A DNA stretch of 64,000 bases from an uncultured delta proteobacterium. GTDB taxonomy: Bacteria; Desulfobacterota; RBG-13-43-22. A model generated the notes under the pieces. It was not told the origin of the DNA. It saw only the letters and a list, made by a program, of their open reading frames with translations, and did not search any database. The position numbers were made by a program, and so were the translations under genes. This document shows, piece by piece, positions 1 to 64,000 of the stretch; the first letter of the stretch is position 1; every line of letters starts with the position of its first letter. The stretch covers positions 32,001 to 96,000 of the forward strand of contig CAVQFQ010000006.1 in NCBI GenBank assembly GCA_963711835.1. The letters are read 5' to 3'.

Positions 1-819
1 GATCTCGGCTGGCTCCAGGTGGACGAACCCTTCAGCAGACTGCTGACCCAAGGCATGGTTATCAAAGACGGCTCAAAGATGTCCAAATCCAAGGGAAATG
101 TGGTGGATCCGGATGAACTGATCCGCAGGTATGGAGCCGATACGGTGCGTCTTTTTTGCCTCTTCGCTTCACCTCCGGAACGAGACCTGGATTGGAATGA
201 CCAGGGGGTGGAAGGATCTTTCCGCTTTCTGCACCGGGTTTGGAATCTGGTCCGGGAAAGCCAGGGCGAAAATCAACCAGGCCTTATTTCGAAAGAAAAC
301 CCGGCCCTGGAAGGTTCGGCCCGGAGCCTCCGTCTAAAAGTAAATCAGACCATAAAAAAGGTCACCGAGGACATTGAGGAACGGTTTCATTTTAATACGG
401 CCATCAGTGCCATAATGGAACTGGTCAATGCCGCCTATCTCTTCCGAGCTGAGGCTTCTCAGTCTCCGGCTGCGGCCGGGATCCTGTCCAAAGCTGTTAA
501 AACCATTTTGATTCTTCTTTCCCCGATTGTTCCCCATCTGTGCGAAGAACTCTGGGAAACCCTGGGAAACGAGGGCAGCGTTCAGAAGCAGCCCTGGCCC
601 GGGTGGGATCCGGAAGCCTTAACCGAAGACGAGCAGGTGATCGTGATCCAGGTAAACGGGAAGTTGCGTTCCCGGATGGTGGTAGGAGGTTCTATCGGGG
701 AGGAAGAGATCAAAGCCTCGGCCTTGAATCAGACCCGAATCAGAGAATGGCTTCAGGGGAAAGAAGTGGCCAAGGTCATCCTGGTCCCCAAGAAACTGGT
801 TAATATTGTGGTTAAATAA
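1..819 (+). CDS. leuS: Leucyl-tRNA synthetase, C-terminal part (5' end outside window)
   Basis: KMSKSKGN motif, YGADTVRLF, FNTAIS and the typical IQVNGKLR...KLVNIVV end. Confidence 0.97.
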   Translation, partial: DLGWLQVDEPFSRLLTQGMVIKDGSKMSKSKGNVVDPDELIRRYGADTVRLFCLFASPPERDLDWNDQGVEGSFRFLHRVWNLVRESQGENQPGLISKENPALEGSARSLRLKVNQTIKKVTEDIEERFHFNTAISAIMELVNAAYLFRAEASQSPAAAGILSKAVKTILILLSPIVPHLCEELWETLGNEGSVQKQPWPGWDPEALTEDEQVIVIQVNGKLRSRMVVGGSIGEEEIKASALNQTRIREWLQGKEVAKVILVPKKLVNIVVK

Positions 820-880
820 GGCTCAAGCGGAAAAGGTGGTCTGGATGAGCCCTCATGAATAAGGGGCTAAGGGAGGGTTT

Positions 881-1411
881 GTGAAACCTAAAAAGTACGG
901 AAAAGCACTGGCAATCTTCAGTCTCTTCATGATGATCGGGTTTTCAGGGTGCGGGTATGGCTTCCGCGGTACGGTGAATAATCTGCCGCCGGATATTAAG
1001 GAGATCGCCATCCCGGTTTTTGTCAACGAGACCAACGAACCGGGCGCCGAAATCGTTTTCGCCAATGCCTTGGTTTATGAATTTGCTCGGAGCCGCATTC
1101 TGAAGGTGGTTCCCGAATCAGAAGCCCAGGCCGTGCTGAACGGAAAGATAAAAGCGGTAACGGTGGATTCGGTGATCTATGCCACTACCAGCCAGTCTTT
1201 GGAGAGAAGGGTTACCCTGATCATAGAGGTTACCTTCAAGAGGGCCGACAACCAGAAGATCATCTGGCAGAATTTGGGCCTTGTAAGATATGAAACGTTC
1301 ACGGCGAGTGTCGACCCCTCTCAAACCGACCGAAACAAGGAAGAGGCCATCAAGAAAATAGCCAAGGACCTTTCCGAAAGGATCCACAACGGGATTTTGG
1401 AGAACTTTTAA
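881..1411 (+). CDS. lptE: LPS assembly lipoprotein LptE family
   Basis: Lipobox FSGCGY; conserved position downstream of leuS. Confidence 0.85.
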   Translation: MKPKKYGKALAIFSLFMMIGFSGCGYGFRGTVNNLPPDIKEIAIPVFVNETNEPGAEIVFANALVYEFARSRILKVVPESEAQAVLNGKIKAVTVDSVIYATTSQSLERRVTLIIEVTFKRADNQKIIWQNLGLVRYETFTASVDPSQTDRNKEEAIKKIAKDLSERIHNGILENF

Positions 1412-1692
1412 GCCTTGGAGGCAGCCTGATCCGATAACTTGTGGAGCTTCTTTGAGAGCCTGGAAATCTTGCGGGAAGCGGTTCGGGCATGCAAAATTCC
1501 TTTAGAGCCGGCGCGATCGATTAGGGAGGCGGCTTGGCGGAGGGCTGGCCCGGCGGCCTCGATGGACCCGGCCTCCACGGTTTGCTGATATTTCTTAACG
1601 ACCGTCTTAATCCTTGATTTCATGCTGGAATTTCTCAAACGGCGTATCTCGTTTTGTTTTGCCCTCTTGAGGGCCGAAGGATGGTTCGCCAA
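1408..1692 (-). CDS. rpsT: 30S ribosomal protein S20
   Basis: MANHPSALKRAKQNEIRRLRN...KGILHARTASRKISRL. Confidence 0.97.
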   Translation of the reverse strand: MANHPSALKRAKQNEIRRLRNSSMKSRIKTVVKKYQQTVEAGSIEAAGPALRQAASLIDRAGSKGILHARTASRKISRLSKKLHKLSDQAASKA

Positions 1693-1785
1693 GGGAGGCC
1701 TCCTTTGATAAAAAATAAAAGCTTAATCATACTATTTTTTTTCAAAATGTCAATTTATTTGTTATAGTACCAGGATTAAAGGATT

Positions 1786-1861
1786 GGGGATGTAGCTCAG
1801 ATGGGAGAGCGGTACGTTCGCAACGTACAGGCCGGGGGTTCGATCCCCCCCATCTCCACCA
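1786..1861 (+). tRNA. tRNA-Ala (anticodon CGC)
   Basis: 76-nt cloverleaf GGGGATG...CATCTCCACCA with G3:U70; anticodon arm GTACG-TTCGCAA-CGTAC; GTTCGA T-loop; encoded CCA. Confidence 0.97.
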
Positions 1862-1954
1862 AAACCCCTGAAGTCCTCTAAGAACGGAGTGCTTAAAAAT
1901 CACCTAACGTTGGGACAAACTCCAGAATGTTCAAACGGAACGGTTTAAAGGAAC

Positions 1955-2554
1955 ATGAGTAAAAAGAAGGGAAGAACGGCCATCATTATCCGGGAGACCC
2001 GGGAGACTCAAATCCGTCTGGAACTTGCTCTCGACGGCACGGGAAAGGCTGCCATTCATTCCCCGATCCCTTTTCTTAACCATATGTTGGAACTGATGAC
2101 TCACCACGGCCATCTGAATTTGTCCATCAAGGCCCAGGGGGATATTGATGTGGGCTTTCACCACAGTGTCGAAGATATCGGGCTGTGTTTGGGCGAGGCC
2201 TTCAACCGTTGCTGGGGGGATTTAAAAGGGGTTCAACGGTATGGGAGTGCCTTGTTGCCCATGGATGAAGCCTTGGTTCTGGTGGCCCTGGATCTTTCCA
2301 AGCGCCCCCATCTAAGCTACGATTGGAAACCCCGTAAAGTCCGGCTAGAAGGGTTTGACACGGCTCTGATCAAGGAATTTTTCCAGGCCCTGGTAAACCG
2401 GGCCGGAATGACGCTGCACCTGAAGGTGTTGTCCGGAGAAAATATCCACCATATCATTGAAGCGATGTTCAAAGGTTTTGGAAGGGCCCTAAATCAGGCG
2501 ACCCGGTACCAGCGAGGACTGAAAGCCGTTCCATCAACCAAAGGGATTCTGTAA
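1955..2554 (+). CDS. hisB: Imidazoleglycerol-phosphate dehydratase
   Basis: FLNHML, HHSVEDIG, PMDEAL and NIHHIIEAMFK motifs; PSTKGIL end. Confidence 0.97.
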   Translation: MSKKKGRTAIIIRETRETQIRLELALDGTGKAAIHSPIPFLNHMLELMTHHGHLNLSIKAQGDIDVGFHHSVEDIGLCLGEAFNRCWGDLKGVQRYGSALLPMDEALVLVALDLSKRPHLSYDWKPRKVRLEGFDTALIKEFFQALVNRAGMTLHLKVLSGENIHHIIEAMFKGFGRALNQATRYQRGLKAVPSTKGIL

Positions 2555-3210
2555 TGCAAAAATTGATCTGCTGCTGTTTGATTCTCCTTTTCGGGACGGC
2601 CTTTTCCGGGCCCCTTAAGGCGGAAAGCCTCCCGAATCCGGTTCGGGTGGCTGTTGTTCCTTTCCAGTCTGAATCGGCTCCAGATCGGGATTATATCCGT
2701 TGCCGGGCTTGCGGTGCGATCCTGAAAAGCGGGCCGATTGAAGGAGACCCGACGCCTCTCCTGACTGAAATGATCTGGCATCTGCTCCTGGAACGGGGGA
2801 AGGGATATGAGTTCATCAGCCCCGGCCAAGTGGAAGGAGTTTACAATACCTTGTTGGCCAAGGGTTTCGAAAGGAATACCGGCCTCTTGATGCAGTCCCT
2901 GGGAAAACAGATAAAGGCCGATTATATACTCTGGGGTGCGGTAACGCATTATCAGGAAAGGCAAGGCACCCCGTTCGCCGCCCAGCGTCCGGCCGCAGCC
3001 ACCCTGGATGTTCATCTTTTAAAGGTCCAAGATGGGGCTTTGGTCTGGAAGGCCCACTGGTCGGAAACCCAGAAATCCCTCTCGGAAAATCTTTTTGAGA
3101 TAGAGGCCTTCCTGAAGAGAAAGGCGCGCTGGGTAACCGTGGAAGAGCTCTCTCACCAGGGTTTGGAGGAGATGCTGAAAACCTTTCCGCCGGCCGATAC
3201 CCTGCGATGA
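2554..3210 (+). CDS. Exported hypothetical protein (CxxC; possibly CsgG/GNA1162-like)
   Basis: Signal peptide, VAVVPF motif, CRAC; start overlaps hisB stop. Confidence 0.6.
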   Translation: MQKLICCCLILLFGTAFSGPLKAESLPNPVRVAVVPFQSESAPDRDYIRCRACGAILKSGPIEGDPTPLLTEMIWHLLLERGKGYEFISPGQVEGVYNTLLAKGFERNTGLLMQSLGKQIKADYILWGAVTHYQERQGTPFAAQRPAAATLDVHLLKVQDGALVWKAHWSETQKSLSENLFEIEAFLKRKARWVTVEELSHQGLEEMLKTFPPADTLR

Positions 3211-3250
3211 ATCCGACAAGCCCAAAGAGGCTGATTCTTTCAGGCCGACC

Positions 3251-4003
3251 ATGATCATTATCCCGGCTGTAGATATAAAAGGCGGCAAATGTGTCCGCCT
3301 CCGCCAGGGACGAGCCGATCAGGAAACCGTTTTTTCAGACCATCCCCTGGAAATGGCCTTAAAGTGGCGCCAGGAGGGGGCTGAGCGTCTTCATATCATT
3401 GACCTGGATGGGGCTTTTGAAAAAAGGCCCCGGAATGAATCCATTATTCAAGAAATCGTCCGGGAGGCGGGTATCCCGGTCCAACTGGGGGGAGGTATCC
3501 GGGACCTGCATACGATCCAAGCCTATCTTTCCCTTGGTTTGTCCCAGGTCATTCTGGGAACCGTAGCCTTAAAAGAACCGGACTTGGTCAAGGAGGCCTG
3601 CCGGCTCTTCCCGGGCCGGATCATGGTCAGCTTAGACGCCCGGGATAATCGGCTGGCTGTCGAAGGTTGGACCGAATGGAGCGATCGTGATCCGCTGGAT
3701 CTGGTGAAGCCCTATCAAGACTGGGGAGTAAGGGCCATTATCTTCACCGATATTCGACGGGATGGGACCCAGAAAGGTCCGGCTATCCGTTCCACCCGGA
3801 GACTGGTACGGTCTACCAAGCTCCCGGTTATCGCTGCCGGTGGAATTGCGACCTTGAAGGATATCCAACGGTTAGCCCCTTTAGAACCGGAGGGGTTGGC
3901 CGCGGTCATAAGCGGTAAAGCGCTCTATTCGGGTTCCCTGGATCTCGCCCAGGCCATTGACTGGTTAAAAAAAAATACCCTCCCTTTCCCGGATTTTCCT
4001 TGA
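3251..4003 (+). CDS. hisA: ProFAR isomerase HisA
   Basis: IPAVDIKGGKCVRLRQG, LHIIDLDGA, QLGGGIR, TDIRRDGT. Confidence 0.97.
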   Translation: MIIIPAVDIKGGKCVRLRQGRADQETVFSDHPLEMALKWRQEGAERLHIIDLDGAFEKRPRNESIIQEIVREAGIPVQLGGGIRDLHTIQAYLSLGLSQVILGTVALKEPDLVKEACRLFPGRIMVSLDARDNRLAVEGWTEWSDRDPLDLVKPYQDWGVRAIIFTDIRRDGTQKGPAIRSTRRLVRSTKLPVIAAGGIATLKDIQRLAPLEPEGLAAVISGKALYSGSLDLAQAIDWLKKNTLPFPDFP

Positions 4004-4028
4004 CGGGTACCCATTGAACAATTATATT
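4000..4028 (+). promoter_or_regulatory. Sigma70-type promoter for yqeY-dnaG-rpoD
   Basis: TTGACG-17 bp-TATATT. Confidence 0.6.
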
Positions 4029-4117
4029 AGTAAGGTTAAACAAAATCTTATAGTTAACCTGGGCGAAACCCCCGATTCCGGCCGGTTCAACTAACCAGGC
4101 ACGGGTCTTGTTGCTTC

Positions 4118-4567
4118 ATGTCCCTTAGCGAAGAGATAGAAAGAGAATACCTAAAGGCCTATAAGAACCAGGACAAATTAACGGTCTCGGTTCTGAGGAT
4201 CCTCCGAGCTTATTTAAAAAATAAGCAGGTTGAACAACGGGGAAAATTAGAGGAAGCGGAAAGTTTGGCTGTCCTCAGGGGGTTGATACGACAGGGTAAA
4301 GAGTCAATTGAACAGTTTTCAAAGGGCGGACGGCAGGACTTAGTTGAAAAAGAGAAGGCCGAACTGGAGGTATTATCCGCCTTTTTGCCGACCCAGGCCC
4401 CGGTGGAGGAAATAGATCAGATCATTGAACAGGTCATCCGGGAGGTAAAGGCCGTTACCCTGAAGGATATGGGAAAGGTCATGAAACCGGTTATGACCCG
4501 TCTGGCTGGAAGAGCCGACGGCCAAATGATCCAGGCCAAGGTCAAGGAAAAACTTTCCCAAGGATAG
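4118..4567 (+). CDS. GatB/YqeY domain protein
   Basis: ESIEQFSKGGRQDL, KDMGKVMK, GRADG; usual position before dnaG. Confidence 0.93.
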   Translation: MSLSEEIEREYLKAYKNQDKLTVSVLRILRAYLKNKQVEQRGKLEEAESLAVLRGLIRQGKESIEQFSKGGRQDLVEKEKAELEVLSAFLPTQAPVEEIDQIIEQVIREVKAVTLKDMGKVMKPVMTRLAGRADGQMIQAKVKEKLSQG

Positions 4568-4698
4568 CGTCCGACACGGTCCTCTTCCCGAGGGATCGAG
4601 GATTAGAGGCTGTGGTTCTAAACGGATGGTTATCTGCCTTTAGATTCTTAAAATTTGTTTTCCTATCCTGACTTCTTTTTTACACATTCCAGGAAGCA

Positions 4699-6495
4699 TT
4701 GATGTCACAGGCCCCTTTTATTCCCGAAACCGTGATCGCTCAAATCAAAGATACGGCCAACATCGTCTCCATGATTTCCGAGTTTGTGTCTTTAAAAAAA
4801 GTCGGGCGTAATTTTCAGGGCCTGTGTCCTTTTCATGCCGAAAAGACTCCCTCTTTTATGGTTAATGAGGAGAAACAGATCTTCCATTGTTTCGGGTGCG
4901 GTCTGGGCGGCAATATTTTTACCTTTCTTATGAATGTTAACCATCTGACCTTTCCGGAGGCCGTCAGCGATCTGGCCCGGCGGTTTCATATAGCCATCCC
5001 GGAAACATCCTCTTTCAAAACGCTCCCGGTTCGGGACCAGGTGAAGGAAGAATTAAGAACCCTGCAGGGCCAGGCTGCGGAGTTTTTTCATCATCTGTTA
5101 ATGAAGGAGAAGGCCGGGCAAAAGGCTCGGGAGTATTTGCGTCACCGGGGGATGACCGGGAAAATCGCCCAGGATTTCCTTTTGGGTTATGCTCCCGAAG
5201 GATGGGAAACCCTGGCCACCTTTTTTAAAAAAAAGAAAGTTCCGGAAGGGCTCCTGGAGCAGTCCGGTTTAGTGATTAAAAGGGAAAAAGGGAACTTCTA
5301 CGATCGGTTTCGGAACCGCTTGATCTTTCCTATTCTGGATGAGCAAAAACGGGTGATCGGGTTTGGGGGGCGGGCCCTGGGCCCCGAATCACCCAAGTAT
5401 TTGAATTCGCCGGAATCCCCTCTTTTTAGCAAAAGCCGGGTGCTGTACGGCCTTCCCCAGGCCCAGGCCTCGATACGAAGCCGAAACCAGGTCGTGCTGG
5501 TCGAGGGCTACTTCGATCTCTTATCCCTTCACCTGCATGGTTTTACCCAGGCCGTGGCCACCATGGGGACGGCCCTGGGAGCCACCCGGATCAGACGATT
5601 AAAAGGGATGGCCCAGGATATTATTCTGCTCTTTGACGGGGATCCTCCCGGTATCCAGGCGGCCTTACGCTCCGTGCCCCTCTTTCAGGAGGAGGGGGTC
5701 TCGGCACGAATCAAGGTCCTGCCTCCCGACACCGATCCGGACAGCTTCCTTTTCCAGGTGGGGCCAAAGAAATTTTCAGATGAACTCCAACTGGCCGTGC
5801 CCATGATGACTTTTTTCCTTGATCAGCAGATCCAGGAGGGCATCAGCACGGTCAAGGATCAGGCCAGGGTGATAGACCGGTTGATTCCCACCCTTAACGG
5901 ACTGGTCTCCGAGGTGGAACGGGGGTACTACGTTTCTCAGGTGAGTCAAAAGTTAAACGTGTCCGAAGCGGTCCTCTGGCGGGCCTTAAAGTCTCAGAGG
6001 GCGGGGAGCAAAGGTTCCGGCGGGATGGAGCATTTTCTTTCCGGGGTGCAGGTGAAAGGGTTGGAGTGGCGGATCATCGAAGCCTTGCTGCGGATTCCGG
6101 AGGCCCTGCCCATACTCCGAAACAGGGATCTGGAGAAGATTCTGGAATCAACCGAGGCCCGGACGATCTATAAAATGATGCTGGCCATGGCTGAAGCAAA
6201 GGGGAACGTGAATCCCAGCCTCTTAGTCAACGGCCTGGAAGATCAATCTCTGAAGAACCTGGTGGCGGCCCTGGCCATTCAGGAATTTATCACCCAGAAG
6301 GATGAAAAGGTCTTTTTGTCCGACCTATTGAAGAAAATCCAGATGCGGACCTTGCAGGACCGGCAGAAGGCCCTTTCCCAGGAGATCAGTGCCAAAGAGA
6401 AATTGGGCCTGACCGAGGAACTAAAATCGCTTTTGGCCTTGAAACAGGATTTGTTGCAAAGGAGAAAAGAACTCCTAATCTCTTCGAAAGGATAA
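4699..6495 (+). CDS. dnaG: DNA primase
   Basis: CHC2 Zn finger (CPFH...CFGC), DRFRNRLIFP, KYLNSPES, Toprim EGYFD/FDGD. Confidence 0.98.
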   Translation: MMSQAPFIPETVIAQIKDTANIVSMISEFVSLKKVGRNFQGLCPFHAEKTPSFMVNEEKQIFHCFGCGLGGNIFTFLMNVNHLTFPEAVSDLARRFHIAIPETSSFKTLPVRDQVKEELRTLQGQAAEFFHHLLMKEKAGQKAREYLRHRGMTGKIAQDFLLGYAPEGWETLATFFKKKKVPEGLLEQSGLVIKREKGNFYDRFRNRLIFPILDEQKRVIGFGGRALGPESPKYLNSPESPLFSKSRVLYGLPQAQASIRSRNQVVLVEGYFDLLSLHLHGFTQAVATMGTALGATRIRRLKGMAQDIILLFDGDPPGIQAALRSVPLFQEEGVSARIKVLPPDTDPDSFLFQVGPKKFSDELQLAVPMMTFFLDQQIQEGISTVKDQARVIDRLIPTLNGLVSEVERGYYVSQVSQKLNVSEAVLWRALKSQRAGSKGSGGMEHFLSGVQVKGLEWRIIEALLRIPEALPILRNRDLEKILESTEARTIYKMMLAMAEAKGNVNPSLLVNGLEDQSLKNLVAALAIQEFITQKDEKVFLSDLLKKIQMRTLQDRQKALSQEISAKEKLGLTEELKSLLALKQDLLQRRKELLISSKG

Positions 6496-6504
6496 GGAGC
6501 CCTT

Positions 6505-8250
6505 ATGTCGAAAGATACGACGATGGAAGATTTGAATAAAATGATTTCCTTAAATAAGGAAAAAGAATTTTTGGATTTAGAGGAAACCACTGAGGCCCTG
6601 CCTCCGGATCTGGTGGGAACCGAACCGATCGATGACATGATTTACTTGTTCGATGAGACCGATATTCAGATTTTGGAGGGCACTCCCCGCCTGCGATCCA
6701 AAGATAAAGTGGATGAAGACCGGGTGGAGGAAGAGGAAGAAGAAGAACTGAAGTGGGGCGTCGATACCGGAATCAAGACTAACGATCCCGTGAAAATGTA
6801 CTTAAAGGAAATGGGCTTTTATTCTCTCCTGACCCGGGAAGGAGAAGTGGAAATCGCCAAACGGATTGAGGAGGGACGGCATGAGGTCATTGACGCCCTT
6901 CTGGAATCCCAGGTCGGGATCAAAGAAATCCTGACCCTGGGGGAGAAATTCGACCAGGGGATCATAAAATTGAGAGAAATCGTCCGGGACATGGATGATG
7001 ATGATCCTTTTATCGAAACCGAAGCGCATCGGAAGAAAGTGCACCTGCTCTTCAGCGAGGTGGAGACCCTTTATGAGAAAAACAGGAAACTCCAGGATCG
7101 ATTGGGCCATGACCTGACTCCCTTAAAGAAAAGGAAGATCCGGGATCAGATTGAGGAGAACAAAAGGCTTATCGTGGAACGGCTTAAGGATCTGAGACTG
7201 GATAAAAGGCAGATTGATCGAATCATCAATAAGCTCAGGGGCTTTACGGATCGCATTGAAAAAGGGGAACGGGAAGTTCAGGATTGCGTCAACAAGACCT
7301 GCCTCCCTCTCCTCGATTTAAAAAAATCCCTGCGTAAATTAAAACGAGAAGGACAGGCCCGATCCCTGACCCGTTCCACTAAGCTTCCCAAGGAGATCCT
7401 CTTGGAGTTGGATAAAAAAATCCGTAACGGGGAGCGAAAGATCCGGCGGGTGGAGCAGGAGTCGAAGATGACCGCCAAATCCCTCAAGAAAATTCTGAGG
7501 CAGGTGGAGGAGGGAGAGGAAAAGGCCCGGGAAGCCAAAGCCGAGTTGATCGAGGCCAATCTGCGGCTGGTGGTCAGCATTGCCAAGAAGTACACCAATC
7601 GGGGGCTGCAGTTCTTAGACCTGATCCAGGAAGGTAATATCGGCTTAATGAAGGCGGTGGATAAATTTGAATATCAACGAGGCTATAAATTCAGTACCTA
7701 CGCCACTTGGTGGGTCCGCCAGGCCATTACCCGGGCCATCGCCGACCAGGCCCGAACCATCCGCATCCCGGTCCATATGATTGAAACCATCAATAAATTG
7801 ATTCGGACGGCCCGCTATCTGGTCCAGGAATTGGGCCGGGAACCCACGCCCGAAGAAATAGCCGAGAGGATGGAGTATCCTTTGGATAAGGTACGCAAGG
7901 TTCTTAAAATCGCCAAAGAGCCCATTTCCCTGGAAACTCCGATCGGAGAGGAAGAAGACAGCCATCTGCGAGATTTCATCGAGGACAAGAAAATCCTGTC
8001 TCCCTCGGAAGCGGTGATCAAGTTAAATCTCTCCGAACAGACGCGCCGGGTCCTGTCTACCCTGACCCCCCGGGAGGAGAAGGTCCTGCGCATGCGCTTC
8101 GGGATCGGTGAAAAGGCCGACCATACCCTCGAGGAGGTGGGCCGGGATTTTGATGTGACCCGGGAACGGATCAGGCAGATTGAGGCCAAGGCCTTGCGCA
8201 AACTCCGCCACCCCAGCCGAAGCAAACGGCTCAAGGCCTTTGTAGAATAA
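6505..8250 (+). CDS. rpoD: RNA polymerase primary sigma factor
   Basis: [58 protein letters not shown]. Confidence 0.98.
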
Positions 8251-8267
8251 GGAACGGAGATTGAAGG

Positions 8268-8296
8268 TTGACAATCCCCGTTAAATTGAATACATT
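8268..8296 (+). promoter_or_regulatory. Sigma70 promoter for the tRNA
   Basis: TTGACA-17 bp-TACATT about 30 bp upstream of the tRNA. Confidence 0.7.
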
Positions 8297-8327
8297 ACTT
8301 TCAATAGTGCGCACCGAAAATTGGATT

Positions 8328-8403
8328 GGGCCCATAGCTCAGTTGGAAGAGCCACCGGCTCATAACCGGAAGGTCCCTGGTTCGAGGCCAGGTGGGCCCA
8401 CCA
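8328..8403 (+). tRNA. tRNA with CAT anticodon, most likely tRNA-Ile2 (lysidine-modified)
   Basis: 76-nt cloverleaf GGGCCCA...TGGGCCCACCA with loop CTCATAA; Ile-type acceptor stem; position after rpoD as for E. coli ileX. Confidence 0.9.
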
Positions 8404-8523
8404 ACCAGGACTCCTGGCGGTCGAAACACAGGAGCGGTTCCTTCGCTAAAGAAGGCTTGACCCTGATCGTATGAAATCTGAAATCATTTTCAATCCCAAT
8501 CCCCGGATGACTCGGGGCCGATG

Positions 8524-8556
8524 AAGGGTGCAGCCGGCAGTCTGCACCCTTTTTTA
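8524..8556 (+). terminator. Rho-independent terminator
   Basis: AAGGGTGCAG-loop-CTGCACCCTT followed by a T run. Confidence 0.75.
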
Positions 8557-8607
8557 TTTGGGGTGCCGGCTTTTAAAAATTATAAACCAAACCTCTCTTT
8601 TTGAAAA

Positions 8608-9726
8608 ATGGCGGTCAAAGTTCGGGAGATACAATCCTGGCTGGAATCCCGGTTTCCTCCCTCTTGGGCAGAGGAATGGGATCAGATCGGTTTACAATTG
8701 GGAGATCCGGACCAGCCGGTGAGGCGAATCGGGGTGGCCTTGGAGGCCAGCCCCGGATCGGTTTCCTGGGCTGTTACCAACAGGCTGGATCTGATCATTT
8801 CCCATCACCCTCTTTTTTTCGCCCCCATTCGGGCCTTGACTTCCTCAACCGACCCGGGACCAACCGCCCTGACCCTGATCCGTGAGAAGGTGGCTCTCCT
8901 GGTGGCCCATACCAATCTGGATGCGGCCCCGGAAGGAGTCAGCACCGCTCTGGCCCGCCGTTTAGGATTAGCCGGTCTGGTCCCTTTGGAAAAAAAAACG
9001 GCCGACCTGGTCAAACTGGTGGTTTTTATACCCCTGGGCTATGAAGAAAAAATTGCCTCTCTTCTGGATTTTCCCGGTGTCGGCCGTATCGGGTCTTATC
9101 GCGGTTGTAGCTTTAAAGTAAGAGGGGAGGGGACTTTTTTGCCGGAAGAGGGTAGCCGACCCTTTAAGGGGCATCCCGGGCAAAGGGAGAGGGCCGCGGA
9201 ATGGCGCCTGGAAGTCCAGGTGGAGCGGAATCGGCTATCGGATCTTCTGAGAAAAATCCGCTTACAGCATCCTTATGAGGAAATGGCCTATGACGTCACC
9301 CCGCTTGAAAACCGAGCGCAGCAGGTGGGGATAGGCCGGATAGGCCATTATGATCCCCCTTGTTCCTGGGGGTCCCTCGTTAAAAAAATCAAACAGGAGG
9401 TCGAGGCCCCCTCCATCCGGGTCAGCGGGAAAATTCCAGCGGCGATTCAAAAGGTGGCCGTATGCGGCGGTTCGGGGGGGAAACTGATCCCGGCTGTTCT
9501 GGCCTCCGGGGCCGACGTTTTTATTTCCGGGGAGATCGGCTACCATCCCGTAGTAGCGCTCCAAGGGAAACCTCTGACGCTGATAGAGATCGGCCATTAC
9601 CCTTCGGAAAAGTGGGTACTTCCTCCTCTGCGCCGGGCCTTATCCCAAGCCAATCGGGACCAGGGCTGGGGTGTCGAAGTCAAGGAATTCAGGAAAAAGG
9701 GCGATCCTTATTCCCGATATTATTAA
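8608..9726 (+). CDS. Nif3-like dinuclear metal centre protein (YbgI/YqfO type, PII-like insert)
   Basis: WDQIGLQLGD, SHHPLFF, HTNLD, HPYEE, AVCGGSG, GHYPSE. Confidence 0.93.
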   Translation: MAVKVREIQSWLESRFPPSWAEEWDQIGLQLGDPDQPVRRIGVALEASPGSVSWAVTNRLDLIISHHPLFFAPIRALTSSTDPGPTALTLIREKVALLVAHTNLDAAPEGVSTALARRLGLAGLVPLEKKTADLVKLVVFIPLGYEEKIASLLDFPGVGRIGSYRGCSFKVRGEGTFLPEEGSRPFKGHPGQRERAAEWRLEVQVERNRLSDLLRKIRLQHPYEEMAYDVTPLENRAQQVGIGRIGHYDPPCSWGSLVKKIKQEVEAPSIRVSGKIPAAIQKVAVCGGSGGKLIPAVLASGADVFISGEIGYHPVVALQGKPLTLIEIGHYPSEKWVLPPLRRALSQANRDQGWGVEVKEFRKKGDPYSRYY

Positions 9727-9746
9727 GATCATTCTGGAGAGAATCC

Positions 9747-10475
9747 ATGCAGGAACAACTGGATTATCTGGTAACATTACAGGAAATTGACCGGGCCATT
9801 CAGGAGGCCATCGCCAACGCCGAGGCCAATCCGAAGAGGATCGAAGCCATCGTCATCGAGATCCAAGAGGCTCAGGACTCCTTTCAACTTTTTCTGCAAG
9901 GGGTTGACGACTTGAAGAAACAGAGAAAAGGGTTGGAAAAGGAAATCGATGAGCTGGATCAAAAGATTAAAAAAAGCCAGTTGCGATTGATGGAGGTCAA
10001 GAACAACAAAGAATATAAGGCCATGCTGACCGAAATCGAGGAAACCAAAAAGGGGAAAGGCGAAAAAGAAGATCAGCTGCTGGAACTGCTGGAGAAGTTG
10101 GAGGAGAAGACCCAAAAGGGAAAGGAATTAAAAAAATCCCTGGAGAAGAAAACGGAAGAGGCCCAAAATAGAAAAGGGGAGCTGGAAAAAGAAGGCAAGG
10201 ATGTTTCCCGGAAGCTCTCGGCCTTGGACCGAAAACGGAAAGAGCTCATTCCCCGGGTCGATTCCGCTTTGCTGAAACAATACGAGTTTTTAAAAGATCG
10301 TTTAAAAGGGGTGGCTGTCGTTGAAGTAAAAGAGTACGCCTGTTTGGGTTGTCATATGCAAATCCCACCCCAGCTTTATAATGAATTGCATCGTCAGGAT
10401 CGGATCATCGCCTGCCCCAGTTGTCTCCGGATTCTCTATTATAAAGTGAATCCGGCTGCCGGGGGGGAGGCCTAA
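9747..10475 (+). CDS. Coiled-coil C4 Zn-ribbon protein (DUF164 family)
   Basis: Start ATG at 9747 (MQEQLDYL); long coiled coil; CLGCHM...CPSCLRIL; conserved nif3-DUF164-rnhA-rnpB order. Confidence 0.9.
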   Translation: MQEQLDYLVTLQEIDRAIQEAIANAEANPKRIEAIVIEIQEAQDSFQLFLQGVDDLKKQRKGLEKEIDELDQKIKKSQLRLMEVKNNKEYKAMLTEIEETKKGKGEKEDQLLELLEKLEEKTQKGKELKKSLEKKTEEAQNRKGELEKEGKDVSRKLSALDRKRKELIPRVDSALLKQYEFLKDRLKGVAVVEVKEYACLGCHMQIPPQLYNELHRQDRIIACPSCLRILYYKVNPAAGGEA

Positions 10476-10477
10476 TC

Positions 10478-10927
10478 GTGCCTTCGGATCCTAAAGGCAG
10501 CGGTCCGGACCCCCTTTGGCTGGTTTATAGCGATGGGGCCTCCAAAGGAAATCCGGGAGCGGCCGGGGCCGGATGGATTATCCGTCGGGCCGATCATTCC
10601 CGGGAGGTTAAAAATTATCGCTTCCTGGGCCAGGCCACTAATAATGAGGCCGAATACCAGGCCTTAATGCTGGCCTTGCAGGAAGCCTTGTCTCTGGGGG
10701 CCAAGGCCGTTCGGATCTGCCTGGACTCGGAGTTGCTGGTCCGTCAGTTGAACGGGCTTTACAAAGTTCGAAGTCCGGCGCTGGGGATTTTTTTTCAGAG
10801 CACCCGAGAACTTTTGAGCCGATTTTCAAAGTATGCTATAATGCATATCCCCAGGGAAGAAAATCGGGAGGCGGATCGGATGGCCAACCGGGCCATCCGA
10901 GAATGGAAAGGGGCACCTGGGGCCTGA
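10478..10927 (+). CDS. rnhA: Ribonuclease HI family
   Basis: DGASKGNPG, TNNEAEY, DSELLVRQ, PREENREAD. Confidence 0.92.
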   Translation: MPSDPKGSGPDPLWLVYSDGASKGNPGAAGAGWIIRRADHSREVKNYRFLGQATNNEAEYQALMLALQEALSLGAKAVRICLDSELLVRQLNGLYKVRSPALGIFFQSTRELLSRFSKYAIMHIPREENREADRMANRAIREWKGAPGA

Positions 10928-10947
10928 TCTTGGGCAAAACTTTTTTT

Positions 10948-11324
10948 AGTGGAAGTGGATTTAATGATCGCTCGTCACGCCCTTGGCGTGACGGGAGGAA
11001 AGTCCGAGCTCCGCAGGGCAGGATGCTGGGTAACACCCAGTCTCGGTGACGAGAAGGAAAGTGCCACAGAAAAGATACCGCCCCGCCGCAGGCGGGGTAA
11101 GGGTGAAAAGGCGGGGTAAGAGCCCACCGGTATCCCGGGTGACCGGGATAGCTTGGTAAACCCCATCCGGAGCAAGACCAAATAGGAGGGTGTAACGGGT
11201 AGCCCGCCCAAGGCCCTCGGGTTGGTCGCTTGAGGTCGGGAGTAATCCCGATCCTTAGATGAATGATCATTGTTCCCCGCCCTATACGGGGAAAACAGAA
11301 CTCGGCTTATAATCCACTTCCACT
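10948..11324 (+). ncRNA. rnpB: RNase P RNA (type A)
   Basis: GAGGAAAGTCCGAGCTC, GAAAGTGCCACAGAAA, GGTAAACCCC, ACAGAACTCGGCTTA; P1 pairs AGTGGAAGTGGATT with AATCCACTTCCACT. Confidence 0.97.
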
Positions 11325-11385
11325 GTTTTTACCCCCGGCCCCAAAAAATCAGATGATTATTTCTATGGAGTGAGCAGAGTTTCAG

Positions 11386-12081
11386 TTGAAAACGATTGCC
11401 TTAATCACCGCAGCAGGTAAGGGTCAACGGATGGAGTCCGAGACCCCCAAACAATATCTGCCGCTGTCCGGCCGGCCGGTTCTGGCCCAAACCGTCCAGG
11501 TTTTTGAGGATTGCCCTTCAGTAGACGCCATCTATTTAATTGTTCCGGCTGATCAAATGGATTTGGTCCGGAAAAAGGTGGTGGAAAAGTACCAGTTTAG
11601 AAAAGTTCTGAAAGTGGTCCGCGGCGGAAAGATGCGTCAACAGTCGGTCTGGAACGGCCTGCGGGCCATTCGATCGGACTGCGCCATCGTAGTCGTCCAT
11701 GACGGGGTTCGACCCCTGATCCGCCCCGAACTGATCGAGCAAAGTATCGAGGAAGCTCAAAAGAAAGGCGCCGCCCTGGTTGCGGTCCCGGCCAAAGACA
11801 CCGTCAAACGGGTCGTAAAGGGCAAGCGGATCCAGACCCTGCCCCGGGAAGAAATTTGGCTGGCTCAAACCCCGCAAACCTTTCAATTTTCCTTGCTCCA
11901 AAAGGCTTTTCAAAAAGCCCTCCAGGGGGGCCTGGCCGGCACCGACGAAGCCTTCCTGGTGGAGAAGATGGGGCATGCCGTAACTATCATTAAGGGCGAT
12001 TATTCGAATATCAAAATAACCACCCCGGAGGATCTCCTGCTGGCGGAGGCCCTTTTTCATCTGAAGAAAAGGAGCCGGTGA
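11386..12081 (+). CDS. ispD: MEP cytidylyltransferase
   Basis: AAGKGQRM...PKQY, VHDGVRP, QTPQTF, NIKITTPEDL. Confidence 0.96.
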   Translation: MKTIALITAAGKGQRMESETPKQYLPLSGRPVLAQTVQVFEDCPSVDAIYLIVPADQMDLVRKKVVEKYQFRKVLKVVRGGKMRQQSVWNGLRAIRSDCAIVVVHDGVRPLIRPELIEQSIEEAQKKGAALVAVPAKDTVKRVVKGKRIQTLPREEIWLAQTPQTFQFSLLQKAFQKALQGGLAGTDEAFLVEKMGHAVTIIKGDYSNIKITTPEDLLLAEALFHLKKRSR

Positions 12082-12566
12082 AGCCTTCCTATCGCATGGG
12101 AATGGGTTATGATGTCCATCGCCTGGTCTTGGGAAGATCCCTGGTCTTGGGTGGGGTGGAAATCCCCTTTCCCCAGGGATTGGCCGGTCACTCGGATGCC
12201 GATGTTTTATCCCATGCCATAGGCGATGCCCTTTTGGGAGCAGCGACCTTAGGCGATCTGGGACGGCACTTTCCCGATTCCGACCCCCGATTTAAAGATA
12301 TTTCCAGCCTGAGACTCCTGGCAGCGATCTGTTCCATGGTCCACCGGGAAGGCTATCACATTGCAAATGTGGATGCGACCCTGGTCGCCGAGCAGCCTAA
12401 ATTGGCGCCCTACCTGGGAGCCATACAAATTTCCCTGGCGGAGGTGTTACAGGTTTCTCCGGGACAGATCAGCATTAAGGCCACCACTACAGAAGGGTTG
12501 GGATTCGCCGGGCGCCGGGAAGGCCTGGCCGCCTATGCCGTAGCCTTATTGGAAAAACAGGATTAA
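12078..12566 (+). CDS. ispF: MECDP synthase
   Basis: GYDVH, GHSDADV, DALLGA, KATTTEGLGF. Confidence 0.97.
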   Translation: MKPSYRMGMGYDVHRLVLGRSLVLGGVEIPFPQGLAGHSDADVLSHAIGDALLGAATLGDLGRHFPDSDPRFKDISSLRLLAAICSMVHREGYHIANVDATLVAEQPKLAPYLGAIQISLAEVLQVSPGQISIKATTTEGLGFAGRREGLAAYAVALLEKQD

Positions 12567-12663
12567 CAAATCCATTTCCGGCATCACGATAAGGTACCGG
12601 GATGGTTTTTCCAAAAAGCCGGCGTGTTGCCAAATGTCACATGGACCGGAGAGTTGCCACCAG

Positions 12664-14142
12664 ATGCCTCTAAAGATCTTCAATTCTCAGGGCAAGCACA
12701 AGGAAGTTTTTGTACCCCTGAACCCTCCTCGGGTAGGACTCTATGTCTGCGGAGTGACGGTTTACGACAGTTGCCATATAGGCCATGCCCGCTCCATGAT
12801 CGTCTTTGATGTCCTGGTCCGGTTTCTTCGCCACAAGGGGTATCAGGTAACCTATGTCCGTAATTTTACCGATATTGACGACAAGATCATCGCCCGGGCT
12901 CAGAAGGAGGGGATGGAACCCCGAACCTTGGCCGAGAGCTATATTAAAGAATTCGGAGAAGACATGAAGGCCTTGGGAGTCCTTCCGCCGGATGTTGAAC
13001 CGCGGGCTACGGATCACATCCGGGACATCCTCATTCTTATCCGGAAACTGGTTGATCAAGGCGTCGCCTATGTTGTTGATGGCGATGTTTTTTTCGCCGT
13101 AGAAAAGTTTAATTCCTATGGGATCCTGTCCAACCGGAGCCTGGAAGAAATGCAGGCCGGGGCCCGGATTGAGGTGGATCCCCGTAAGCATCATCCCATG
13201 GACTTTGCCCTGTGGAAAAGAGGGAAACCCGGAGATCCGGTCTGGGAAAGCCCCTGGGGGCCCGGCCGGCCGGGATGGCATATCGAATGTTCGGCCATGA
13301 GTTCCCGCTATCTGGGTGAAACCTTTGATCTGCATGGGGGGGGTAAGGATCTGATTTTTCCCCATCATGAAAATGAGCTGGCCCAATCCATGGCCGTTTC
13401 AGGAAAACCTCTGGCTCGTTACTGGGTGCATAACGGCTTTGTCACCATCCAGGGGGAAAAGATGTCCAAGTCTTTGGGCAACTTTTTGACCATCCGGGAA
13501 ATGGTCCGCCGATTTCATCCCGAAGCGATTCGGTTGTTTTTGCTTTCCTGCCATTATCGCTCCCCTCTGGATTATACGGACCAGGCCATGCAGGATGCGC
13601 AGGGCGGTCTCCAGCGTCTTTATAGCCTGCTGCTGGACCTGCAAAATCCTAAAGCCCGGCCGCAATCCAAGGGCGGGGAGAAGGTAAGGCCCGAACAGGT
13701 CCAAGAAGCGGAAGAGGCGGTTAAGACTTTCAGGGAAAAATGTGAAGAGGCCTTGGAGGATGATTTTAATACCGCCCAGGCTATCGGGTATTTTTTTGAT
13801 CTGGCTAAGCAATTAAACCGGCTTATGGATAGGCTTAAGGCTCAAGAAATGGACCTCCTGGCCCATCCCTTTGAACTGGCCGTCCAGTCTCTTAGGCACT
13901 ATGGAGAGATCCTGGGTATTTTGACCCTTCCTCCGGAAAGCTATTTCAGCCGGGAGAAAGGAAGGCTCTTGGCCAAGAAGGGTTTGTCCCCGGAAAAGGT
14001 CGAGAACCTGATCCTTGAACGAAACCAGGCCCGACAGGAGAAGGATTGGTCCCGGGCTGATGCCCTCCGCGATCACCTTAAGGATATGGCCGTTATTTTG
14101 AAGGATACGCCCCAGGGGACCCTCTGGTGGGTGCAGGAATAG
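12664..14142 (+). CDS. cysS: Cysteinyl-tRNA synthetase (start 12664 or 12634)
   Basis: CGVTVYD..HIGH, PGWHIECSAM, FPHHENE, KMSKS. Confidence 0.97.
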   Translation: MPLKIFNSQGKHKEVFVPLNPPRVGLYVCGVTVYDSCHIGHARSMIVFDVLVRFLRHKGYQVTYVRNFTDIDDKIIARAQKEGMEPRTLAESYIKEFGEDMKALGVLPPDVEPRATDHIRDILILIRKLVDQGVAYVVDGDVFFAVEKFNSYGILSNRSLEEMQAGARIEVDPRKHHPMDFALWKRGKPGDPVWESPWGPGRPGWHIECSAMSSRYLGETFDLHGGGKDLIFPHHENELAQSMAVSGKPLARYWVHNGFVTIQGEKMSKSLGNFLTIREMVRRFHPEAIRLFLLSCHYRSPLDYTDQAMQDAQGGLQRLYSLLLDLQNPKARPQSKGGEKVRPEQVQEAEEAVKTFREKCEEALEDDFNTAQAIGYFFDLAKQLNRLMDRLKAQEMDLLAHPFELAVQSLRHYGEILGILTLPPESYFSREKGRLLAKKGLSPEKVENLILERNQARQEKDWSRADALRDHLKDMAVILKDTPQGTLWWVQE

Positions 14143-14312
14143 GTCGGCAGTCTGCTGTCAGCCGATCACTAAGAAAAATCCCCGTCCTTTTACTTACCTT
14201 CCTTTCTTAAAAAGGACATTTTAAGGGCACATTTATAGAAATCGGTTCTGAGTCCTTTTTTTGTATTCTAAAATAGATAATAATATTAAAATGTTATCTG
14301 TCGGAGAGTTAG

Positions 14313-14328
14313 TGGCGTAATACTTGCA
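14313..14328 (+). promoter_or_regulatory. Sigma54 (-24/-12) promoter
   Basis: TGGCGTAATACTTGCA (GG-N10-GC) in an AT-rich gap upstream of the diguanylate cyclase. Confidence 0.65.
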
Positions 14329-14474
14329 AACTTTATAGTCTTTTAAGGAGTTTTCCTAAAAAAATAATAGCCTTCCCCCCTGGTGCGGGATAGGGGGTAA
14401 GCCCCGTTGGGAATAGCTCCCTTGATGGTAATCCTAAAGAGGGAACAAGACCAGGCGGCCCGGTCCTTTACTCT

Positions 14475-16448
14475 ATGGCTAATAAAATCGGTCTGATTAT
14501 CTGCCAGAATTTTGAACTTGAGATGGAGGCCATCGTCCGGTCCGAAGGGTTCGAGGATGTGGAATGGACCACCTATTTTGCCCAGTGCGGTCAAAAGGGG
14601 CTGACCTGGGAGGCCTTTGAACAGATCATCGAGACCCGCCTAAACGATTGCCGGCACATTTCCATCATCGGCTGCCATTGCCTGGATAAGTTGCAGGCGC
14701 CCGGGCAGAGCCCCCGGAAAATCGGAATCCATAAAGTGGCCGAATGCTCTAACCTGCTCACCAACAAAGGCCTGGTGGACGGGTTGATCCACAAAGGGGC
14801 CTTTCTTTTAATCCCCGGTTGGTTGCGGCAGTGGAAATACCACCTGGGGATGTGGGGGTTAACTCCGCGGTCGTCCCGGCTCCTCTTTTCAGATACTCCG
14901 GCCGGCCTGCTTCTGCTGGACACCGGCCTGGATAAAAGAAGTCGCTCCCTCCTGAAAGAGGTGGCCGAGTATGTAAGCCTGCCCTGCCACAGCCTGCCGG
15001 TTGGATTGGATTTTTTCCGCCTCTTTTTAAGAGATATTGTCCTGGAAGGGCATCTTGAGAATAGTCGGATACCGACCGGGGAGGCCTTGTCCGGTCCCGA
15101 CCTCCCCTTGGCCGATTTTCATCTACTTTCGGATCTAATCGGCCAGTTAACCCGGGCCCAGTTGGAAACCGAGGCGATTGAAACCCTGCTTGATTTTTCC
15201 GCTCAACTTTTTGCCGCAGCCAAGCTGGTCTATCTATCGGTCTTTCAAGGTAGACCGAAAAAAATATTTTTCTGGCCCCCCACGTTGGAGTGCAATGAAA
15301 ATGGGGAAAGGGATCGCTTATTGACCTTAGGCCAGGAGTTTGTCTGGAGTGATTCGCAGAAAGGGTTTCGCCTGAGGGTCACCCACCAGGAGGAAACGCT
15401 GGGCATCCTGGAGGTGGAAGGGTTTGCCGATTCGGGCGGCCAAGAGTATGTCCTGAAATTCGCTCTAAACATGGCCAAATTTTTCGGCCTGGTCATCTCG
15501 AACCTGCGGACTCATCAATTGCTGCGCCGGGAGCGGGATGCCTCCCAGGAGTATCTGGATGTGGGTCGGGTGATTTTCGTCATTATCAATTCCGAGCAGA
15601 AGGTTATCCTGGTCAACAAAAAGGGCTGCGAGATCCTGGATTATACCGAGGAAGAGATTGTCGGCAAAAACTGGTTCGATTCCTTTGTTCCGGAAAGGAT
15701 CCGGAGGCAATTAAAAGAAAATTTTGCCAATTGGGTGGCCGGGGAAGTGGGGGCCTTGGAATATTACGAAACCCCGGTTTTGACTAAAAATGGGGCTGAG
15801 AAATTGATTGCCTGGAACAACACCATTCTGCAGGATGATGCGGGAAGGATTGTGGCTACCCTGTGTTCCGGAGAAGATATTACGGAACGAAAGCGGACCG
15901 AGGAAGAACTCCAGATCCTGTCCTTGGTGGATGATCTGACCGGGCTTTATAACCGGCGAGGCTTTATGACCCTGGCCGAGCAGCAGTTAAAGATTGCCGA
16001 TCGGATGCAGAAAAAGATGCTGCTGCTGTTTTTCGACCTGGATGATATGAAGAGTATTAATGATACCTACGGACACCTGGAGGGGGACCGGGCCTTGAAA
16101 GAGACGGCCGAGGTGCTCCGGGAAACCTTCCGGGAGTCGGATATTATCGGCCGGTTGGGGGGCGACGAGTTTTCCGTCCTGGCCCTCGAAAGCGATGAGG
16201 CGACCTCTGAAATCCTGACCAAACGATTGACCGGGATTGTGGAAAGGCATTACAAGGACAGAAACTCCCCCTATCGGTTATCGTTGAGTCTGGGGGTGGC
16301 CTATTACGACCCCTCCGACCCCTATGCCCTGGAAACCCTGATGGTGCAGGCCGATCATGCCATGTATGCCCAGAAGAAGGCAAAAAAATCAAAGCTCAAA
16401 GAAAAGCAACTGCATTTGGCTTTAAATAACGAGGAAGAAATAAATTAG
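14475..16448 (+). CDS. Diguanylate cyclase with a Cys-rich DUF1638-like N-terminus and a PAS domain
   Basis: DDLTGLYNRR, GGDEF with RESD I-site, PAS ending EDITERK; N-terminal FLLIPGWLRQW...LLLDTG. Confidence 0.88.
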   Translation: MANKIGLIICQNFELEMEAIVRSEGFEDVEWTTYFAQCGQKGLTWEAFEQIIETRLNDCRHISIIGCHCLDKLQAPGQSPRKIGIHKVAECSNLLTNKGLVDGLIHKGAFLLIPGWLRQWKYHLGMWGLTPRSSRLLFSDTPAGLLLLDTGLDKRSRSLLKEVAEYVSLPCHSLPVGLDFFRLFLRDIVLEGHLENSRIPTGEALSGPDLPLADFHLLSDLIGQLTRAQLETEAIETLLDFSAQLFAAAKLVYLSVFQGRPKKIFFWPPTLECNENGERDRLLTLGQEFVWSDSQKGFRLRVTHQEETLGILEVEGFADSGGQEYVLKFALNMAKFFGLVISNLRTHQLLRRERDASQEYLDVGRVIFVIINSEQKVILVNKKGCEILDYTEEEIVGKNWFDSFVPERIRRQLKENFANWVAGEVGALEYYETPVLTKNGAEKLIAWNNTILQDDAGRIVATLCSGEDITERKRTEEELQILSLVDDLTGLYNRRGFMTLAEQQLKIADRMQKKMLLLFFDLDDMKSINDTYGHLEGDRALKETAEVLRETFRESDIIGRLGGDEFSVLALESDEATSEILTKRLTGIVERHYKDRNSPYRLSLSLGVAYYDPSDPYALETLMVQADHAMYAQKKAKKSKLKEKQLHLALNNEEEIN

Positions 16449-16552
16449 CACTCATCCGAAAAAGTTCTTTTTCGGATGAGCACCATCAACCATCAGCATT
16501 CGGCTTTCAGGAAAAGCCTTAAAAAGACCCTGACTGCCGAGCGCTGACTGCT

Positions 16553-17746
16553 TTATAGGTCCTCAAAATCAAACCGGGCCAGCCTGTCCTTTAACGCCTT
16601 GACATTCCTTTTGTCTTCCAGGGCCTTTAAAATCTTTTTTCTCCCCTCCAGGGTTCCAAACAGCAGACAACCCACGATGGCGTCATCCCTGAGGACGATT
16701 TTCCGGTAGGTTCCGGCCGCCTCATTCTTTTCCACCAGGGCCTCGAGTTTTCCATCAGGATCGATATCCCCGGCCGCCAGAAGGTCGATACCGGCCACTT
16801 TCAGCTGATTGGAGAGTGTGGTCCCCGTATAAGCCATGGGCTTGCCGACCATGGCCAGACCGGCTATTTCGCCCTGTTTTTCGGCTGCCGGCCAGATCCC
16901 GTAGAGCATTCCCCGATGTTCCACCAGGTCCCCGGCAGCATAGATACCCGGGAGCTCTGTTTCCAGGTAATCGGAAACGAGGAGACCTTTCCCGATTTTT
17001 AAACCTAATTTTTGGGCCAGGTCCAGATTGGGTCTGACTCCGGCTGAGATGATAATAAGATCGGCCTTAACTTCCCGGCCATCCTCCAGGAGAAGCCCCT
17101 GGACCTGGTCCTCCCCTAAAATCTCTTTGGAAGTAACCCCCAGGTAAAAGGTTAAGCCCATCTGTTCCAGTCTCTTTTGCAGCAGATCGGCGCAGGCCGG
17201 GTCGGTTTGCCTGGGTAAGAGTCTGGGGAAAAATTCGGCAACCGCCACCTGAAGCCCGGTTTTACGGAGGCTGTTGGCCACTTCCAGTCCCAAAAGGCCT
17301 CCGCCGATCAGGAGGGTCTTTTGCTTGCCGGCGGCAAAGGCTTTTATTTGCTGGGCATCATGAATATTGCGCAGGGTAAAGACGCCCTTTTTATCGGCGC
17401 CTTTAATAGGGGGAACAAAAGAATTGGCCCCGACCGCCAGCAGGAGTTTATCAAAAACAAAAGGCTCTCCGGAATCCGTGGTCACTTCGTGTTTATCTTT
17501 ATCCACCGCAACCACTTTGGTATTAAGAAAAAGTTTAACCCGGTTTGTTTCATACCAGGAGCCGGGGTGAATTTGCAGTTTGGGAAGCTCCACGTCTCCG
17601 GCCAGGAATTCCATGAGGCGGATGCGGCTGTAAAAGGGGAGGGCCTCATCGCTGAACATGATGATCTCCCCTTGCGGGTCCTGCTTGCGAATGGTCAAGG
17701 CCGCCGTGGTTCCGGCCACCCCGTTCCCAACGATGAGATAGCGCAT
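16553..17746 (-). CDS. FAD-dependent NAD(P)H oxidoreductase (rubredoxin reductase / NirB N-terminal-like)
   Basis: IVGNGVAG, IGGGLLGLE, IYAAGD, LKVAGIDL. Confidence 0.88.
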   Translation of the reverse strand: MRYLIVGNGVAGTTAALTIRKQDPQGEIIMFSDEALPFYSRIRLMEFLAGDVELPKLQIHPGSWYETNRVKLFLNTKVVAVDKDKHEVTTDSGEPFVFDKLLLAVGANSFVPPIKGADKKGVFTLRNIHDAQQIKAFAAGKQKTLLIGGGLLGLEVANSLRKTGLQVAVAEFFPRLLPRQTDPACADLLQKRLEQMGLTFYLGVTSKEILGEDQVQGLLLEDGREVKADLIIISAGVRPNLDLAQKLGLKIGKGLLVSDYLETELPGIYAAGDLVEHRGMLYGIWPAAEKQGEIAGLAMVGKPMAYTGTTLSNQLKVAGIDLLAAGDIDPDGKLEALVEKNEAAGTYRKIVLRDDAIVGCLLFGTLEGRKKILKALEDKRNVKALKDRLARFDFEDL

Positions 17747-17943
17747 ATAAAGGTCCTCCTCTAAAGATAATGATTAAAAAAGATCGGACTTGTTTCAGTT
17801 GGTGAAGATCCCTGAAGCCCTTCGGTTTGAGATTCACGTAACTTTGGGACTATCTCAAATTTTTAGAGCGCCTTTTTGGGGAACCATTGTATAATAATTT
17901 CCATCATGGAGATACAAAAAAAAAGGTCTCTTCCTCTTCGGCC

Positions 17944-19575
17944 ATGAAACTGGTTCTCATCCAGCCGCCTATCCGGGACTTTTACGAGTCCTCCAGCCGC
18001 CTTCAGCCTATCGGGTTGGGCTATTTAAAGGCCGCCGTAAAGAAGCATCTCTCAGGGGTCGAGGTCCGCATTTTTGATTTCCATCAGGGTTGGGGACGAA
18101 GGACCACCCCGCTGCCCAATGAACTAAGCTATCTCCGGGACTATTACCCTTGGCCGGATCAGAGCCCTTTCGCTCTTTTTCATCAGTATTATCATTTTGG
18201 AGCTTCTTTCGAAAGAGTGGCCCGGGAAGTGGCCCGGGAAGAGCCCGACCTGGTGGGGATTTCTTCCCTCTTTTCTCCCTATTACCGTGAGGCCCTTCAG
18301 TGTGCCGACCTGATTAAGAAAGAGGTCGGATGCCCTATTGTGCTGGGGGGGTCTCATGTTTCTGCTGTGCCGGAACTTATGTTGAAGCAGCCCAGTGTGG
18401 ATTGGGTGATTCTGGGAGAAGGCGAAAGACCTCTGGTGGAGCTCCTTAAGGCCTGGAAAGAAGGCCGGACCCTGGAGGAAGTCCCCAACCTGGGATTTAA
18501 GAAAGAGGGCCGCCTGATTTTCAACCCGGTCGGGGAACCCTATGCCATCGATGAAATCCCTTTTCCCGATTTGTCCGATCTCGACGGCAGGAAGTATCTG
18601 TTTGAGAAGAAGCCGTTATGTTTTGTAATGACCTCCAGGGGATGCCCCCACCAGTGTAGTTTTTGTTCGATACACCGGACCTTCCCCGGCTATCGCCGAC
18701 GTTCGACGGATTCTGTTCTGGAGGAAATAATTCACCGGGTTGAGGAAGGATTTCGAATTTTTGACTTCGAAGATGATAACCTCACCTTCGACCAAAATGA
18801 GATGAAAATCCTGTGCCGTAAACTGGATCACATGTTTCCAAAAGGAACGATTCGGTTTTTGGCCATGAACGGCATCTCCTACCAAAGTCTGGATTTGGAA
18901 CTCCTGACGCTGATGAGGAAAGCAGGGTTTACCCACCTTAATATCGCCCTGGTGAGCGCCGATTCCTCCATAAGAAGAGGCTGCAACAGGTCCGGTGATT
19001 TGGGAAAATACCTTCGCGTTGTTCAGGAGGCGACCTCATTGGGATTTAAAATGGTCTCTTATCAAATCCTGGGGCTTCCGGGAGAAAGCCTGAAGGCCAT
19101 GATCAAGACCCTGGTATGGCAGACCCGGCTGCCGGTCTTGTTGGGGGCTTCGCCCTTTTATCTCTCTCCTGAGACCCCGATTGCCAAACAATTTCCGGAA
19201 ATGACCGATGAGGATTTACTTAAATCCCGGCTCACGGCCATGGCCGTTGAAACGGATCAGTTCGAGCGGGAGGATATTTACACCCTTTTTGTGACCATTC
19301 GAATCATCAATTTCCTGAAGGGGCTCTCTGTCCCAAAGGCTCGGATCACGCTTGAAGAAGCCCTGAGGAATGCTTATAAGAAAGGGAAACGGGCTGCCCA
19401 AGGAGCGGAACTCCTTAACCTTCTTCTATCCCAAGGCGTCCTGTATGCGGCGACTTCACAAGGGTTTAAACGGTTATCAAGATTTAAAGCGAAACTGTTT
19501 CAGGAGGTCTGGGGAAAGCTGGGGGTTATCCGGACCTTGGAGGGAAAGATCATACTAATACAAGGGCAAAACTAA
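17944..19575 (+). CDS. Cobalamin-binding radical SAM protein
   Basis: B12-binding domain (QPIGL, DLVGISS, GGSH, GEGE) then TSRGCPHQCSFC and FEDDNL; start at ATG 17944. Confidence 0.9.
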   Translation: MKLVLIQPPIRDFYESSSRLQPIGLGYLKAAVKKHLSGVEVRIFDFHQGWGRRTTPLPNELSYLRDYYPWPDQSPFALFHQYYHFGASFERVAREVAREEPDLVGISSLFSPYYREALQCADLIKKEVGCPIVLGGSHVSAVPELMLKQPSVDWVILGEGERPLVELLKAWKEGRTLEEVPNLGFKKEGRLIFNPVGEPYAIDEIPFPDLSDLDGRKYLFEKKPLCFVMTSRGCPHQCSFCSIHRTFPGYRRRSTDSVLEEIIHRVEEGFRIFDFEDDNLTFDQNEMKILCRKLDHMFPKGTIRFLAMNGISYQSLDLELLTLMRKAGFTHLNIALVSADSSIRRGCNRSGDLGKYLRVVQEATSLGFKMVSYQILGLPGESLKAMIKTLVWQTRLPVLLGASPFYLSPETPIAKQFPEMTDEDLLKSRLTAMAVETDQFEREDIYTLFVTIRIINFLKGLSVPKARITLEEALRNAYKKGKRAAQGAELLNLLLSQGVLYAATSQGFKRLSRFKAKLFQEVWGKLGVIRTLEGKIILIQGQN

Positions 19576-19604
19576 CCGAAGGGAATCAAAAAGGAGGCTT
19601 ATCA

Positions 19605-20369
19605 ATGAATACAACCTTCAGTTTAAGACGAACCGTAGGATTAGTTGTTCTGTTTAATTTGGTGTTGGCCGGGAACCTCATGGCCCAGGGACAGACCTTG
19701 AATATTTACGGTCCGGGCGGCCCCTTGGGACCGATGAAGGAAGCGGCTGAGATTTTTTCGAAATCTCAAGGGGTCCAGGTAGTAGTGACGGCCGGGCCTG
19801 AAGCTAACTGGATTGGTCAGGCCAGGCAGGATGCCGACCTAATTTTTGGCGGCGCGGAATATATGCTCTCCCAGACCATGCTCGCTAATCCGGGTTTGTT
19901 GGACGAAAAAACACGGGTGAGCCTTTATATCCGGGCGGCTGGTATGCTGGTCCGGAAGGGGAATCCCAAACAGATCAAATTCCTGGCGGATTTGACCAGG
20001 GAGGGGATCAGGATCATTGATGTCAATGGGGCCGGACAACTGGGCCTGTGGGAGGACTTGGCCGGAGTCAAAGGACTGATCCCCGGCATCCAGAAAAATA
20101 TCGCCCTGTCCGTGCCCAACAGCGCCATCGCCATAGAGAAATGGAAAACCATTCCGGAGATAGATGCCTGGATCACCTACGAATCGTGGCACTATCGCTT
20201 AAGGGACATAACGGACCTGGTTCAACTGCCTGAAAAGGAAAAGCTCTATCGGGGGACCCCTATTGCCATTACTACGGTTTCAAAAAATAAAGCCCTGGCC
20301 CGGCAATTTATTGATTTTCTAAAAACCGATCAGGCCCATCAGGTTTTTCAGAAATGGGGCTGGAAGTAG
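19605..20369 (+). CDS. Periplasmic anion-binding protein, AcfC/PEB3/Paa-like
   Basis: Signal peptide; YGPGGP, ADLIFGGAE, GAGQLGLWED, DAWIT..SW. Confidence 0.8.
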   Translation: MNTTFSLRRTVGLVVLFNLVLAGNLMAQGQTLNIYGPGGPLGPMKEAAEIFSKSQGVQVVVTAGPEANWIGQARQDADLIFGGAEYMLSQTMLANPGLLDEKTRVSLYIRAAGMLVRKGNPKQIKFLADLTREGIRIIDVNGAGQLGLWEDLAGVKGLIPGIQKNIALSVPNSAIAIEKWKTIPEIDAWITYESWHYRLRDITDLVQLPEKEKLYRGTPIAITTVSKNKALARQFIDFLKTDQAHQVFQKWGWK

Positions 20370-20476
20370 ACCCAGCGTAGTCAAAGAATACTGTTTTCAC
20401 CCTATTTATTTCGTTGAACTTTTCAGGTATTATGGTTGCGGATAATGTGACCGTAGAAGGGAGGTGAAAAAACAGG

Positions 20477-20599
20477 ATGAAAAGAAAAATGTCCCCTGAG
20501 TTGTTGGCTAAGGAGGCGGCCTACTGGGAAAAGATGAAAAAGGCAATGAAAGAAATTCCTGGTAAGGTATGCCACAAGTGAAAGGGCTGAAAATCCTAA
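20477..20599 (+). CDS. Putative 40-aa selenopeptide MKRKMSPELLAKEAAYWEKMKKAMKEIPGKVCHK-U-KG-U-KS
   Basis: GGAGGTG RBS 10 nt before ATG; TGA at 20579-81 and 20588-90 in CxxUxxU spacing; TAA at 20597-99; SECIS-like hairpin follows. Not in the ORF track. Confidence 0.7.
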
Positions 20600-20601
20600 A
20601 C

Positions 20602-20618
20602 GTTGCTGGGACAGCAAC
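20602..20618 (+). promoter_or_regulatory. Candidate bacterial SECIS hairpin
   Basis: GTTGCTG-GGA-CAGCAAC, starting 11 nt after the second UGA, G-led apical loop. Confidence 0.65.
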
Positions 20619-20627
20619 CAAACCATT

Positions 20628-20688
20628 TGGCGGATAGGCGCCGGCCGATTGATGAAAAAAGGGAACCGCGCGCTTGTCCGCCATTTTT
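20628..20688 (+). terminator. Terminator-like stem-loop after the peptide gene
   Basis: TGGCGGATAGGCGC...GCGCTTGTCCGCCA followed by TTTTT; loop is long. Confidence 0.55.
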
Positions 20689-20781
20689 ATCACAGGTCCT
20701 ATTTTAATTGATCCTTTGTATTGTTCAACTTTCCTATTATTAATAAGAGCAAGAACCAGTTTACATTTTAGAAGCTGTTTA

Positions 20782-20958
20782 TCACCGCCCACTCGTCACG
20801 CCCCGGCGTGACTCGCTCAAGGCGCAGAGATCGCTAAGAGCACAATTTTTCATTTGCCTGTGAGAGGCAGGCAAATGAAAAGAGCTCATTTTGCTTTCCG
20901 CCTTCGCAGCGGAAAGCAAAAAATGTTCTTCTTCGCGTCTTTTGCGTCTTTGCGGTGA
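20782..20958. repeat. REP-like multi-hairpin intergenic element
   Basis: Ends TCACCGC/GCGGTGA; internal hairpins GTCACGCC..GGCGTGAC, TTTCATTTGCCTG..CAGGCAAATGAAA, TTTTGCTTTCCGC..GCGGAAAGCAAAA. Confidence 0.65.
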
Positions 20959-21019
20959 ATGTAAACATTGATTCGCTCTGATTAGTATTAACCTTAATCA
21001 AAGGCCTTTTCATTTCTCT

Positions 21020-22060
21020 ATGCTGACTCAAAGCACTTTCGATTTTTTTATCCAATGGCACCTGACCGAACGCTGCAACCTCCGCTGCCGGCATTGTTAC
21101 CAGGAGGGTTACGGCGGAGAGGAACTGCCCCTGATCGAAATCGTTCGAACTATTCAGGACCTGGCTGAAATGATTGACGACTGGTCCGATACCTACGAAA
21201 TTGCTTTCCAGCGCAGTTTCAATGTCACCGGCGGCGAACCCCTTTTAAGGGCGGATTTGTTCGAGATCCTGGAGATTATGGGAGACCACGGGTTTGATCT
21301 CTATCTCCTGACCAACGGAATTTTAATCGACTCTTTGAAGGCCGAGCGGTTGGCGGCCCTCCGGATCAAGGGGGTTCAGGTCAGCCTGGAGGGCCCTGAG
21401 GAAATCCATGATAAAATACGGGGGATGGGCAGCTTCCGGTCTTCCATGAAAGGTCTGGGACACCTTGTGGCTGCCGAAGTACCCGTTACCCTAAACCTGA
21501 CCCTCTCCCGGCTTAATGGGGAATTTGTGAGCCAAATGATAGAGGTGGCAAAATCAGCCGGGGCTGGACGGCTTGGATTTTCCAGACTGGTTCCTTCCGG
21601 CAAGGGGTTGGGGCTGTTACCCGAGATGTTAGGTGGGAAAGAAGTAGAAGCGATCTATGCTCAGGTCCTGTCGCAAAAACCGGAAGGGCTTGAGATCGTA
21701 ACCGGAGATCCGCTGGCTTCCCAGATGTCTTTTAGCCCTTTTCAGGAGGATTTGGGAGATATTCCCCTGGGCGGGTGCGCGGCGGGCGTCTCCGGACTCA
21801 CCATTCTTGCCGACGGTACGGTAACGCCCTGTCGCAGGCTGCCTCTCCCGATTGGAAATGTCCGGAAAGATTCATTAAGGGAATTATGGATTGCTTCTCC
21901 GATTCTTGGAAAGCTCCGGGATAAATCCGGTTACCAGGGGAAATGCGGTCGCTGCCCAAGGTGGGCCGGTTGCCGGGGCTGCCGGGCCATTGCCTATGCC
22001 TATTCCCAGGCCCAGGGCCGGCCCGATTTTCTGGCCGAAGACCCGCAGTGCTTTTTATGA
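21020..22060 (+). CDS. Radical SAM/SPASM domain protein (putative peptide maturase)
   Basis: QWHLTERCNLRCRHCYQ, TGGEP, SPASM cysteines GCAAG...PC...CGRCPRWAGCRGCRA...DPQC. Confidence 0.92.
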   Translation: MLTQSTFDFFIQWHLTERCNLRCRHCYQEGYGGEELPLIEIVRTIQDLAEMIDDWSDTYEIAFQRSFNVTGGEPLLRADLFEILEIMGDHGFDLYLLTNGILIDSLKAERLAALRIKGVQVSLEGPEEIHDKIRGMGSFRSSMKGLGHLVAAEVPVTLNLTLSRLNGEFVSQMIEVAKSAGAGRLGFSRLVPSGKGLGLLPEMLGGKEVEAIYAQVLSQKPEGLEIVTGDPLASQMSFSPFQEDLGDIPLGGCAAGVSGLTILADGTVTPCRRLPLPIGNVRKDSLRELWIASPILGKLRDKSGYQGKCGRCPRWAGCRGCRAIAYAYSQAQGRPDFLAEDPQCFL

Positions 22061-22172
22061 AGAGGCCTACGGCCCAGGGTTCAAGGTGCAAGGTGAAGGG
22101 CTTCAAAAAAGTCCAGGGTCTAGCAGGAATAGAATTCGGCCCCTTGAATCCTTGACCCCTCGGACCCTTTCT

Positions 22173-22528
22173 TTACCAGAGCCGGATAACTTTCTTTCCT
22201 TCCCTCATCTCTCCCCTGATTTTTTCCATATGCCTCAGGGCAGCCATTTCCCTTTCCAGGTCGGAAGGTTTGATTTGAAGCCTTTCGACGATCAGGGGAA
22301 ATTCAACCCCGCCCGTTTCTTCCAGATATTTCAAAATCTTTTCCTGGATCGGATTGAGGTTGACCCCGACGGTTTGTTGTTGAAAGGACTTGGCACTATG
22401 AACCGCCCAGGGATCGCACCCCTTGGCCGGCGACAGGGTGTCCATATAACAATCTTCGCACAAGGTCCGTCCGGCATGTCCCTTTCTTCACCCGGTGTAA
22501 TTTTATCGCCGCATCTTTGGCAAGTCAT
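22173..22528 (-). pseudogene. Small CxxC/CxxC + HTH-like protein, frameshifted near 22479
   Basis: MTCQRCGDKITPGEER in one frame continues as HAGRTLCEDCYMDTLSPAKGCDPWAV in another; one base missing. Confidence 0.7.
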
Positions 22529-22591
22529 CCTTAAAACCTCCTGCTCTCGTTCACATTACCCCTTGAATCCTTGACCCCTCGAACCCTCTCT

Positions 22592-24412
22592 TTAAAAGGC
22601 ATCCTCCGGGATGTTCAGTGCCGAGGTATCTTCCTGCTGGAAAGAGATATGCCGGGAAAAAACATTGGTTAAAATGTTGCGGCAGAAAAAGCGCACGGTC
22701 TCGATCTTGCCCTGATAAAAGGTTCCGCCGGCTGAAGACGGATCGGTGGTTTTCAGTTTGTCGCGGGCCAGCAGACCTTGTTCGAGCATCAATTGGGCCA
22801 GGACCGCTTCGGACATGCATTCCAGGAAGCGGGTGGCAGCCAGAGGAATAAGGTTCAGACGACCCTCCTGGAAGTATTGCATGAAGCATTTGGCATAATC
22901 GCCCAGGACCTCACCGGCCTTATAAAGCAGGGTGAAGTCCGGGGCGAAGTCGGGATCATTTTGATGGCCTTGGGCGAAGGCCAGAAGCTTGCCCAGCCAG
23001 CCCTGAAAAACCGCACCGCCGGACATCATCAGCTTGCGGCCGATCAAATCCAGGGATTGGATATAGGTAGTGCCTTCATAGATGGAGGCGCTTTTTACAT
23101 CCCGGGCGTACTGCTCAACCGGAAATTCCCGGCAGTAGCCGACGCCGCCCAGAACTTGGATGGCTTCCCGGCAAAGCAGGTAGGCGAAGTCGGAGCAGTA
23201 GGCCTTGACTAAGGGCGTCAGGAGATCTACCCATTGACCGGCTTCCCGGCGGACCGCCTCGTCGGGGTCGCAGCGGGAAACATCGGTGTTGTAATATAGC
23301 TTCATGATAAAGCCCCGCATGGCCTCGGTGCCGGCCTTGAGCATCATGAGCATACGGCGGACATCTTCGTGTTCGACGATCCTGACCCGCGGCCCCGAAC
23401 GGTTGGTGAAAAGCGGTCCCTGAACCCGTTCTTTGGCGTAGAAGCGGGCGGCGTCGTACGCGGCCGTGGCCACACCCTCGGCCAGAAGGCCGGTGCCGAT
23501 CCGGGCTTCGTTCATCATTTGAAACATCTTGGCCATACCGGTCTGGGGGTCTCCCAGGAGGATGCCCCGGCAGCGGCCGTTTTCGCCGAAGCTGAGGCCG
23601 CAGGTGGCGGAGCCGTGCAGGCCCATCTTGTGTTCGATGTTGGTGCAGAAGACGTCGTTGGGTTCTCCTAATGATCCGTCCGGGTTGACCCAGATTTTGG
23701 GTACGATGAAGAGGCTGATGCCTTTGGTTCCCCGAGGGGCGCCCTCGATCCGGCCCAGGACCAGGTGGATGATGTTTTTGGTCAAGTCCTGTTCCCCGCT
23801 GCTGATAAAACGCTTGGTTCCTTCGATCTTGTAAAACCGGGAATCGCCGGACGAGGGGTCCGGCGTGGCCTTAGTCTTGGTGTATCCCACATCACTTCCG
23901 GCATCCGGCTCGGTCAGACACATGGTTCCGCCCCAGATGCCGTTATACATCTTTTCGCAAAAGAGGGCTTTGTCCTTCTCGGTCCCGAAACTCTCGATCA
24001 GGTGGCTGGCCCCAACCGCCAGGCCGGAGTAGATTTTTATGGCCGAGTTGGCGCTGATAAAGTATTCGGCTACCTGGCCGTAGATGGTAAGCGGTAAACC
24101 CTGGCCGCCGTACTCCGCTGAAACGGCCAGGCTGAACCAGCCGTTTTCCGAGAGGATCTTCCAGCAGTCATGGAAAGAAGCCGGGACCTTTACTTTTCCG
24201 TTGTCATAAAGCAGGCCCTGCTGGTCACCGTCCTGCAGGGTCGGGCCGAGGGCTTCTTTGGCCACTTTGTAGCCTTCCTCGAGGATCATTTTGAAATCCT
24301 CCAGGCTGAAGTCCTTAAAGGCCTCGTAGGTAAGCAGTTTTTCCAGGTCCAGGTATTCAAAAAGCACAAATTTAGGATCGCGGTCATCGCGCCTGAAAAA
24401 ATTCAATCCCAT
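22592..24412 (-). CDS. Acyl-CoA dehydrogenase (long type)
   Basis: GTMCLTEPDAGSD, GTKRFIS, EHKMGLHGS, GGVGY, IYEGT. Confidence 0.95.
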   Translation of the reverse strand: MGLNFFRRDDRDPKFVLFEYLDLEKLLTYEAFKDFSLEDFKMILEEGYKVAKEALGPTLQDGDQQGLLYDNGKVKVPASFHDCWKILSENGWFSLAVSAEYGGQGLPLTIYGQVAEYFISANSAIKIYSGLAVGASHLIESFGTEKDKALFCEKMYNGIWGGTMCLTEPDAGSDVGYTKTKATPDPSSGDSRFYKIEGTKRFISSGEQDLTKNIIHLVLGRIEGAPRGTKGISLFIVPKIWVNPDGSLGEPNDVFCTNIEHKMGLHGSATCGLSFGENGRCRGILLGDPQTGMAKMFQMMNEARIGTGLLAEGVATAAYDAARFYAKERVQGPLFTNRSGPRVRIVEHEDVRRMLMMLKAGTEAMRGFIMKLYYNTDVSRCDPDEAVRREAGQWVDLLTPLVKAYCSDFAYLLCREAIQVLGGVGYCREFPVEQYARDVKSASIYEGTTYIQSLDLIGRKLMMSGGAVFQGWLGKLLAFAQGHQNDPDFAPDFTLLYKAGEVLGDYAKCFMQYFQEGRLNLIPLAATRFLECMSEAVLAQLMLEQGLLARDKLKTTDPSSAGGTFYQGKIETVRFFCRNILTNVFSRHISFQQEDTSALNIPEDAF

Positions 24413-24527
24413 GGTTGTCTCCTCTCTCCAGTGAGTTTATTTCTTTAGGATCTTTAAAAGATTCGGGTTGCAGAGCCCTGAAGTTTTTCGCAGGATAACA
24501 GAAAGTCGGGATCGTTAAAACTACTTT

Positions 24528-25181
24528 TTAGGTTTCTTTTAACTCTCCCTGGGAAATGGTCAGGACGTGATCGGCCAGGCGTTTGGTTTGATCGAAATCA
24601 TGGGTGGCCATGATAATCATGGTTTTGTTTTCTTTTTTCTTAGTGAGGAGGATGTCTTCAATAATCCGGGTGTTTTTTCGATCGATGGAAGCAGTGGGTT
24701 CGTCCAGAAATAGGATTTCCGGATCGACAACCAAGGCCCGGGCAATTCCCAGGCGTTGGGTTTCACCGCTGGATAGAGTCAAGGCATTTTGATTCTTCTT
24801 GTGCCCCAGTCCGACAAACTCGAGAGTCTGGTCCACCTTTCCTTTAATCTCATTTCTTTTCATCCCTCGGATGATTAACCCGTAGGCAATATTTTTGAAG
24901 ACGGTTGCATTAAAGACACCCACCTTAGGTAAAACGAGGGTTATCCGGCGCTTTAAGTGAATATCCTTGGTTACCTTTTCCTGACCTGAAAAAAAGGAAA
25001 CTTCTCCCTGATCCGGTTCCTCAAGGAGGGCGCATATTCTGAGTAGGGTGGACTTGCCGCAGCCGTTGAGCCCGATCAGGGTATAGATGCCATTGGCCCC
25101 AAAGGAATAGGAGCAGCCTCTGAGGACAGGACTTTCCTCGTAGCTTTTCCAGATCTTTGATACATCCAGGTGGAGGCTCAT
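24528..25181 (-). CDS. tupC: Tungstate ABC transporter ATPase
   Basis: GLNGCGKS, LSSGE, LFLDEPT; follows tupB. Confidence 0.85.
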   Translation of the reverse strand: MSLHLDVSKIWKSYEESPVLRGCSYSFGANGIYTLIGLNGCGKSTLLRICALLEEPDQGEVSFFSGQEKVTKDIHLKRRITLVLPKVGVFNATVFKNIAYGLIIRGMKRNEIKGKVDQTLEFVGLGHKKNQNALTLSSGETQRLGIARALVVDPEILFLDEPTASIDRKNTRIIEDILLTKKKENKTMIIMATHDFDQTKRLADHVLTISQGELKET

Positions 25182-25191
25182 CTTAAGACTC

Positions 25192-25899
25192 TCAGATTTT
25201 CTTTTTTTGAAACCAATGGAGTATAAAATTTATCGTCAGGGAGATACTCAGGAGTATAATCCCCAGAGCCAGGGCCAACTCGAAGTTCCCCTTGTCCGTT
25301 TCCAGGGCAATGGTGGTAGTCATGACCCGGGTTAAACCGGCGATATTGCCCCCGACGATCAAAATGGCCCCCACTTCCGCCATGACCCTGCCGAATCCGG
25401 CGATGACCCCCGACATGATGCCATAACGGGCTTCTTTGATAATGGTCCTGGCTACCTGAAAAGGGGTAGCTCCCAGGCTGAGAGAGGCCTGCCGAATAAT
25501 CGGATTCACATTAACCAAGGCTGAATGACATAAGGAGCAGACAATGGGAAAGGCTAAAATGGTTTGGGCAATGATCATGGCCGAAGGGGTGTAGAGCAGC
25601 CCCAGGAAGCCCAGGGGTCCGCTTCGGGAAAGGATCAGATAGACAAAAAGACCGACCACGACAGGCGGCAGGCCCATGAAGGTGTTTAATAAACTGATAA
25701 GGATTCCCCTCCCGGGAAATCGTTTTAATCCCAGAAGGGAAGCCAGGGGAAGGCCCAGGATAGTGGCCAGGACTAAAGCCAGACCTGAGACCTTCAGGGA
25801 TAATAAAATAATTCCCAGCAGTTCCGGGTTAAAATTCAAGATAAGGTGAAAGGCGGATTTAAATCCCGAGATGATGGATTCCAAATTTTCCTGGCCCAA
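25192..25899 (-). CDS. tupB: Tungstate ABC transporter permease (start uncertain)
   Basis: MGLPPVVVGL, SRSGPLG, EVGA..IVGGNI..TRVMTT. Confidence 0.92.
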   Translation of the reverse strand: MGQENLESIISGFKSAFHLILNFNPELLGIILLSLKVSGLALVLATILGLPLASLLGLKRFPGRGILISLLNTFMGLPPVVVGLFVYLILSRSGPLGFLGLLYTPSAMIIAQTILAFPIVCSLCHSALVNVNPIIRQASLSLGATPFQVARTIIKEARYGIMSGVIAGFGRVMAEVGAILIVGGNIAGLTRVMTTTIALETDKGNFELALALGIILLSISLTINFILHWFQKKKI

Positions 25900-25933
25900 G
25901 AAAGAAATGAGGGATTTATAAGAACCTTCTTTT

Positions 25934-25961
25934 TATATGCTATTATTGACATATAAATCAA
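25934..25961 (-). promoter_or_regulatory. Operator TATATG-N10-CATATA abutting a -35-like TTGATT (tupB promoter)
   Basis: Perfect palindromic half-sites; same motif at 33201-33246 and 44504-44549. Confidence 0.7.
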
Positions 25962-26046
25962 GCCAATTCTTTATTTTGAAATCAATCCATATCAAAAGCC
26001 ATATTTTTATATTGCTAAATAAGTATCCTTATAGTATGCTTTATCT

Positions 26047-26131
26047 ATGGGAAAGGTCCGCTTTGAATGGGACGAGGACAAGGATAGAGAAAAGGATGCT
26101 TTATGAAGACCAAAATAAAATACAGCGATGA
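26047..26131 (+). pseudogene. BrnT toxin remnant with internal deletion
   Basis: N-terminus MGKVRFEWDEDKD joined out of frame to C-terminus KRMLYEDQNKIQR, overlapping the antitoxin start. Confidence 0.7.
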
Positions 26132-26342
26132 ACCGCTGGGGGAGCTTAAAGTAATCGAAGATTTTCTTCCGCCGCCGGAACAATTAATCCTGAAGGAAGA
26201 CAACATTAAGATTACCATATCCCTGAGCAAATCAAGTATAGATTTTTTCAAAAGCCAGGCACAAAAGCAGCGTACTTCTTATCAGAAAATGATTCGGCGG
26301 GTAATCGATCATTATGCCTCCCGTTATCAAAAAAACGCCTGA
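26103..26342 (+). CDS. BrnA/CopG-like antitoxin
   Basis: DFLPPPEQL..KITISLSKSSIDFFK..SYQKMIR. Confidence 0.8.
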   Translation: MKTKIKYSDEPLGELKVIEDFLPPPEQLILKEDNIKITISLSKSSIDFFKSQAQKQRTSYQKMIRRVIDHYASRYQKNA

Positions 26343-26371
26343 CGATTAGACGAAGGGTCTCTCCCCTTGAA

Positions 26372-26464
26372 GGAATTCCCATGGCGGAGATTGCCAGACA
26401 TGTTAGGGTTGGGACGACAGAAGTGGCCAAGGCCATTAAAGGGATGAAAGTGGAAAATAACTAA
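26372..26464 (+). mobile_element. C-terminal remnant of a REP-associated (RAYT/Y1-type) transposase
   Basis: GIPMAEIARHVRVGTTEVAKAI* resembles the HTH tail of deltaproteobacterial RAYTs. Confidence 0.5.
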
Positions 26465-26866
26465 ATGAAATTGACAAGATCCCCAACTATGAAAATCAAG
26501 CCAATAAAATCAGAAGCCGATTACGAGGCTGCACTAAATGAGATTGAACGGCTGTTTGAAGCGAAGCCCGGGACGGCTGAGGCAGATCGTCTTGAGGTTT
26601 TGACGACGCTCGTTGAGGCCTATGAGGAGAACCATTACGCGATTCCCCTCCCAGATCCCATTGAGGCCATTCAGTATCATATGGAAAGTCGTGGTCTCTC
26701 TCGCCGCGATTTGGAACGCTTCATTGGAGGTCGTGCGCGTGTTTCCGAAATCTTGAATCGGAAGCGCCCACTCACTATGGAAATGATTCGAAACCTTCCT
26801 GGTGGTTTGGGTATTTCAGCAGAAGTGTTGATTCAGCCCTATAGGACACTTAAGGACGCGGCCTAA
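26465..26866 (+). CDS. higA: HigA-type HTH antitoxin, no HigB upstream (probable start MKIKPIK)
   Basis: IKPIKSEADYEAAL, PDPIEAI, RVSEILNRKRPLT. Confidence 0.88.
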   Translation: MKLTRSPTMKIKPIKSEADYEAALNEIERLFEAKPGTAEADRLEVLTTLVEAYEENHYAIPLPDPIEAIQYHMESRGLSRRDLERFIGGRARVSEILNRKRPLTMEMIRNLPGGLGISAEVLIQPYRTLKDAA

Positions 26867-26881
26867 CCAAGAAATGTATTT

Positions 26882-27091
26882 ATGAAAGTACGTGATATTA
26901 TAAAGATGCTTGAGGAAGATGGGTGGTACCGGGTGAAGGCTAAGGGGGGCCATCGGCAGTACAAGCATCCCACCAGGTATGGGCGGGTGACGATTTCGGG
27001 AAAGCCTGGTGATGATCTGGCACCCGGCACATTGAACAGCATCTTCAAGCAGGCCGGCTTTGTAGCTAAAGATATAAAGGAGGTGCATTGA
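26882..27091 (+). CDS. hicA: HicA toxin
   Basis: DGW...KGGHRQYKHP..GRVTI..DLAPGTLNSI. Confidence 0.9.
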   Translation: MKVRDIIKMLEEDGWYRVKAKGGHRQYKHPTRYGRVTISGKPGDDLAPGTLNSIFKQAGFVAKDIKEVH

Positions 27092-27304
27092 ATGAAACGT
27101 TTTCTTGTGATCATCGAGAAGGCAGCGCGCAACTACTCTGCTTATTCCCCTGACCTTCCCGGGTGCATTGCTACGGGCAGAACGAAAGACCAAGCTGCAA
27201 GGAATATGCACAAAGCAATTGAAATACACTTGGAAGGTCTTAGGGAAGACGGGATTCCAATCCCAAGATCCCATTCTTCAGCAGAGTATGTTGCAGTGAC
27301 TTGA
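27092..27304 (+). CDS. hicB: HicB antitoxin (short form)
   Basis: YSAYSPDLPGCIATG..AIEIHLEGL..G.PIP. Confidence 0.9.
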   Translation: MKRFLVIIEKAARNYSAYSPDLPGCIATGRTKDQAARNMHKAIEIHLEGLREDGIPIPRSHSSAEYVAVT

Positions 27305-27434
27305 TCACCATCAGATAAACCGGCGCTTTAGATTGGGGTCGGGTCACAGGAACTATTTAATATGGCAAGGAATATTGCCATTTGCACCTCCTAAATTGGT
27401 CCTATATTGAGTTATTCGAGGTCAAAAAGTCCGT

Positions 27435-27866
27435 ATGAGTTCAAAATCATCCGTTAAATTCGAATTTGGAGAAGGGGCCGTGGTCGATTTCGATGAACTG
27501 ACCAAGGGTTTTTATGAAAAATTAAATGGAATACGATTAACAAAAATGGAAGATGGGTATGTGGAAGCGGAAGTCGAAGTGGTCCCTTCCCTTATGAATC
27601 CCAACAGGACCATGCATGGAGGAGTCGCGGCCACGGTGGCCGATACCATCGCCATATACGGCTGCGCTTACAGCTATAAGGTTTCCTCTTTGTCTACGGT
27701 CAACCTTAATGTTTCTTTTCTTCGTACGGTTAAATCAGGGATCGTGACCGCAAAGGGCCGGATGTTGTCGCGCGGTAAGAATGTTTCCATCTGGAAGGTG
27801 GAGGTATTCGACGATGCCTCCAACATTGTAGCCGAGGCAACCGTTACCTGCGCCATTACAAAATGA
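27435..27866 (+). CDS. PaaI family thioesterase
   Basis: NPNRTMHGGVAATVAD hotdog-fold motif. Confidence 0.85.
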   Translation: MSSKSSVKFEFGEGAVVDFDELTKGFYEKLNGIRLTKMEDGYVEAEVEVVPSLMNPNRTMHGGVAATVADTIAIYGCAYSYKVSSLSTVNLNVSFLRTVKSGIVTAKGRMLSRGKNVSIWKVEVFDDASNIVAEATVTCAITK

Positions 27867-28139
27867 TTGACTCCATCACGAAGAACTCTCTCGGTTCAGT
27901 CGGAGATTAAAATTGGACCATGATGTACAGAACGGAACAATAAGTAGTTGAGGCAGCAAACCCTTTTATAAGGAGATCGCCTGGCCATTAATAGGGATGT
28001 AAAGCGGAAGATAACTGAATGAACGTGGACACGCTTCAATGCGGGGCAGACAACATGAAATTTCTTTTTATACCGACCTGAAGGAACCACTTGGGTTGTG
28101 GGGTTAGGCAGAAACTTTAGAATAAGTTGTTGGACGGCT

Positions 28140-28947
28140 CAGATCAAGTGAGGTGGAGACTGGAGCCGAGATGGCGCGATCCCGATCCGTGAGTGCAATA
28201 ACGGTCGCGGTATGTCGATAACGCCCGCAGCGGAATTGCAGCGGGCGGCCACTGGCGCCGACGCGCGGCTGTGGTTCTCAAAGTTTGATGTTGTTCACGT
28301 ATCGGCGGCATGCGTCAAGAAATCCGCGAATACGATCAGAAGGAGCGCCGCCAATTCTGCGCGCTCACTCAATCTGACATCGTCATCGACAACACATGCC
28401 CTGCTGAGTCTTCCTCAGCGTCGGGCTACGTCGGAAGTGCTTCGTCTGTCCTTTCAGCAGGAATATGAACCGCCGAATGGGAAAGGGCGACGTGGCTCGT
28501 ATGTCGGATCTGGACACGCACGGTCGCCGGCAAGCTACGCTTATACGTCCTGCTCAAAGACCTTGCGAGCAAGGCTATTGGGATCACATTCAATTAGTCG
28601 ACTCGGGCAACGACGATGTGGAGTAAAGAGTTCTCGCCGAATCGAGGCTCTCGAAGAGGCTGTCATGGACTCGCTGACGACGGTCGCCGAACGCTAGAGG
28701 GCAGGCACAGGTGGCGGCTGGACTAGGCTTCTCTCGCGCGGCGACGTCCTAGCGCTATCCAAACACTATCGCTTAACACGAACTGACGGCAATCGAGCAA
28801 AGACATCTCGTCAGCAAGCGTAACGTCGTGTGGCCCATCCAGACGACCCACTCGTAGCGCACTATTTGGAAGTCAAGACAACTTTGTCTCAGAAGTTAGA
28901 GTCTGTGCGAACGCCTCATGTCAGCGTTGCCGAGCGATAGCAAGACC
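28140..28947 (+). pseudogene. Probable degraded gene cassette, product unknown
   Basis: Atypical composition, protein-like segments in shifting frames, ends at the attC at 28948. Confidence 0.35.
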
Positions 28948-29010
28948 CTCTAACAACGGAATCGCAGCCGACGGCGAAAAAGCGCGCCGCGGCTGATGCC
29001 AGCGTTATCC
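28948..29010 (+). mobile_element. attC site 1
   Basis: CTCTAAC...CAGCCG-A-CGGCG-loop-CGCCG-CGGCTG...GTTATCC; 63-bp imperfect hairpin with unpaired bases. Confidence 0.75.
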
Positions 29011-29271
29011 ATGATGAGAACGAGCTTTGATTGTCAGGCAATGGTTATTGGGGTACAATGAAATTCTGAAGGAGATAAAGTGCTTCGAGTATCCCGATGC
29101 CCACCATGGCTTTACCATAAAATCTTCAAATGCGTGGTCACCAACTGATGCGGCCGACGCGTTCCGCCGGACACTCAGCAATTTACGCCAATATTCTGGT
29201 GAATAGCTCCCAGCAAACGCTTATTTCATTTTTCGAGGCAACTACTCGGCAATGAGGATGAAGCACGATCC

Positions 29272-29327
29272 GCCCAACCCGACAATCCAGCGGACGCCTA
29301 CCAGCGCCGCTGATTGGACCGTTGGAC
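29272..29327 (+). mobile_element. attC site 2
   Basis: GCCCAAC...CAATC-CAGCGG...CCGCTG-ATTG...GTTGGAC; 56 bp. Confidence 0.8.
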
Positions 29328-29335
29328 CAAAAACC

Positions 29336-30109
29336 ATGAAATGCTGGATCTGTGGAAATGAAGGCGACTCCGGTGAGCATCGGATTAAGAAAAGCGACTT
29401 GATTGCCTTTCACGGTAAAGGTCCATATAAGAATGACAAGTCGTTGGTAATGATCAAGGATGGAAAGCAAATTCCCATCCAAGGCCCAAATTCAAAGTAC
29501 CTAAAATATTCCAATAGCCTTTGCAGCGATTGTAACAATACAGCAACCCAAGAATTTGATCGCGCCTATTCCACTTTTGTTAATTATGTCAACACGCATG
29601 AGGAACTGGTTCTGAAGAAAAGATTTATAGATTTTGAGGAAATCTATGGCCCAGATCTGTTCGAAATCGGACAAAGACATCTCTATAAATATTTTATGAA
29701 AAGCTTTGGATGCAGATTGGTAGAAGCAGGGCTGAACGTTCCCAGGCATTTGGTCGATCTTCTCCAAAAGGAAAGATTTCAGACAAAGCTGAGGATAACT
29801 TTCGCAGTAAATGAAGATAAAGTCCTTCTGATGAAAGATAACGTGAGAATTGTAGGAAACGGAGAGCTTTACTACACATATTCGCCTGTTACCCGAGAGC
29901 ACTCCTTCCAGTTTTTTGAGTATTTTGGGTTCATTCATATCTATTACTGGTATTCTTGTTTTCCAGATGGAAGATTGGGGGCGCCATGGAATGCAGACTC
30001 AAAATTCATATATTTGGGTTCACTGTCTCCACTCACGCCCGAAATGAGATCGGAATTGTCCAAAAAAACAAAAAGGTCCAACAAGGGGATTCAGTCGACG
30101 CCGAAATAG
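29336..30109 (+). CDS. Cassette-encoded hypothetical protein with an HNH-like Zn motif
   Basis: ATG 8 nt after attC2; MKCWICG...SGEH...LCSDCNN; low GC; runs into attC3. Confidence 0.7.
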   Translation: MKCWICGNEGDSGEHRIKKSDLIAFHGKGPYKNDKSLVMIKDGKQIPIQGPNSKYLKYSNSLCSDCNNTATQEFDRAYSTFVNYVNTHEELVLKKRFIDFEEIYGPDLFEIGQRHLYKYFMKSFGCRLVEAGLNVPRHLVDLLQKERFQTKLRITFAVNEDKVLLMKDNVRIVGNGELYYTYSPVTREHSFQFFEYFGFIHIYYWYSCFPDGRLGAPWNADSKFIYLGSLSPLTPEMRSELSKKTKRSNKGIQSTPK

Positions 30110-30167
30110 CAGGGTTGGCTTTTCTGGAAGAGCAGTGGCGGCACAACTGACCCCCAGAGCGTTAGCC
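30076..30167 (+). mobile_element. attC site 3
   Basis: GTCCAAC (exact complement of the GTTGGAC opening this cassette)...GGGGATTCAGT/ACTGACCCC...GTTAGCC; 92 bp. Confidence 0.8.
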
Positions 30168-30224
30168 CGGCAGGGATAGGAGCAGACAACCATGACGACA
30201 AGGGCTCTATAAGAAAAGGTACCT

Positions 30225-30380
30225 ATGTTTGAGCAGGCTTTCAAAAACATCGACGACATCCTCCGGGGTGTCCATGACTCCATCGCCGACGCCGTGGCCG
30301 ATCTGGGAAGACCGGAAGAGATTGGCAAGGTGTTCGCAGGCTTCCAGAAATACCTGTATCAGCAACAGGCCGCCGCATGA
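30225..30380 (+). pseudogene. In-frame fusion scar of a type I RM operon: HsdM N-terminus + HsdR C-terminus
   Basis: MFEQAFKNIDDILR joined to HDSIADAVADLGRPEEIGKVFAGFQKYLYQ. Confidence 0.75.
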
Positions 30381-30465
30381 CAAGCATGAACGTGGAGACC
30401 GAACAAGAATCATAAGCGCGCGTCCAATGGACCGCAAGGAGAAGAAAATCTATGAAGAAAGTTAG
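30377..30465 (+). pseudogene. BrnT toxin remnant (C-terminus only)
   Basis: ERGDRTRIISARPMDRKEKKIYEES* overlapping the antitoxin start. Confidence 0.75.
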
Positions 30466-30709
30466 AGAATCCGACGAACTCCGTCCGGAGTATAGGCGGG
30501 AGGATTTAGGTCAAGGAGTCCGCGGTAAGTATTTTGAGTCTTACCAAAAAGGTACCAATCTGGTGCTCCTCAGCCCCGATGTGGCAAAGGTATTCCCCAC
30601 AGAAGAAGCCGTCAACGAGGCGCTGAGGTCCCTCATAAACGTCGCGCAGAAATCGGCGGGCCTAACAAGACGGTCAACTGGACTCGCCAGAAAGCTGCGC
30701 GCCGGTTAG
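30452..30709 (+). CDS. BrnA-like antitoxin
   Basis: DELRPEY..GVRGKY..LLSPDVAKVFPTEEAVNEALR. Confidence 0.8.
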   Translation: MKKVRESDELRPEYRREDLGQGVRGKYFESYQKGTNLVLLSPDVAKVFPTEEAVNEALRSLINVAQKSAGLTRRSTGLARKLRAG

Positions 30710-30726
30710 CTTGCCCGTGGTGGGGC
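30660..30726 (+). mobile_element. Degenerate attC site 4
   Basis: GCCTAAC followed by an AACTGG/CCGGTT stem; right end lacks a clean GTTRRRY. Confidence 0.45.
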
Positions 30727-30760
30727 AAAATGAATTTACAGACTGTTACCTTTGCCGCGT

Positions 30761-30830
30761 CCCAGACAGGCCCTGGTTGGACGATCCAGGCAGGCTGCAC
30801 CATGTCATGGTCCGGGGAATAGAGAAGATG
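30761..30830 (+). mobile_element. N-terminal remnant of a RAYT/Y1-type transposase
   Basis: PRQA(frameshift)LDDPGRLHHVMVRGIEK matches the RAYT start PRxARLDxPGxLHHVxxRGIE. Confidence 0.65.
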
Positions 30831-30831
30831 A

Positions 30832-31659
30832 TTATTTCCCTGCGGCGTTAGGAATGAACAAGGGATTCCCGTTCTTATCCTTAAAGGCCCCGATGGCCTG
30901 CTGGCCTTCCTTGGAGACCAGCCAGTTGGCGAACTCCATGGCCTCCTTGTATTTGACGTGTTTGTGCTTCTCGGGATTCACAGACATAACGGCATACTGA
31001 TTGAAAAGAGCCGGATCCCCTTCCAGGACAATGATCATGTCCAGTTTGTCTTTATCCTTGGTGGCCAACCAGGTCCCTCGATCGGTCAAGGTATAGGCCC
31101 GCTTCTCATTGGCGATCCGCTGGGTCTTTTCCATGCCCTGGCCGACTTCGAGATACCAGGGTTTCCCTTTGGGGTCTATTCCTGTAGCTGCCCATAGGGC
31201 AAGTTCTTTGGTATTCGTACCCGACTTATCTCCCCGGGAGACAAAAGGGAGGGAATTTTCGGCGATCTTGCGGAAGGCCTCTCCGGCCAGCTTGGTTCCT
31301 TTAATTTTGGCCGGATCATTGGGAGGGCCGATGATCACAAAGTCGTTGTACATAACTTCCTGCCGGTTGACAAAGTAGCCTTCAGCCACAGCCTTCAGTT
31401 CCAATTCCTTAGCATGGACAAAGACCACATCGGCGTCGCCCCGTTTGCCGATCTCGATGGAGGCCCCGGTCCCTACGGCCACCACATCCACCTTGATACC
31501 GGTCTTCTTTTCAAAGATGGGCAGGATATAATCAAACAGCCCGGAGTTCTGGGTGCTGGTGGTGGAAGCACAGCGGATGCGGGTTTGGGCATAAAGGTTG
31601 CCAACAGAAACCGTGAAAATTATCCCTATTATCAAAAGCATTAACCCGAGTCTTTTCAT
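30832..31659 (-). CDS. tupA: Tungstate-binding protein TupA (exported)
   Basis: Signal peptide; ASTTSTQNSGL, VGTG, SRGDKSGT, YTLTDRGTW. Confidence 0.93.
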   Translation of the reverse strand: MKRLGLMLLIIGIIFTVSVGNLYAQTRIRCASTTSTQNSGLFDYILPIFEKKTGIKVDVVAVGTGASIEIGKRGDADVVFVHAKELELKAVAEGYFVNRQEVMYNDFVIIGPPNDPAKIKGTKLAGEAFRKIAENSLPFVSRGDKSGTNTKELALWAATGIDPKGKPWYLEVGQGMEKTQRIANEKRAYTLTDRGTWLATKDKDKLDMIIVLEGDPALFNQYAVMSVNPEKHKHVKYKEAMEFANWLVSKEGQQAIGAFKDKNGNPLFIPNAAGK

Positions 31660-31772
31660 TTTAAGTTCGCCTTTCTCTTGTTGTTAGACCAAAGAAATGA
31701 ATTGATAGGAAGGGGCGTTCGGGCTTCTTTAACCCTTGGCCCCTTGAACCTTTGAATCCTTTACTCCTTTAC

Positions 31773-33179
31773 TTACCAGACAATCTCAAACCGGGCCAAG
31801 ATCCCATCTTCGGAATCCAGTTTTTTACCGCTTACATCGATCTTCTGGTCGAAGTTGGTACGGTAATAATTAACCATGATTCTAAACATATCGTTGGGAT
31901 ACCAGTTCAGCCCAAAGGTATAGCCGCTGGCCCGATTGGTATATAGTCTGGGGTCCACAAAACCCTTATCCAGGAGTGCCTTGTCCATATCCAGCCATTC
32001 ATAACGGGCCAAGAGTTGGAAGGCCCCGTAGCCGCCCTTACCAAACACGAAGGGCTTTTTAGGACTGATCTGCTGGGGCAGCCCATTCCTCCAGGGTTCA
32101 TGCTCACCCGTTAAAAACCAGCCCAGGGATACATAACCCGCATTGCCGCTAAAGCTTCCCGTTTTGGTGCCGTTGCGAAGATCATTCAATTGCAGGTTCA
32201 CGTATTCACCTTTAAGGGATACCGGACCGACCAGCCAGGCCAGTTCGCCTCCCAATCGGGTACGGTTGCCGTCCTGGGCGACCGTATCCTGAAATTGCAT
32301 GAAGGTTGTCCCGGCGGCGGTTTTAAAGGCATTTTTCCACCAGTCGGTGCTGGGTTTAGCGGTATGCTCTATCCCGGTGGTAAAGGCCCCGCCGATATGA
32401 AAGTCTTTAAGGAAGGCGTTATCCAACTTGGAAAAAGGTGCCAGGGTGATTCTTCCCGCCAGGTCCTTCTGGTCATCCACGTCACCGGCCGTATTGAGTT
32501 TGACGCCGTTAAAAACACCCAGTTGATAATACAGGAGATCCTTGGCGACATTTCCGTGAATCATCATCCCGATATCGCGAGAAGGCGCCCAGTTGTCGGC
32601 TAAAGAACGTTCTACAAAATCGATCCAGTTGTCGGAGTGCAGTTCCTCCATTAAGAAGGGGACCTTGAACTGCCCGAACATAAACTGGGCATAAGGGACA
32701 TAGCGGATGTTCATGAAGGCGTCATTAAGCCGGGGGTTCCCCTGGCCGAATTCCGGTTCGACCATAAAATCATAATAGTTATATAAGGTTCCGATTAGGG
32801 CCAGCCGGGCGCGCTTGATGAAAAAAGAATCATTATTGGGATTGTCTCCCAGGTACTGTTTGTAGTCGGCATGGAGCCGGCCTGAAATCCGGATTTTGCT
32901 GGCCCCATCGGCTGATTCGATGGAAAAGCCCCTTTTAAAATCGACCTTGGCCCCTTCGGTCGATTTTTTCTCGGCCGCCGCCCGTAATTTTGCTACTTCG
33001 GCATCTTCGGCCTCAACCTCTTTTTTAAGTTCCTGGTATTTTTCCTGACTGACGATCTTGCTTTCCAAGAGAATATCCAGGATTTTTTCGTTGACCGATT
33101 TGGCTTGGGAAATCGAGGCACTTCCCCAGAGAAATACCAGGCCCATTACGATAGCAATCCAACTTTTTTTGATACACAT
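31773..33179 (-). CDS. OprO/OprP-family anion-selective porin
   Basis: Signal peptide; IKRARL, GQFKVPF..E, FVERS, GLNWY; C-terminal Trp. Confidence 0.85.
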   Translation of the reverse strand: MCIKKSWIAIVMGLVFLWGSASISQAKSVNEKILDILLESKIVSQEKYQELKKEVEAEDAEVAKLRAAAEKKSTEGAKVDFKRGFSIESADGASKIRISGRLHADYKQYLGDNPNNDSFFIKRARLALIGTLYNYYDFMVEPEFGQGNPRLNDAFMNIRYVPYAQFMFGQFKVPFLMEELHSDNWIDFVERSLADNWAPSRDIGMMIHGNVAKDLLYYQLGVFNGVKLNTAGDVDDQKDLAGRITLAPFSKLDNAFLKDFHIGGAFTTGIEHTAKPSTDWWKNAFKTAAGTTFMQFQDTVAQDGNRTRLGGELAWLVGPVSLKGEYVNLQLNDLRNGTKTGSFSGNAGYVSLGWFLTGEHEPWRNGLPQQISPKKPFVFGKGGYGAFQLLARYEWLDMDKALLDKGFVDPRLYTNRASGYTFGLNWYPNDMFRIMVNYYRTNFDQKIDVSGKKLDSEDGILARFEIVW

Positions 33180-33200
33180 GTTGCTTCCTCCTTTGGGAGA

Positions 33201-33246
33201 ATTATGTCATAAGAAGCACATATGTCATTAATTACATATATGTCAA
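33201..33246 (-). promoter_or_regulatory. Tandem operators (TATG-N10-CATA, 18-bp period) abutting -35 TTGACA (porin-tupA promoter)
   Basis: ATTATG-N10-CACATA overlapping CATATG-N10-CATATA, then TGTCAA. Confidence 0.72.
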
Positions 33247-33339
33247 GAAAATTTTTTTTGCTTATAGGAACGGGGGAAAATTTAGCGGAAGACTAATGTA
33301 ATATTTTACAAAGATCCGGAGGCCTTTTGTGGGAGAGAT

Positions 33340-34203
33340 CTATTTAAGAGACTGTGCCTTCCAGGTCGCGTCATGATAAAGCGCTTCTCCATAGACATCC
33401 TTGCCGAAATCTCTGATGAGCTGCTGGCCCCGGTCCGAGGCCAAAAATGTTAAAAATTTAGCTCCTATCTCCGCCCCGGGTGTCGCCCCGGAAGGCTGGC
33501 ACAATCCGTGGTAGGCGTTGATCAGAAAAGGGTCTCCCTGATAGAGGATTTTGAAATGGGGCAAACCGGCCTTTTCCATCACCCAGGTGCTGCTATCGGT
33601 CAGGAAATAACCCCGTTCATCATAGGCCTTTTTCAGGGAGACCCCCATAAAATCATGGGTTATTCGGTAGTAATTCCCATGGGGTTGAACCCCGGCTTGG
33701 CGCCAAATAGCCATTTCTTTTCGGTGGGTCCCGGAATCATCTCCTCTGGAAAAAAATAGAGCTTTTTTGATGACAATCCGCCTGAAGGCTTCCGCCGCAC
33801 TGGCGGCCCCGGCCGTTTGGGCCGGGTCCTCGGAAGGGCCGACCAGGTAAAATTCATTAAAACCCAGCAAGGTTCTTTTCGCAGCCCAGCCTTCTTGAAC
33901 CGCCTTTTCCTCAGCGGCGGGGGAATGAACCAGAATGACATCCACTTTTTTGTTTTGGAGGAGTTTGAAGGACTCCCCGGAACCGGCTTTCACCCAGCAG
34001 AGGGAACTGCCGGTCTCCCGGGAAAAATCCTCTCCTAAGATACGGAGCAATCCCAATTCACCGGGGCTTCCAGTGGCTACAGAGAAAACAAGACTGCCTT
34101 TCCCATAAAGCTGGCTGCACCCGGTTGTCGCAATCGCTTCCGAAAAACAAATGGACACCGTCAGGAGAAGAGAAAAGAGCGAATAGCAAATCGCCTTTTT
34201 CAT
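33340..34203 (-). CDS. TupA-like binding protein, variant motif
   Basis: Signal peptide; ATGSPGELGL in place of the STTS motif; SRGDDSGT, LTDSSTW. Confidence 0.82.
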   Translation of the reverse strand: MKKAICYSLFSLLLTVSICFSEAIATTGCSQLYGKGSLVFSVATGSPGELGLLRILGEDFSRETGSSLCWVKAGSGESFKLLQNKKVDVILVHSPAAEEKAVQEGWAAKRTLLGFNEFYLVGPSEDPAQTAGAASAAEAFRRIVIKKALFFSRGDDSGTHRKEMAIWRQAGVQPHGNYYRITHDFMGVSLKKAYDERGYFLTDSSTWVMEKAGLPHFKILYQGDPFLINAYHGLCQPSGATPGAEIGAKFLTFLASDRGQQLIRDFGKDVYGEALYHDATWKAQSLK

Positions 34204-34209
34204 CCTTCG

Positions 34210-34992
34210 CTATTTCTTCCCCTTAATCACCGAGGGTATGGCGTCGGGATAAAAAAGATTGGTGCCGTGCTTTTTATAGCCGGCGATCAATTTCTGCCCT
34301 TCCTGGGAAGTCACAAAAGCGATAAATTCCATGGCCGCCAGGTAATTCATCCTGGGGAATTTGTCCGGGTTCACGGCGATGACGCTATAATTATTGCGCA
34401 GCAGCGGATCGCCTTTAAAAAGGACTTTCAAACCCAATTTGGCTTCGTACTTCAGGAAGGTCCCCATGTCCGTCAGGGTGTAGGCGCCCTGTCGGTCCGC
34501 TTGGATCAGGGTATCGGCCATGTTGGCCCCGGCTTCCTGATACCAGGTTTTTCCCTTGGGATTGATACCGGCATCGTCCCACAAGTCCATTTCCCGGATG
34601 TTGGTACCGGAATCGTCCCCTCGAGAAAAAAAGGCGTTTCCCTTTTCGGCAATTTCTTCGAAGGCCTCAATGGCGGAGTGTGTTTTTTTTACTTTCGCCG
34701 GATCCTTGGCTGGTCCCACGATGGCAAATTCGTTATGCATGACGGCCCGCCGGTTAACCCCATAACCCTCAGCCACAAATTTTTCCTCCCGGAAAGGATC
34801 ATGCACGAAAAGAAGGTCTGCCTCTCCCTTTTTGGCCACCCGGATCGCCTTTCCCGTACCTACGGCAATGACTTCGACCTTGGCTTGAACCTTGGAAAAT
34901 TTTTCGTAGGCCGGGATTAGAATGTCAAAAAGCCCTGAATTTTGAGTGCTGGTGGTCGAAGCAATGATCAACCTGTTTTTACCTTTAACCAT
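34210..34992 (-). CDS. TupA-like protein lacking a signal peptide
   Basis: Strong RBS AAGGAGG before MVKGKNRLIIASTTSTQNSGL; no hydrophobic leader. Confidence 0.85.
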   Translation of the reverse strand: MVKGKNRLIIASTTSTQNSGLFDILIPAYEKFSKVQAKVEVIAVGTGKAIRVAKKGEADLLFVHDPFREEKFVAEGYGVNRRAVMHNEFAIVGPAKDPAKVKKTHSAIEAFEEIAEKGNAFFSRGDDSGTNIREMDLWDDAGINPKGKTWYQEAGANMADTLIQADRQGAYTLTDMGTFLKYEAKLGLKVLFKGDPLLRNNYSVIAVNPDKFPRMNYLAAMEFIAFVTSQEGQKLIAGYKKHGTNLFYPDAIPSVIKGKK

Positions 34993-35021
34993 GTTAATTT
35001 TCCTCCTTTATTTTGTCTTTT

Positions 35022-35064
35022 AAGACCTTAATTAAATAGTTACTATTGAATAGGGTCTTGTCAA
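35022..35064 (-). promoter_or_regulatory. 38-bp AT-rich inverted repeat abutting TTGACA
   Basis: AAGACCTTAATTAAATAGT-T-ACTATTGAATAGGGTCTT then GTCAA. Confidence 0.5.
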
Positions 35065-35076
35065 GACAGAGGCCGA

Positions 35077-36003
35077 TTATTTTCTCACCCAAGGATCTTC
35101 CCCGTGCTGTTTGCGAATAAAATCCTGAAAGGTCGCCGTCCCTTCCTTCCGGGCCTGGCCGGCGGTCAGGAATTTTCCAACCATGAGCATATGCATTTCC
35201 GGGGGGAGGTCATTAAACTGGACTTCTTTTAAAAAACCCCCGACCGTGTTGCGGATCACCTTCTGCTTTTCCCGGTCGCCGGCATAGGTGACGACGGCCA
35301 CCGGTGTGTCTTTGGGGTAATGTTTCTTGAGCTGGGTGAAAAGTTTGGGATAGTCCAGATGCATGGTATAGAAGATCATACCGGTTTTGTGGGTCATCAA
35401 TTCCTTGTTTTTGTCTTTCCGGCCGGGCCAATCGGTCATGGTCAGGATCACCGAACTGGTGTCCCAGCCGTAAGGGGGGCTCATTTTCACGGCGGCACTG
35501 GCGGCCTGAAAGGCCCCTATCCCCGGGATGACTTCGGAAGGAAAGTCCTTGGGCAGCATCTCCAGGTAATAGGTCGTTCCATACATCATAGGATCGCCCC
35601 ACTGAAGCGCGGCCACGGTCTTGCCTTGTTCCACGGCCTTTTTGATCCGGTTAATTATTTCCTCCCGGGCCTGGGCGTTCTGTATCGCCTTGGCTTTTTT
35701 CCCCGGGTCTTTTATTGTCTCCGGGTCGATTCCATAATAGACCCGGGAAAAATGCCCCAGGTACCAGACTTCCTTGCCCTCGATCATGGGTTTCCAGGCT
35801 TCAAGATCGCCCCTTTCCTCCAGGAGGACGATATCGGTCTTCTTGAGCACCTCTTGGCCGCGGACAGTGATCAGGTCCGGCATGGTTCCCATGCCGACGA
35901 TATAGAATTTACCGGCTTCCGCCCAGGCTGAGCCGGCCAAAACAACCACGGTTAACAAAACAACTGCGACCAGAGTCGCCCAATTTTTGGTGCCTTTAAT
36001 CAT
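35077..36003 (-). CDS. Exported tetrapyrrole-methylase-like protein (CobM/CbiF-like)
   Basis: Sec-pathway signal peptide ending AWA; FYIVGMG..PDLITVRG, LQWGDPMMYG, VIPGIGAFQAASA. Confidence 0.82.
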   Translation of the reverse strand: MIKGTKNWATLVAVVLLTVVVLAGSAWAEAGKFYIVGMGTMPDLITVRGQEVLKKTDIVLLEERGDLEAWKPMIEGKEVWYLGHFSRVYYGIDPETIKDPGKKAKAIQNAQAREEIINRIKKAVEQGKTVAALQWGDPMMYGTTYYLEMLPKDFPSEVIPGIGAFQAASAAVKMSPPYGWDTSSVILTMTDWPGRKDKNKELMTHKTGMIFYTMHLDYPKLFTQLKKHYPKDTPVAVVTYAGDREKQKVIRNTVGGFLKEVQFNDLPPEMHMLMVGKFLTAGQARKEGTATFQDFIRKQHGEDPWVRK

Positions 36004-36024
36004 TACCTCTTTCCTTTCTCAATG

Positions 36025-36789
36025 TTAATTAAGATGATAGACAATGGGAAGAACGATCTGGGCTTCTATGGGAGGGCGGGGAAAAGGCTCGCTTTCCTTA
36101 ACGGTCTCCAGGGCCGTTCTATCCAGAAGCTCGTATCCCGAACTTTGCATCACCTTAGCCTCTTTAATCGTTCCGTTCAGATTGATAATAAAAGAAACCA
36201 GCACCTTGCCCTGCCAACCCAGGCGGCGGGCCTGGGAGGGATAACTGACGTTCCTGAGTATCTTTTCCCGAATATAGGCAAAATGTTCACTCAAATACTT
36301 TGTTTTTGCCTTTTCCATTCCCTCCTTCCCCATTCCAACCCCGGCCCCAGTCCCTCCGGCAGTACCCAGGGCGGCCCTGGAAGACCCGGAAGCATCGGCA
36401 GCCCCCGGTTGCCGCCCTTCCAATCCTCTTCCGGGCTCCATTTCTTTCAGTTCCGGGACGTTGATCGGGACGGTCAGGTCCGAGGTGGAATGAAGGGCCG
36501 TGGGGGTGTTATCCAAAGGCTTAGGAGATTCGGATCTGACCGAGGGCCTTTCTTCCTGAACCAAAACCCCTGGCGGGGTGAGCGAAGGCTGTTTCAATTC
36601 TACTTTCTGGCGAACGGGGGCGTTAGGGGGGCTTGATTGGGGGATAGGAGGGACTGGTTTTTCCAAACTGAAGTCGATCACCGTGAGGTGGTTCTTTTTT
36701 GCCGCCAGGCTGCTGAGACCCAGGATCCCAAATAGGAAAATGGCATGGATCAGGAAAGAAACCTGGATGGCTTTGGTTTGCGGTTTCAT
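36025..36789 (-). CDS. tonB: Energy transducer TonB
   Basis: N-terminal TM with SxxxH, Pro-rich linker, YPSQARRLGWQGKV..SSG..LD. Confidence 0.92.
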   Translation of the reverse strand: MKPQTKAIQVSFLIHAIFLFGILGLSSLAAKKNHLTVIDFSLEKPVPPIPQSSPPNAPVRQKVELKQPSLTPPGVLVQEERPSVRSESPKPLDNTPTALHSTSDLTVPINVPELKEMEPGRGLEGRQPGAADASGSSRAALGTAGGTGAGVGMGKEGMEKAKTKYLSEHFAYIREKILRNVSYPSQARRLGWQGKVLVSFIINLNGTIKEAKVMQSSGYELLDRTALETVKESEPFPRPPIEAQIVLPIVYHLN

Positions 36790-37166
36790 TTCCGTTCTTC
36801 GGTCTGGAGGCTGACCCTTTTAAATCCCATGGTTTTAATGATGTCCAGGACTTCGACAAAACCCTGGAGGGCAATATTCCGGTCGGCCCGGATCAAAATG
36901 GGGATATTCCGGTTGTGGCCGTCCATGGCTGCCTTTAATTCCGATAAAGAAATCGGTTTGGTGTTTAAAAAGATGTTTCCCTGGCGGTCGATTTCAACGG
37001 TCTGGGTGCGAAGCATTTCCCCCTGGCTCTTGACCACTTTAGGCAAGTCTATGGGGATCATTCCGGTGGCGATGAACGACGACGTAGTCAGGACAATGGT
37101 CAGGAGCACCAGCATGACATCCACCAGGGGGATGACATTGATGTAATCAAACTCCTTTTCTTCCAT
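36786..37166 (-). CDS. exbD: ExbD
   Basis: [19 protein letters not shown]. Confidence 0.93.
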
Positions 37167-37581
37167 TGCGGATCTCCCAATCCATCATCAACACTTTGAC
37201 CTTGCGCAGCAGGAAGTTATAGAGCGCGACCGAGGGGATGGCCACCAAAAGACCCACCGCCGTGGCCTTCAAGGCCAGGGCCAGGCCGACCATGATTTTC
37301 CCGGTGTCCATGAAACCTTCCAACCCGATGGTGTAAAAGGTGAGCATGATGCCCAAGACCGTCCCCAGCAAGCCGATGTAGGGCGCATTGCTGCCGATGG
37401 TGGCGATCAGGTGGAGCTTCCGGGTTAATTCTTTTTCCAGGCTTGGCCGGTCCGTAAATTGATCCAGCCTGATCTGGCGATACACCAAATACCGCTCGAT
37501 GGCGATCCCGATGGAAACGACGCTCATCAGGATCAATAATCCGATGATGCCATAATCTATGGCGATTTTCAGCCAATCCAT
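37147..37581 (-). CDS. exbB: ExbB (short form)
   Basis: [32 protein letters not shown]. Confidence 0.93.
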
Positions 37582-37695
37582 AGTTGATCCAGATAGGGGG
37601 GTCCGGGGCTATGAACGGCACAAAAAAGGTTCACCGGTCATAGCCCCGCCCAATTCCTATTAAAATATTCGGATTTTTTGGAGATAGTGCTTAGT

Positions 37696-39772
37696 TTAAA
37701 ATTTCCCGGTCAACCCTACCCAGAAATTTCGACCTGGTCCGGGAAAACCGTATTCCTGCTCATAGTTGATATCAAAGATGTTGTTCACTGCGAAATAAAC
37801 TTCAAAACACTTAAAAATGGGCTGGGTGGCCTTGAAGTTGGTCAGGAAATAATCCCCGGTCTTCAAGGTGGCCAAGGTCCGGTTTTGTGGGGTCGGAACC
37901 TGGGAAAGAGCCTCTCCGACATAAAGGCCGATCAGATCCAGCCGCGTCTTGGCCCGGGGGATGGTGTACTGGATACCCAGGTCCGCCTTATGCTTTGGAG
38001 AAAAAGGAACGTCGTCGCTAACCCGGCCGGCGCTGTCATTGCGGGATTCATTGTAGGTATAGTCGGCCCTTAAAAGCAGTCCTTCCATGGGATAAATAGA
38101 ACCGCCTAATTCAAAACCCGTTCGATTCACGTGGCCGTAATTTTGATAATTGCCGAGGATACCGGGGGCATCGCGGGAAATCAAATCGCTGATGTCGTGA
38201 TAGAACAGGGAGAGCTCAACCTGTCCCATCTTGCCGATGGCCTGGTTGACGCCGATGGTGTAATTGATGCTTTTTTCCGAGGACAAGTTGGTATTCCCAC
38301 CACGGGTGGCATAAAGCTGCCCCAGGGTGGGGAAGCGGCTTTTCTGGGCTATCGAACCAAAGAGTCTGGTGGCCTCCAGGATCCGATAGTTTATCCCCAA
38401 CATGGGATTGAATGCGCTGGTATTCGGGGTGGGGTTGGATGTCTGGCTTACGAAATTCCCGGTACTGGAATTGGTTACATTCTTCTGGGCCTGGGTAACC
38501 CCGAACCAGTCATAGCTGATCCCGCCGACCAGGGAAAGATTCTTGACTAATGTGAATTCGTCTTCCAGACCCAGGGATCCGGTCCGGGAGACGGATTCGG
38601 CAAAGGGCAGATAGGTGTCATCTCGCTCTTTATGGGAGTCTTCTTTGTAATGAAAGGACATGCGCAGGGTGTTCCATTTTACGGGCTGGAAATCCATAAA
38701 AAAAGACCCGCCCATAAAATAGTCCTCGTAGCGACTGGTGGCGATTTGCTTGGTAAAGCTCTGGTCGGAGTACGACACATAATCATCATTATGGTGATGA
38801 TAAAAAAGTTTGGCCTTAAGGGCAAACTGGTCGGTCAGCCGGTGGGCCCCATCCAGATCGACTCCCCAGTCTTCGTAATTTAGGATCCGGGCAAAATTGG
38901 AGAAGGCTGGCCGGGTGGTGATAACCTGATTGGAATCCGTGGAGGGGGGGTATCCTTTATCCCGGTTCAGGTAATGGAAGTTGACAAAAAATTCAGAATC
39001 CTTTTTTGGGGTCGCCCCGAATTTGGCCCAGAAATTCTTGCTGGTCAAATCCGAGTTGTTCCGGGTCCCGCCGTCCTCGAAAACGGCCTGGCTGGTCCCC
39101 CCGGGTGTGCGTCTGAGGGTCCCCTTTCTGGCTTTATAATCATCGGACAGATTCCAGCCGTTGGAATCCTGGAAAGAGGCATTCAGCCACCAGTTCCAAA
39201 TCCCCGCCTTCATACCATGGGTGGCCGAGAGCCGATAGGTTTGATTTTCCCCGAACTCAATCGTGGCGCTGGTAAAAGGCTTTTCAGACGGTTTTTTGGT
39301 AACAATGTTGATTACCCCAACCAGGGCATTGGGGCCGTAAAGAACCGAGGCAGCCCCTTTGGTGATTTCGATCTTGGCAATGTTGTCGGTCGGGATCTGG
39401 TTCAGATCCAACTTGCCGCCATTGGTTTCATAGTAAGGAACTCCATCGATCAGGATTAGGGCTTGGGTCTGATCAAACCCACGAATGGAGACATTGGGTT
39501 CGTTCTTCCGACCAATGGTAACCCGGACACCCGGGGCATAGGTCAGGGCCTCGGCCACGGTTTTGCTGTTGGTGGCCTGGATATCCTCAGCGGTGATCTC
39601 GGTGATGGTGGCTACTTCCCGGACGCCGGATTTTTGCTCTGAAACCACGATTTCGCCCAGGGTGTAGATCTCGAAATCCTTGGCCTGCGATTCCGAAGCG
39701 AACCAGCCAGGACCACACCCCAACCAAAGAAACAACCAGGGCCATTCCAATGATCCTTTTTCCTTCCTTCAT
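37696..39772 (-). CDS. TonB-dependent receptor with an apparent single-base frameshift in the signal-peptide region (~39718-39721)
   Basis: TonB box EIVVS, plug IRGF..LIDG, KGAASVLYG, NIFD..Y..GRNF..F end; RBS AGGAGG precedes ATG 39772, which is out of frame with the body. Confidence 0.85.
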
Positions 39773-39787
39773 TTTTTCCTCCTCCTT

Positions 39788-41101
39788 TTATTTATGTTTT
39801 TTATTTTTCCTTGACCAGAAGAAATAAAACGGCAACCCCGTCAAGGTGATTAAAACCCCTAACAGCGAAGTGCCCGGTTTGTCTCCTGAAATCTGCCAGG
39901 CGATCCAGCCGTAGGCCGCCACAAAAACCAGGGGCGTCAGGGGGAATCCCCAGGTTCGGTAGGCTCTGAGCTGGTTGGGTTGTTTAACCCTGAGGACCAG
40001 ATGAGCCAACCCGGTCGCCATGGAGGCCAGGAGCATGATTAAAACCACATAGCCCAGAAGCTGATCAAAACTTCCCCAGACGACCATCAAGGCCGCCAGC
40101 AGCCCCTGGATCAAAATCGATCCATAAGGGGTCTTATAGCGGGGATGAAGTTTTTTCAGGAAAGACCAAAAGATTCTATCCTCGGCCATGGCATAAAAAA
40201 TCCGGGAACAGGCCAGGATGGTGGCATTGATGCTGGAGGCAATGGCCAGTAGGATGGCCAGGGAGATCATCCCGGCAAAGGTGCTGTTAAACAGGGTGGT
40301 AGCCGCCAATTGGCCCACGTTAACCACACCCTTCAGACTCGAAATGGGGACCGCGTATAAATAGGTTATATTGACCAGGGTATAAAGGACGGTAACTATC
40401 AAAGTCCCCCAGAGAAGCGAGCGGGGGACGTTTCTTTCCGGGTCCTTGACTTCACTGCCCACATAGGTGGAGGCGAACCAGCCGCTGTAGGTAAAAATAA
40501 CGGCGATCATGGGCGAGGCCAGCATCTTGGACCAGGGGATCGTTCCTCCCGGGCCGCCGGCGAAATGCTGCCAGCTTCCATTGCCGAAAAGCAGCCCCCA
40601 AAATATTAAAATACCCAGCAGGGCCAGGGAGCCCAGGGTGAAGAAATCCTGGGTGGTGCCGCCCCAACGGATTCCCCGGTAATTGACCCAGGTAAACAGG
40701 GCGATGACCACCATGGCCGCCGGCTTTCCGGCACCCGGCAAGGCTGCCGGAAGGACCGGTTTTAGATAAGTGGCCAGGGCCAACGACAGGGCGGCAATGG
40801 AACCGGGGATAATAATCCAAAAGTTGACCCAACCCAACAGAAACCCGGCCCAGGGCCCGTAAGCCTCCTTCAGGAACTGGTAATCACCCCCCGACCTGGG
40901 AAACAAGCCTGCCAGTTCGGCATAGGTCAGGGCCCCGCAAAGGGTCAGCAAGCCCCCAATAATCCAGATGCCGATAAACCAGAAAGGCTGAGGCAGTTCA
41001 CCGGCCAGGAAGCCGCTGGTGGTAAAAATACCGGCGCCGACTACATTGCCTACCACCAGTAGAATGGCATCCCCTAAGGTGAGGCTTCTTTTAAGCTGCA
41101 A
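39788..41101 (-). CDS. APC-family amino acid permease
   Basis: VGAGIF, YAELAGLFPRSGGDYQFL, YSGW, EVKDPERNVP. Confidence 0.9.
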   Translation of the reverse strand: MQLKRSLTLGDAILLVVGNVVGAGIFTTSGFLAGELPQPFWFIGIWIIGGLLTLCGALTYAELAGLFPRSGGDYQFLKEAYGPWAGFLLGWVNFWIIIPGSIAALSLALATYLKPVLPAALPGAGKPAAMVVIALFTWVNYRGIRWGGTTQDFFTLGSLALLGILIFWGLLFGNGSWQHFAGGPGGTIPWSKMLASPMIAVIFTYSGWFASTYVGSEVKDPERNVPRSLLWGTLIVTVLYTLVNITYLYAVPISSLKGVVNVGQLAATTLFNSTFAGMISLAILLAIASSINATILACSRIFYAMAEDRIFWSFLKKLHPRYKTPYGSILIQGLLAALMVVWGSFDQLLGYVVLIMLLASMATGLAHLVLRVKQPNQLRAYRTWGFPLTPLVFVAAYGWIAWQISGDKPGTSLLGVLITLTGLPFYFFWSRKNKKHK

Positions 41102-41164
41102 GGATGGGTTTCCTTTTTCTCATGAGTTCATTTTTTTAAAAAATAAAATGGTGCCCTCTTTCTT

Positions 41165-42943
41165 TTAATGGTGCCGATCCAGGGAGCTAGCCTCCAGGCA
41201 AGTCCCGATGTAGATCATCCCCAGCCATTTTTCTTTTTCGTCCCAGGTCAGGGAAAGGGCCTGGTCCAATTGGGTTTTAAGCAGCCGCTCGCTATCGGAA
41301 TAGCCCACCCGATAGGCGAAATAAACCGGCGTTTTCGGCGGGTAAACGGTGCCCAGCAGATCTACCAGATTTTTTAATTCTTTCAGTCCCATGAAGAGAG
41401 CCAGGGTATCGCCTTTTTCCAGCGCTGCCTTGAGCAAGGCGGGGTTGTCCTTAAGCGCCCAGAAAGTGGAAAGAATAATCGAGCCCCCTTTGCAGGCCAT
41501 TTCTTTGCCGATCAGGGCATTGGCGGCATTGAAAGCGCTGACGCCGGGAATAATTTCCTTCTGGCTGTCGTCAAACTGAGCGGCGATATGCCGAAGGCTT
41601 CCGTAAATGGAAGGATCCCCATATTCCAGGAGGGCCACGTTTTTGCCCTGCTTGAGTTCCGCTTTAATCAATGCTGCCGCCTCTTCCAACTTTCCCTGGA
41701 GCAGCCGTTTTTTCTCTTCGGCAGACAACTTGGCCAGTTCTTTTCCATAGATGGGTTCCGGCATCAGGTATTTGAAGGGATCAAAAAGGACAGGGCGCTC
41801 CCCGATATAGGAGGCGAACCTTTTTTTGATGTCATCGGAACAGATAAAGACATCGGCCCGGCCTATGGCCGATAGCGCTTTCCGGGTCAACAGATCCGGG
41901 TCGGCACAGCCCACACTGATCAGCATGACCTTGGGCTCCCGGCGCAAAGAGATTACCTCGATCCGGGAAACGGCCTTGACCCAGCGGTCGGCGGAAAGGT
42001 CGTCCGGTATGACCAGCTTGAATTTGCCGTCCGCTTTGATGGGCCGACCATCCAGGCGATCGGCAATTACGATCCGCCGGCCCAGAGGGTTAAGTAAAAG
42101 TTCCCCAGCCGAGATCAGCGACCGGTAGCCGTCCGGTGCGGAAATCACCAGGGCCGAATCGAGGGCCGGAGTAATGCCGGCCTTTTTGAGTAATTCCATT
42201 AACGGCACACCCTCAAGAAGGAGGTGGCCATGATAGCCCTTGCCGTCTCCAAAGACCTTCCCCGGCACCTCCAGACGGGGATAAGAAGATAAATCACTAA
42301 GGGACAGGATTTGTTTCCCGTTCTGAACAATTGAAAGGGCCGGGGCGAAGAGTTCCGGGACTTTCTTGGTGGGCAGTTTCAGGTGCAGGTCGATTACTTC
42401 AATACTGGTGATGTTCTCCAGGGATCGCTCGGTGTAGAAATCGTTGGCGACCACCAGCTTCGGAAATCCCACACTTCTCTTCAATGGATCATACCAGATC
42501 CGGTAAACCTCCGGTTTGTGGCAGAGGTTGCAGTCCCTAAAAGGCATGATGGGCGCTGCCTGGGTAGCAATCACGATTTCAGCCGGATTGCGGTAAAAGA
42601 CCTCGCCCCAGGACAGGACCGTTTGTTTTCCCTCCCGGTTACGGATCACAATGGCCAGATCCAGGGGTTTAATAAAAGAGGATTCTCCTTTTTGGATCAC
42701 GGCCGTTTCCAGCAATTCTTTCAAAGGCACCCCGCGGTAGTTGAAAACGCCGTGGAATTTTTTGTCCTGGTTCAGTTCATTGAGACGAACCTGGACCGAT
42801 TGAAAGCGGGCCAGGTCATTCAAGCTTAATTGAAGCGGCTGTTTGACCGCACCAATGATGCTTAAACCTTCCGACGAAACCGCCCAGGACGGCACGGTGT
42901 ATAAAAAAACCCCCAGAAAAAAAATGGCCCACCTCTTTTTCAT
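41165..42943 (-). CDS. Exported fusion protein: two molybdopterin-oxidoreductase-like repeats, one CxxCH, C-terminal CobM-like methylase domain
   Basis: Signal peptide ending SWA; repeats with GVPLxELL; APDGY...DRWVK; CNLCH at 42518-42532; ISVGCADPDLLT, YGDPSIYG, IPGVSAFNAANA. Confidence 0.78.
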   Translation of the reverse strand: MKKRWAIFFLGVFLYTVPSWAVSSEGLSIIGAVKQPLQLSLNDLARFQSVQVRLNELNQDKKFHGVFNYRGVPLKELLETAVIQKGESSFIKPLDLAIVIRNREGKQTVLSWGEVFYRNPAEIVIATQAAPIMPFRDCNLCHKPEVYRIWYDPLKRSVGFPKLVVANDFYTERSLENITSIEVIDLHLKLPTKKVPELFAPALSIVQNGKQILSLSDLSSYPRLEVPGKVFGDGKGYHGHLLLEGVPLMELLKKAGITPALDSALVISAPDGYRSLISAGELLLNPLGRRIVIADRLDGRPIKADGKFKLVIPDDLSADRWVKAVSRIEVISLRREPKVMLISVGCADPDLLTRKALSAIGRADVFICSDDIKKRFASYIGERPVLFDPFKYLMPEPIYGKELAKLSAEEKKRLLQGKLEEAAALIKAELKQGKNVALLEYGDPSIYGSLRHIAAQFDDSQKEIIPGVSAFNAANALIGKEMACKGGSIILSTFWALKDNPALLKAALEKGDTLALFMGLKELKNLVDLLGTVYPPKTPVYFAYRVGYSDSERLLKTQLDQALSLTWDEKEKWLGMIYIGTCLEASSLDRHH

Positions 42944-42959
42944 TTGATTTGTTTCCTCC

Positions 42960-43733
42960 TTAAACAGATTTTCGCTGCGGAAAATACCAGAGCATGAACA
43001 AGATCAAGAAGGCGAACCCCCAGAAAATAAGGTTTCTACCGGGGTCCTCCTTAATAATGATTTTTAGTTCCGGCTGGGGATTGTTACTCCGGGACATATC
43101 CAGATGGAAGGTAAGACCTTGCCAGGACAATGGTTCCAGGAATCGGATTTGCCGTTCGGTCGTGCTTCCGGCGGAACTAACCCTCAGGATCACCGAACAC
43201 TGTCTAAGCATCCCCCTAATTGGGGCCGGTGAGGCATACCGTTCACAGGCTTGAGAAATCACCTCCGCTTGTGATGAACCAGGCAGGTTGATCTGGGTTC
43301 CCGGTTTGGCTGGAATAATTTGGTTGTAACCGGCCACCAGACTGATCCCATGGCCGACCAGAATGACCAGGAAGCCCAAATGGATTAAAGAGGGGCTGAT
43401 TCTGATTGAGAACGACTTGAAACCGAGCTGTCTGCGAAGGGGCCAGAGAATAATCAGACGCTTTAGGGCACAGATCAGGGTGTTGGCGCCTAAAAAAAAC
43501 AGAAGAAGCAGTAACGTTCCCAGCCACCAGATCCGACCGGATTGCCGAAGGCCGACCCGCCGGACCCATTCCTGAATCAGCAGGTGATTTAAGGTATTGA
43601 ATAAGGAAAAATTGAATTTAAGGTAGTAGGAACCGATGCCTAAATTGAGCGAGATCAATAACAGCAACCAGAAATTGACCCAGACGTTGCCGCAGAAATC
43701 CCAAATTTTTTTCAACATGTCCCTACCCTCCAA
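42960..43733 (-). CDS. ResB/CcsB-like cytochrome c biogenesis membrane protein
   Basis: LGANTLIC, SLIHLGFLVILVGH, PLSWQG, DPG before the last TM; overlaps ccsA. Confidence 0.7.
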   Translation of the reverse strand: MEGRDMLKKIWDFCGNVWVNFWLLLLISLNLGIGSYYLKFNFSLFNTLNHLLIQEWVRRVGLRQSGRIWWLGTLLLLLFFLGANTLICALKRLIILWPLRRQLGFKSFSIRISPSLIHLGFLVILVGHGISLVAGYNQIIPAKPGTQINLPGSSQAEVISQACERYASPAPIRGMLRQCSVILRVSSAGSTTERQIRFLEPLSWQGLTFHLDMSRSNNPQPELKIIIKEDPGRNLIFWGFAFLILFMLWYFPQRKSV

Positions 43734-44475
43734 TCCGGGGGATAGCGGCCTCTGTAAACAATCCCCCGTAACCGTAGAGGAGGACCAGGAAAAGGCCGAA
43801 CAAGGAAAAGCGGGCCTCGGTCTTCAGATTCCAGATTGACCGGTAGCGTAAGTGAAGCAGGGCGGCGTAGAAGCACCAGAGGGAAGCGGACTGCAGGTGC
43901 CGGTTGCTCCAATGAAGGGGCGTGGCCCAACCCAAATAGGCCCAGTAAGCGCCTAACACCTGGGCAATGCTGTAGAAGATAAACCCCCAAACGAGGAAGG
44001 AATGGAAGATTCGCGCCGGCTCCCGCTTAATTAAGTTGAGAATGGCCAGGGAGCTTCCGGCGATAAAACAAGCCTGGCCCAGGACTTCAAACATAAAAAA
44101 TAATACCGAAAAAATTGTTTGGGTTTTTGGCCCTGGAGGAATAACCCCCGTTGGAAAAAGAAGGGTGGCCAGGGAAAGAATAACGATCGGGATCAACAGA
44201 CCTTCGCTTAAGGAAGCATCCTTGGAAAAGTAGGTAAGCCCCAGACTGATCAGTGCCAGGCACCAGGGTAAAAAAAAGACGGTTTCAAAAAGGGGGTTAG
44301 GGATCCAGATCCCGATAAGCAGGCTCCGGTTAATGATAAAAAGGGTATGAAGCGTAAAACCGAGTCCAAGCAAAAACAGCATGATCCTCGGCCGGCGCCA
44401 TAGCCGGGCCAGCAGTCCTGCTCCGTAAAGCCCGATGACTATCGGAAAAATTTGGATACCTATTCCTGAGGTCAT
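43723..44475 (-). CDS. CcsA/ResC-like cytochrome c assembly protein
   Basis: GAYWAYLGWATPLHW (WWD-like) and YAALLH heme-handling motifs. Confidence 0.8.
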   Translation of the reverse strand: MTSGIGIQIFPIVIGLYGAGLLARLWRRPRIMLFLLGLGFTLHTLFIINRSLLIGIWIPNPLFETVFFLPWCLALISLGLTYFSKDASLSEGLLIPIVILSLATLLFPTGVIPPGPKTQTIFSVLFFMFEVLGQACFIAGSSLAILNLIKREPARIFHSFLVWGFIFYSIAQVLGAYWAYLGWATPLHWSNRHLQSASLWCFYAALLHLRYRSIWNLKTEARFSLFGLFLVLLYGYGGLFTEAAIPRIGG

Positions 44476-44503
44476 TTATAGGGAGTTACCTTTAAAGCTT
44501 ATT

Positions 44504-44549
44504 GTTATGCTTTTCTTGGCATATATGGCAAGAATGACATATAAGTCAA
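44504..44549 (-). promoter_or_regulatory. Tandem operators (TATG-N10-CATA, 18-bp period) abutting -35 TTGACT (ccsA operon promoter)
   Basis: GTTATG-N10-CATATA overlapping TATATG-N10-CATATA, then AGTCAA. Confidence 0.75.
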
Positions 44550-44705
44550 GATCTTTTTTCCGGAAATTTAAAAGGACCTTGGTCTCAGGTTTGAGGAGGG
44601 GAGCTCCTGAAGCAAAATTCGTGAAAAGGTCATAGCCTTTGGATCTGAAATAGGCTAAAAGATAGAATAAAGCAGGCCGTCACTGAAAATTGCCGGAGGT
44701 TCCCT

Positions 44706-45447
44706 ATGGTGAAAAAGCAGGATGAAACAGGAACGGATTACCTTCCTGAAAGCGCCCTGGCCATCGTGGCCCATCCCGATGATATCGAATTCACCTGCGC
44801 CGGGACGTTGGCCCTCTGGGCTGGAAAGGACGCCCGGGTTGGCTATGTCCTTTGCACCAGCGGCGATGCCGGGATCGATGACCCTGAGATTTCAAAGGCC
44901 CAGGCCGCTCAAATCCGAGAGAAAGAACAGTCGGCCGCTGCCGATAAGATCGGGGTAAAGGAAGTGGTCTTTCTCAGGGAACCCGACGGCCTGCTCCAGG
45001 CCACACTGGCCTTGCGGAAAAAGATTGTCCGGGAGATCCGGCGATTCCGTCCCGAGGTGGTCATGTGCTGGGACCCGACCGTGGTCTGGATCAATGACCG
45101 GATGATCAATCACCCGGACCACCGGGCCGCCGCTTTAGCGGCCCTGGATGCCGTTTTCCCGGCGGCCGGTCAGCCCCATCTCTATGAAGATCTCGAAGCC
45201 GAGGGGTTTCTTCCTCATAAACCCCATAAACTCTATGTGGTAAGCTGGGGTCCGGCCGACCTTTATGTGAATATTGAAGAAACCCTGCCCCTCAAAATCG
45301 CTGCCGTAAAAAAGCATACCAGCCAATTCAAGAATTGGGATCCGGAAAGTGTTTATAAAGGAGATGGCCTCCCAAGCCGGTCGGGAGAAAGGGTTGAAAT
45401 TCGCCGAGGCCTTCCGGGTCATTTCCCTGACCGAATACCCATCCTGA
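44706..45447 (+). CDS. PIG-L/LmbE deacetylase family; frameshift near 45347
   Basis: AHPDD, RxxEQ and HPDH motifs; the natural end (EMASQAGREKGLKFAEAFR...*) is in the next frame. Confidence 0.82.
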
Positions 45448-45566
45448 CTTACCGATACCCTTATATAATACACCCTCTCCGGATTAATCCCGCCTATAGC
45501 CGGCCCCATTATCATCATAATTACCTATTTGACTCATAGATTATCTTAATCTATCTTGCTAACGTT

Positions 45567-46091
45567 ATGGGAGAGAAGAAAGGGAGCCGCCGGGTCTCCA
45601 ACTGGAAGGGCGGCTTTCCCGGTCGAGGACGTATTTCATGGATTACTCTGGCCGTCCGTGTGGTCTTGGGCGGAATTTTTATTTATGCTGGGACCATGAA
45701 ATTGCTGGACCCGAAGGCCTTTGCCCGGATTATTTCCCAATATGACTTGGTTCCGGAAAGCCTTTTGCCTGTCATAGCCATAGGTTTACCCGGCTTGGAG
45801 GTCATAGCGGGAATCGGACTTATCTGGGCCTTTCCCGGTAGTCTGGGGGTAATTTCCAGCCTCCTGATGCTTTTCGTCGGGGTGCTCTGGTACGGCATTC
45901 TAAAGGACTTGGATGTGGATTGCGGCTGTTTTTCAGCCGAAGAACTTGCAAAACAGGGAGACCTCTGGCAGGCCTTTTACCGGGATTTCCTGATGATCGG
46001 GGCAGCTCTTTTCCTGTTTGTTTCCCGGTGGATGCAGTCGGGTCGCAATAAAAGCTTGCCCCTGTGGGCAAAAATAAAACTCACCTTGTAA
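45567..46091 (+). CDS. MauE/DoxX-family membrane protein
   Basis: RVVLGGIFIYAG..K, E..AG, DCGCF. Confidence 0.88.
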   Translation: MGEKKGSRRVSNWKGGFPGRGRISWITLAVRVVLGGIFIYAGTMKLLDPKAFARIISQYDLVPESLLPVIAIGLPGLEVIAGIGLIWAFPGSLGVISSLLMLFVGVLWYGILKDLDVDCGCFSAEELAKQGDLWQAFYRDFLMIGAALFLFVSRWMQSGRNKSLPLWAKIKLTL

Positions 46092-46106
46092 GGGGGAAAT
46101 TGAAAG

Positions 46107-46619
46107 ATGTTGAAGAAGAGAATTGGATTGATTGGTTTTTTGGGGATTTTTCTGGTGATGGGTTTTGCTACCAATGGATTAGCCGCCTGGGGCAGCAAGG
46201 AAATGGATACGGAAAAGATTGCGCTGAACTTCGCCCGGGAGGTGGAACGGGGCGGATATAAGATTGTTTCCACGGAAGAATTAAAGGGTTGGATCGACCA
46301 GAAGAAAGAGCTGCTGATTGTCGATACCATGCCTTTTGAAGATAGTTATAAAAAGCAGCATGTGCCGGGGGCGGTTCAAATGGAATTCCCCATCCCGGAA
46401 ATGACCCAACTGGACGACAAGAAGAAAGCGGATATCGAAAAACTGCTGGGACCCAACAAAGACCGTCTGATCGTCATCTATTGCGGGTTTACCAAATGCA
46501 CCCGCAGCCACAACGGGGCCATGTGGGCCGTTAAAATGGGCTATAAGAATGTTTACCGCTATCCCGGCGGCATCAAGGCCTGGGATGAAGCGGGATACCC
46601 GGTTGAAAAAGTTAAATAA
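46107..46619 (+). CDS. Exported rhodanese-domain protein
   Basis: Signal peptide; HVPGA, YCGFTKCTRS, YPGGIKAW. Confidence 0.9.
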   Translation: MLKKRIGLIGFLGIFLVMGFATNGLAAWGSKEMDTEKIALNFAREVERGGYKIVSTEELKGWIDQKKELLIVDTMPFEDSYKKQHVPGAVQMEFPIPEMTQLDDKKKADIEKLLGPNKDRLIVIYCGFTKCTRSHNGAMWAVKMGYKNVYRYPGGIKAWDEAGYPVEKVK

Positions 46620-46700
46620 TTTTCACATGATGATACCTTCCAATCCCCTCCGGATTCTGAGCGCACCGGTTCAACAGGACCGGAGGGGAAGCTTTGTACT

Positions 46701-47369
46701 ATGCTGTCACGTTTATTGACCATCCTATCGGTCGGGGTGGTCGCAACCCTGATCATTGCCTCGGCCGGTTCAGGACCTTTATCGGCCCAGGACCTGAACC
46801 CCTTTCCAACGAAGGCCCACCCTCTTTTAGCGGACGTTAAAAACAAGCGGGTTTTAATCTACGCCGAAGTCAATCCTAAAAATCAGGGCAATTCCAACCC
46901 ACATTGGTGCGTTGTTTTTCAGGGCGGGAAGCTGAAGGACAAGGCCATCCTACAGGCCTTCTGCACGCCACAGGAATTCCACGACGCCCTATTGCAAATC
47001 GGCGCCAGGCCCGGAAACAACCTGACCCTCCGCAGTTCCGGGGAGGTCATTGGGGGCGATGAACTCCAGGTTTCGGTCACCTGGCCCGGCCTTTCCCGGC
47101 CCCTGGGGTTGTCCGATATCCTGGACGATTCCTCCGGGAAGGGCTTCCGGATCCGGTTCGGCGGCAACCGGCAGCGGGCCATCGAAGAAAGCACCGGCTG
47201 CATCACCTGCCTGGAAAGCTGCCCCATTGGCATCACCAGCAACGCCGCTTATCCGGCCATCGGCGGCTTTAAAAGGCTGATGTCGCCCAATTCGCAGTTT
47301 AAATTAAAGAGCGAAAAAGTCCCCCGCCAGGGGGGCCTGATTCTGATTTACAGCCTGAAATCAAATTAA
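46701..47369 (+). CDS. YdjY-domain exported protein
   Basis: GARPGNNL, FGGN, TGCITCLESCPIGITSN. Confidence 0.78.
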   Translation: MLSRLLTILSVGVVATLIIASAGSGPLSAQDLNPFPTKAHPLLADVKNKRVLIYAEVNPKNQGNSNPHWCVVFQGGKLKDKAILQAFCTPQEFHDALLQIGARPGNNLTLRSSGEVIGGDELQVSVTWPGLSRPLGLSDILDDSSGKGFRIRFGGNRQRAIEESTGCITCLESCPIGITSNAAYPAIGGFKRLMSPNSQFKLKSEKVPRQGGLILIYSLKSN

Positions 47370-47372
47370 ATT

Positions 47373-47890
47373 ATGATTCGGTTTGTTCATCTTGAGAGAA
47401 GATTTGAGAAAGAACTGGATGCCCTTGGGAAACGCGGCGAGAAGGGGCGGCTGCCGCCCGAAAAGCCGAAGCGCTCATCGCGGCCTTGACCCAAAAAGGG
47501 CCCCCCGATTTAAAAAAAGTCTGGAAATTGACCGCCAGGGGAGAAAATCGGATTGAAGGCTGCATCAAATACGACCTGGGCGAGGGCTTTCGGGTGATCT
47601 GTTTTCGCCGTGGGGGAACACTTTTTGTTTCCTATATCGGATCCCATGAAGAATGCCACAACTGGTTGTACCATTACAGTGGCCGCCATCACTGGGTAGC
47701 CAAGGAAAACGGCACCACCATCCCCGTCCAATTGACTGAAATCTCGGATGGTTGGAAAACGGGGTCTTTGGATGGGGACCTGGAAGATGATTATGACGAT
47801 CTCTTGATGGAACAGATCGATGATAAAACACTGAGAAAGATTTTCAGCGGCCTGGTTAAAAATGGAAAACAACCGGATAAATCCCTTTAA
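47373..47890 (+). pseudogene. Hypothetical protein (possibly RelE/ParE-like fold), frameshift in the G4 run at 47444-47447
   Basis: MIRFVHLERRFEKELDAL..KG continues as AAAARKAEALIAALTQKG...KYDLGEGFRVIC..YIGSHEECHNW if one G is added. Confidence 0.55.
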
Positions 47891-48993
47891 GGAAATCTCT
47901 GAAAAGTGCATCGCCTGCCCCCTCTGCCGGCGGGAGTGCGCCTTTTTAGAGAAGTATGGAAATCCCAAAGAGATCGCCGATCGGATCGATCCGGGCGTGG
48001 ACGCCACCTTAACCTTGGCCTTTGAATGCAGTCTTTGCGGGCTATGCGGGGCCGTCTGCCCGGTTAGATCTTGACCCCAGGGACTTGTTTCTGGAAATGC
48101 GTCGGGGAGCGGTTAAAAAGGGTATCGCCCCGTTTCCCGAGCATAAGATGCTCCTGGATTACGAAAAAAGGGGAACTTCGAGAAGATACTCCTATTATGC
48201 CCTGCCGGAAGGTTGCGACACTATTTTTTTCCCGGGCTGCGGGCTTCCAGGCACCCGGCCAAAGCGAACCCTCCAGGTATTTGAACGCCTTCAGTCTTTT
48301 ATTCCCAGTCTGGGAATCGTCCTGGATTGCTGCACCAAACCCTCTCATGATTTAGGATGTCAGGATTATTTTCTGGCTATTTTCGGCGAAATGAGAGACT
48401 ACCTGGTCCAGAACGGCGTCCGGACCGTTCTTACGGCTTGTCCCAACTGTTTACGGGTCTTTAAGGAAAACGGGAATGGACTGGAGATTAAAACCGTATA
48501 TGAAGTCCTGGCTGAAAAGGGCCTGCCCGTCAACCAGACCCCAACCGGAAAACCGGTGGTCATCCATGACCCCTGCGCGATCCGCCATGAAATTCCGATC
48601 CACGACGCCGTCCGGACCCTGGTTAGAAACCAGGGTCTGCAAGTGGAGGAAATGTCCCATCAGGGTCTAAAAACCCTTTGCTGCGGTGAAGGAGGGGCGG
48701 TTGGGATGCTGGCCCCGGAACTGGCTTGGCAGTGGGGCCAAAAACGCAAAACCGAAGCCGAAAACAGGGTGCTGGTAACGTATTGCGTCGGATGTTCCAG
48801 TCTTTTAAGCAAACTGACCCCCACCTTTCATCTGCTTGATCTGGCCTTCGAACCCGAGGCCACCCTGCAGGGCCGGGTTAAAGCGTCCGGACCCCCCTGG
48901 ACCTATTGGAACCGCCTTATAGTAAAAAAAAAATTAAAAAAGATTATCCAAACCCCGGTAACCCGGGAGAGAATCCTCCACACTGAACGATAA
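47862..48993 (+). pseudogene. (Fe-S)-binding protein with CCG domains (HdrD/GlpC-like), frameshift near 48065
   Basis: CIACPLC..C and CSLCGLCGAVCP in one frame; DLDPRDLFLEMRR, FFPGC, DCC, HDPC, CCGEGG in the next. Confidence 0.8.
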
Positions 48994-49149
48994 AAGTTTT
49001 TTATAATTAAAACAGTTTGTTTGACAATTTCGGGCTTCAAGCAAATTTCACACCAGTTGAGGCCAAGCATCCTAAAAAATAGCGCTCATTTTTTACTTTT
49101 CGGGAAAGTCTCGGATCTGCAACCTCCAAAACTTTTACAACATCGAGGT
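48988..49149. repeat. Partial copy of the ~264-bp dispersed repeat
   Basis: CGGGAAAGTC-TCGGATCTGCAAC...CTTTTACAACATCGAGGT matches 58808-59070 with the GC-rich core deleted. Confidence 0.7.
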
Positions 49150-49397
49150 GAACCCAAGACTATGGTGTAAAAAAATACCTTCCGGGAGATATATGGAATT
49201 TGAAAACTAACAAAAAAAGGGATATAAAGGTTATCATAAAACAAAGGCAGTTATGGGGGGATCCTTCCCCATGCTCGCCGGGAAGGAGGAAAAGAGTGGG
49301 AGGGGGAGAAATAAGGGAAATTTTCTAATTTTTAACCAGGCTGTTCAGACCGGTTTGATCACAGGCCGGTAAAAAATGTTGCAAAAGGAGGCAACCT

Positions 49398-50351
49398 ATG
49401 AAGTTCGAAATTGGATTAGCCAAACCAAACGCCGAGGAACGCCTTAAAAACCGGGGCATCTCGCGAAGGGAATTCTTAAAATTTTGCGGTACGGTTGCGG
49501 TCGTAATGGGGCTGGAGGCCTCTTACGCCAAAGAGATCGCCGCCGCCCTGACGGCCCAAAAGCGCCCTTCGGTGGTCTACCTGCACAACGCCGAGTGCAC
49601 CGGGTGCTCCGAGGCGGTGCTGCGAACCGTTGATCCATTCATCGATGAATTGATTCTGGACACGATTTCCCTGGATTATCACGAAACGCTGATGGCCGCT
49701 GCCGGTCAGGCGGCCGAAGACGCCCTGCATAAGGCCTTAAAATCTCCGGAGGGTTATATTTGTGTGATAGAGGGCGCCATCCCCACCAAGGACGGCGGCC
49801 TCTACGGGAAAATCGCCGGCAAATCCATGCTGCAGATTTGCAGTGAAATCGCCCCCAAGGCCAAGGCGGTCATCGCTATTGGGGCCTGCGCTACCTTTGG
49901 AGGCGTTCAGGCGGCCAAACCCAACCCTACCGGCGCCAAAGGAGTCAATGAGGCCTTGAAAAAACTTGGGGTCAAGGCCATCAATATCGCCGGCTGCCCG
50001 CCCAATCCCTATAATTTCGTAGGAACGGTGGTTCACCTGCTCACCAAGGGTATGCCTAAGCTCGACAATCTCAATCGCCCCCTCATGTTTTACGGGGAAA
50101 CGGTCCACGACCAATGCCCCAGGGTTAAACACTTTGATAAACAGGAATATGCCCCCTCCTTTGGTTCGGAAGAGGCCAAGAAAGGTTGGTGCTTATATCA
50201 ATTAGGGTGTAAAGGACCCGACACCTTTAATAACTGTCCCAAGATCAAGTTCAACCAGACCAACTGGCCGGTCCAGGCCGGGCATCCATGCATCGGTTGC
50301 AGCGAACCGGGTTTCTGGGACGCCATGAGTCCCTTTTATGTCCAAAAATAA
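49398..50351 (+). CDS. Periplasmic [NiFe] hydrogenase small subunit
   Basis: Tat signal SRREFLK; [29 protein letters not shown]; no C-terminal anchor. Confidence 0.96.
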
Positions 50352-50404
50352 GCTGACGTGCCTGGCCGCATGTTTTATTTAATGTATCTAAGGAGGATAC
50401 CATA

Positions 50405-52096
50405 ATGGCAGAACAAAAAACTACCGGTACCGCCCCTTCGGGGGGGGGATATTCCGGATCCATCGTCATCGACCCGATCACCCGTATTGAAGGACACCTG
50501 CGGATCGAGGTGGAAGTCAAAAACGGAAAAGTCCACAATGCCTGGTCCAGCTCCCAACTTTTCCGGGGCCTGGAAATTATTTTAAAAGGACGCGACCCGC
50601 GGGACGCCCAGCATATCACCCAGCGGGCCTGCGGGGTTTGCACCTATGTTCATGCTCTGGCCGCCACCCGCTGCGTCGATAACGCCGTAGGGGTTACCAT
50701 CCCTGAGAATGCCCGGCTGATGCGAAACCTAGTCCTGGCCAGCCAGTTCATGCACGATCATATCGTTCACTTTTATCACCTGCATGCCCTGGACTGGGTG
50801 GATGTCACCGGGGCCCTGCAGGCGGATGCCTCCAAGGCTGCCAAACTGGCCAACGATATCTCTCCCAACCGCAAAACCACCGCCGAAGGCCTTAAGGCAG
50901 TACAGAACAAACTGAAAGCCTTCGTGGATAACGGACAGTTGGGCATTTTTACTAACGCCTATTTCCTGGGCGGCCACCCGGCCTATGTCCTGCCTCCGGA
51001 GGTCAATCTGATCGCTACCGCCCATTACCTGGAAGCCTTGCGGCTTCAGGTCAAGGCCGCCCGCATGATGGCTGTTATGGGCGGGAAGAACCCCCACACC
51101 CAATTTACCGTGGTGGGTGGGGCCACCAATTACGAGGCCCTGACCCCAGAACGCCTCACCGAATTCCGGGCCCTGTACAAAGAAACCAAGCAGTTTATCG
51201 ATGAGGCCTATATCCCGGATTTATTGGCCGTAGCTTCCTTTTATAAAAATTGGGGGTCCATCGGTGGCTGCACGAACTTCCTCAGTTTCGGGGAATTTCC
51301 GGAGGATGAAAAAGACCTGGAAAGCCGCTGGCTGCCTCCGGGCGTGATCATGAAACGGGACCTGGTCAATATGCAAAAATTCGATCCGGCCGCCATCCGG
51401 GAACATGTAGCTTTCAGTTGGTATGAGGGTACGGAATCCAGAAAACCCTCCAAGGGAGTTACCAAACCCAAGTATACCAGGCTGAGTGATAAGAATCGCT
51501 ATTCCTGGATGAAGGCTCCCCGTTACAACAGCAAAGCCACGGAAACGGGGCCCCTGGCTACCGTCCTGAATGCTTATGCCAAAGGCCAGCCCGAATGCAA
51601 AGCCCTGGTGGATACGGTGCTGAAACATCTGAATGTCGGGCCGGAGGCCCTGTTCTCGACCCTGGGCCGGACCGCCGCCCGGGGGATTGAATGCGCGGTA
51701 ATCGCCGCCAAGACCGAAGCCTGGTTGAACCGGATGGAGGCCAATGTTCAGAAGGGCGATACCAAGCTGTATGAGGAATGGAAGATGCCCAAGGACGCCG
51801 AGGGCGTCGGTTTTGTGACGGCCCCGCGGGGAGCGCTCAGCCACTGGATTTCCATTAGAAATGGGAAAATTGATAATTTTCAATTAGTGGTCCCCTCCAC
51901 CTGGAACCTGGGGCCCCGCTGCGCCTCCGGGAAATTGGGACCGGTGGAAGAAGCCTTAATCGGGACCCCGGTAGCGGATCCCAAGCGGCCGGTGGAAGTA
52001 TTGCGGACGGTCCATTCCTTTGATCCCTGCATTGCCTGTGGGGTTCATATCATCGATCCACAAACCAACGAGGTCTATGAATTTAAAGTTTGCTAA
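50405..52096 (+). CDS. [NiFe] hydrogenase large subunit (group 1, Desulfovibrio Hyn-like)
   Basis: RIEGH, L1 QRACGVC, L2 SFDPCIACGVH plus a cleavable tail. Confidence 0.97.
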   Translation: MAEQKTTGTAPSGGGYSGSIVIDPITRIEGHLRIEVEVKNGKVHNAWSSSQLFRGLEIILKGRDPRDAQHITQRACGVCTYVHALAATRCVDNAVGVTIPENARLMRNLVLASQFMHDHIVHFYHLHALDWVDVTGALQADASKAAKLANDISPNRKTTAEGLKAVQNKLKAFVDNGQLGIFTNAYFLGGHPAYVLPPEVNLIATAHYLEALRLQVKAARMMAVMGGKNPHTQFTVVGGATNYEALTPERLTEFRALYKETKQFIDEAYIPDLLAVASFYKNWGSIGGCTNFLSFGEFPEDEKDLESRWLPPGVIMKRDLVNMQKFDPAAIREHVAFSWYEGTESRKPSKGVTKPKYTRLSDKNRYSWMKAPRYNSKATETGPLATVLNAYAKGQPECKALVDTVLKHLNVGPEALFSTLGRTAARGIECAVIAAKTEAWLNRMEANVQKGDTKLYEEWKMPKDAEGVGFVTAPRGALSHWISIRNGKIDNFQLVVPSTWNLGPRCASGKLGPVEEALIGTPVADPKRPVEVLRTVHSFDPCIACGVHIIDPQTNEVYEFKVC

Positions 52097-52153
52097 TAAA
52101 CTATTTTAACCGGCGGGGCCTGTTTCTTCGGAGACAGGCCCCTGAAGATTCGT

Positions 52154-52660
52154 ATGGGCCAAGATCAAAAAATTTTAGTGCTGGGCATCGGCAACCTGCT
52201 TCTGCGGGATGAAGGGGTCGGCATCCAGGTCGTCAACGCGTTGATCTCCCGGTATCATTTTTCCGAAAACGTGGACCTGGTGGACGGCGGGACCTTGGGC
52301 AGCCGGCTGATCGGCATCATGAGCGATTGTGATATCTTGATTGTGGTGGATGCAGTCAAAAACGGCGGATCGCCCGGAACGCTTTATCGCCTGGAGGGGG
52401 AAGACCTCCCCTTGAACAACCCCACCAAGAATTCCATGCATGAGGCGAGCTTCCTGGAGACCCTGCTTCAATGCCGACTGATAGGCTATGAATTCAAAAC
52501 GGTGATTATCGGCATCGAGCCGGAAGATATTTCTCCCTGGTCGGACGAACTGACCCCGACTATCCAAGGCCGGTTGGCCGACTTGTCAAAACAAGTTCTT
52601 CAAGAAATTAGAAAGGCTGGAGGAAGCTACCGGCTCAGGGACGGGTCGGAGCTCTCTTGA
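52154..52660 (+). CDS. Hydrogenase maturation endopeptidase (HyaD/HybD family)
   Basis: LGIGNLLLRDEGVG, DGGT, VDAV, SMHE. Confidence 0.94.
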   Translation: MGQDQKILVLGIGNLLLRDEGVGIQVVNALISRYHFSENVDLVDGGTLGSRLIGIMSDCDILIVVDAVKNGGSPGTLYRLEGEDLPLNNPTKNSMHEASFLETLLQCRLIGYEFKTVIIGIEPEDISPWSDELTPTIQGRLADLSKQVLQEIRKAGGSYRLRDGSELS

Positions 52661-52847
52661 AGCCAGAAGTGTGAAAGGGTTTATTCAGAGGTTCGATTAT
52701 AAAAGGATTGAACTTTAAAGGAGATAGCTACCGCGGCGTTCGGGCGGAGGAGGGAATCCGGTTTTTTCGCAGGCAGGAGGTTTTTAAAAAAGATGGAAGT
52801 GAGACCGTAGTGCTATTTAATATTTTTAGGATAGGGTAGGAGGGAAA

Positions 52848-53183
52848 TTGATGGAAACCTATTACCGGCCCCAGGACTTGCCCAAATTTCCCGAAATCGG
52901 GAAGGACGCGCCGGTCCTGGCCCAGAAATTTTTTGACTATTACCAAACCGTCTTTGCCGAAGGAGCCTTGACGGAGCGGGAAAAGGCCTTGATCGCCCTG
53001 GCCGTGGCCCATGCCGTTCAGTGCCCTTACTGTATTGATGCTTATACCCAGACCTGCCTGGAAAAAGGCTCCGACTTAAATGAAATGACCGAGGCCGTGC
53101 ACGTGGCCGTGGCCATTCGGGGCGGGGCCTCCCTGGTTCACGGAGTCCAGATGCGCAACGTGGCCGAAAAGCTTTCCATGTAA
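52848..53183 (+). CDS. AhpD/CMD-like protein of the type found beside ArsS
   Basis: REKALIALAVAHAVQCPYCIDAY..GGASLVHGVQM. Confidence 0.9.
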   Translation: MMETYYRPQDLPKFPEIGKDAPVLAQKFFDYYQTVFAEGALTEREKALIALAVAHAVQCPYCIDAYTQTCLEKGSDLNEMTEAVHVAVAIRGGASLVHGVQMRNVAEKLSM

Positions 53184-53223
53184 ACCTCGAAGTTGCATAA
53201 AAATTGATCGATAAAGGGTTTTT
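53184..53223. repeat. Left-end fragment of the ~264-bp dispersed repeat
   Basis: ACCTCGAAGTTGCATAAAAATTGATCGATAAAGGGTTTTT, near-identical to 58808-58847. Confidence 0.8.
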
Positions 53224-53224
53224 A

Positions 53225-54241
53225 ATGGAATTGGCTGTTAATCCCCCGGGAGAAAAGGCTTCCGCTCCGCCGGAACAGGGCTGGCTCAGACCCTTCAGGA
53301 CTACCTTGGCCGAACAGGGTTTAGCTCTGGTCCGGGATCAGACCAGCACCCTGCAGATCAATGTCGGACTGCTCTGCAACCAGACCTGCCGCCACTGCCA
53401 TTTGGAGGCCGGACCCAACCGACGGGAAGTCATGACGGGGGCGACGATCGACCAGGTTATCGCCTATGCCGAAAGAAGCGGCTTCTCCGTTGCAGACATC
53501 ACCGGTGGCGCCCCGGAGCTGAACCCCAATCTGACCGGATTAATCGCCGGTCTTTCCAACCAAGTCCCCCGGATCATGATCCGCTCCAATCTGACGGCCT
53601 TAAGCGAAGGCGGCCGGTCTTCTCTAATCGAATTTTTGAAGGACCACCGAGTGGTGGTGGTGGCCTCCTTTCCTTCCCTGCAGCTTGGCCAAACCGATGC
53701 CCAGAGAGGCTCCGGTGTGTTCCAACGGTCCATCAGCACCTTGCAGCGGTTGAACGCCCTGGGCTATGGGCGGGAAGACAGCGGCCTGGAGCTGAACCTG
53801 GTCAGCAATCCCAGCGGGGCCTTTCTGCCCCCCTCACAGATAGAAGCGGAAAAACGGTTTCGAAGGGAGATGAAAAACAGGTGGGGTCTGGTTTTCAATC
53901 ATTTGTACGTCTTTGCCAACGTCCCCCTGGGCCGCTACCGGAACTGGCTGGACCAGTCGGGAAACCTGGAAGGCTACCAGGAAAAATTGGCCGCGGTCTT
54001 TAACCCGGCAGCCCTGGCCGGTGTCATGTGCCGTTCCTTGATCTCGATTTCCTGGGAAGGGTTTCTCTACGACTGCGACTTCAATCTGGCCGTAGACCTC
54101 CCTTATGGCGGGCGCAAGGTACACGTTTCCGAAATGGATGGTCCGCCTGCTCCGGGAACCCCGATCCTAACCGCCGACCATTGCTATACCTGCACCGCCG
54201 GCAGCGGTTTCACTTGAGGAACGGGTGCCATCTGCGCCTGA
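53225..54241 (+). CDS. arsS: ArsS-family radical SAM selenoprotein (Sec at 54215-54217)
   Basis: LQINVGLLCNQTCRHCH, DITGGAPE, YDCDFN; ends HCYTCTAGSGFT-TGA-GTGAICA*, where Cys-type homologues have a Cys at the TGA; hairpin follows. Confidence 0.85.
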
Positions 54242-54250
54242 GTTCAGGTG
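54235..54250 (+). promoter_or_regulatory. Candidate SECIS for arsS
   Basis: CGCCTG-AGTT-CAGGTG, loop 23 nt after UGA; stem preserved in the second copy at 55063-55076. Confidence 0.65.
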
Positions 54251-54372
54251 ACGAAACCCATCCGCTTTGGACAAATATGGGGATAAAAAATGCCCGTTCT
54301 CAGTTGTCCATCAGACTAAGAACGGGCGGTTTAGGTATGAAAAAAATTCGGATAGATCAGATAGAATGGTTA

Positions 54373-54795
54373 CTATTTTTTCGGAGGAAAATTGTCTGGA
54401 TTAATTACGAACCAGACCTCATTGACGCCCTGCCCCTTGGTATCCCCCGGGTTGGCATCATTCACCCAATAATACAAGGGGTATTTTCTGAAGGTGGTTT
54501 GTTTTTTCCCCTCCTCCCGGGTTATGGTACCAAAATCATTGGGAGACAATCCAGCAGGCGGTGCGACCGTCTCCCGGTAATAAACAGGCCATTTTTCAAC
54601 ACAGGCGCCGGCACAGGCGCTTTTTTCCGGGGAGTCCTTTTTAAACCAATATAAGGTCTTTCCCTCCGTATCAGTCAAATACTTTCCCAACCCCTCTTTT
54701 TGTTGAATTTTTACGGCGTGATGCATGGCCCAGGCGCCACCGCAAAACAACCCCAAAGCCAGAAAAGCTACCATAGCCCCTTTAACTTTTTTCAT
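54373..54795 (-). CDS. Secreted repeat protein with Yx(FWY)xxD motifs (COG4315-like)
   Basis: Signal peptide; GKTLYWFKKD, CAGACVEKWP, YPLYYWVND. Confidence 0.85.
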   Translation of the reverse strand: MKKVKGAMVAFLALGLFCGGAWAMHHAVKIQQKEGLGKYLTDTEGKTLYWFKKDSPEKSACAGACVEKWPVYYRETVAPPAGLSPNDFGTITREEGKKQTTFRKYPLYYWVNDANPGDTKGQGVNEVWFVINPDNFPPKK

Positions 54796-54898
54796 CTCCC
54801 GTTTACCTCCTGTATTTTTTTGTCAAACGGTAAGTCCTTCATTCCCTTATGTCAAGGCACCACCTGGCTTGTAAATTTATTCCGGTGCCTCAAAGAAA

Positions 54899-55033
54899 CT
54901 ATCTGAAATTCTGAGCCGCCTGGGTCAGGGTATAGACATTGACCGGCGGAGCGGTGGCCGGGATGACGCACCCCGGGGCGAGGATAAAACCGCCGGGGAC
55001 CCTCGATCCCTCCCGGATCAGCTTCCGGCAGCG
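54899..55033 (-). pseudogene. 3' remnant of a UroD/MtaA-family gene
   Basis: RCRKLIREGSRVPGGFILAPGCVIPATAPPVNVYTLTQAAQNFR*. Confidence 0.75.
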
Positions 55034-55075
55034 GTTTCACCTGAGGAACGGCTGCCATCTGCGCCTGAGGTCAGG
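55025..55075 (+). repeat. Second copy of the arsS 3' end with UGA and SECIS-like hairpin
   Basis: 48 of 51 nt identical to 54198-54248. Confidence 0.9.
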
Positions 55076-55090
55076 CTGCCAGTGATTCCT

Positions 55091-56140
55091 TTAACGTAGC
55101 GTTATTTTCCCCGGAGGACCGTCCAAAATTTCTCCTATGATCGACGCGTCCGAAAGCCCCCGGGTATGCAATTTTTCAAGAAGTAGGGGAGCGCGTTCCG
55201 CGGATAGGGCTATCAACAACCCGCCCGAGGTCTGGGCATCGGACAGGATATCCAGCAGATAGGCCGGGATGGACGGGTCAACCTGCAGGGAGCGGTGGCA
55301 GTAGTTGCGGTTGGCATGGGTTCCCCCCGGCACCATACCCATCTGGGCGTACTCACGGGCAAAGGGGATGATGGGCACCTGAGAGCTGGTGATGACCAGG
55401 CAGTACTTGCTGGCTACAGCCATTTCCAGGGCATGGCCCAATAATCCAAAGCCGGTGATATCGGTGCAGCCGTGGGCGCCGATCTCCTGCATGACCTCGG
55501 CAGCAACGCGGTTCGATTCCACCATAACCGCGATCATGGCCTGCTCCGCTTCTTTGGAGGCGAACTTACCCTTCAAGGCCGTGGCGATGATCCCGGTACC
55601 TATCGGCTTGGTCAGAATCAGATGATCGCCGGGACGGGCTCCGGCATTGGTCATGACTTTATCGGGGTGTATGATCCCGGTTACCGAGAGACCATATTTC
55701 AATTCTACATCATCCACGCTGTGCCCGCCCACCAGCAAGGCCCCGGCCTCATGGATCTTTTCTAACCCCCCCTTGAGGATTTGCTTTAACACGGATTTTT
55801 CCAGGCTCTTTTTGGGAAAACAGACGATATTCATGGCGGTGAGCGGTTTGCCGCCCATGGCATAAATATCACTCAAGGCATTTACGGCCGCAATCTGTCC
55901 GAAGATATAGGGGTCGTTGACAATAGGGGTGAAAAAGTCCAGGGTCTGGATCAGGGCCAGATCCTCCCTTAGTTTGTAGACGCCGGCATCGTCCGAGGTC
56001 TCCCGGCCCACCAGCAGGTTAGGGTCGGTTTCAAGAGGCAAATCGGCTAAAATTTCTTCCAGGTCGCCCGGACCCAATTTAGAGGCTCAACCGGCCGCCC
56101 GGGTACTATCCAACAGATTAATGGGTTGGTCAGGCATCAT
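55091..56140 (-). CDS. selD: Selenophosphate synthetase, Sec-containing (UGA at 56089-56087)
   Basis: MMPDQPINLLDSTRAAG-U-ASKLGPGDL, DDAGV, DFFTP, GGHS, DAQTSGGLL; hairpin GGGTC-CGGGC-GACCT 11 nt after UGA. Confidence 0.95.
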
Positions 56141-56158
56141 GGCCCGTTCCCCTTTCTA

Positions 56159-57055
56159 TTATTTTTTATGAACCTCGAAAAGAAATTCCTTAAATTCCTG
56201 AGCCAGGGGCGAGAAGGTTTTCTGTTTTTGGGTAATCAGAAAAAAGTTCCGTTTCAAGGGAAGGCCCTTGATCTTGGCCTCCTGGATCCGACCCTGTTCC
56301 AGGTCTTCTTCTACGGCCCGCCGGGAAATGATGGAGATGCCGACACCGGCCTTAACCGCTTGTCGGATGGCTTCATTGCTGCCCATTTCCGCTGCAATTT
56401 GTAGATCTTTCAGATCGAGGTGAATTTTATTTAAGGCCTGTTCTATGGAGGTGCGGGTGCCGGACCCTTCTTCCCGGAGAATAAAAGGGAGTTTTAAAAT
56501 TCCGGCGGGTTCGATAACCTTTCCCTTGGGCAGGCCGGTCCCGTTCGGCAAAATGCAGACCAATTCATCACTGGTGAGCAATTGGCAGGAAATCAGGCGA
56601 TGTTCCACTTGGGCCCCGACCAAGCCCATTTCAATGGATCCCTCCAGGACCTTTTCCAGGATGTTTTTGGTGTCCCCTATGAGCAACTGAATCCGAATGT
56701 TGGGATACTTTGTCTTAAAGCGGCCCAACAGGCTGGGCAGCAGGTATTGTCCCGGGATATTACTGCCGCCGACCAGTAGGTCGCCCAACCCTTTATCCCG
56801 GAACTGTTTCATGGCCCGCTGGGATTCCTCCCGGAGGGCGATCATCTGTATGGCATGCTGCTGTAATAAATGGGCCGCCCGGGTGGGCAAGACCTCTTTG
56901 CCCCGGCGATCGAAAAGGGCCAATCCCAAGTCCTCTTCCAGAAGCCGGATATGTTCGCTGATGGTAGGCTGGGAGAGGTAAAGGGCCTGCCCGGCCTTGG
57001 AAAAGCTCCTTAATTGATAAACCTTAAGAAAAACTTCCAGTCTTCTAAAGTCCAT
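56159..57055 (-). CDS. LysR regulator, selenium-metabolism-associated type
   Basis: SFSKAG..LYLSQPTIS HTH, REEGSGTR; directly upstream of selD on the same strand. Confidence 0.88.
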   Translation of the reverse strand: MDFRRLEVFLKVYQLRSFSKAGQALYLSQPTISEHIRLLEEDLGLALFDRRGKEVLPTRAAHLLQQHAIQMIALREESQRAMKQFRDKGLGDLLVGGSNIPGQYLLPSLLGRFKTKYPNIRIQLLIGDTKNILEKVLEGSIEMGLVGAQVEHRLISCQLLTSDELVCILPNGTGLPKGKVIEPAGILKLPFILREEGSGTRTSIEQALNKIHLDLKDLQIAAEMGSNEAIRQAVKAGVGISIISRRAVEEDLEQGRIQEAKIKGLPLKRNFFLITQKQKTFSPLAQEFKEFLFEVHKK

Positions 57056-57083
57056 GGACCTTTCACCCGATTGGTCTAAGATC

Positions 57084-58733
57084 TCAATACCTCTTTTTGC
57101 GCAAAATATTCACTATCAGCCACAACCCCAATAAACCCGAAACCAGATAACCGATCACCCCCAGGGCCGGAAAACCGAACAGCAGAGGTTCCACTCCGGT
57201 GGTGATGATCATGGAAGAACCGACAATCAAGGCGGCGAGGATGATCCCAAAGGTAACCCGGTTACTGATGGATTCCAGGGTGTTGTTTAAAGCCGAGAGG
57301 CCGGTATGCTTAAAGGAGATGGTCAAATCCCCTTTATCCACCTTGCTGAAAAGGGCCTGGAGCCGGGAGGGGAAATTATGAATAAGATCAAAAAAGTCAA
57401 GCCCCTGGGAGCGCAAGGTTTGGGAGACGGATTTCAGAGACCATCTTTCCTTGAGCAGTTCATTAATCAGGGGACCGGCTTCGGAGGTGATGTTGAAGTC
57501 AGGATCCAGTTCCTTGCCCAAACCCTCCAGGGCCAGCAAGGCCCGACCCAACAAGGCGAAGTCGGATCGGATGCGCAAGCGGTGTTCGTTGAGCACGTTA
57601 ATCAGAAAGGAGATGGTTTCACCGAACTGAATTTCTTTTAACGACAACCCGTAATAGGCATCCATGAGGTCCAAGATGTCCCGCTCCAAACGGTTGCGGT
57701 TCAGATCCGAAGGAACATCGCTGGTCAGGTGGGGGATAAGCCGCAAGACGGTCTCACTGTCCCTGAGCAGGAGGGCCTGAAGGAGGTCGATCAAGTGATG
57801 GCGCAAGTCCGCCGGTATCCTTCCGGTCATTCCCCAATCCAGAAAACAGAGGCGGCCGTCTTCCATGACCAGCAGATTCCCCAAATGGGGATCGGCATGG
57901 AAAAAACCTTGATGGAGCATCTGATCCAGCATGATCTTGGCCCCATTCCTGGCCAATTGCTTACGATCCAGGGCGGTGTCGGCTACTTGATCAAGGCGCA
58001 CCCCTTCGATTAATTCCATGGTCAGAACATAAGGGTTGGTATGGTCCTCCAGGACCTCGGGAACCACCATCAAGTCCGGAAAGGATAAGTTTTTGCGGAA
58101 AATTTTCATATTCCGGGCTTCCCGGGTAAAATCCAGTTCCCGGGTCAAGCTGAACCGTAACTCCTCCACCAGTCCCGGAAAATCATAAGGCTGATAGGTT
58201 TTCAGGCCGCTTAAGCGGGAGGCCATATAAGCCAGGATGTCCAGATCGGCCCTGATTAAAGGCCGGATGTCGGGCCTCTGGACTTTAACGGCTACGGTTT
58301 TTCCCTCTCCGGCCAGCTTGGCCCGGTGAACCTGGGCCAGAGAGGCCGACCCTAAAGGGGTCCAATCAAACTCGCTAAAGACCGTATTCAGGGGCCGTCC
58401 CAGGGCCTTATCCAGCAGGGCTTCGACCTCCTGGCGGGGGGCGGGGGGGACCTGGTCCTGTAATTTTTTAAGCTCAAGGATTAACGGCCCGGGAATCAGA
58501 TCAGGCCGCATGCTCAAGATTTGGCCGAATTTTATAAAGGTCGGCCCCAGTTCCTGAAAGACCATCCGGATTCGTTCATTGACGGTCAGGGGAGTTTTTA
58601 TGCGGTTGATACGGCGCAAGATAAACGAACCGGGAAGATCGAGGCGGTGGATGATATCATCAAATCCATACTTGAGCAGGACCCAGACGATATTTTTAAA
58701 CCGAGTTAAATTGCGGATGGATTTAATTTCCAA
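57084..58733 (-). CDS. ABC1/UbiB (AarF) family kinase
   Basis: LGPTFIKFGQ, ASLAQVH, VAVKVQRP, FFHADPH.GN, LDWG. Confidence 0.93.
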   Translation of the reverse strand: MEIKSIRNLTRFKNIVWVLLKYGFDDIIHRLDLPGSFILRRINRIKTPLTVNERIRMVFQELGPTFIKFGQILSMRPDLIPGPLILELKKLQDQVPPAPRQEVEALLDKALGRPLNTVFSEFDWTPLGSASLAQVHRAKLAGEGKTVAVKVQRPDIRPLIRADLDILAYMASRLSGLKTYQPYDFPGLVEELRFSLTRELDFTREARNMKIFRKNLSFPDLMVVPEVLEDHTNPYVLTMELIEGVRLDQVADTALDRKQLARNGAKIMLDQMLHQGFFHADPHLGNLLVMEDGRLCFLDWGMTGRIPADLRHHLIDLLQALLLRDSETVLRLIPHLTSDVPSDLNRNRLERDILDLMDAYYGLSLKEIQFGETISFLINVLNEHRLRIRSDFALLGRALLALEGLGKELDPDFNITSEAGPLINELLKERWSLKSVSQTLRSQGLDFFDLIHNFPSRLQALFSKVDKGDLTISFKHTGLSALNNTLESISNRVTFGIILAALIVGSSMIITTGVEPLLFGFPALGVIGYLVSGLLGLWLIVNILRKKRY

Positions 58734-58807
58734 GGCTTATCCGTAATTGCAGGCTTTTTCGATTTCAGCCGGTTTTCCCAGGAACCGGCGGGGATCTTTC
58801 TCTATTA

Positions 58808-59070
58808 ACCTCGAAGTTGCATAACAATTGATCGATAAAGGGTTTTTTCTAAGTTAAAACGGTTTATTCTAACGATTTCAGAGTTGAGACCAAAATTCAC
58901 TCCAGGTATAGTTTAGCATACTAAAAAGTATCGATCAATTTTTACCCTTCGGGAAAGTCTGGGGGGCCGTCCCGCCCCGGCGGGATTGTCCAGGGCTCGC
59001 GGTATGCCTATACAGCTTCGCCCTGGACGCCTCGGATCTGCAACTTCCGAAACTTTTGCAACATAGAGGA
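58808..59070. repeat. ~264-bp dispersed structured repeat (MITE/REPIN-like), full copy 1
   Basis: Imperfect terminal IR CCTCGAAGTTGCA/TGCAACATAGAGG; inner IR AATTGATCGATA/TATCGATCAATT. Confidence 0.78.
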
Positions 59071-59134
59071 TAACTTAACGGTTTTTATAAAAAAGTTCAA
59101 CAAGAAGATACTTTTGGGAAAGAAAGGGATTCAT

Positions 59135-59163
59135 TTGACACAAAAAGAAGGACTGTTTATAAT
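59135..59163 (+). promoter_or_regulatory. Consensus sigma70 promoter
   Basis: TTGACA-17 bp-TATAAT upstream of the DnaJ-like gene. Confidence 0.85.
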
Positions 59164-59202
59164 AAAAAAAATTGAACGCGTTGGTTTGGGTAAGGAATCC
59201 CT

Positions 59203-60168
59203 ATGAGCCAAAAAGATTACTATAAGACCCTTGGGGTTGACAAGAAGGCCACGGAAGAGGAGATCAAAAAGACCTACCGAAAACTGGCCATGAAATATCA
59301 CCCGGATCGCAACAAGGGTGATAAAAAAGCCGAGGAAAAGTTCAAAGAAATCAGTGAGGCCTATGCGGTTCTGAGTGACAAGGAAAAACGGAAGCAATAT
59401 GATACCTTCGGCTCGGAAGGCTTTCAACAGCGGTATAGCCAGGAAGATATTTTCAGGGGGTTTGATTTCAGCAATCTTTTCCGGGAATTCGGTTTCGGCG
59501 GCGGCGGAGGATTTGAAAATGTTTTCGGGCAAAGGACCGGCCGGCCGGGTGGAGGCCAATACCGAAGCTACACCTTCCATAAAGGCGGCCCGTCTTTCGA
59601 CTCTGGGGATCCCTACGGGCAGTTCGGCGGGGCCGGCATGGCCCGGCGCGGCGGGGACCAGATGTATGAGTTGGCCATCAGCTTGAGGGAGGCGGCTCAG
59701 GGGGCTGAAAAGCAACTCTCCTTTCCCACAGACAGGGGGGTGGATAAGGTGATGGTCAAGATACCGGCCGGGATCAGCCAGGGTAAGAAACTTCGCATCT
59801 CCGGAAAAGGGGAATCTGGGCAGGGCGGAGGGCCGGCAGGAGACCTCTATATTCAGATCAAGATCCTGGAAGATCCGGTTTTTAAAAGAGAAGAGCAAGA
59901 CCTGATGGTGGAAAAGGAAATCAGCTTCTCCCAGGCCGTCCTGGGAACCAAAGTGGAGGTCCCCACGTTGGAGGGAGGGTCTCTTCAGGTTAAGATCCCT
60001 CCAGGCACCCAGCCCCAATCAAAGTTGCGCTTAAAAGGATACGGGCTGCCGACTCTGGGCGGCAAAGGGAAAGGGGACCAGTTTGTCAAGATCTCCATCA
60101 AGGTCCCTAAGAAAATAACCGATCGCCAAAAGAAACTGCTTGAGGAATTGACTCAGGAAGGGCTCTAA
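59203..60168 (+). CDS. DnaJ-class chaperone without Zn finger (CbpA-like)
   Basis: J domain with HPD, G/F-rich region, DnaJ_C; no CxxCxGxG repeats. Confidence 0.92.
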
Positions 60169-60238
60169 TCCCAAGAGTCGCTCTAATCCGGCGGCAGGCA
60201 TTTTTGGTAGCCGACCTATTACGCCGTGCCCCCTATTT

Positions 60239-60502
60239 ACCTAACAGTTGCATAAAAATTGGGCTGAAAACATGTTTAAGCCAATAACCATCAGGGTTAC
60301 AAGGGAATTTTAGAGTGGTCACAGGAATTCTCCCCAGGTGAAGTTTAACCATATTAAAAAAACCGCCCAATTTTTACCCTGCGGGAAAGCTGATGATGCC
60401 GTCCCGCCGTGGCGGGATTGTCAAGGGCTCGCGGTACCTTCGTGCCGCGTCGCCCTTGACGCCTCGGATCTACAGCATCCTTAGCTTTTGCAACGTTTAG
60501 GT
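60239..60502. repeat. ~264-bp dispersed structured repeat, full copy 2
   Basis: Terminal IR ACCTAACAGTTGCA/TGCAACGTTTAGGT; inner IR AAAATTGGGC/GCCCAATTTT; shared core CCCGCC..GGCGGGATTGTC.AGGGCTCGCGGTA...GACGCCTCGGATCT. Confidence 0.78.
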
Positions 60503-60533
60503 TTACTTATCTATTATTTAAGAAACAGCATCC

Positions 60534-61538
60534 ATGCCTTTTTTTCACCATCTGGCCATTGACCTGGGAACCACGTACTCGGTGGTTTATCTGATGGACG
60601 AGGATCGGTTTTTCCAGGAGCCTACCTTCGCCGCCCTGAAGAACCGGCAAAGGATCCCTCTGGCCATTGGGATGGAAGCCAAAAAGATGGCCGGATACGC
60701 TCCTCATCATATCCGGGTCATTCAACCTTTGCGGGATGGGGTCATCTCCGACTTCGAAGTCTGCAGTGCCTTCCTGCAGATTCTCATTAAAAAGGCCCTG
60801 GACCATAGCCGGGGAATCATCCGGAACGTCCTTTTTTGTCTGCCCTGGGGAGCTACCGATGTCGAGGTCCGGGCCTATCGAAAGCAACTGGAGCTCTTCC
60901 CCTTTTCAAGAATTTTTTTAGTTCGGGAGCCTTTTGCCGCCGCCCTGGGGGCCGATATCCCCATAGAGACCCCCAATGGAAATTTGGTGGTTGACTTGGG
61001 GGGGGGGACCACTGAAATCACCACCCTGACCTTGAACGGCATCGTCAAATGCATCTCCCTCAAGGTCGGCGGCAACGCCATGGACCAGGCTATTCAGCAG
61101 GAGATCGAACTCCGGCATCAATTTTCAATCGGCTTGACCACCTCGGAAAAAATAAAAATACTTCATGGCACGGTGGCCCCGGTCCTGGAGGATTACCTGT
61201 TCGAGATCAAGGGCTTTCACCGCTTTTACCGGCTGCCACGGCAAACCCTGCTGGATACGGCTTATATCCGGAGGGCCCTGGAGCCGATCGTTCAAAAAAT
61301 TCTTCAAGGGATCGGCACGATTTTCGAATCCTTGACCCCGGAACTGGCCGCCGATATTTTTACCAACGGCGTAACGCTGGTCGGGGGAGGGGCTTTTTTG
61401 CGGGGCTGGTCGGAACGGATCGCCAAGCGTTTCGGGCTTCCGGTTCGTATCCCTAAGGAACCCCACTACTGCGTGATCAAAGGGATGAAAAAGATCCTCA
61501 CCAACCTGAGAAAATATCGACCTCTTCTGGAAGAATAA
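60534..61538 (+). CDS. MreB/Mbl-like actin-fold ATPase (divergent)
   Basis: AIDLGT, PLRDGVISDF, EPFAAALGA, VDLGGGTTE, LVGGGA. Confidence 0.88.
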   Translation: MPFFHHLAIDLGTTYSVVYLMDEDRFFQEPTFAALKNRQRIPLAIGMEAKKMAGYAPHHIRVIQPLRDGVISDFEVCSAFLQILIKKALDHSRGIIRNVLFCLPWGATDVEVRAYRKQLELFPFSRIFLVREPFAAALGADIPIETPNGNLVVDLGGGTTEITTLTLNGIVKCISLKVGGNAMDQAIQQEIELRHQFSIGLTTSEKIKILHGTVAPVLEDYLFEIKGFHRFYRLPRQTLLDTAYIRRALEPIVQKILQGIGTIFESLTPELAADIFTNGVTLVGGGAFLRGWSERIAKRFGLPVRIPKEPHYCVIKGMKKILTNLRKYRPLLEE

Positions 61539-61604
61539 GAGACGGCCAAGGCCGGCAGGCCTGAGGTCGGAGCCGAGAAAAATATTTCCTTCGGATAAAA
61601 CCCA

Positions 61605-62777
61605 GTGGCTACACCCAGAGCAGTATTGACCCCAAAAGGGGAAAGATGGTTTCGAACCGGTCATCCCTGGGTCTTCCGGGACGACTTGGCCAGGCTGGAC
61701 CAGGTCGAAAATGGGGATATCACCGCCCTCACTGATCACCGGGATCATTTTCTGGCCTGGGCCTTTTACAGCCGGCCGTCGCGGATTGCCTTTCGAATTA
61801 TCAGCCGCCTGCCTGAGGAGATAGGAGAAACGTATTGGATGGGGGCACTTGAAAAAGCCATCCAAAAAAGAGAGGGGCTTCTTCAACCCGATCAGGCCTG
61901 CCGTCTTGTTTTCGCCGAGGCCGACAGCTTCCCGGGACTGATAGCCGATTGGTATGCCGGTCATCTGGTTTTACAAACCCTGATACCGGGAACAGAGAAA
62001 CTCCTCGGGAGGTTGGAAGGATTCTTTCAAAAAATCCTGAATCCTTTTTCCATACTCCTTAGAAATGATCTTGAAGTCCGGGGCCTGGAAAACCTCCCCA
62101 GGGAGGTCAGGACCATCGCCGGTCAGATTCCGGAGCGGGTTTTAGTCCGGGAAGGGGAGATTCACTATGGAGTGGACCTCCGGCGAGGCCATAAAACCGG
62201 GGCCTATCTGGATCAACGGGACAACCGGGTTCATCTGGGATCCCTATTTGAACCCGGTGGAAGGGTCCTGGACGGCTTTTGTTTCAGCGGGGGATTCTCT
62301 CTGCACCTGGCCCGGGGAGCAGCAGAGGTCATGGCCGTTGATGATTCCGCCCCGGCCCTGGACCTGGCCCGACAAAATGCCGAAGCCAACAGCCTGCCCA
62401 ATATAACCTTTCATAAAGAAAATCTTTTTAATTTTCTAAAAAAAATGGCTGAAGCAGGGGAGCGCTTTGATCTGATTATCCTGGATCCACCCCCTTTTGC
62501 CCGAAAAAAATCGGAGATAGCCGGTGCCCTGCGGGGCTACCTGGAATTAAACCGCCGGGCCTTGCTGGCTCTGAAACCGAGGGGAAGGCTCAGCACCTAT
62601 TCCTGTTCTCATAACATAACCGAACCGCTCTTCCAGGACATCCTGTCCCAGGCTGCGCAGAAGGCCGGGGTGAAAACTTTCCTCCTTGAAAAACGGCTCC
62701 AGGCCAGGGACCATCCCATTTTATTAAATTTCCCGGAAAGCCATTACTTGAAAGGATTAACCTTGCAGCGGGAATAG
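61605..62777 (+). CDS. RlmI-like SAM-dependent rRNA methyltransferase
   Basis: GHPWVF, EADSFPGL, GHKTGAYLDQRDNR, LDPPPF, SCS. Confidence 0.9.
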   Translation: MATPRAVLTPKGERWFRTGHPWVFRDDLARLDQVENGDITALTDHRDHFLAWAFYSRPSRIAFRIISRLPEEIGETYWMGALEKAIQKREGLLQPDQACRLVFAEADSFPGLIADWYAGHLVLQTLIPGTEKLLGRLEGFFQKILNPFSILLRNDLEVRGLENLPREVRTIAGQIPERVLVREGEIHYGVDLRRGHKTGAYLDQRDNRVHLGSLFEPGGRVLDGFCFSGGFSLHLARGAAEVMAVDDSAPALDLARQNAEANSLPNITFHKENLFNFLKKMAEAGERFDLIILDPPPFARKKSEIAGALRGYLELNRRALLALKPRGRLSTYSCSHNITEPLFQDILSQAAQKAGVKTFLLEKRLQARDHPILLNFPESHYLKGLTLQRE

Positions 62778-62797
62778 GGGGAAAAGAGGGGAGCGCC

Positions 62798-62826
62798 TTG
62801 ACAACCGAATTTCTCCTTGCTATAAA
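62798..62826 (+). promoter_or_regulatory. Sigma70 promoter
   Basis: TTGACA-17 bp-TATAAA upstream of usp. Confidence 0.7.
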
Positions 62827-62913
62827 AAATCAGGGGAGAGGCCAGTAACAACCTCGTGATCTGCGGTAGGCCGTTTGGAACGGTTCACTCCAAAAAATCC
62901 AGGAGGACCAGGC

Positions 62914-63363
62914 ATGAAAGAATTCAAAAAGATACTTTATCCCATTGATTTTTCGGAATCTTCGAAAAAGATTTTTCCTTACGTCATGACCTTCTCCAAA
63001 ACCTTCGGGAGCACCGTCCACCTTTTGTATGTGGTCAGGGACCTGAAATATCTGACCGGCTTTCATGTGCCCCATCCCTCTTTGGATAAATTGGAGGCGG
63101 AAATTACTTCCAGTTCGGAAAAGATGATGGAGAAGGTCTGTAAGGAAGATCTTCAGGGCTGCCCTTTTTTCGTCAAGAAAATTGTCGTCGGCGATGCCGC
63201 CAATGAAATTATTGCCTATGCCCAGGAGGAGAAGATCGATTTGATTATCCTGGGGACTCACGGGCGAAAAGGATTGGAAAAGGCCCTCTTCGGCAGCGTG
63301 GCCGACCGGGTGGTGAAGAACTCCCCGGTCCCGGTGCTGACCATCAACCCCTATAAAGTGTAA
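62914..63363 (+). CDS. Universal stress protein
   Basis: RBS AGGAGG; KILYPIDFS, DLIILGTHGRKG..FGSVA..VV..SPVPVL. Confidence 0.93.
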   Translation: MKEFKKILYPIDFSESSKKIFPYVMTFSKTFGSTVHLLYVVRDLKYLTGFHVPHPSLDKLEAEITSSSEKMMEKVCKEDLQGCPFFVKKIVVGDAANEIIAYAQEEKIDLIILGTHGRKGLEKALFGSVADRVVKNSPVPVLTINPYKV

Positions 63364-63536
63364 CCGGTTGGTGAAAAACGTCCCGCTCCGGTGTCCCCCT
63401 TATCCCCGGTCGATCCCAGGGACTATGAGGTCGCCTTCATTCCTCGGGCTATGGGGCGCTTTAAGTCCGAACGTTTTTTGATCAACCCCTGAAAAGGCGA
63501 TATTAAAAATACGCTAATGGAATCTTGAGAGGCAGC

Positions 63537-64000
63537 ATGACCAGCCAGACCCTTGCTTATTCGCGGCCCTCATTGAGGACCGCCGCTTACCTCGATTTTA
63601 TCCAGATGTTGACCGGGGTAGGATTGATTCTATTCATCTATGGCCATTCGATCCTTATGGCCAGCATCGACCTGGGACCTGAGACCATGAACCGTATGGC
63701 CAAGTTTTTGGAAGACAGCTATATGGCTCAAGTGGGCGGCCCGCTGATCGCGATCATCTTCCTGGTGCACTTCGTCCTGGCGGCCCGAAAAATTCCCTTC
63801 CGCAGTCAGGAGCAGCGGATCATGCTGGATCACAGCCGGCTGCTCCACCATCTGGACACCTGGCTCTGGGTCATCCAGGCCGGAACGGCCATGATCATCC
63901 TGATCATGGGTTCCATCCATATCTGGACCGTCCTGACCTCACTGCCGATTTCTGCGGCCAAGAGCGCCGCCCGTATCCAGGGCGGATCCTGGCTGATCTT
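63537..64000 (+). CDS. Fumarate reductase/succinate dehydrogenase cytochrome b subunit (Desulfovibrio FrdC type), runs off the window
   Basis: Translated by hand: AAYLDFIQMLTG..GH...FLVHFVLAARKIPF...HHLDTWLWVIQA.TAM....GSIHIW. Confidence 0.85.
   Translation, partial: MTSQTLAYSRPSLRTAAYLDFIQMLTGVGLILFIYGHSILMASIDLGPETMNRMAKFLEDSYMAQVGGPLIAIIFLVHFVLAARKIPFRSQEQRIMLDHSRLLHHLDTWLWVIQAGTAMIILIMGSIHIWTVLTSLPISAAKSAARIQGGSWLI

Follow-up and report, generated by a model that had tools for sequence, protein, structure and literature searches.

Only two of four neighbouring genes in the window (the whole 64,000-nt stretch of DNA that was analysed) travel together, one encoding a short peptide and the other a radical SAM/SPASM enzyme, and we give an even chance to the reading that they form a two-gene unit in which a peptide made by selenocysteine (Sec) read-through is oxidised at Cys/Sec by the enzyme in the manner of SbtM. 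The four open reading frames all lie on the + strand and encode, in order, a B12-binding radical SAM enzyme of 543 aa (17944..19575; PF02310 and PF04055), an AcfC/PEB3-like solute-binding protein (19605..20369; PF13531), a 40-aa precursor-like selenopeptide whose codons 35 and 38 are TGA and whose stop is TAA (20477..20599), and the SPASM enzyme of 346 aa (21020..22060; PF04055 and PF13186). The arrangement, with the di-UGA peptide 420 nt upstream of the SPASM enzyme, is as the sequence-only reading had described it. The gap between the peptide stop and the enzyme ATG contains a terminator-like stem with a T run behind it (20629..20689, + strand), for which sequence and fold suggest the function, and a REP-like palindromic repeat (20771..20970, no strand assigned; fold z -6.5). 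The repeat has 24 further blastn segments elsewhere in the genome and is a genome-specific insertion outside the system.

The peptide has a basic leader with the residues E13-x-x-Y-W17 and ends in C32-H-K-U35-K-G-U38-K-S, the in-frame UGAs being at 20579–20581 and 20588–20590. Because this motif pattern occurs only once in the 3.9-Mb genome and the peptide is conserved across many lineages, the reading frame is not a chance one. It is very probably, as the sequence-only reading held, a selenopeptide with two selenocysteines. The first UGA is kept in 70 of 70 loci and the second in 68 of 70. In none of the 70 has the first changed to TAA or TAG, while the true stop varies freely (TAA 28, TAG 26, TGA 16). 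Synonymous variation goes on beyond both UGAs: among 48 distinct motif strings the lysine past the second is encoded by AAA in 29 and AAG in 19 and is never replaced by Asn, with K36 present in 47 and K39 in all 48. At the second position, loci L008 and L273 show a Sec-to-Cys swap (TGA to TGC); none was seen at the first. As expected of a bacterial selenoprotein, the in-frame UGA is conserved, the coding sequence is conserved to either side of it and homologues exchange Cys and Sec. The genome also contains tRNA-Sec, SelA, SelB and SelD, and a SelA match was found in 39 of 41 further genomes tested, a count that covers pair-bearing genomes only. In one locus, L224, the peptide is degenerate.

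If the UGAs were plain stops, the product would be a 34-aa peptide ending in a single Cys and the conservation downstream would act at the RNA level. A TAA at the second Sec position in locus L061 would fit, as would the absence of any Rfam match at E ≤ 1 within 17000–23000, although this explanation is extremely improbable given a first UGA that is never exchanged for another stop, the synonymous variation past both UGAs, the two swaps to TGC and a covarying hairpin at a fixed distance. This SECIS-like hairpin (20602..20618, + strand) is predicted by folding to have a 7-bp stem and a G-initiated loop, 11 nt past the second UGA and directly 3' of the stop codon. Across the loci the invariant stem begins 12–19 nt past the second UGA and the loop is mostly G-first. 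Six stem pairs are intact in all 49 distinct versions, with compensatory changes; they were counted by script because MAFFT misaligned hairpins with 4-nt loops. Stems of at least 6 bp were present in 87 of 89 pattern matches, as opposed to 6.3 in shuffles. The covarying pairs and the spacing point to a SECIS-like stem-loop 3' of the UGA, with putative SelB binding, and both UGAs are likely read as selenocysteine with the aid of this one hairpin past the stop codon. The pair would in this respect offer a minimal test of one SECIS serving two UGAs nine bases apart from outside the frame.

Co-occurrence of peptide and enzyme, suggested earlier as a check on gene neighbourhoods, was found from either side. 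Starting from the enzyme, the peptide lies upstream in 72 of 75 loci, a count that takes in the window and duplicate genomes; starting from the peptide, 27 of 401 genomes of the phylum match, and all 27 have two TGA codons and the enzyme downstream. Three close enzyme loci (L043, L223 and L227) are without an adjacent peptide. Many anaerobic bacteria carry the pair, in Thermodesulfobacteriota and Nitrospirota, and its constant pairing of a small conserved ORF with a neighbouring SPASM enzyme is a feature of radical SAM RiPP clusters. The terminator and REP-like element between the two genes, originally raised as a caveat, lose their weight since 27 relatives have the enzyme frame at most 30 nt from the peptide stop. 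In 43 of 70 loci, the window included, the gap is 40–423 nt, variable and at times encloses a whole gene. Terminator-like stems occur in 11 of 42 long-gap loci by a simple terminator scan, which misses the long-looped stem of the window.

The short-gap clade bears on whether the ORF instead encodes a leader peptide that senses selenium and regulates the enzyme gene, at translation or transcription. There the Sec codons and the enzyme frame overlap, and a C precedes the second UGA in 3 of 20 distinct strings versus 22 of 34 elsewhere, which keeps a NUGA start overlap, although the short-gap loci are kin and this count is not independent. We regard such a role as decidedly unlikely, as the gap is long and variable in the 43 loci and conservation extends to E13 and F/Y-W17, well away from the UGAs. 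The peptide gene itself has a Shine-Dalgarno sequence (20457..20467, + strand; GGAGGTGA core, 9 nt 5' of the ATG); GGAGGTG precedes it in 56 of 69 loci, and a promoter-like site is found in 29 of 68 peptide upstream regions versus 8.1 in shuffles. A consensus scan gave no + strand promoter 5' of the peptide in the window. Contigs of RNA libraries from a single study (three runs, with word shares of 0.15, 0.07 and 0.00) overlap pieces of all four genes and one spans the peptide (20465–20633); among the contigs listed none joins peptide to enzyme, and they are no demonstration of transcription or co-transcription of the four genes.

Apart from the lineage-limited B12 enzyme, no neighbour family occurs in more than 15 loci, with labels assigned mostly by eye and protease or exporter genes possible elsewhere. 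In 15 of 108 loci a gene of the YceI family lies alongside in the same orientation. Around the loci there is no RRE/PqqD neighbour cluster, and PqqD (PF05402) was not found in three of five genomes tested. The C-x-x-U-x-x-U spacing is like that of cluster-binding motifs. Together with the lack of an RRE and, apparently, of a protease or exporter travelling with the pair, and of an all-Cys version among the 27 peptide-first matches, the YceI gene and the spacing speak for an unmodified peptide, one whose C/U/U residues form a tripod for a metal or Fe-S cluster or supply selenium, beside an enzyme acting on a small molecule. This alternative is unlikely in our view: a leader followed by a Cys tail, a strong Shine-Dalgarno sequence and the promoter-like sites fit a precursor, and enzymes of a neighbouring clade have PqqD plus a peptide.

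The earlier proposal of a four-gene cluster was rejected, since adjacency of the B12 gene to the pair is confined to one genus-level lineage, and that of the binding protein to this genome. The binding protein matches AcfC/PEB3 structures with E values between 1e-36 and 1e-33. In 9 of 14 sister-genus genomes the B12 gene immediately precedes the peptide gene, and in the window it lies 900 nt upstream of it, as would suit an enzyme that also methylates the peptide in this lineage. In the other five genomes, however, it stands without the pair, beside the same divergent oxidoreductase either directly or past a small insert, and four further genomes of the family have it at another locus. Of the genome handles that carry the pair outside the family, 35 in number, three have an orthologue of at least 50% identity, none of them beside the pair, and 17, a one-contig 99%-complete genome included, have no match at E ≤ 1e-30. 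The best NCBIfam score of this enzyme is 107 versus 575, and it falls below the cut-offs of the RiPP C-methyltransferase models TIGR03975 (65.5 versus 281.85) and ApyD (74 versus 750). Methylation of the peptide by the B12 enzyme is thus highly unlikely, and the enzyme probably takes no part in the system; nor does the binding protein.

The SPASM enzyme carries C19, C23 and C26 plus seven SPASM cysteines (253, 271, 309, 312, 318, 321 and 344). Neither a Pfam scan nor the structure model contains an RRE/PqqD domain, in agreement with the sequence-only reading. It scores under every NCBIfam cut-off. The top score is with the AhbD model (170 bits versus 500), the others of the AhbC/AhbD/NirJ set giving 112 versus 650 and 147 versus 500, and TIGR04082 (SbtM) gives 137.4 bits versus 350, over profile positions 199–515 only, so that SbtM membership was rejected. 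The feared placement with AhbC/AhbD was rejected as well (p-AU 3e-5), and F9, Q12, H14, Q120, E124 and R272, which do not vary across 16 rows of the family and 10 of SbtM, are replaced by other residues in AhbD and AhbC. The SbtM core residues are also present in a neighbouring clade in which no adjacent peptide was found. The enzyme is sister to SbtM in one quick tree (support 86) and not in a second, in which its own clade has support 97; a clade with SbtM was not rejected (p-AU 0.33). The enzyme forms a clade of its own and belongs to a second, uncurated seleno-RiPP-like pair. The genome's own AhbD, in a hemB-ahbD-ahbA cluster, scores 545, and the SPASM enzyme has no heme-pathway neighbourhood.

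From linkage and residue conservation, the SPASM enzyme probably modifies the peptide. The best guess for the chemistry, evenly poised, is an SbtM-like oxidation at Cys/Sec, by analogy with the SbtA/SbtM thio(seleno)oxazole RiPP system (TIGR04081/TIGR04082) as presented in two reviews (PMC9204691, PMC11002830), the first of which gives the chemistry and an auxiliary-cluster model. The enzyme is predicted to bind the peptide without an RRE. A selenolate would then coordinate auxiliary cluster I at its open site, there being seven SPASM cysteines for two clusters, and the deoxyadenosyl radical would abstract a hydrogen from the Sec/Cys β carbon; after two rounds a thio/selenooxazole would result, with a shift of -4 Da per site. 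Since the pair has no signal peptide and seems to lack an accompanying protease or exporter, the product would remain cytoplasmic, where it may act as a soft-metal or redox ligand; thiooxazoles are reported to bind copper (PMC11626156). Counted against this chemistry is that the Gly-Cys/Sec motif on which SbtM acts (PMC9204691) is absent: U35 is preceded by Lys, Ser or Asn and C32 by varied residues, and only U38 is often preceded by Gly.

The second choice would be selenoether formation, the enzyme making thioether/selenoether crosslinks of the sacti/ranthipeptide type, for instance between C32 and K36 and between U35 and K39 (i to i+4). The near-invariant K36 and K39, the seven-cysteine SPASM domain and top Foldseek matches that take in SkfB and CteB-type sactipeptide structures favour it, as does acceptance of Sec by PapB and Tte1186, for which a Se-Fe contact with an auxiliary cluster is described (PMC10177961). 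Crosslinking is nevertheless a doubtful candidate: thioether synthase models score far below their cut-offs (PapB 57/340, StsB 88/625, SkfB 63/300), the core residues agree with SbtM, and strict Sec coding would be wasted on a buried selenoether. The Foldseek matches (SkfB, SuiB, anSME, PqqE, CteB-type and ChlB structures) have only 16–23% identity and do not separate the chemistries. Sacti/ranthipeptide synthases (PapB, CteB, SkfB, Tte1186) share a SPASM domain with an open auxiliary-cluster site, a Cys peptide and, in vitro, tolerance of Sec, whereas the enzyme here lacks an RRE and its peptide core has no acidic acceptor.

The preferred comparison, SbtA/SbtM, shares with the pair a UGA-encoded precursor with two Sec, a downstream SECIS-like hairpin, an adjoining radical SAM/SPASM enzyme with F-x-x-Q-W-H, Q-x-S-x-E and C-R-R/K residues, and an overlapping host phylum. 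It differs in enzyme length (about 475–680 aa in the loci compared), in having about 190 extra N-terminal residues ahead of the radical SAM domain, in clade and in the (S/G)GUG motif, which is absent from the C-x-x-U-x-x-U tail; SGUG stands beside true SbtM genes. Three family peptides had no NCBIfam match at E ≤ 10, TIGR04081 included, which holds for the peptide of the window too. In one genome SbtA/SbtM and the new pair lie 4.4 kb apart. In a different neighbouring clade four enzymes stand beside short peptides ending in C-x-x-C-x-x-C (L017, L296 and L237 with a PqqD-like gene, L234 without one seen). These cassettes, unassigned to any NCBIfam family, have the same enzyme size, core residues and three-residue Cys spacing, but their all-Cys peptide lies downstream of the enzyme, the RRE is free-standing, and the enzymes (33–39% identity) form a separate clade. 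AhbD, AhbC and NirJ (TIGR04545, TIGR04546, TIGR04055) share length and fold class with the enzyme.

Table 1 of a 2026 inventory of 119 prokaryotic selenoprotein families lists one RiPP-type selenopeptide, 'Selenobacteriocin' (SbtA; motif SGUG), and no C-x-x-U-x-x-U peptide (PMC13188914). We found no description of the peptide-enzyme family in the literature searched; large selenoprotein-prediction supplements and subscription journals may contain the peptide. Tentatively, the pair may be an independent second selenium-RiPP family, in which an RRE-free SPASM enzyme makes a tridentate thio/selenooxazole metal ligand from the C-x-x-U-x-x-U tail and a single hairpin beyond the coding region drives both of the close UGA read-throughs; in the Syntrophales-type branch, the enzyme's only canonical starts overlap Cys/Sec codons, which would couple its synthesis to selenium supply. 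A further precursor, unrelated to SbtA and accompanied by an enzyme clade of its own, would bring the known kinds of RiPP-type selenopeptides from one to two, and the 40-residue peptide would offer a synthetic substrate for the assay already set up in the SbtM work. Some database entries of enzyme relatives are auto-named heme synthase, an annotation that is corrected here.

The peptide gene (20477–20599, + strand) carries TGA at codons 35 and 38, which gives the predicted product the tail C32-H-K-U-K-G-U-K-S; it is preceded by the ribosome site GGAGGTGA and followed, according to the fold, by a 7-bp hairpin (20602–20618, +). The sequence-only reading had placed it in a candidate four-gene seleno-RiPP locus, and all four genes were confirmed as open reading frames on the + strand. 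By domain scan, the first encodes a B12-binding radical SAM protein (17944–19575), which lies below every NCBIfam cut-off (best 107 against 575), and the last a radical SAM/SPASM protein of 346 residues (21020–22060); the second encodes a solute-binding protein (19605–20369) that is closest in structure to AcfC and PEB3. Also confirmed was the 420-nt gap between peptide and SPASM enzyme, within which lie a terminator-like stem and a repeat that blastn matched to 24 further segments of the source genome. Convergent with the enzyme is a small Cys-containing ORF (22173–22463, − strand) with no Pfam or NCBIfam match, found at the same position in six loci of family genomes; in the window, copies of a short direct repeat stand on either side of it, near 22140 and 22560.

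Comparative sequence evidence establishes the peptide and the SPASM enzyme as a fixed two-gene unit carrying predicted Sec-coding signals, and the proposed linkage of the two holds in other genomes. Starting from the enzyme, the peptide was found upstream in 72 of 75 loci, a total that combines two homologue sets (19 and 56), counts the window and duplicate genomes, and excludes 17 weaker matches. Locus L019 is truncated by a contig end with the hairpin still visible, L043 has no peptide within 6 kb, and L017, an enzyme-first locus without an upstream peptide, is a member of another clade. Starting from the peptide, a profile of 44 peptides matched 27 of 401 genomes of the phylum, each match with two TGA codons and each (27/27) with the enzyme downstream. 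A metagenome scan added close relatives with the peptide at L215–L221, L225, L226, L230 and L273, and at L228 at a distance of 1.9 kb; L222 shows the hairpin only, at a contig edge, the peptide of L224 is degenerate, and none was seen at L223 or L227. The named host records include Nitrospirota, Syntrophales and Geobacteraceae. Of 70 loci, 27 have the enzyme match starting no farther than 30 nt from the peptide stop. The terminator and repeat, earlier taken to separate peptide from enzyme, are therefore local additions in the window. Of 68 distinct regions preceding the peptide, 29 have promoter-like sites, where shuffles gave 8.1; none scored in the window. Two genomes have two enzyme copies each, G018 (L005 and L018, both with the peptide) and G015 (L006 and L019).

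In the 70 parsed loci the first UGA is unchanged throughout, and the second position is UGA in 68, TGC in one and TAA in one, while the true stop varies (TAA 28, TAG 26, TGA 16). A second instance of the TGA-to-TGC swap occurs at L273, on the other main branch. The codon 3' of the second UGA, compared over 48 distinct motif strings, is AAA in 29 and AAG in 19 and never AAY, so that conservation extends to the residue and is not of the bases alone. Beside these counts, the reading of the UGAs as plain stops is barely credible. Six pairs of the hairpin are intact in all 49 distinct versions, with exchanges of G-C and A-T at one pair and of T-A, C-G and A-T at another; the pair counts were reached by none of 5000 column shuffles, a kind of test that kinship inflates. 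When stems were counted without regard to letters, 87 of the 89 pattern matches had one of 6 bp or longer, where shuffling gave a mean of 6.3; both exceptions are second matches inside loci whose peptide does have the hairpin. Compensatory changes at otherwise fixed letters were seen at L037, L147, L048 and L218. The source genome has tRNA-Sec, SelB, SelA and SelD over cut-off, and a SelA match was obtained in 39 of 41 genomes (37 over cut-off), a sample in which 40 bear the pair and two handles are apparently one genome. Judged by its sequence, the peptide would qualify as a selenoprotein under the computational criteria described in the accessible text of PMC9312934. That the ORF is instead a Se-sensing leader is very unlikely. 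The SelD gene lies in the same window (55193–56110, − strand; G000:C6:87193–88110) and has one in-frame TGA of its own.

The highest NCBIfam scores of the SPASM enzyme were 170 for AhbD (cut-off 500), 147 for ACGX (400), 147 for NirJ2 (500), 142 for GeoRSP (400) and 137 for SbtM; the last, against the TIGR04082 cut-off of 350, places it outside SbtM. The source genome's own AhbD lies elsewhere and scores 545, and its AhbC-like gene (L164:1944–3127, G000:C18) is broken into two frames by an assembly error or a real frameshift. Two quick trees, which took in no ACGX, mycofactocin or SynChlorMet members, each recovered the enzyme family as one clade (support 89 and 97). Placement with AhbC/AhbD, named earlier as a result that would speak against a peptide-modifying role, was rejected as a joint clade (p-AU 3e-5); a constraint joining the family to SbtM was not rejected (p-AU 0.33), which does not demonstrate a clade. 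All 16 family rows and all 10 SbtM rows share the residues F9, Q12, H14, Q120, E124 and R272, positions at which AhbD and AhbC differ. In an alignment of 49 sequences the CxxxCxxC motif is present and seven SPASM cysteines are invariant. The structure model (pLDDT 90) begins at the first barrel strand, and thus the predicted enzyme has no RRE, as had been surmised. Its Foldseek matches were SkfB, SuiB, anSME, PqqE and ChlB, at 16–23% identity; ChlB, of 372 residues, has been solved with leader peptide and, to our knowledge, has no RRE. PqqD was found in two of five genomes, never beside the pair.

Most of the six core residues also occur in a neighbouring clade that comprises four enzymes with a C-x-x-C-x-x-C peptide beside them and at least seven for which no peptide was found. 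The four are uncurated SPASM cassettes (L017:1477–2907, L296:1057–2538, L237:1324–2734 and L234:189–1408) with short all-Cys peptides that match no NCBIfam family, and three have a PqqD-like gene. A subset of L297–L324, with L248 and L284, makes up a neighbouring SPASM clade that has the same core residues and no adjacent Cys-tail peptide within the fetched flanks. L187 (G001:C54:64000–82000) also carries a true SbtM gene, 4.4 kb away from the pair on the same contig.

The four-gene unit did not hold up in relatives. Of 20 family genomes, 18 have the B12 gene. Among the 14 of the sister genus, nine have the pair after it, and five lack the pair and have other genes there instead; in four genomes of two other genera the B12 gene lies at a different locus. 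Of 35 pair-bearing handles outside the family, 3 have a B12 orthologue of at least 50% identity, none adjoining the pair, and 17, a one-contig genome included, have no match at 1e-30. We accordingly give very little credence to tailoring of the peptide by the B12 enzyme, adjacent as the two are in one lineage. The binding protein is found in none of the 14 sister-genus genomes and, where present in pair-bearing genomes, is on contigs other than that of the pair. The simplest history would be that in one lineage the pair was inserted after the B12 gene and that the binding-protein gene was added later in the source genome. A divergently oriented NADH oxidoreductase gene with a rubredoxin-reductase C-terminal domain (16553–17746, − strand) stays beside the B12 gene across the sister genus, with the pair present or absent. 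Of the other neighbours the commonest is a YceI gene in the same orientation, adjacent at 15 of 108 loci (L042, L046, L049, L053, L054, L056, L060, L069, L080, L138, L147, L187, L220, L222 and L225). Each main branch has examples, at one locus the gene lies between peptide and enzyme, and a homologue is encoded on contig C26 of the source genome. In the 6 kb that precede the pair, 10 loci (L036, L041, L044, L052, L055, L058, L059, L062, L068 and L086) have what we take to be a glucose-6-phosphate dehydrogenase-like gene and five (L067, L070–L072 and L077) what is presumably a cytochrome c oxidase subunit I-like gene.

The layout resembles that of SbtA/SbtM, but the pair differs in enzyme score, enzyme length and precursor motif, on which membership was ruled out. 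The peptide matches no NCBIfam family; Table 1 of PMC13188914 includes SbtA (SGUG) and no C-x-x-U-x-x-U peptide family, the accessible parts of PMC11002830 and 10.1101/2022.07.06.499078 do not mention the family, and our literature searches found no description of it. We propose that a basic leader (E13, F/Y-W17) would dock onto the enzyme barrel and that the peptide Cys/Sec would bind auxiliary cluster I, as described for PapB/Tte1186 in the accessible text of PMC10177961 and proposed for SbtM in that of PMC9204691; beta-H abstraction and two oxidations could then yield a thio/selenooxazole. The Gly-Cys/Sec motif of SbtA is absent from the peptide, which counts against such an SbtM-like mechanism. 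Crosslinking of the peptide to its conserved i+4 lysines by the enzyme is unlikely, and an unmodified peptide acting as partner or Se donor distinctly more so. Copper binding by the thiooxazole peptides of bufferins (PMC11626156, accessible text) makes a soft-metal or redox role in the cytoplasm a sensible guess for the putative thio/selenooxazole product, though only a guess.

At many loci of the short-gap branch there is no canonical enzyme-frame start after the peptide stop, and the available starts overlap Cys/Sec codons. Selenium-dependent translational coupling is possible there, a lead only, because the −1 frame produces part of the pattern automatically. At L062:5948–6008 and the other short-gap loci L061–L087 the enzyme frame traverses the SECIS-like hairpin as well as the Sec codons; where the stop is TAA or TAG, every canonical start overlaps a Cys or UGA codon (NUGA), and at L061, L085 and L148–L150 an ATG overlaps the terminal TGA.

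Follow-up and report, generated by a model that had tools for sequence, protein, structure and literature searches.

This locus raises the question whether a reading frame that gene callers close at its first TGA continues through two TGA codons into a peptide with two selenocysteines (U), and what such a peptide would serve for. The window, i.e. the whole stretch of 64,000 nucleotides analysed here, comes from an uncultured delta proteobacterium. A preliminary description had proposed a strong ribosome-binding site, a cysteine followed by two TGAs at i+3 spacing, a TAA, a 7-bp hairpin starting 11 nt after the second TGA and a stem behind it. All of these elements were found where they had been placed, in the order ribosome-binding site, open reading frame, two TGAs, TAA, hairpin and long stem. 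The features of the locus are given below, the site counts referring to the family census.

20460..20466, plus strand: Shine-Dalgarno site GGAGGTG; most homologues have a comparable GGAGGTG-type site in front of the start
20477..20599, plus strand: gene of the 40-residue peptide; charged leader with E13 and W17, core C32-x-x-U35-x-x-U38-K-S
20579..20581, plus strand: first in-frame TGA (U35); TGA in 111 of 113 sites, TGC in 2
20588..20590, plus strand: second in-frame TGA (U38); TGA in 111 of 113 sites, TGC in 1, TAA in 1
20602..20618, plus strand: SECIS-type hairpin GTTGCTG-GGA-CAGCAAC; 7 bp, GGA loop, behind the stop codon
20628..20688, plus strand: long G+C stem and T run, terminator- or mRNA-stabiliser-like; in many, not all, homologues
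21020..22060, plus strand: radical SAM/SPASM enzyme of 346 residues without RRE domain; seven invariant SPASM cysteines; likely maturase

The frame opens with the ATG at 20477 and runs over 34 residues to the first TGA, followed by Lys-Gly, the second TGA, Lys-Ser and the TAA at 20597-20599. Read in this way, the peptide ends in C-H-K-U-K-G-U-K-S, with the codon of C32 at 20570-20572. The long stem proper covers 20628-20683 and is followed by five T; it has no entry in the consensus terminator scan, is kept in family-level relatives and is missing where the enzyme gene abuts the peptide gene. As judged from comparative sequence data, the locus is likely to belong to an uncatalogued family of double-selenocysteine micro-peptides with a dedicated radical SAM enzyme in anaerobic bacteria.

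Among 61 relatives searched with U read as C, 19 gave a match to the peptide, and 17 of these matches are real. A sample of 401 genomes of the host phylum contained 22 with the peptide after five weak false matches had been dropped, and a Nitrospirota sample 35 of 201 (about a sixth), in which all 30 loci fetched read C-x-x-U-x-x-U. For the census, sites were picked by a profile on the standard translation without a hairpin filter, resulting in 113 distinct sites of Desulfobacterota type and from Nitrospirota. TGA stands at both positions in 109 of them; the TGAs of homologues thus align with TGA or, in three single swaps, with TGC (two TGC/TGA, one TGA/TGC). The one remaining site, TGA/TAA, is locus L070, whose genome has a second copy of the peptide (L116). 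The lysine after each U is conserved: K39, behind the second codon, is found in 113 of 113 sites with both Lys codons in use, and K36 in 111 of 114. Synonymous variation is seen past both UGA codons, Ser codons of either family are used two places past the second one, and each of the three stop codons occurs as the true end of the gene. The residue preceding the second U is mostly G (51 of 114 sites), S (37) or K (21). An in-frame UGA aligned with UGA or Cys, with conserved sequence beyond it, is the pattern by which selenoproteins are recognized, and the family displays it. The expectation that gene callers truncate the peptide was borne out, since 87 of 91 profile matches among 1.84 billion database representatives end at the first TGA. 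Named members are filed as a "hypothetical protein" of 34 residues, so that the family is invisible in databases. A member with cysteine at all three core positions was not found among the family matches and database searches, which suggests that selenium is needed for function. The co-occurrence with selA was uninformative, the gene being detected in 69 of 79 carriers and in 363 of 401 genomes of the phylum sample, i.e. without enrichment.

The bacterial SECIS model summarized in PMC13188914 has a stem of 4-16 bp, a loop of 3-9 nt with G in its first two places, a distance of 16-37 nt from the UGA and an energy of -7.5 or lower. The hairpin behind the peptide agrees with it in stem, loop G and distance, its loop starting 27 and 18 nt after the first and second UGA, and is marginal in energy (-7.4 kcal/mol for the bare hairpin); -7.5 or lower is reached in 66 of 81 family sites. 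In the window sequence, the small hairpin alone folds no better than shuffles (z -0.1 to -0.9); a fold better than shuffles (z -4.3 and -4.6) was obtained for the region that includes the second stem. Every one of the 113 sites has a G-loop hairpin of at least 5 bp at a distance of 15-25 nt behind the second codon, and a strict hairpin test was passed by 88 of the 113 versus 8 of 891 ordinary TGA-ending reading frames of the host genome. A chance hairpin is excluded by this conservation and contrast. Across 75 aligned sites, among them 13 short-loop rows off by one column, 93% of cells pair, and two-sided, compensatory changes occur in six of the seven pairs; this covariation exceeds all slid controls and all 500 shuffles, the shuffle test being inflated by relatedness.

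The spacing had been described as the same as that of selD, which holds only approximately, as the loop lies at 20 nt in selD, 23 nt in arsS and 18 nt here. That one SECIS could serve both UGAs fits the locus, where a second hairpin is not needed, and the same had been proposed for UxxU hydrogenases (PMC13582414). Sec-type selD and arsS, on which the description had relied, are both present in the window, and the host genome has selA, one selB and one complete tRNA-Sec. RNA-run evidence for the locus was too weak to count. Judged by sequence conservation, both UGAs are very likely read as selenocysteine.

Judged by gene neighbourhood, the decisive neighbour of the peptide is the radical SAM/SPASM gene, which the preliminary description had left unnamed. 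It starts 420 nt downstream of the peptide gene, and the same enzyme is located downstream of the peptide at 106 of the 110 sites with enough sequence, at a spacing from overlap up to 650 nt; an intact adjacent enzyme is missing for four of the 110 peptides. When the enzyme was taken as the starting point, 56 loci with at least 42% identity were obtained, recorded under Nitrospirota, Syntrophales, Geobacteraceae, Syntrophorhabdales and unclassified deltaproteobacteria. The complete motif precedes the enzyme gene in 54 of them, the remaining two being one TAA allele and one locus with the peptide elsewhere. The short leader-core peptide and the enzyme hence co-occur strictly. Applied to the phylum sample, the profile of the enzyme yielded a top tier of 28 places with a clear gap to the rest. 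The six top-tier places new to our set have the peptide, or part of it at contig ends, and the 14 examined of 62 next-tier places are without it. No recurrent third gene was found across lineages, and no RRE, protease, transporter or immunity gene travels with the pair. A search for RRE/PqqD in the enzyme, its recurring neighbours and a scanned set of 76 proteins was negative. An RRE is not needed by every RiPP maturase.

The enzyme has the CxxxCxxC motif and the SPASM cysteines, in agreement with Pfam matches. C19, C23, C26, C253, C271, C309, C312, C318, C321 and C344 are invariant in 43 sequences; T261 is invariant in the clade and replaced by Cys in 8 of 14 next-tier enzymes. Neither peptide nor enzyme passes an NCBIfam cut-off. 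The best scores of the enzyme, all far under the cut-offs, are 170 bits with AhbD and 147 with NirJ2, both haem-synthesis families, as well as 147 with ACGX, 142 with GeoRSP, 137 with SbtM and 136 with MftC; among thioether-forming families, it scores 88 with StsB, 63 with SkfB and 57 with PapB. In a quick, midpoint-rooted tree holding no thioether-forming enzyme, it forms its own clade, nearer to SbtM and uncharacterized relatives than to AhbD-like enzymes. An assignment to haem synthesis as AhbD or NirJ was rejected, with 170 and 147 bits versus a cut-off of 500 (TIGR04545/TIGR04055), and the true AhbD of the host is encoded on another contig and scores 545 bits.

The structure model of the enzyme (pLDDT 89) is closest in fold to the peptide maturases SuiB, SkfB, ChlB, anSME and CteB, and among solved structures the best match by sequence is SkfB (E 5e-18). 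A complex of enzyme and peptide, modelled with the 34-residue product that ends before the first UGA and thus excludes the Sec core, scored 0.89 versus 0.02 for the best of three controls; the mark applied to such scores is reached by 116 of 157 solved pairs and 2 of 215 mismatched pairs. The runs agree in at least 84% of contacts, with a partner pLDDT of at least 75. W17 contacts W55 and residues 58-61, and E13 contacts R287 and W290. Peptide residues 16-34 and, on the enzyme, C253 and C321 are also listed among the contacts. Residues 58-61 form an insertion largely missing in other groups, and R287 is fixed in this clade only. The leader is thus predicted to bind the enzyme, although the score may owe something to solved leader-maturase complexes.

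Our preferred reading is a two-gene unit in which the 40-residue peptide with two selenocysteines is probably bound and modified by the enzyme, likeliest by an SbtM-like azole oxidation. That the peptide is the substrate of the enzyme appears quite probable, and the peptide would be a modified RiPP. According to established SECIS rules, SelB on the one hairpin behind the stop codon would deliver selenocysteine at both UGAs. The helical leader with E13 and W17 would dock on the clade-specific patch of W55, residues 58-61, R287 and W290 without the help of an RRE, and the chain is predicted to run from there towards the first auxiliary cluster. This cluster would have three Cys ligands (C253, C271 and C321) and an open site, to which the selenolate of the substrate may bind during hydrogen abstraction by the 5'-deoxyadenosyl radical. 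A selenolate at the open auxiliary-cluster site was shown for PapB and Tte1186 (PMC10177961). Cys and Sec would then be oxidized to thio/selenooxazoles as by SbtM, whose chemistry is the formation of such rings (PMC9204691). By analogy, thio/selenooxazoles are tentatively put forward as the product, while Se/S-C cross-links are rather unlikely and some other chemistry is doubtful. Azoles are favoured, by a small margin, over Se-C rings to the fixed lysines at i+4, because SbtM is the nearest characterized peptide enzyme by profile and tree. Against azoles, the G-U-G context of SbtM is missing, and SbtM has eight SPASM cysteines instead of seven. Since AhbD-like enzymes also have seven-Cys SPASMs and SbtM has eight, an open first auxiliary site is no proof of peptide chemistry. 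The product may, as a guess, stay in the cytoplasm as a three-chalcogen ligand of soft metals or for redox purposes, because neither a signal peptide nor a conserved transporter, protease or immunity gene is present.

The known system most similar to this unit is SbtA/SbtM of Desulfobacterota, described in 2022 as the first case of a radical SAM enzyme producing a selenocysteine-containing RiPP (PMC9204691). Both systems have a short Sec peptide (with up to two Sec) and a downstream SECIS beside a radical SAM/SPASM gene, and both enzymes are on the same side of the tree with respect to AhbD-like enzymes. In contrast to the hydrophobic leader and mid-chain S-G-U-G-G of SbtA, annotated as a "selenobacteriocin" precursor (TIGR04081), the new peptide has a charged leader and a C-terminal C-x-x-U-x-x-U-K. 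None of 60 members matches TIGR04081 at E<=1, and K, not G, follows each U; the earlier statement that the peptide is not SbtA stands, real SbtA peptides looking different. The maturase SbtM (TIGR04082) has about 200 extra N-terminal residues, and the new enzyme, in its separate clade, reaches 137 bits versus the cut-off of 350 over profile positions 199-515 only. Furthermore, the new family, unlike SbtA/SbtM, also spans Nitrospirota. The best reading of these sequence comparisons is a second kind of selenocysteine RiPP that would work like SbtA/SbtM without being a member.

MftC/GeoRSP-type short SPASM enzymes resemble the new enzyme in length (about 330-350 residues), in the lack of a fused RRE and in a full-length match, which remains under their cut-offs (265 and 400); moreover, no PqqD/RRE gene was found among the 76 proteins and the recurring neighbours. 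MftC turns a peptide into an intracellular cofactor. The UxxU selenoproteins, i.e. group 4 [NiFeSe] hydrogenases, the FmdB family and NF041115, share two Sec three residues apart and a proposed common SECIS (PMC13582414, PMC13188914), but carry the motif within larger proteins and not in a micro-peptide. The 119 families tabulated in a 2026 review (PMC13188914) include no C-x-x-U-x-x-U micro-peptide beside a radical SAM enzyme, and no description of the peptide family was found in the literature searched. The family offers a two-gene, synthetically accessible system for seeking natural C-Se chemistry, and the locus a minimal test of one SECIS behind a stop codon serving two UGAs.

The first alternative keeps the pair and lets the enzyme make seleno/thioether rings as in ranthipeptides or sactipeptides, simplest between C32 and K36 and between U35 and K39 as overlapping X-x3-Lys rings. 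Ranthipeptide and sactipeptide systems (PapA/PapB, CteA/CteB, Tte1186, SkfA/SkfB) share with ours a SPASM enzyme of close fold, whose open first auxiliary cluster is putative in our case, and a leader followed by a Cys-rich core. In nature, these systems act on Cys peptides, and an RRE is present in most of their enzymes. Ring formation would make use of the two conserved lysines, each four residues after a Cys or Sec, and of the putatively open cluster; SkfB as the best solved match points the same way, as do the acceptance of synthetic Sec by these systems and the selenoethers made by PapB from Sec peptides (PMC10177961). However, the scores with these families (57-88 bits) are far under the cut-offs and lower than those with SbtM, MftC and NirJ2, the core lacks a conserved Asp/Glu acceptor, and just 2-4 residues follow U38. 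We regard such rings as an unlikely outcome, though the first one to consider after azoles.

Secondly, the peptide might stay unmodified and act as a small partner of the enzyme, its core ligating an Fe-S cluster or soft metal or serving as a sacrificial selenium donor while the enzyme acts on another substrate. The C-x-x-U-x-x-U spacing is that of three-cysteine cluster ligands, and a few members weakly resemble, below threshold, zinc-ribbon/4Fe-4S Pfam models with U read as C. Small-molecule enzymes are among the nearest named families, and the absence of an accompanying protease or transporter would be in line with such a role as well. It is distinctly unlikely nevertheless, given the leader-plus-core layout, the stem of its own behind the peptide gene in many loci and the absence of a second conserved gene to supply another substrate. 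A related enzyme is also found beside a short Cys-rich peptide: in L136, a short peptide with Gly/Cys repeats at its end precedes a radical SAM/SPASM gene of the next tier, the two representing a different candidate RiPP system.

Thirdly, the peptide gene could mainly be a selenium-sensing leader, UGA read-through controlling translation or termination of the enzyme and the peptide being a by-product. In 25 of 26 Syntrophales-type loci, no ATG, GTG or TTG lies between the peptide stop and the conserved N-terminus of the enzyme; the stop is overlapped by ATA (21) or ATG (1), and by ATG likewise in six further loci. In the overlap loci (L070-L096, L116 and L118-L122), the SECIS hairpin encodes the first residues of the enzyme. 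Elsewhere, a terminator-like stem lies between the two genes. This overlap hints at selenium-coupled translation, of which the family would be a possible case and which can go together with a substrate role of the peptide. As the main function, sensing is very improbable: the conservation of E13, W17, C32 and the lysines goes far beyond the needs of a sensor, binding of the leader to the enzyme is predicted, and the spacing to the enzyme gene varies widely.

The weakest alternative, that the UGAs are plain stops or are read as Cys by the SECIS-dependent tRNA-ReC present in some Desulfobacterota with UxxU proteins (PMC13582414), could draw on the one TAA allele and on 10 of 79 carrier genomes (incomplete MAGs) without detected selA, but is most improbable, as a tRNA-ReC system found no support in the host genome (89% complete), which has a single complete tRNA with a UCA anticodon and one copy each of selB and cysS, a second Rfam tRNA match being a 3' duplicate of tRNA-Sec, and as plain stops leave the TGC swaps, the synonymous codon use past the UGAs and the covarying hairpin unexplained. 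The duplicate (L207, G000:C1:7250-7342) lies about 640 nt from the gene and is a mark of integration at selC.

Returning to the modified two-selenocysteine peptide, its boldest version would be a natural, effectively obligate di-Sec RiPP class, whose RRE-less enzyme performs chemistry so far unseen in nature (selenoether-to-Lys rings or a three-chalcogen metal cage of tandem selenooxazoles), and whose Syntrophales-type enzyme would be translated only after both UGAs are read as Sec, because the SECIS doubles as its first codons. We consider this combination possible but somewhat unlikely.

Several minor observations concern the surroundings of the pair. One genome (G020) has three paralogous peptides (L003, L021/L114 and L022) in C-U, U-U and U-C forms, and an intact enzyme gene is kept only by the U-C copy. 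Uncharacterized short SPASM enzymes with 31-37% identity (L124-L135) occur without the peptide, most of them with an eighth SPASM Cys. Upstream in the window (17887-19575), a B12-binding radical SAM gene remains under all NCBIfam cut-offs; such a gene immediately precedes that of the peptide in one genus of the family, and it could be a lineage-specific tailoring methylase. A YceI-family gene adjoins the cassette in several unrelated lineages (L051, L055, L058, L063, L078, L089 and L003). The intergenic stretch 20735-21000 carries palindromic repeats, which match about 25 other places in the genome, and on the minus strand at 22173-22528, a small zinc-finger/winged-helix-like gene is split over two frames, with an intact homologue in L123.

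Follow-up and report, generated by a model that had tools for sequence, protein, structure and literature searches.

Tetrapyrrole methylases are normally cytoplasmic, and TonB-dependent siderophore uptake with release of the metal in the periplasm is known, e.g. from FpvA–FpvG and FoxA–FoxB. Exported sulfite-oxidase (SUOX) folds devoid of cysteine bind pterins, according to the report on PruR (PMC11194511), which also gives the pocket residues N102/Y104/W160, a PW motif and the partner DcpA. A TonB-dependent route for Mo or W was not found in the literature searched. Here we describe a conserved bacterial gene cluster, apparently without earlier description, in which proteins resembling these systems are encoded side by side within the window (the whole 64,000-nucleotide stretch that was analysed).

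All nine ORFs of the cluster (35077..44475) are on the minus strand with intergenic gaps of −20 to 114 bp, and the ORF coordinates and Pfam domain matches bear out the nine closely packed genes of the initial annotation. That account missed the downstream continuation at 30832–34992, which holds two tupA-like genes, an OprP-type porin gene and a third tupA-like gene. The cluster encodes a degenerate CcsA-like membrane protein (43723..44475), a short ResB/CcsB-like membrane protein (42960..43733), a 592-aa fusion of a signal peptide, two PF00174 repeats and a CbiF-like methylase domain (41165..42943), an APC-family permease (39788..41101; PF13520), a TonB-dependent receptor (37696..39772), ExbB (37147..37581), ExbD (36786..37166), TonB (36025..36789) and a stand-alone signal-peptide CbiF-like protein (35077..36003; PF00590), which falls in the same clade of the tree as the domain of the fusion. 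The receptor (also matched in NCBIfam), ExbB, ExbD and TonB all have Pfam matches. The ribosome-binding site and ATG of the receptor gene (true start 39772) are out of frame with the receptor body; as the contigs of relatives, from two sequencing runs, have one base fewer at 39736, the extra base reflects either an error of assembly or a lesion. Synteny elsewhere, a check named at the outset, was confirmed by matches to the gene set in 51 of the 401 genomes sampled from the phylum. The operon joins two modules. One comprises signal-peptide CbiF-like proteins of a clade that has kept its SAM motifs and is accompanied by a TonB receptor and an APC permease; the other combines a tandem sulfite-oxidase-like domain, in which the Mo cysteine is missing, with a degenerate CcsBA.

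The methylase domain of the 592-aa protein matches PF00590 at residues 338–561 (E 7e-39) and has a class III methyltransferase fold (AlphaFold pLDDT 92; Foldseek TM to target about 0.8). Its SAM motifs line up with those of CbiF (1CBF), and at least 90% of 66 aligned members retain GDP, PG and the late G. As first proposed, the CbiF-like proteins carry export signals: signal-peptide-like N-termini, called by eye and with a hydrophobicity heuristic, occur throughout the family. The exported clade is sister to CbiF/CobM in the tree, with a support of only 91/73, and its domain is fused to various partners (DUF4198, the SUOX-like repeats, itself). Linkage was counted at 56 loci with at least 2.5 kb on both sides, 42 with methylase fusions and 14 with proteins without the methylase domain; because the sample consists of related loci, near-duplicates among them, these are not independent observations. 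An APC permease lies beside 31 of the 42 fusions vs 1 of the 14 methylase-less proteins, and at that single locus a methylase is the next gene. The permease is also present at 10 of 20 further methylase loci, and the trio of receptor, methylase and permease recurs in Thauera butanivorans and Aliarcobacter vitoriensis. Copies from Marinobacterium, Vibrio and Advenella have no signal peptide, and neither a receptor nor an APC permease was seen among the neighbours scanned.

The same linkage would also fit a possible, though somewhat unlikely, role of the CbiF-like domain as a non-catalytic periplasmic binding protein, which would pass the chelate or cofactor from the receptor to the APC permease for import whole, the metal being freed in the cytoplasm. 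No periplasmic SAM would be needed, the variety of exported fusion partners is as often seen for binding modules, and the cytoplasmic Vibrio copy adjoins a pair of ABC exporter-fold transporters. The SAM motifs may be kept for structural reasons or for binding an adenosyl-type cargo. Against this role, the motifs are conserved to the same degree in exported and cytoplasmic members, APC permeases usually function without binding proteins, and the three TupA-like proteins described below suggest free oxyanion in the periplasm.

The N-terminal part of the 592-aa protein matches PF00174 in two stretches (E 1e-10; 41.6 bits against a cut-off of 24), an assignment also made by the Atlas clusters. 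Between the repeats, identity is 32% (E 3e-14). The domain plan given initially, with two oxidoreductase-like repeats, a single CNLCH (residues 138–142, in repeat 1; 42518..42532, minus strand) and a C-terminal tetrapyrrole-methylase domain, is confirmed. The N-terminus appears by inspection to be of the Sec rather than the Tat type. The Mo-ligating cysteine is absent: the SorA/YedY cysteine aligns with an NEV stretch of repeat 1, and no cysteine occurs in repeat 2, where D271-G272-Y273 and R320 are invariant and W321 is variable. These residues were mapped to the PruR pocket by motif; no sequence match links the repeats to PruR. In the alignment of close homologues, CxxCH is an optional insert: conservation, another check proposed initially, holds for 105 of 121, and the motif is cleanly deleted in the other 16, by seven residues in those shown.

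The CcsA-like protein matches PF01578 (E 2e-15). The ResB-like ORF itself has no Pfam match, but weak matches to PF05140 (best E 7e-4) were obtained for 9 of 10 aligned relatives. In the initial annotation, a heme-c protein formed the core of the system and had a cytochrome c maturation pair to itself. Such a c-type cytochrome enzyme, served by a dedicated CcsA/ResB pair, would agree with the frequency of CxxCH and with the adjacency of the genes in this genome, but the expected co-variation did not appear: ccsA lies beside 9 of 11 CxxCH-less proteins (2 without) and beside only 16 of 45 with CxxCH (29 without). What ccsA/resB follow is rather the repeats than the methylase (8 of 14 methylase-less loci vs 17 of 42 fusions), and among 61 genomes, 11 of the 14 with ResB have the short form together with the repeat domain. 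The histidines that we take to be the transmembrane ligands are kept, in 40/40 CcsA-like proteins and, as His118, in 42/43 ResB-like proteins. What we take to be the canonical periplasmic His is found at both columns in 0/40 CcsA-like proteins, seven of which have a His no more than two columns from the first, and the WDPKE core is altered (D 0/40, E 0/40; WSNRH here). The loss of the periplasmic heme-ligation His in all 40 copies makes a dedicated heme lyase unlikely as judged from sequence. A new His in the WWD loop (33/40) and the second conserved His of the ResB-like protein (His128; 42/43) could stand in for the lost ligands. However, the genome encodes a canonical CcsB/CcsA pair elsewhere, whose CcsB has 454 aa vs about 255 aa here, and we regard dedicated maturation as very improbable. 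Of the original proposal, the conserved gene set, the export signals and a pathway of import and processing in the periplasm are supported, and the heme-c centre-piece is not.

A predicted ModE-type operator (TATGTC-N6-GACATA type; 44524..44541, no strand assigned) precedes the operon and overlaps a TTGAC −35-like hexamer, with a weaker second copy just downstream. Further predicted operators lie at 33221..33238 and 25936..25953 (likewise unstranded). The box is found upstream of this operon, the porin–tupA-like genes, the tupB-like genes and a tungsten aldehyde-oxidoreductase-family gene, a palindrome with a 6-bp spacer before Mo/W transport genes; the spacing is that of the ModE consensus (PMC545781), and the outer ATCG flanks are not kept. 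The shared promoter motif by which the initial annotation had tied the operon to tungstate uptake is real, with four matches in the window against 0.78 expected (four were reached in 1 of 100 shuffles). It is kept upstream of the module in nine related loci, and related loci have 23 matches in 690 kb vs 4.6 in shuffles. The regulator would be a ModE-like 109-aa protein consisting only of a DNA-binding domain, encoded beside an fdhE-like gene; its label is below the NCBIfam cut-off and no TOBE-domain match was found. The TupA-like oxyanion-binding proteins (34210..34992, 33340..34203 and 30832..31659, minus strand) score 227, 126 and 257 bits, below the NF041772 cut-off of 400, with NF041772 as their only NCBIfam match. 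Between the second and third lies the OprO/OprP-type anion porin gene (31773..33179, minus strand; Pfam), and a tupB-like permease and tupC-like ATPase (24528..25899, minus strand; Pfam) are 68% and 55% identical to products of genes adjoining tupA at the related locus L057. There, a relative of the second TupA-like protein is fused to a sulfite-oxidase-like domain, and this fusion adjoins modE and tupABC. Neighbours of related loci include DUF4198, DUF364, FmdE and FecB/CD genes, and PCPU selenoprotein receptors adjoin the methylase in six loci. The genome has eight AFOR_C matches, and it has moaC, so pterin salvage is not obligatory.

A tetrapyrrole cargo (heme, siroheme, corrinoid or Ni-tetrapyrrole), bound or remodelled by the CbiF fold with the degenerate CcsBA as its channel, is rather improbable. 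The nearest solved relatives of the domain are precorrin-4 methyltransferases, and cbiM/Q-like genes lie near some loci. The genome (89% complete) has only three PF00590 genes, a 562-aa one and the two in the cluster, with no cob/cbi pathway found by the PF00590 search, so it likely cannot make B12. The Thauera and Aliarcobacter receptors, at 257 and 255 bits against a cut-off of 317, come closest to heme receptors in score, which points to such a cargo, but the receptor here falls far short of the cut-offs for BtuB and hemin. Also against it are the operator common to the tup genes and the tungsten enzyme, the tie of ccsA/resB to the repeats, and the absence of a cobalamin riboswitch in the window and in four loci. 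Of the metal-chelate or cofactor salvage suggested initially, the link to Mo/W uptake holds through the shared operator, and that to B12 is weak at best.

Our tentative reading is that a Mo/W chelate or metallopterin is unloaded in the periplasm through methylation, with SAM supplied by the permease. Under the ModE-type operator, the TonB receptor would import a Mo or W chelate (metallophore or metallopterin). The sulfite-oxidase-like repeats would hold its ligand, and the CbiF-like domains would methylate this ligand with SAM that the APC permease likely shuttles. The oxyanion set free in this way would be taken over by the TupA-like proteins and then by TupBC. The degenerate CcsBA may be a heme-b conduit bringing electrons or heme to the repeats, and the CxxCH heme an optional relay whose maturation would fall to the housekeeping Ccs system. 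Exported nucleoside-hydrolase-like proteins, which adjoin the methylase in three loci, could remove SAH. Against methylation, we know of no periplasmic SAM pool; for 11 of the 42 fusions, no permease is encoded within 6 kb; 19 of 34 loci have no tup/mod genes within 9 kb (15 of 34 do); and the heme-receptor-like scores noted above do not favour it. The trio and the metal regulons would fit equally well if methylase and permease built or finished a metallophore in the periplasm, with precursor and SAM exported and the product released and re-imported loaded via the receptor. No biosynthetic or outer-membrane export genes recur among the neighbours, however, and we consider this quite unlikely. 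More broadly, and more doubtfully than the unloading reading itself, SAM-dependent periplasmic methylation might occur in at least three phyla, where exported class III methyltransferases of one clade, fed by an APC SAM/SAH carrier, would release metal from TonB-imported chelates or metallopterins. In Mo/W-dependent anaerobes this system would be combined with a tandem SUOX domain that binds pterins and is coupled to a CcsBA rebuilt as a heme-b electron conduit.

At the least, hundreds of proteins labelled 'precorrin-4 methylase' (651 matches) are misannotated. An exported methyltransferase clade with intact SAM motifs and its own permease would represent either a new type of binding protein or methylation outside the cytoplasm; the latter would be the first case of SAM-dependent methylation known from the periplasm. 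In the His-rearranged CcsBA, a cytochrome c synthase scaffold would have been put to a new use. The module bears on how anaerobes rich in W/Mo enzymes obtain chelated metals in sulfidic or organic-rich sediments. It offers named genes, and the wider family has cultured hosts (Thauera butanivorans, Aliarcobacter vitoriensis, Thermodesulfobacterium and Thiorhodococcus).

Compared with CbiF/CobM (PF00590; PDB 1CBF, 4E16), the methylases share the fold, the SAM motifs and a sister position in the tree, but they have signal peptides, about 21% identity, no cob/cbi pathway and linkage to a receptor and APC permease; the two PF00590 proteins score 78 and 91 bits, below the TIGR01465 cut-off of 259.65. 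The repeats resemble PruR (PMC11194511) in being an exported SUOX-like fold without the Mo cysteine, and differ in their tandem arrangement, optional CxxCH, fusion to methylase or TupA and association with uptake genes, where PruR has a diguanylate cyclase; no DcpA-like neighbour recurs among related loci. MsrPQ (YedYZ) and SorAB likewise pair a periplasmic SUOX-family domain with a heme membrane protein or c-heme, whereas here the Mo cysteine is missing, the N-terminus appears to be of the Sec rather than the Tat type and the partner is CcsBA-derived. With system II CcsBA the pair shares the transmembrane His of both subunits and the outline of the tryptophan-rich loop, but it has no periplasmic His pair, an altered WDPKE, a half-length CcsB and independence of a CxxCH neighbour. 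TupABC/ModABC with ModE are matched by the TupA-like proteins, ABC permease, ATPase and 6-bp-spaced palindrome, to which are added here a TonB system and periplasmic processing proteins, the box being TATGTC/GACATA and the candidate regulator having no TOBE domains. Finally, the locus shares with FpvA–FpvG and FoxA–FoxB a receptor, periplasmic processing, a heme membrane protein and a secondary permease, and differs from them in its Mo/W regulon and in a methylase fold that takes the place of the known release proteins.

The nine ORFs at 35077..44475 form a tight array on the minus strand, with the domains named in the initial annotation; the resB-like ORF itself has no Pfam match, and nine of ten aligned relatives match ResB weakly. 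The run does not end there: next come a pair of tupA-like genes, the gene for an OprP-type porin and one more tupA-like gene, and after another 5 kb, past a patch of toxin–antitoxin-like small genes (26100–30800; HicAB/HigA/BrnA-like and unknown ORFs, as read from sequence), there are tupB- and tupC-like genes. A TTGACA hexamer ahead of the first tupA-like gene (34993–35076) suggests an internal promoter. The ribosome-binding site and ATG of the TonB receptor at 39772 are not in frame with the gene body; in two runs of relatives, one contig apiece lacks a base at 39736, so the copy here reflects an assembly error or a recent lesion.

With the stand-alone methylase (35077..36003, minus strand) as query, 176 representatives were retrieved at E 1e-10 or better. 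In a tree of 88 methylase domains, where five close homologues stand for the fusion protein, itself left out by domain cutting, all 58 signal-flagged proteins belong to a single 72-member group of modest support (91/73), whose sister is a group read from sequence as CbiF/CobM (support 100/99). Nested within the 72 are ten members starting directly at the methylase domain, suggesting that export was lost secondarily in these. Cytoplasmic members were also seen in Vibrio (L240:7455–12360), beside MarR and two ABC exporter-fold transporters, and in Marinobacterium (L200:6527–8780), beside an MFS transporter. SAM motifs are preserved in the exported clade. As the genome holds a single PF00590 gene besides the fusion and the stand-alone protein, we take these two not to be B12 pathway enzymes. 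Of 401 genomes sampled from the phylum, 44 contain a match to the methylase profile, and methylase loci also occur in records of Beta-, Gamma- and Alphaproteobacteria, Campylobacterota, Chlorobium and Planctomycetota.

The N-terminal half of the fusion (592 aa; 41165..42943, minus strand) is a PF00174 sulfite-oxidase-like (SUOX) domain duplicated in tandem. Its AlphaFold model is confident (pLDDT 92, pTM 0.88), and Foldseek with this model returned tetrapyrrole methylases at about 21% identity. Among 8000 candidates, 651 were relatives. Full-length members begin with a basic, hydrophobic, Sec-like stretch, judged by eye, in agreement with the proposed export. Conservation of the CxxCH motif held in part: it is present in 105/121 (the best 120 of the 651 relatives plus the query) and lacking in the remainder, with a clean 7-residue deletion in the seven CxxCH-less proteins shown in the alignment. 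The Mo cysteine of SorA/YedY aligns, in weak matches (E 0.06–0.13), with a cysteine-free stretch of the repeat domain. PruR is described as an exported SUOX fold without this cysteine that binds pterin between a tyrosine and a tryptophan (PMC11194511); repeat 2 may correspond to this pocket, by motif only, with an invariant DGY, an arginine ahead of a variable tryptophan and an invariant glycine-rich loop in the alignment. The repeats also occur without the fusion partner, and at L057:8703–10496 a TupA-like domain is fused to the tandem domain, between a receptor and modE-tupABC.

Linkage was scored for 56 of 110 repeat-containing ORFs (from 40 genome and 77 metagenome loci), those with at least 2.5 kb on both sides, the remainder being dropped; the counts ignore kinship among related loci, including near-duplicates. 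A receptor accompanies 43/56 and tonB/exbB 34/56. An APC permease lies within 6 kb of 31/42 ORFs with a methylase domain versus 1/14 without, and at that one locus (L040) the next gene is a methylase. Genes for tup/mod lie within 9 kb at 15/34 loci. Twenty further methylase loci have a permease in 10, DUF4198 in 11 and a receptor in at least 13. Five named loci, of 80, were read by hand: receptor, signal-peptide methylase and permease are consecutive in Thauera and Aliarcobacter, and neither receptor nor permease was found among the neighbours scanned at the other three, which lack the signal peptide. PCPU selenoprotein TonB receptor genes directly adjoin exported methylases at six loci (L062, L064, L168, L169, L170 and L172; one verified above the cut-off), and a receptor at L065:896–2389 has a differing Cys-Met-Pro-UGA motif. 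Three loci place an exported nucleoside-hydrolase-like protein beside the methylase (L067:8045–9190, L169:7950–9440 and L170:7976–9469), two of them fused to FmdE.

For ccsA, proximity (within 6 kb) was seen with only 16/45 CxxCH proteins versus 9/11 CxxCH-less ones. This is the opposite of what a dedicated ccsA/resB lyase for the CxxCH protein, as first proposed, would predict, and we consider that reading highly improbable. Forty full CcsA-like copies were compared with the genome's canonical CcsA. The transmembrane His is kept in 40/40, and the first periplasmic His in 0/40 at its column (seven have a His within two columns); the second is kept in 0/40, as are D and E of WDPKE, the E being replaced by His in 33/40. 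The 43 ResB-like copies measure roughly 255 aa; His118 is conserved in 42 of them and His128 likewise in 42. Of 61 genomes, 14 have the short ResB and 15 the repeats, with 11 having both. By analogy with MsrQ and MsrP, where a heme membrane protein partners a SUOX-type domain, we infer that the pair could be a membrane protein with heme b that works with the repeats; it may instead be a rearranged lyase. Elsewhere the genome has a canonical 454-aa CcsB with CcsA, plus 14 multiheme ORFs. System I ccm genes on contig C5 (about 19000–26000), alphaproteobacterial in look, are likely bin contamination (6.4% reported).

The shared promoter motif was recovered as a palindrome (TATGTC-N6-GACATA type) ahead of ccsA (44524..44541), the porin (33221..33238) and tupB (25936..25953); the matrix was derived from these sites and is hence circular for them. 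Sixth in its ranking is a site ahead of an AFOR_C gene (C6:104157); two matches that probably arose by chance score higher. Related loci gave 23 matches versus 4.6 in shuffles; at nine loci the strong matches sit immediately ahead of the module, and at two also ahead of an 889-aa gene whose product we read as a xanthine-dehydrogenase-family enzyme. The palindrome shares 6-bp core spacing with the ModE consensus (PMC545781) and the TTATGTC half-site with the Geobacter modDABC site (PMC545781, PMC2700814), where single-domain ModE in deltaproteobacteria is also noted. The genome has a single-domain ModE-like gene, overlapping an fdhE-like gene, together with moaC and eight AFOR_C matches; no TOBE domain was found in it. 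Divergent from the operator, genes for a PIG-L deacetylase, whose end appears frameshifted, a MauE/DoxX protein, an exported rhodanese and a YdjY-domain protein (44706–47369) may use the same box. An N-truncated CCG-domain gene resembling a selenoprotein-neighbour family (48022–48993) and an AhpD-like gene, ArsS radical SAM, selD and a selenium LysR regulator (52848–57055) make up a selenium/arsenic neighbourhood, with possible UGA read-through. A tetrapyrrole cargo, suggested by heme-receptor-like receptors in two genomes, is unlikely; the ModE-type operator speaks against it, as does a search of the window and four loci that found no cobalamin riboswitch.

We tentatively favour, as the most likely reading, periplasmic Mo/W release. 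Under Mo/W limitation the receptor would bring in a chelate or metallopterin, the repeats would hold it, the methylase domains would methylate the ligand with SAM moved by the permease, and the oxyanion would pass to the TupA-like proteins. The permease weakly matches an S-methylmethionine permease model; MmuP and yeast Sam3, as APC carriers of S-methylmethionine and SAM, and the S-methylation in Moco breakdown to urothione would be precedents. That the methylase domain merely binds cargo for the permease follows closely, as a possible alternative, and metallophore synthesis is improbable. No description of the module was found in a full-text literature search (partial text for some papers), and neither Pfam nor NCBIfam has a model that names the exported methylase clade. 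The module's outline, TonB uptake followed by periplasmic processing, is of a known kind. Under either leading reading, we could find no counterpart for an exported methylase fold with its own permease.
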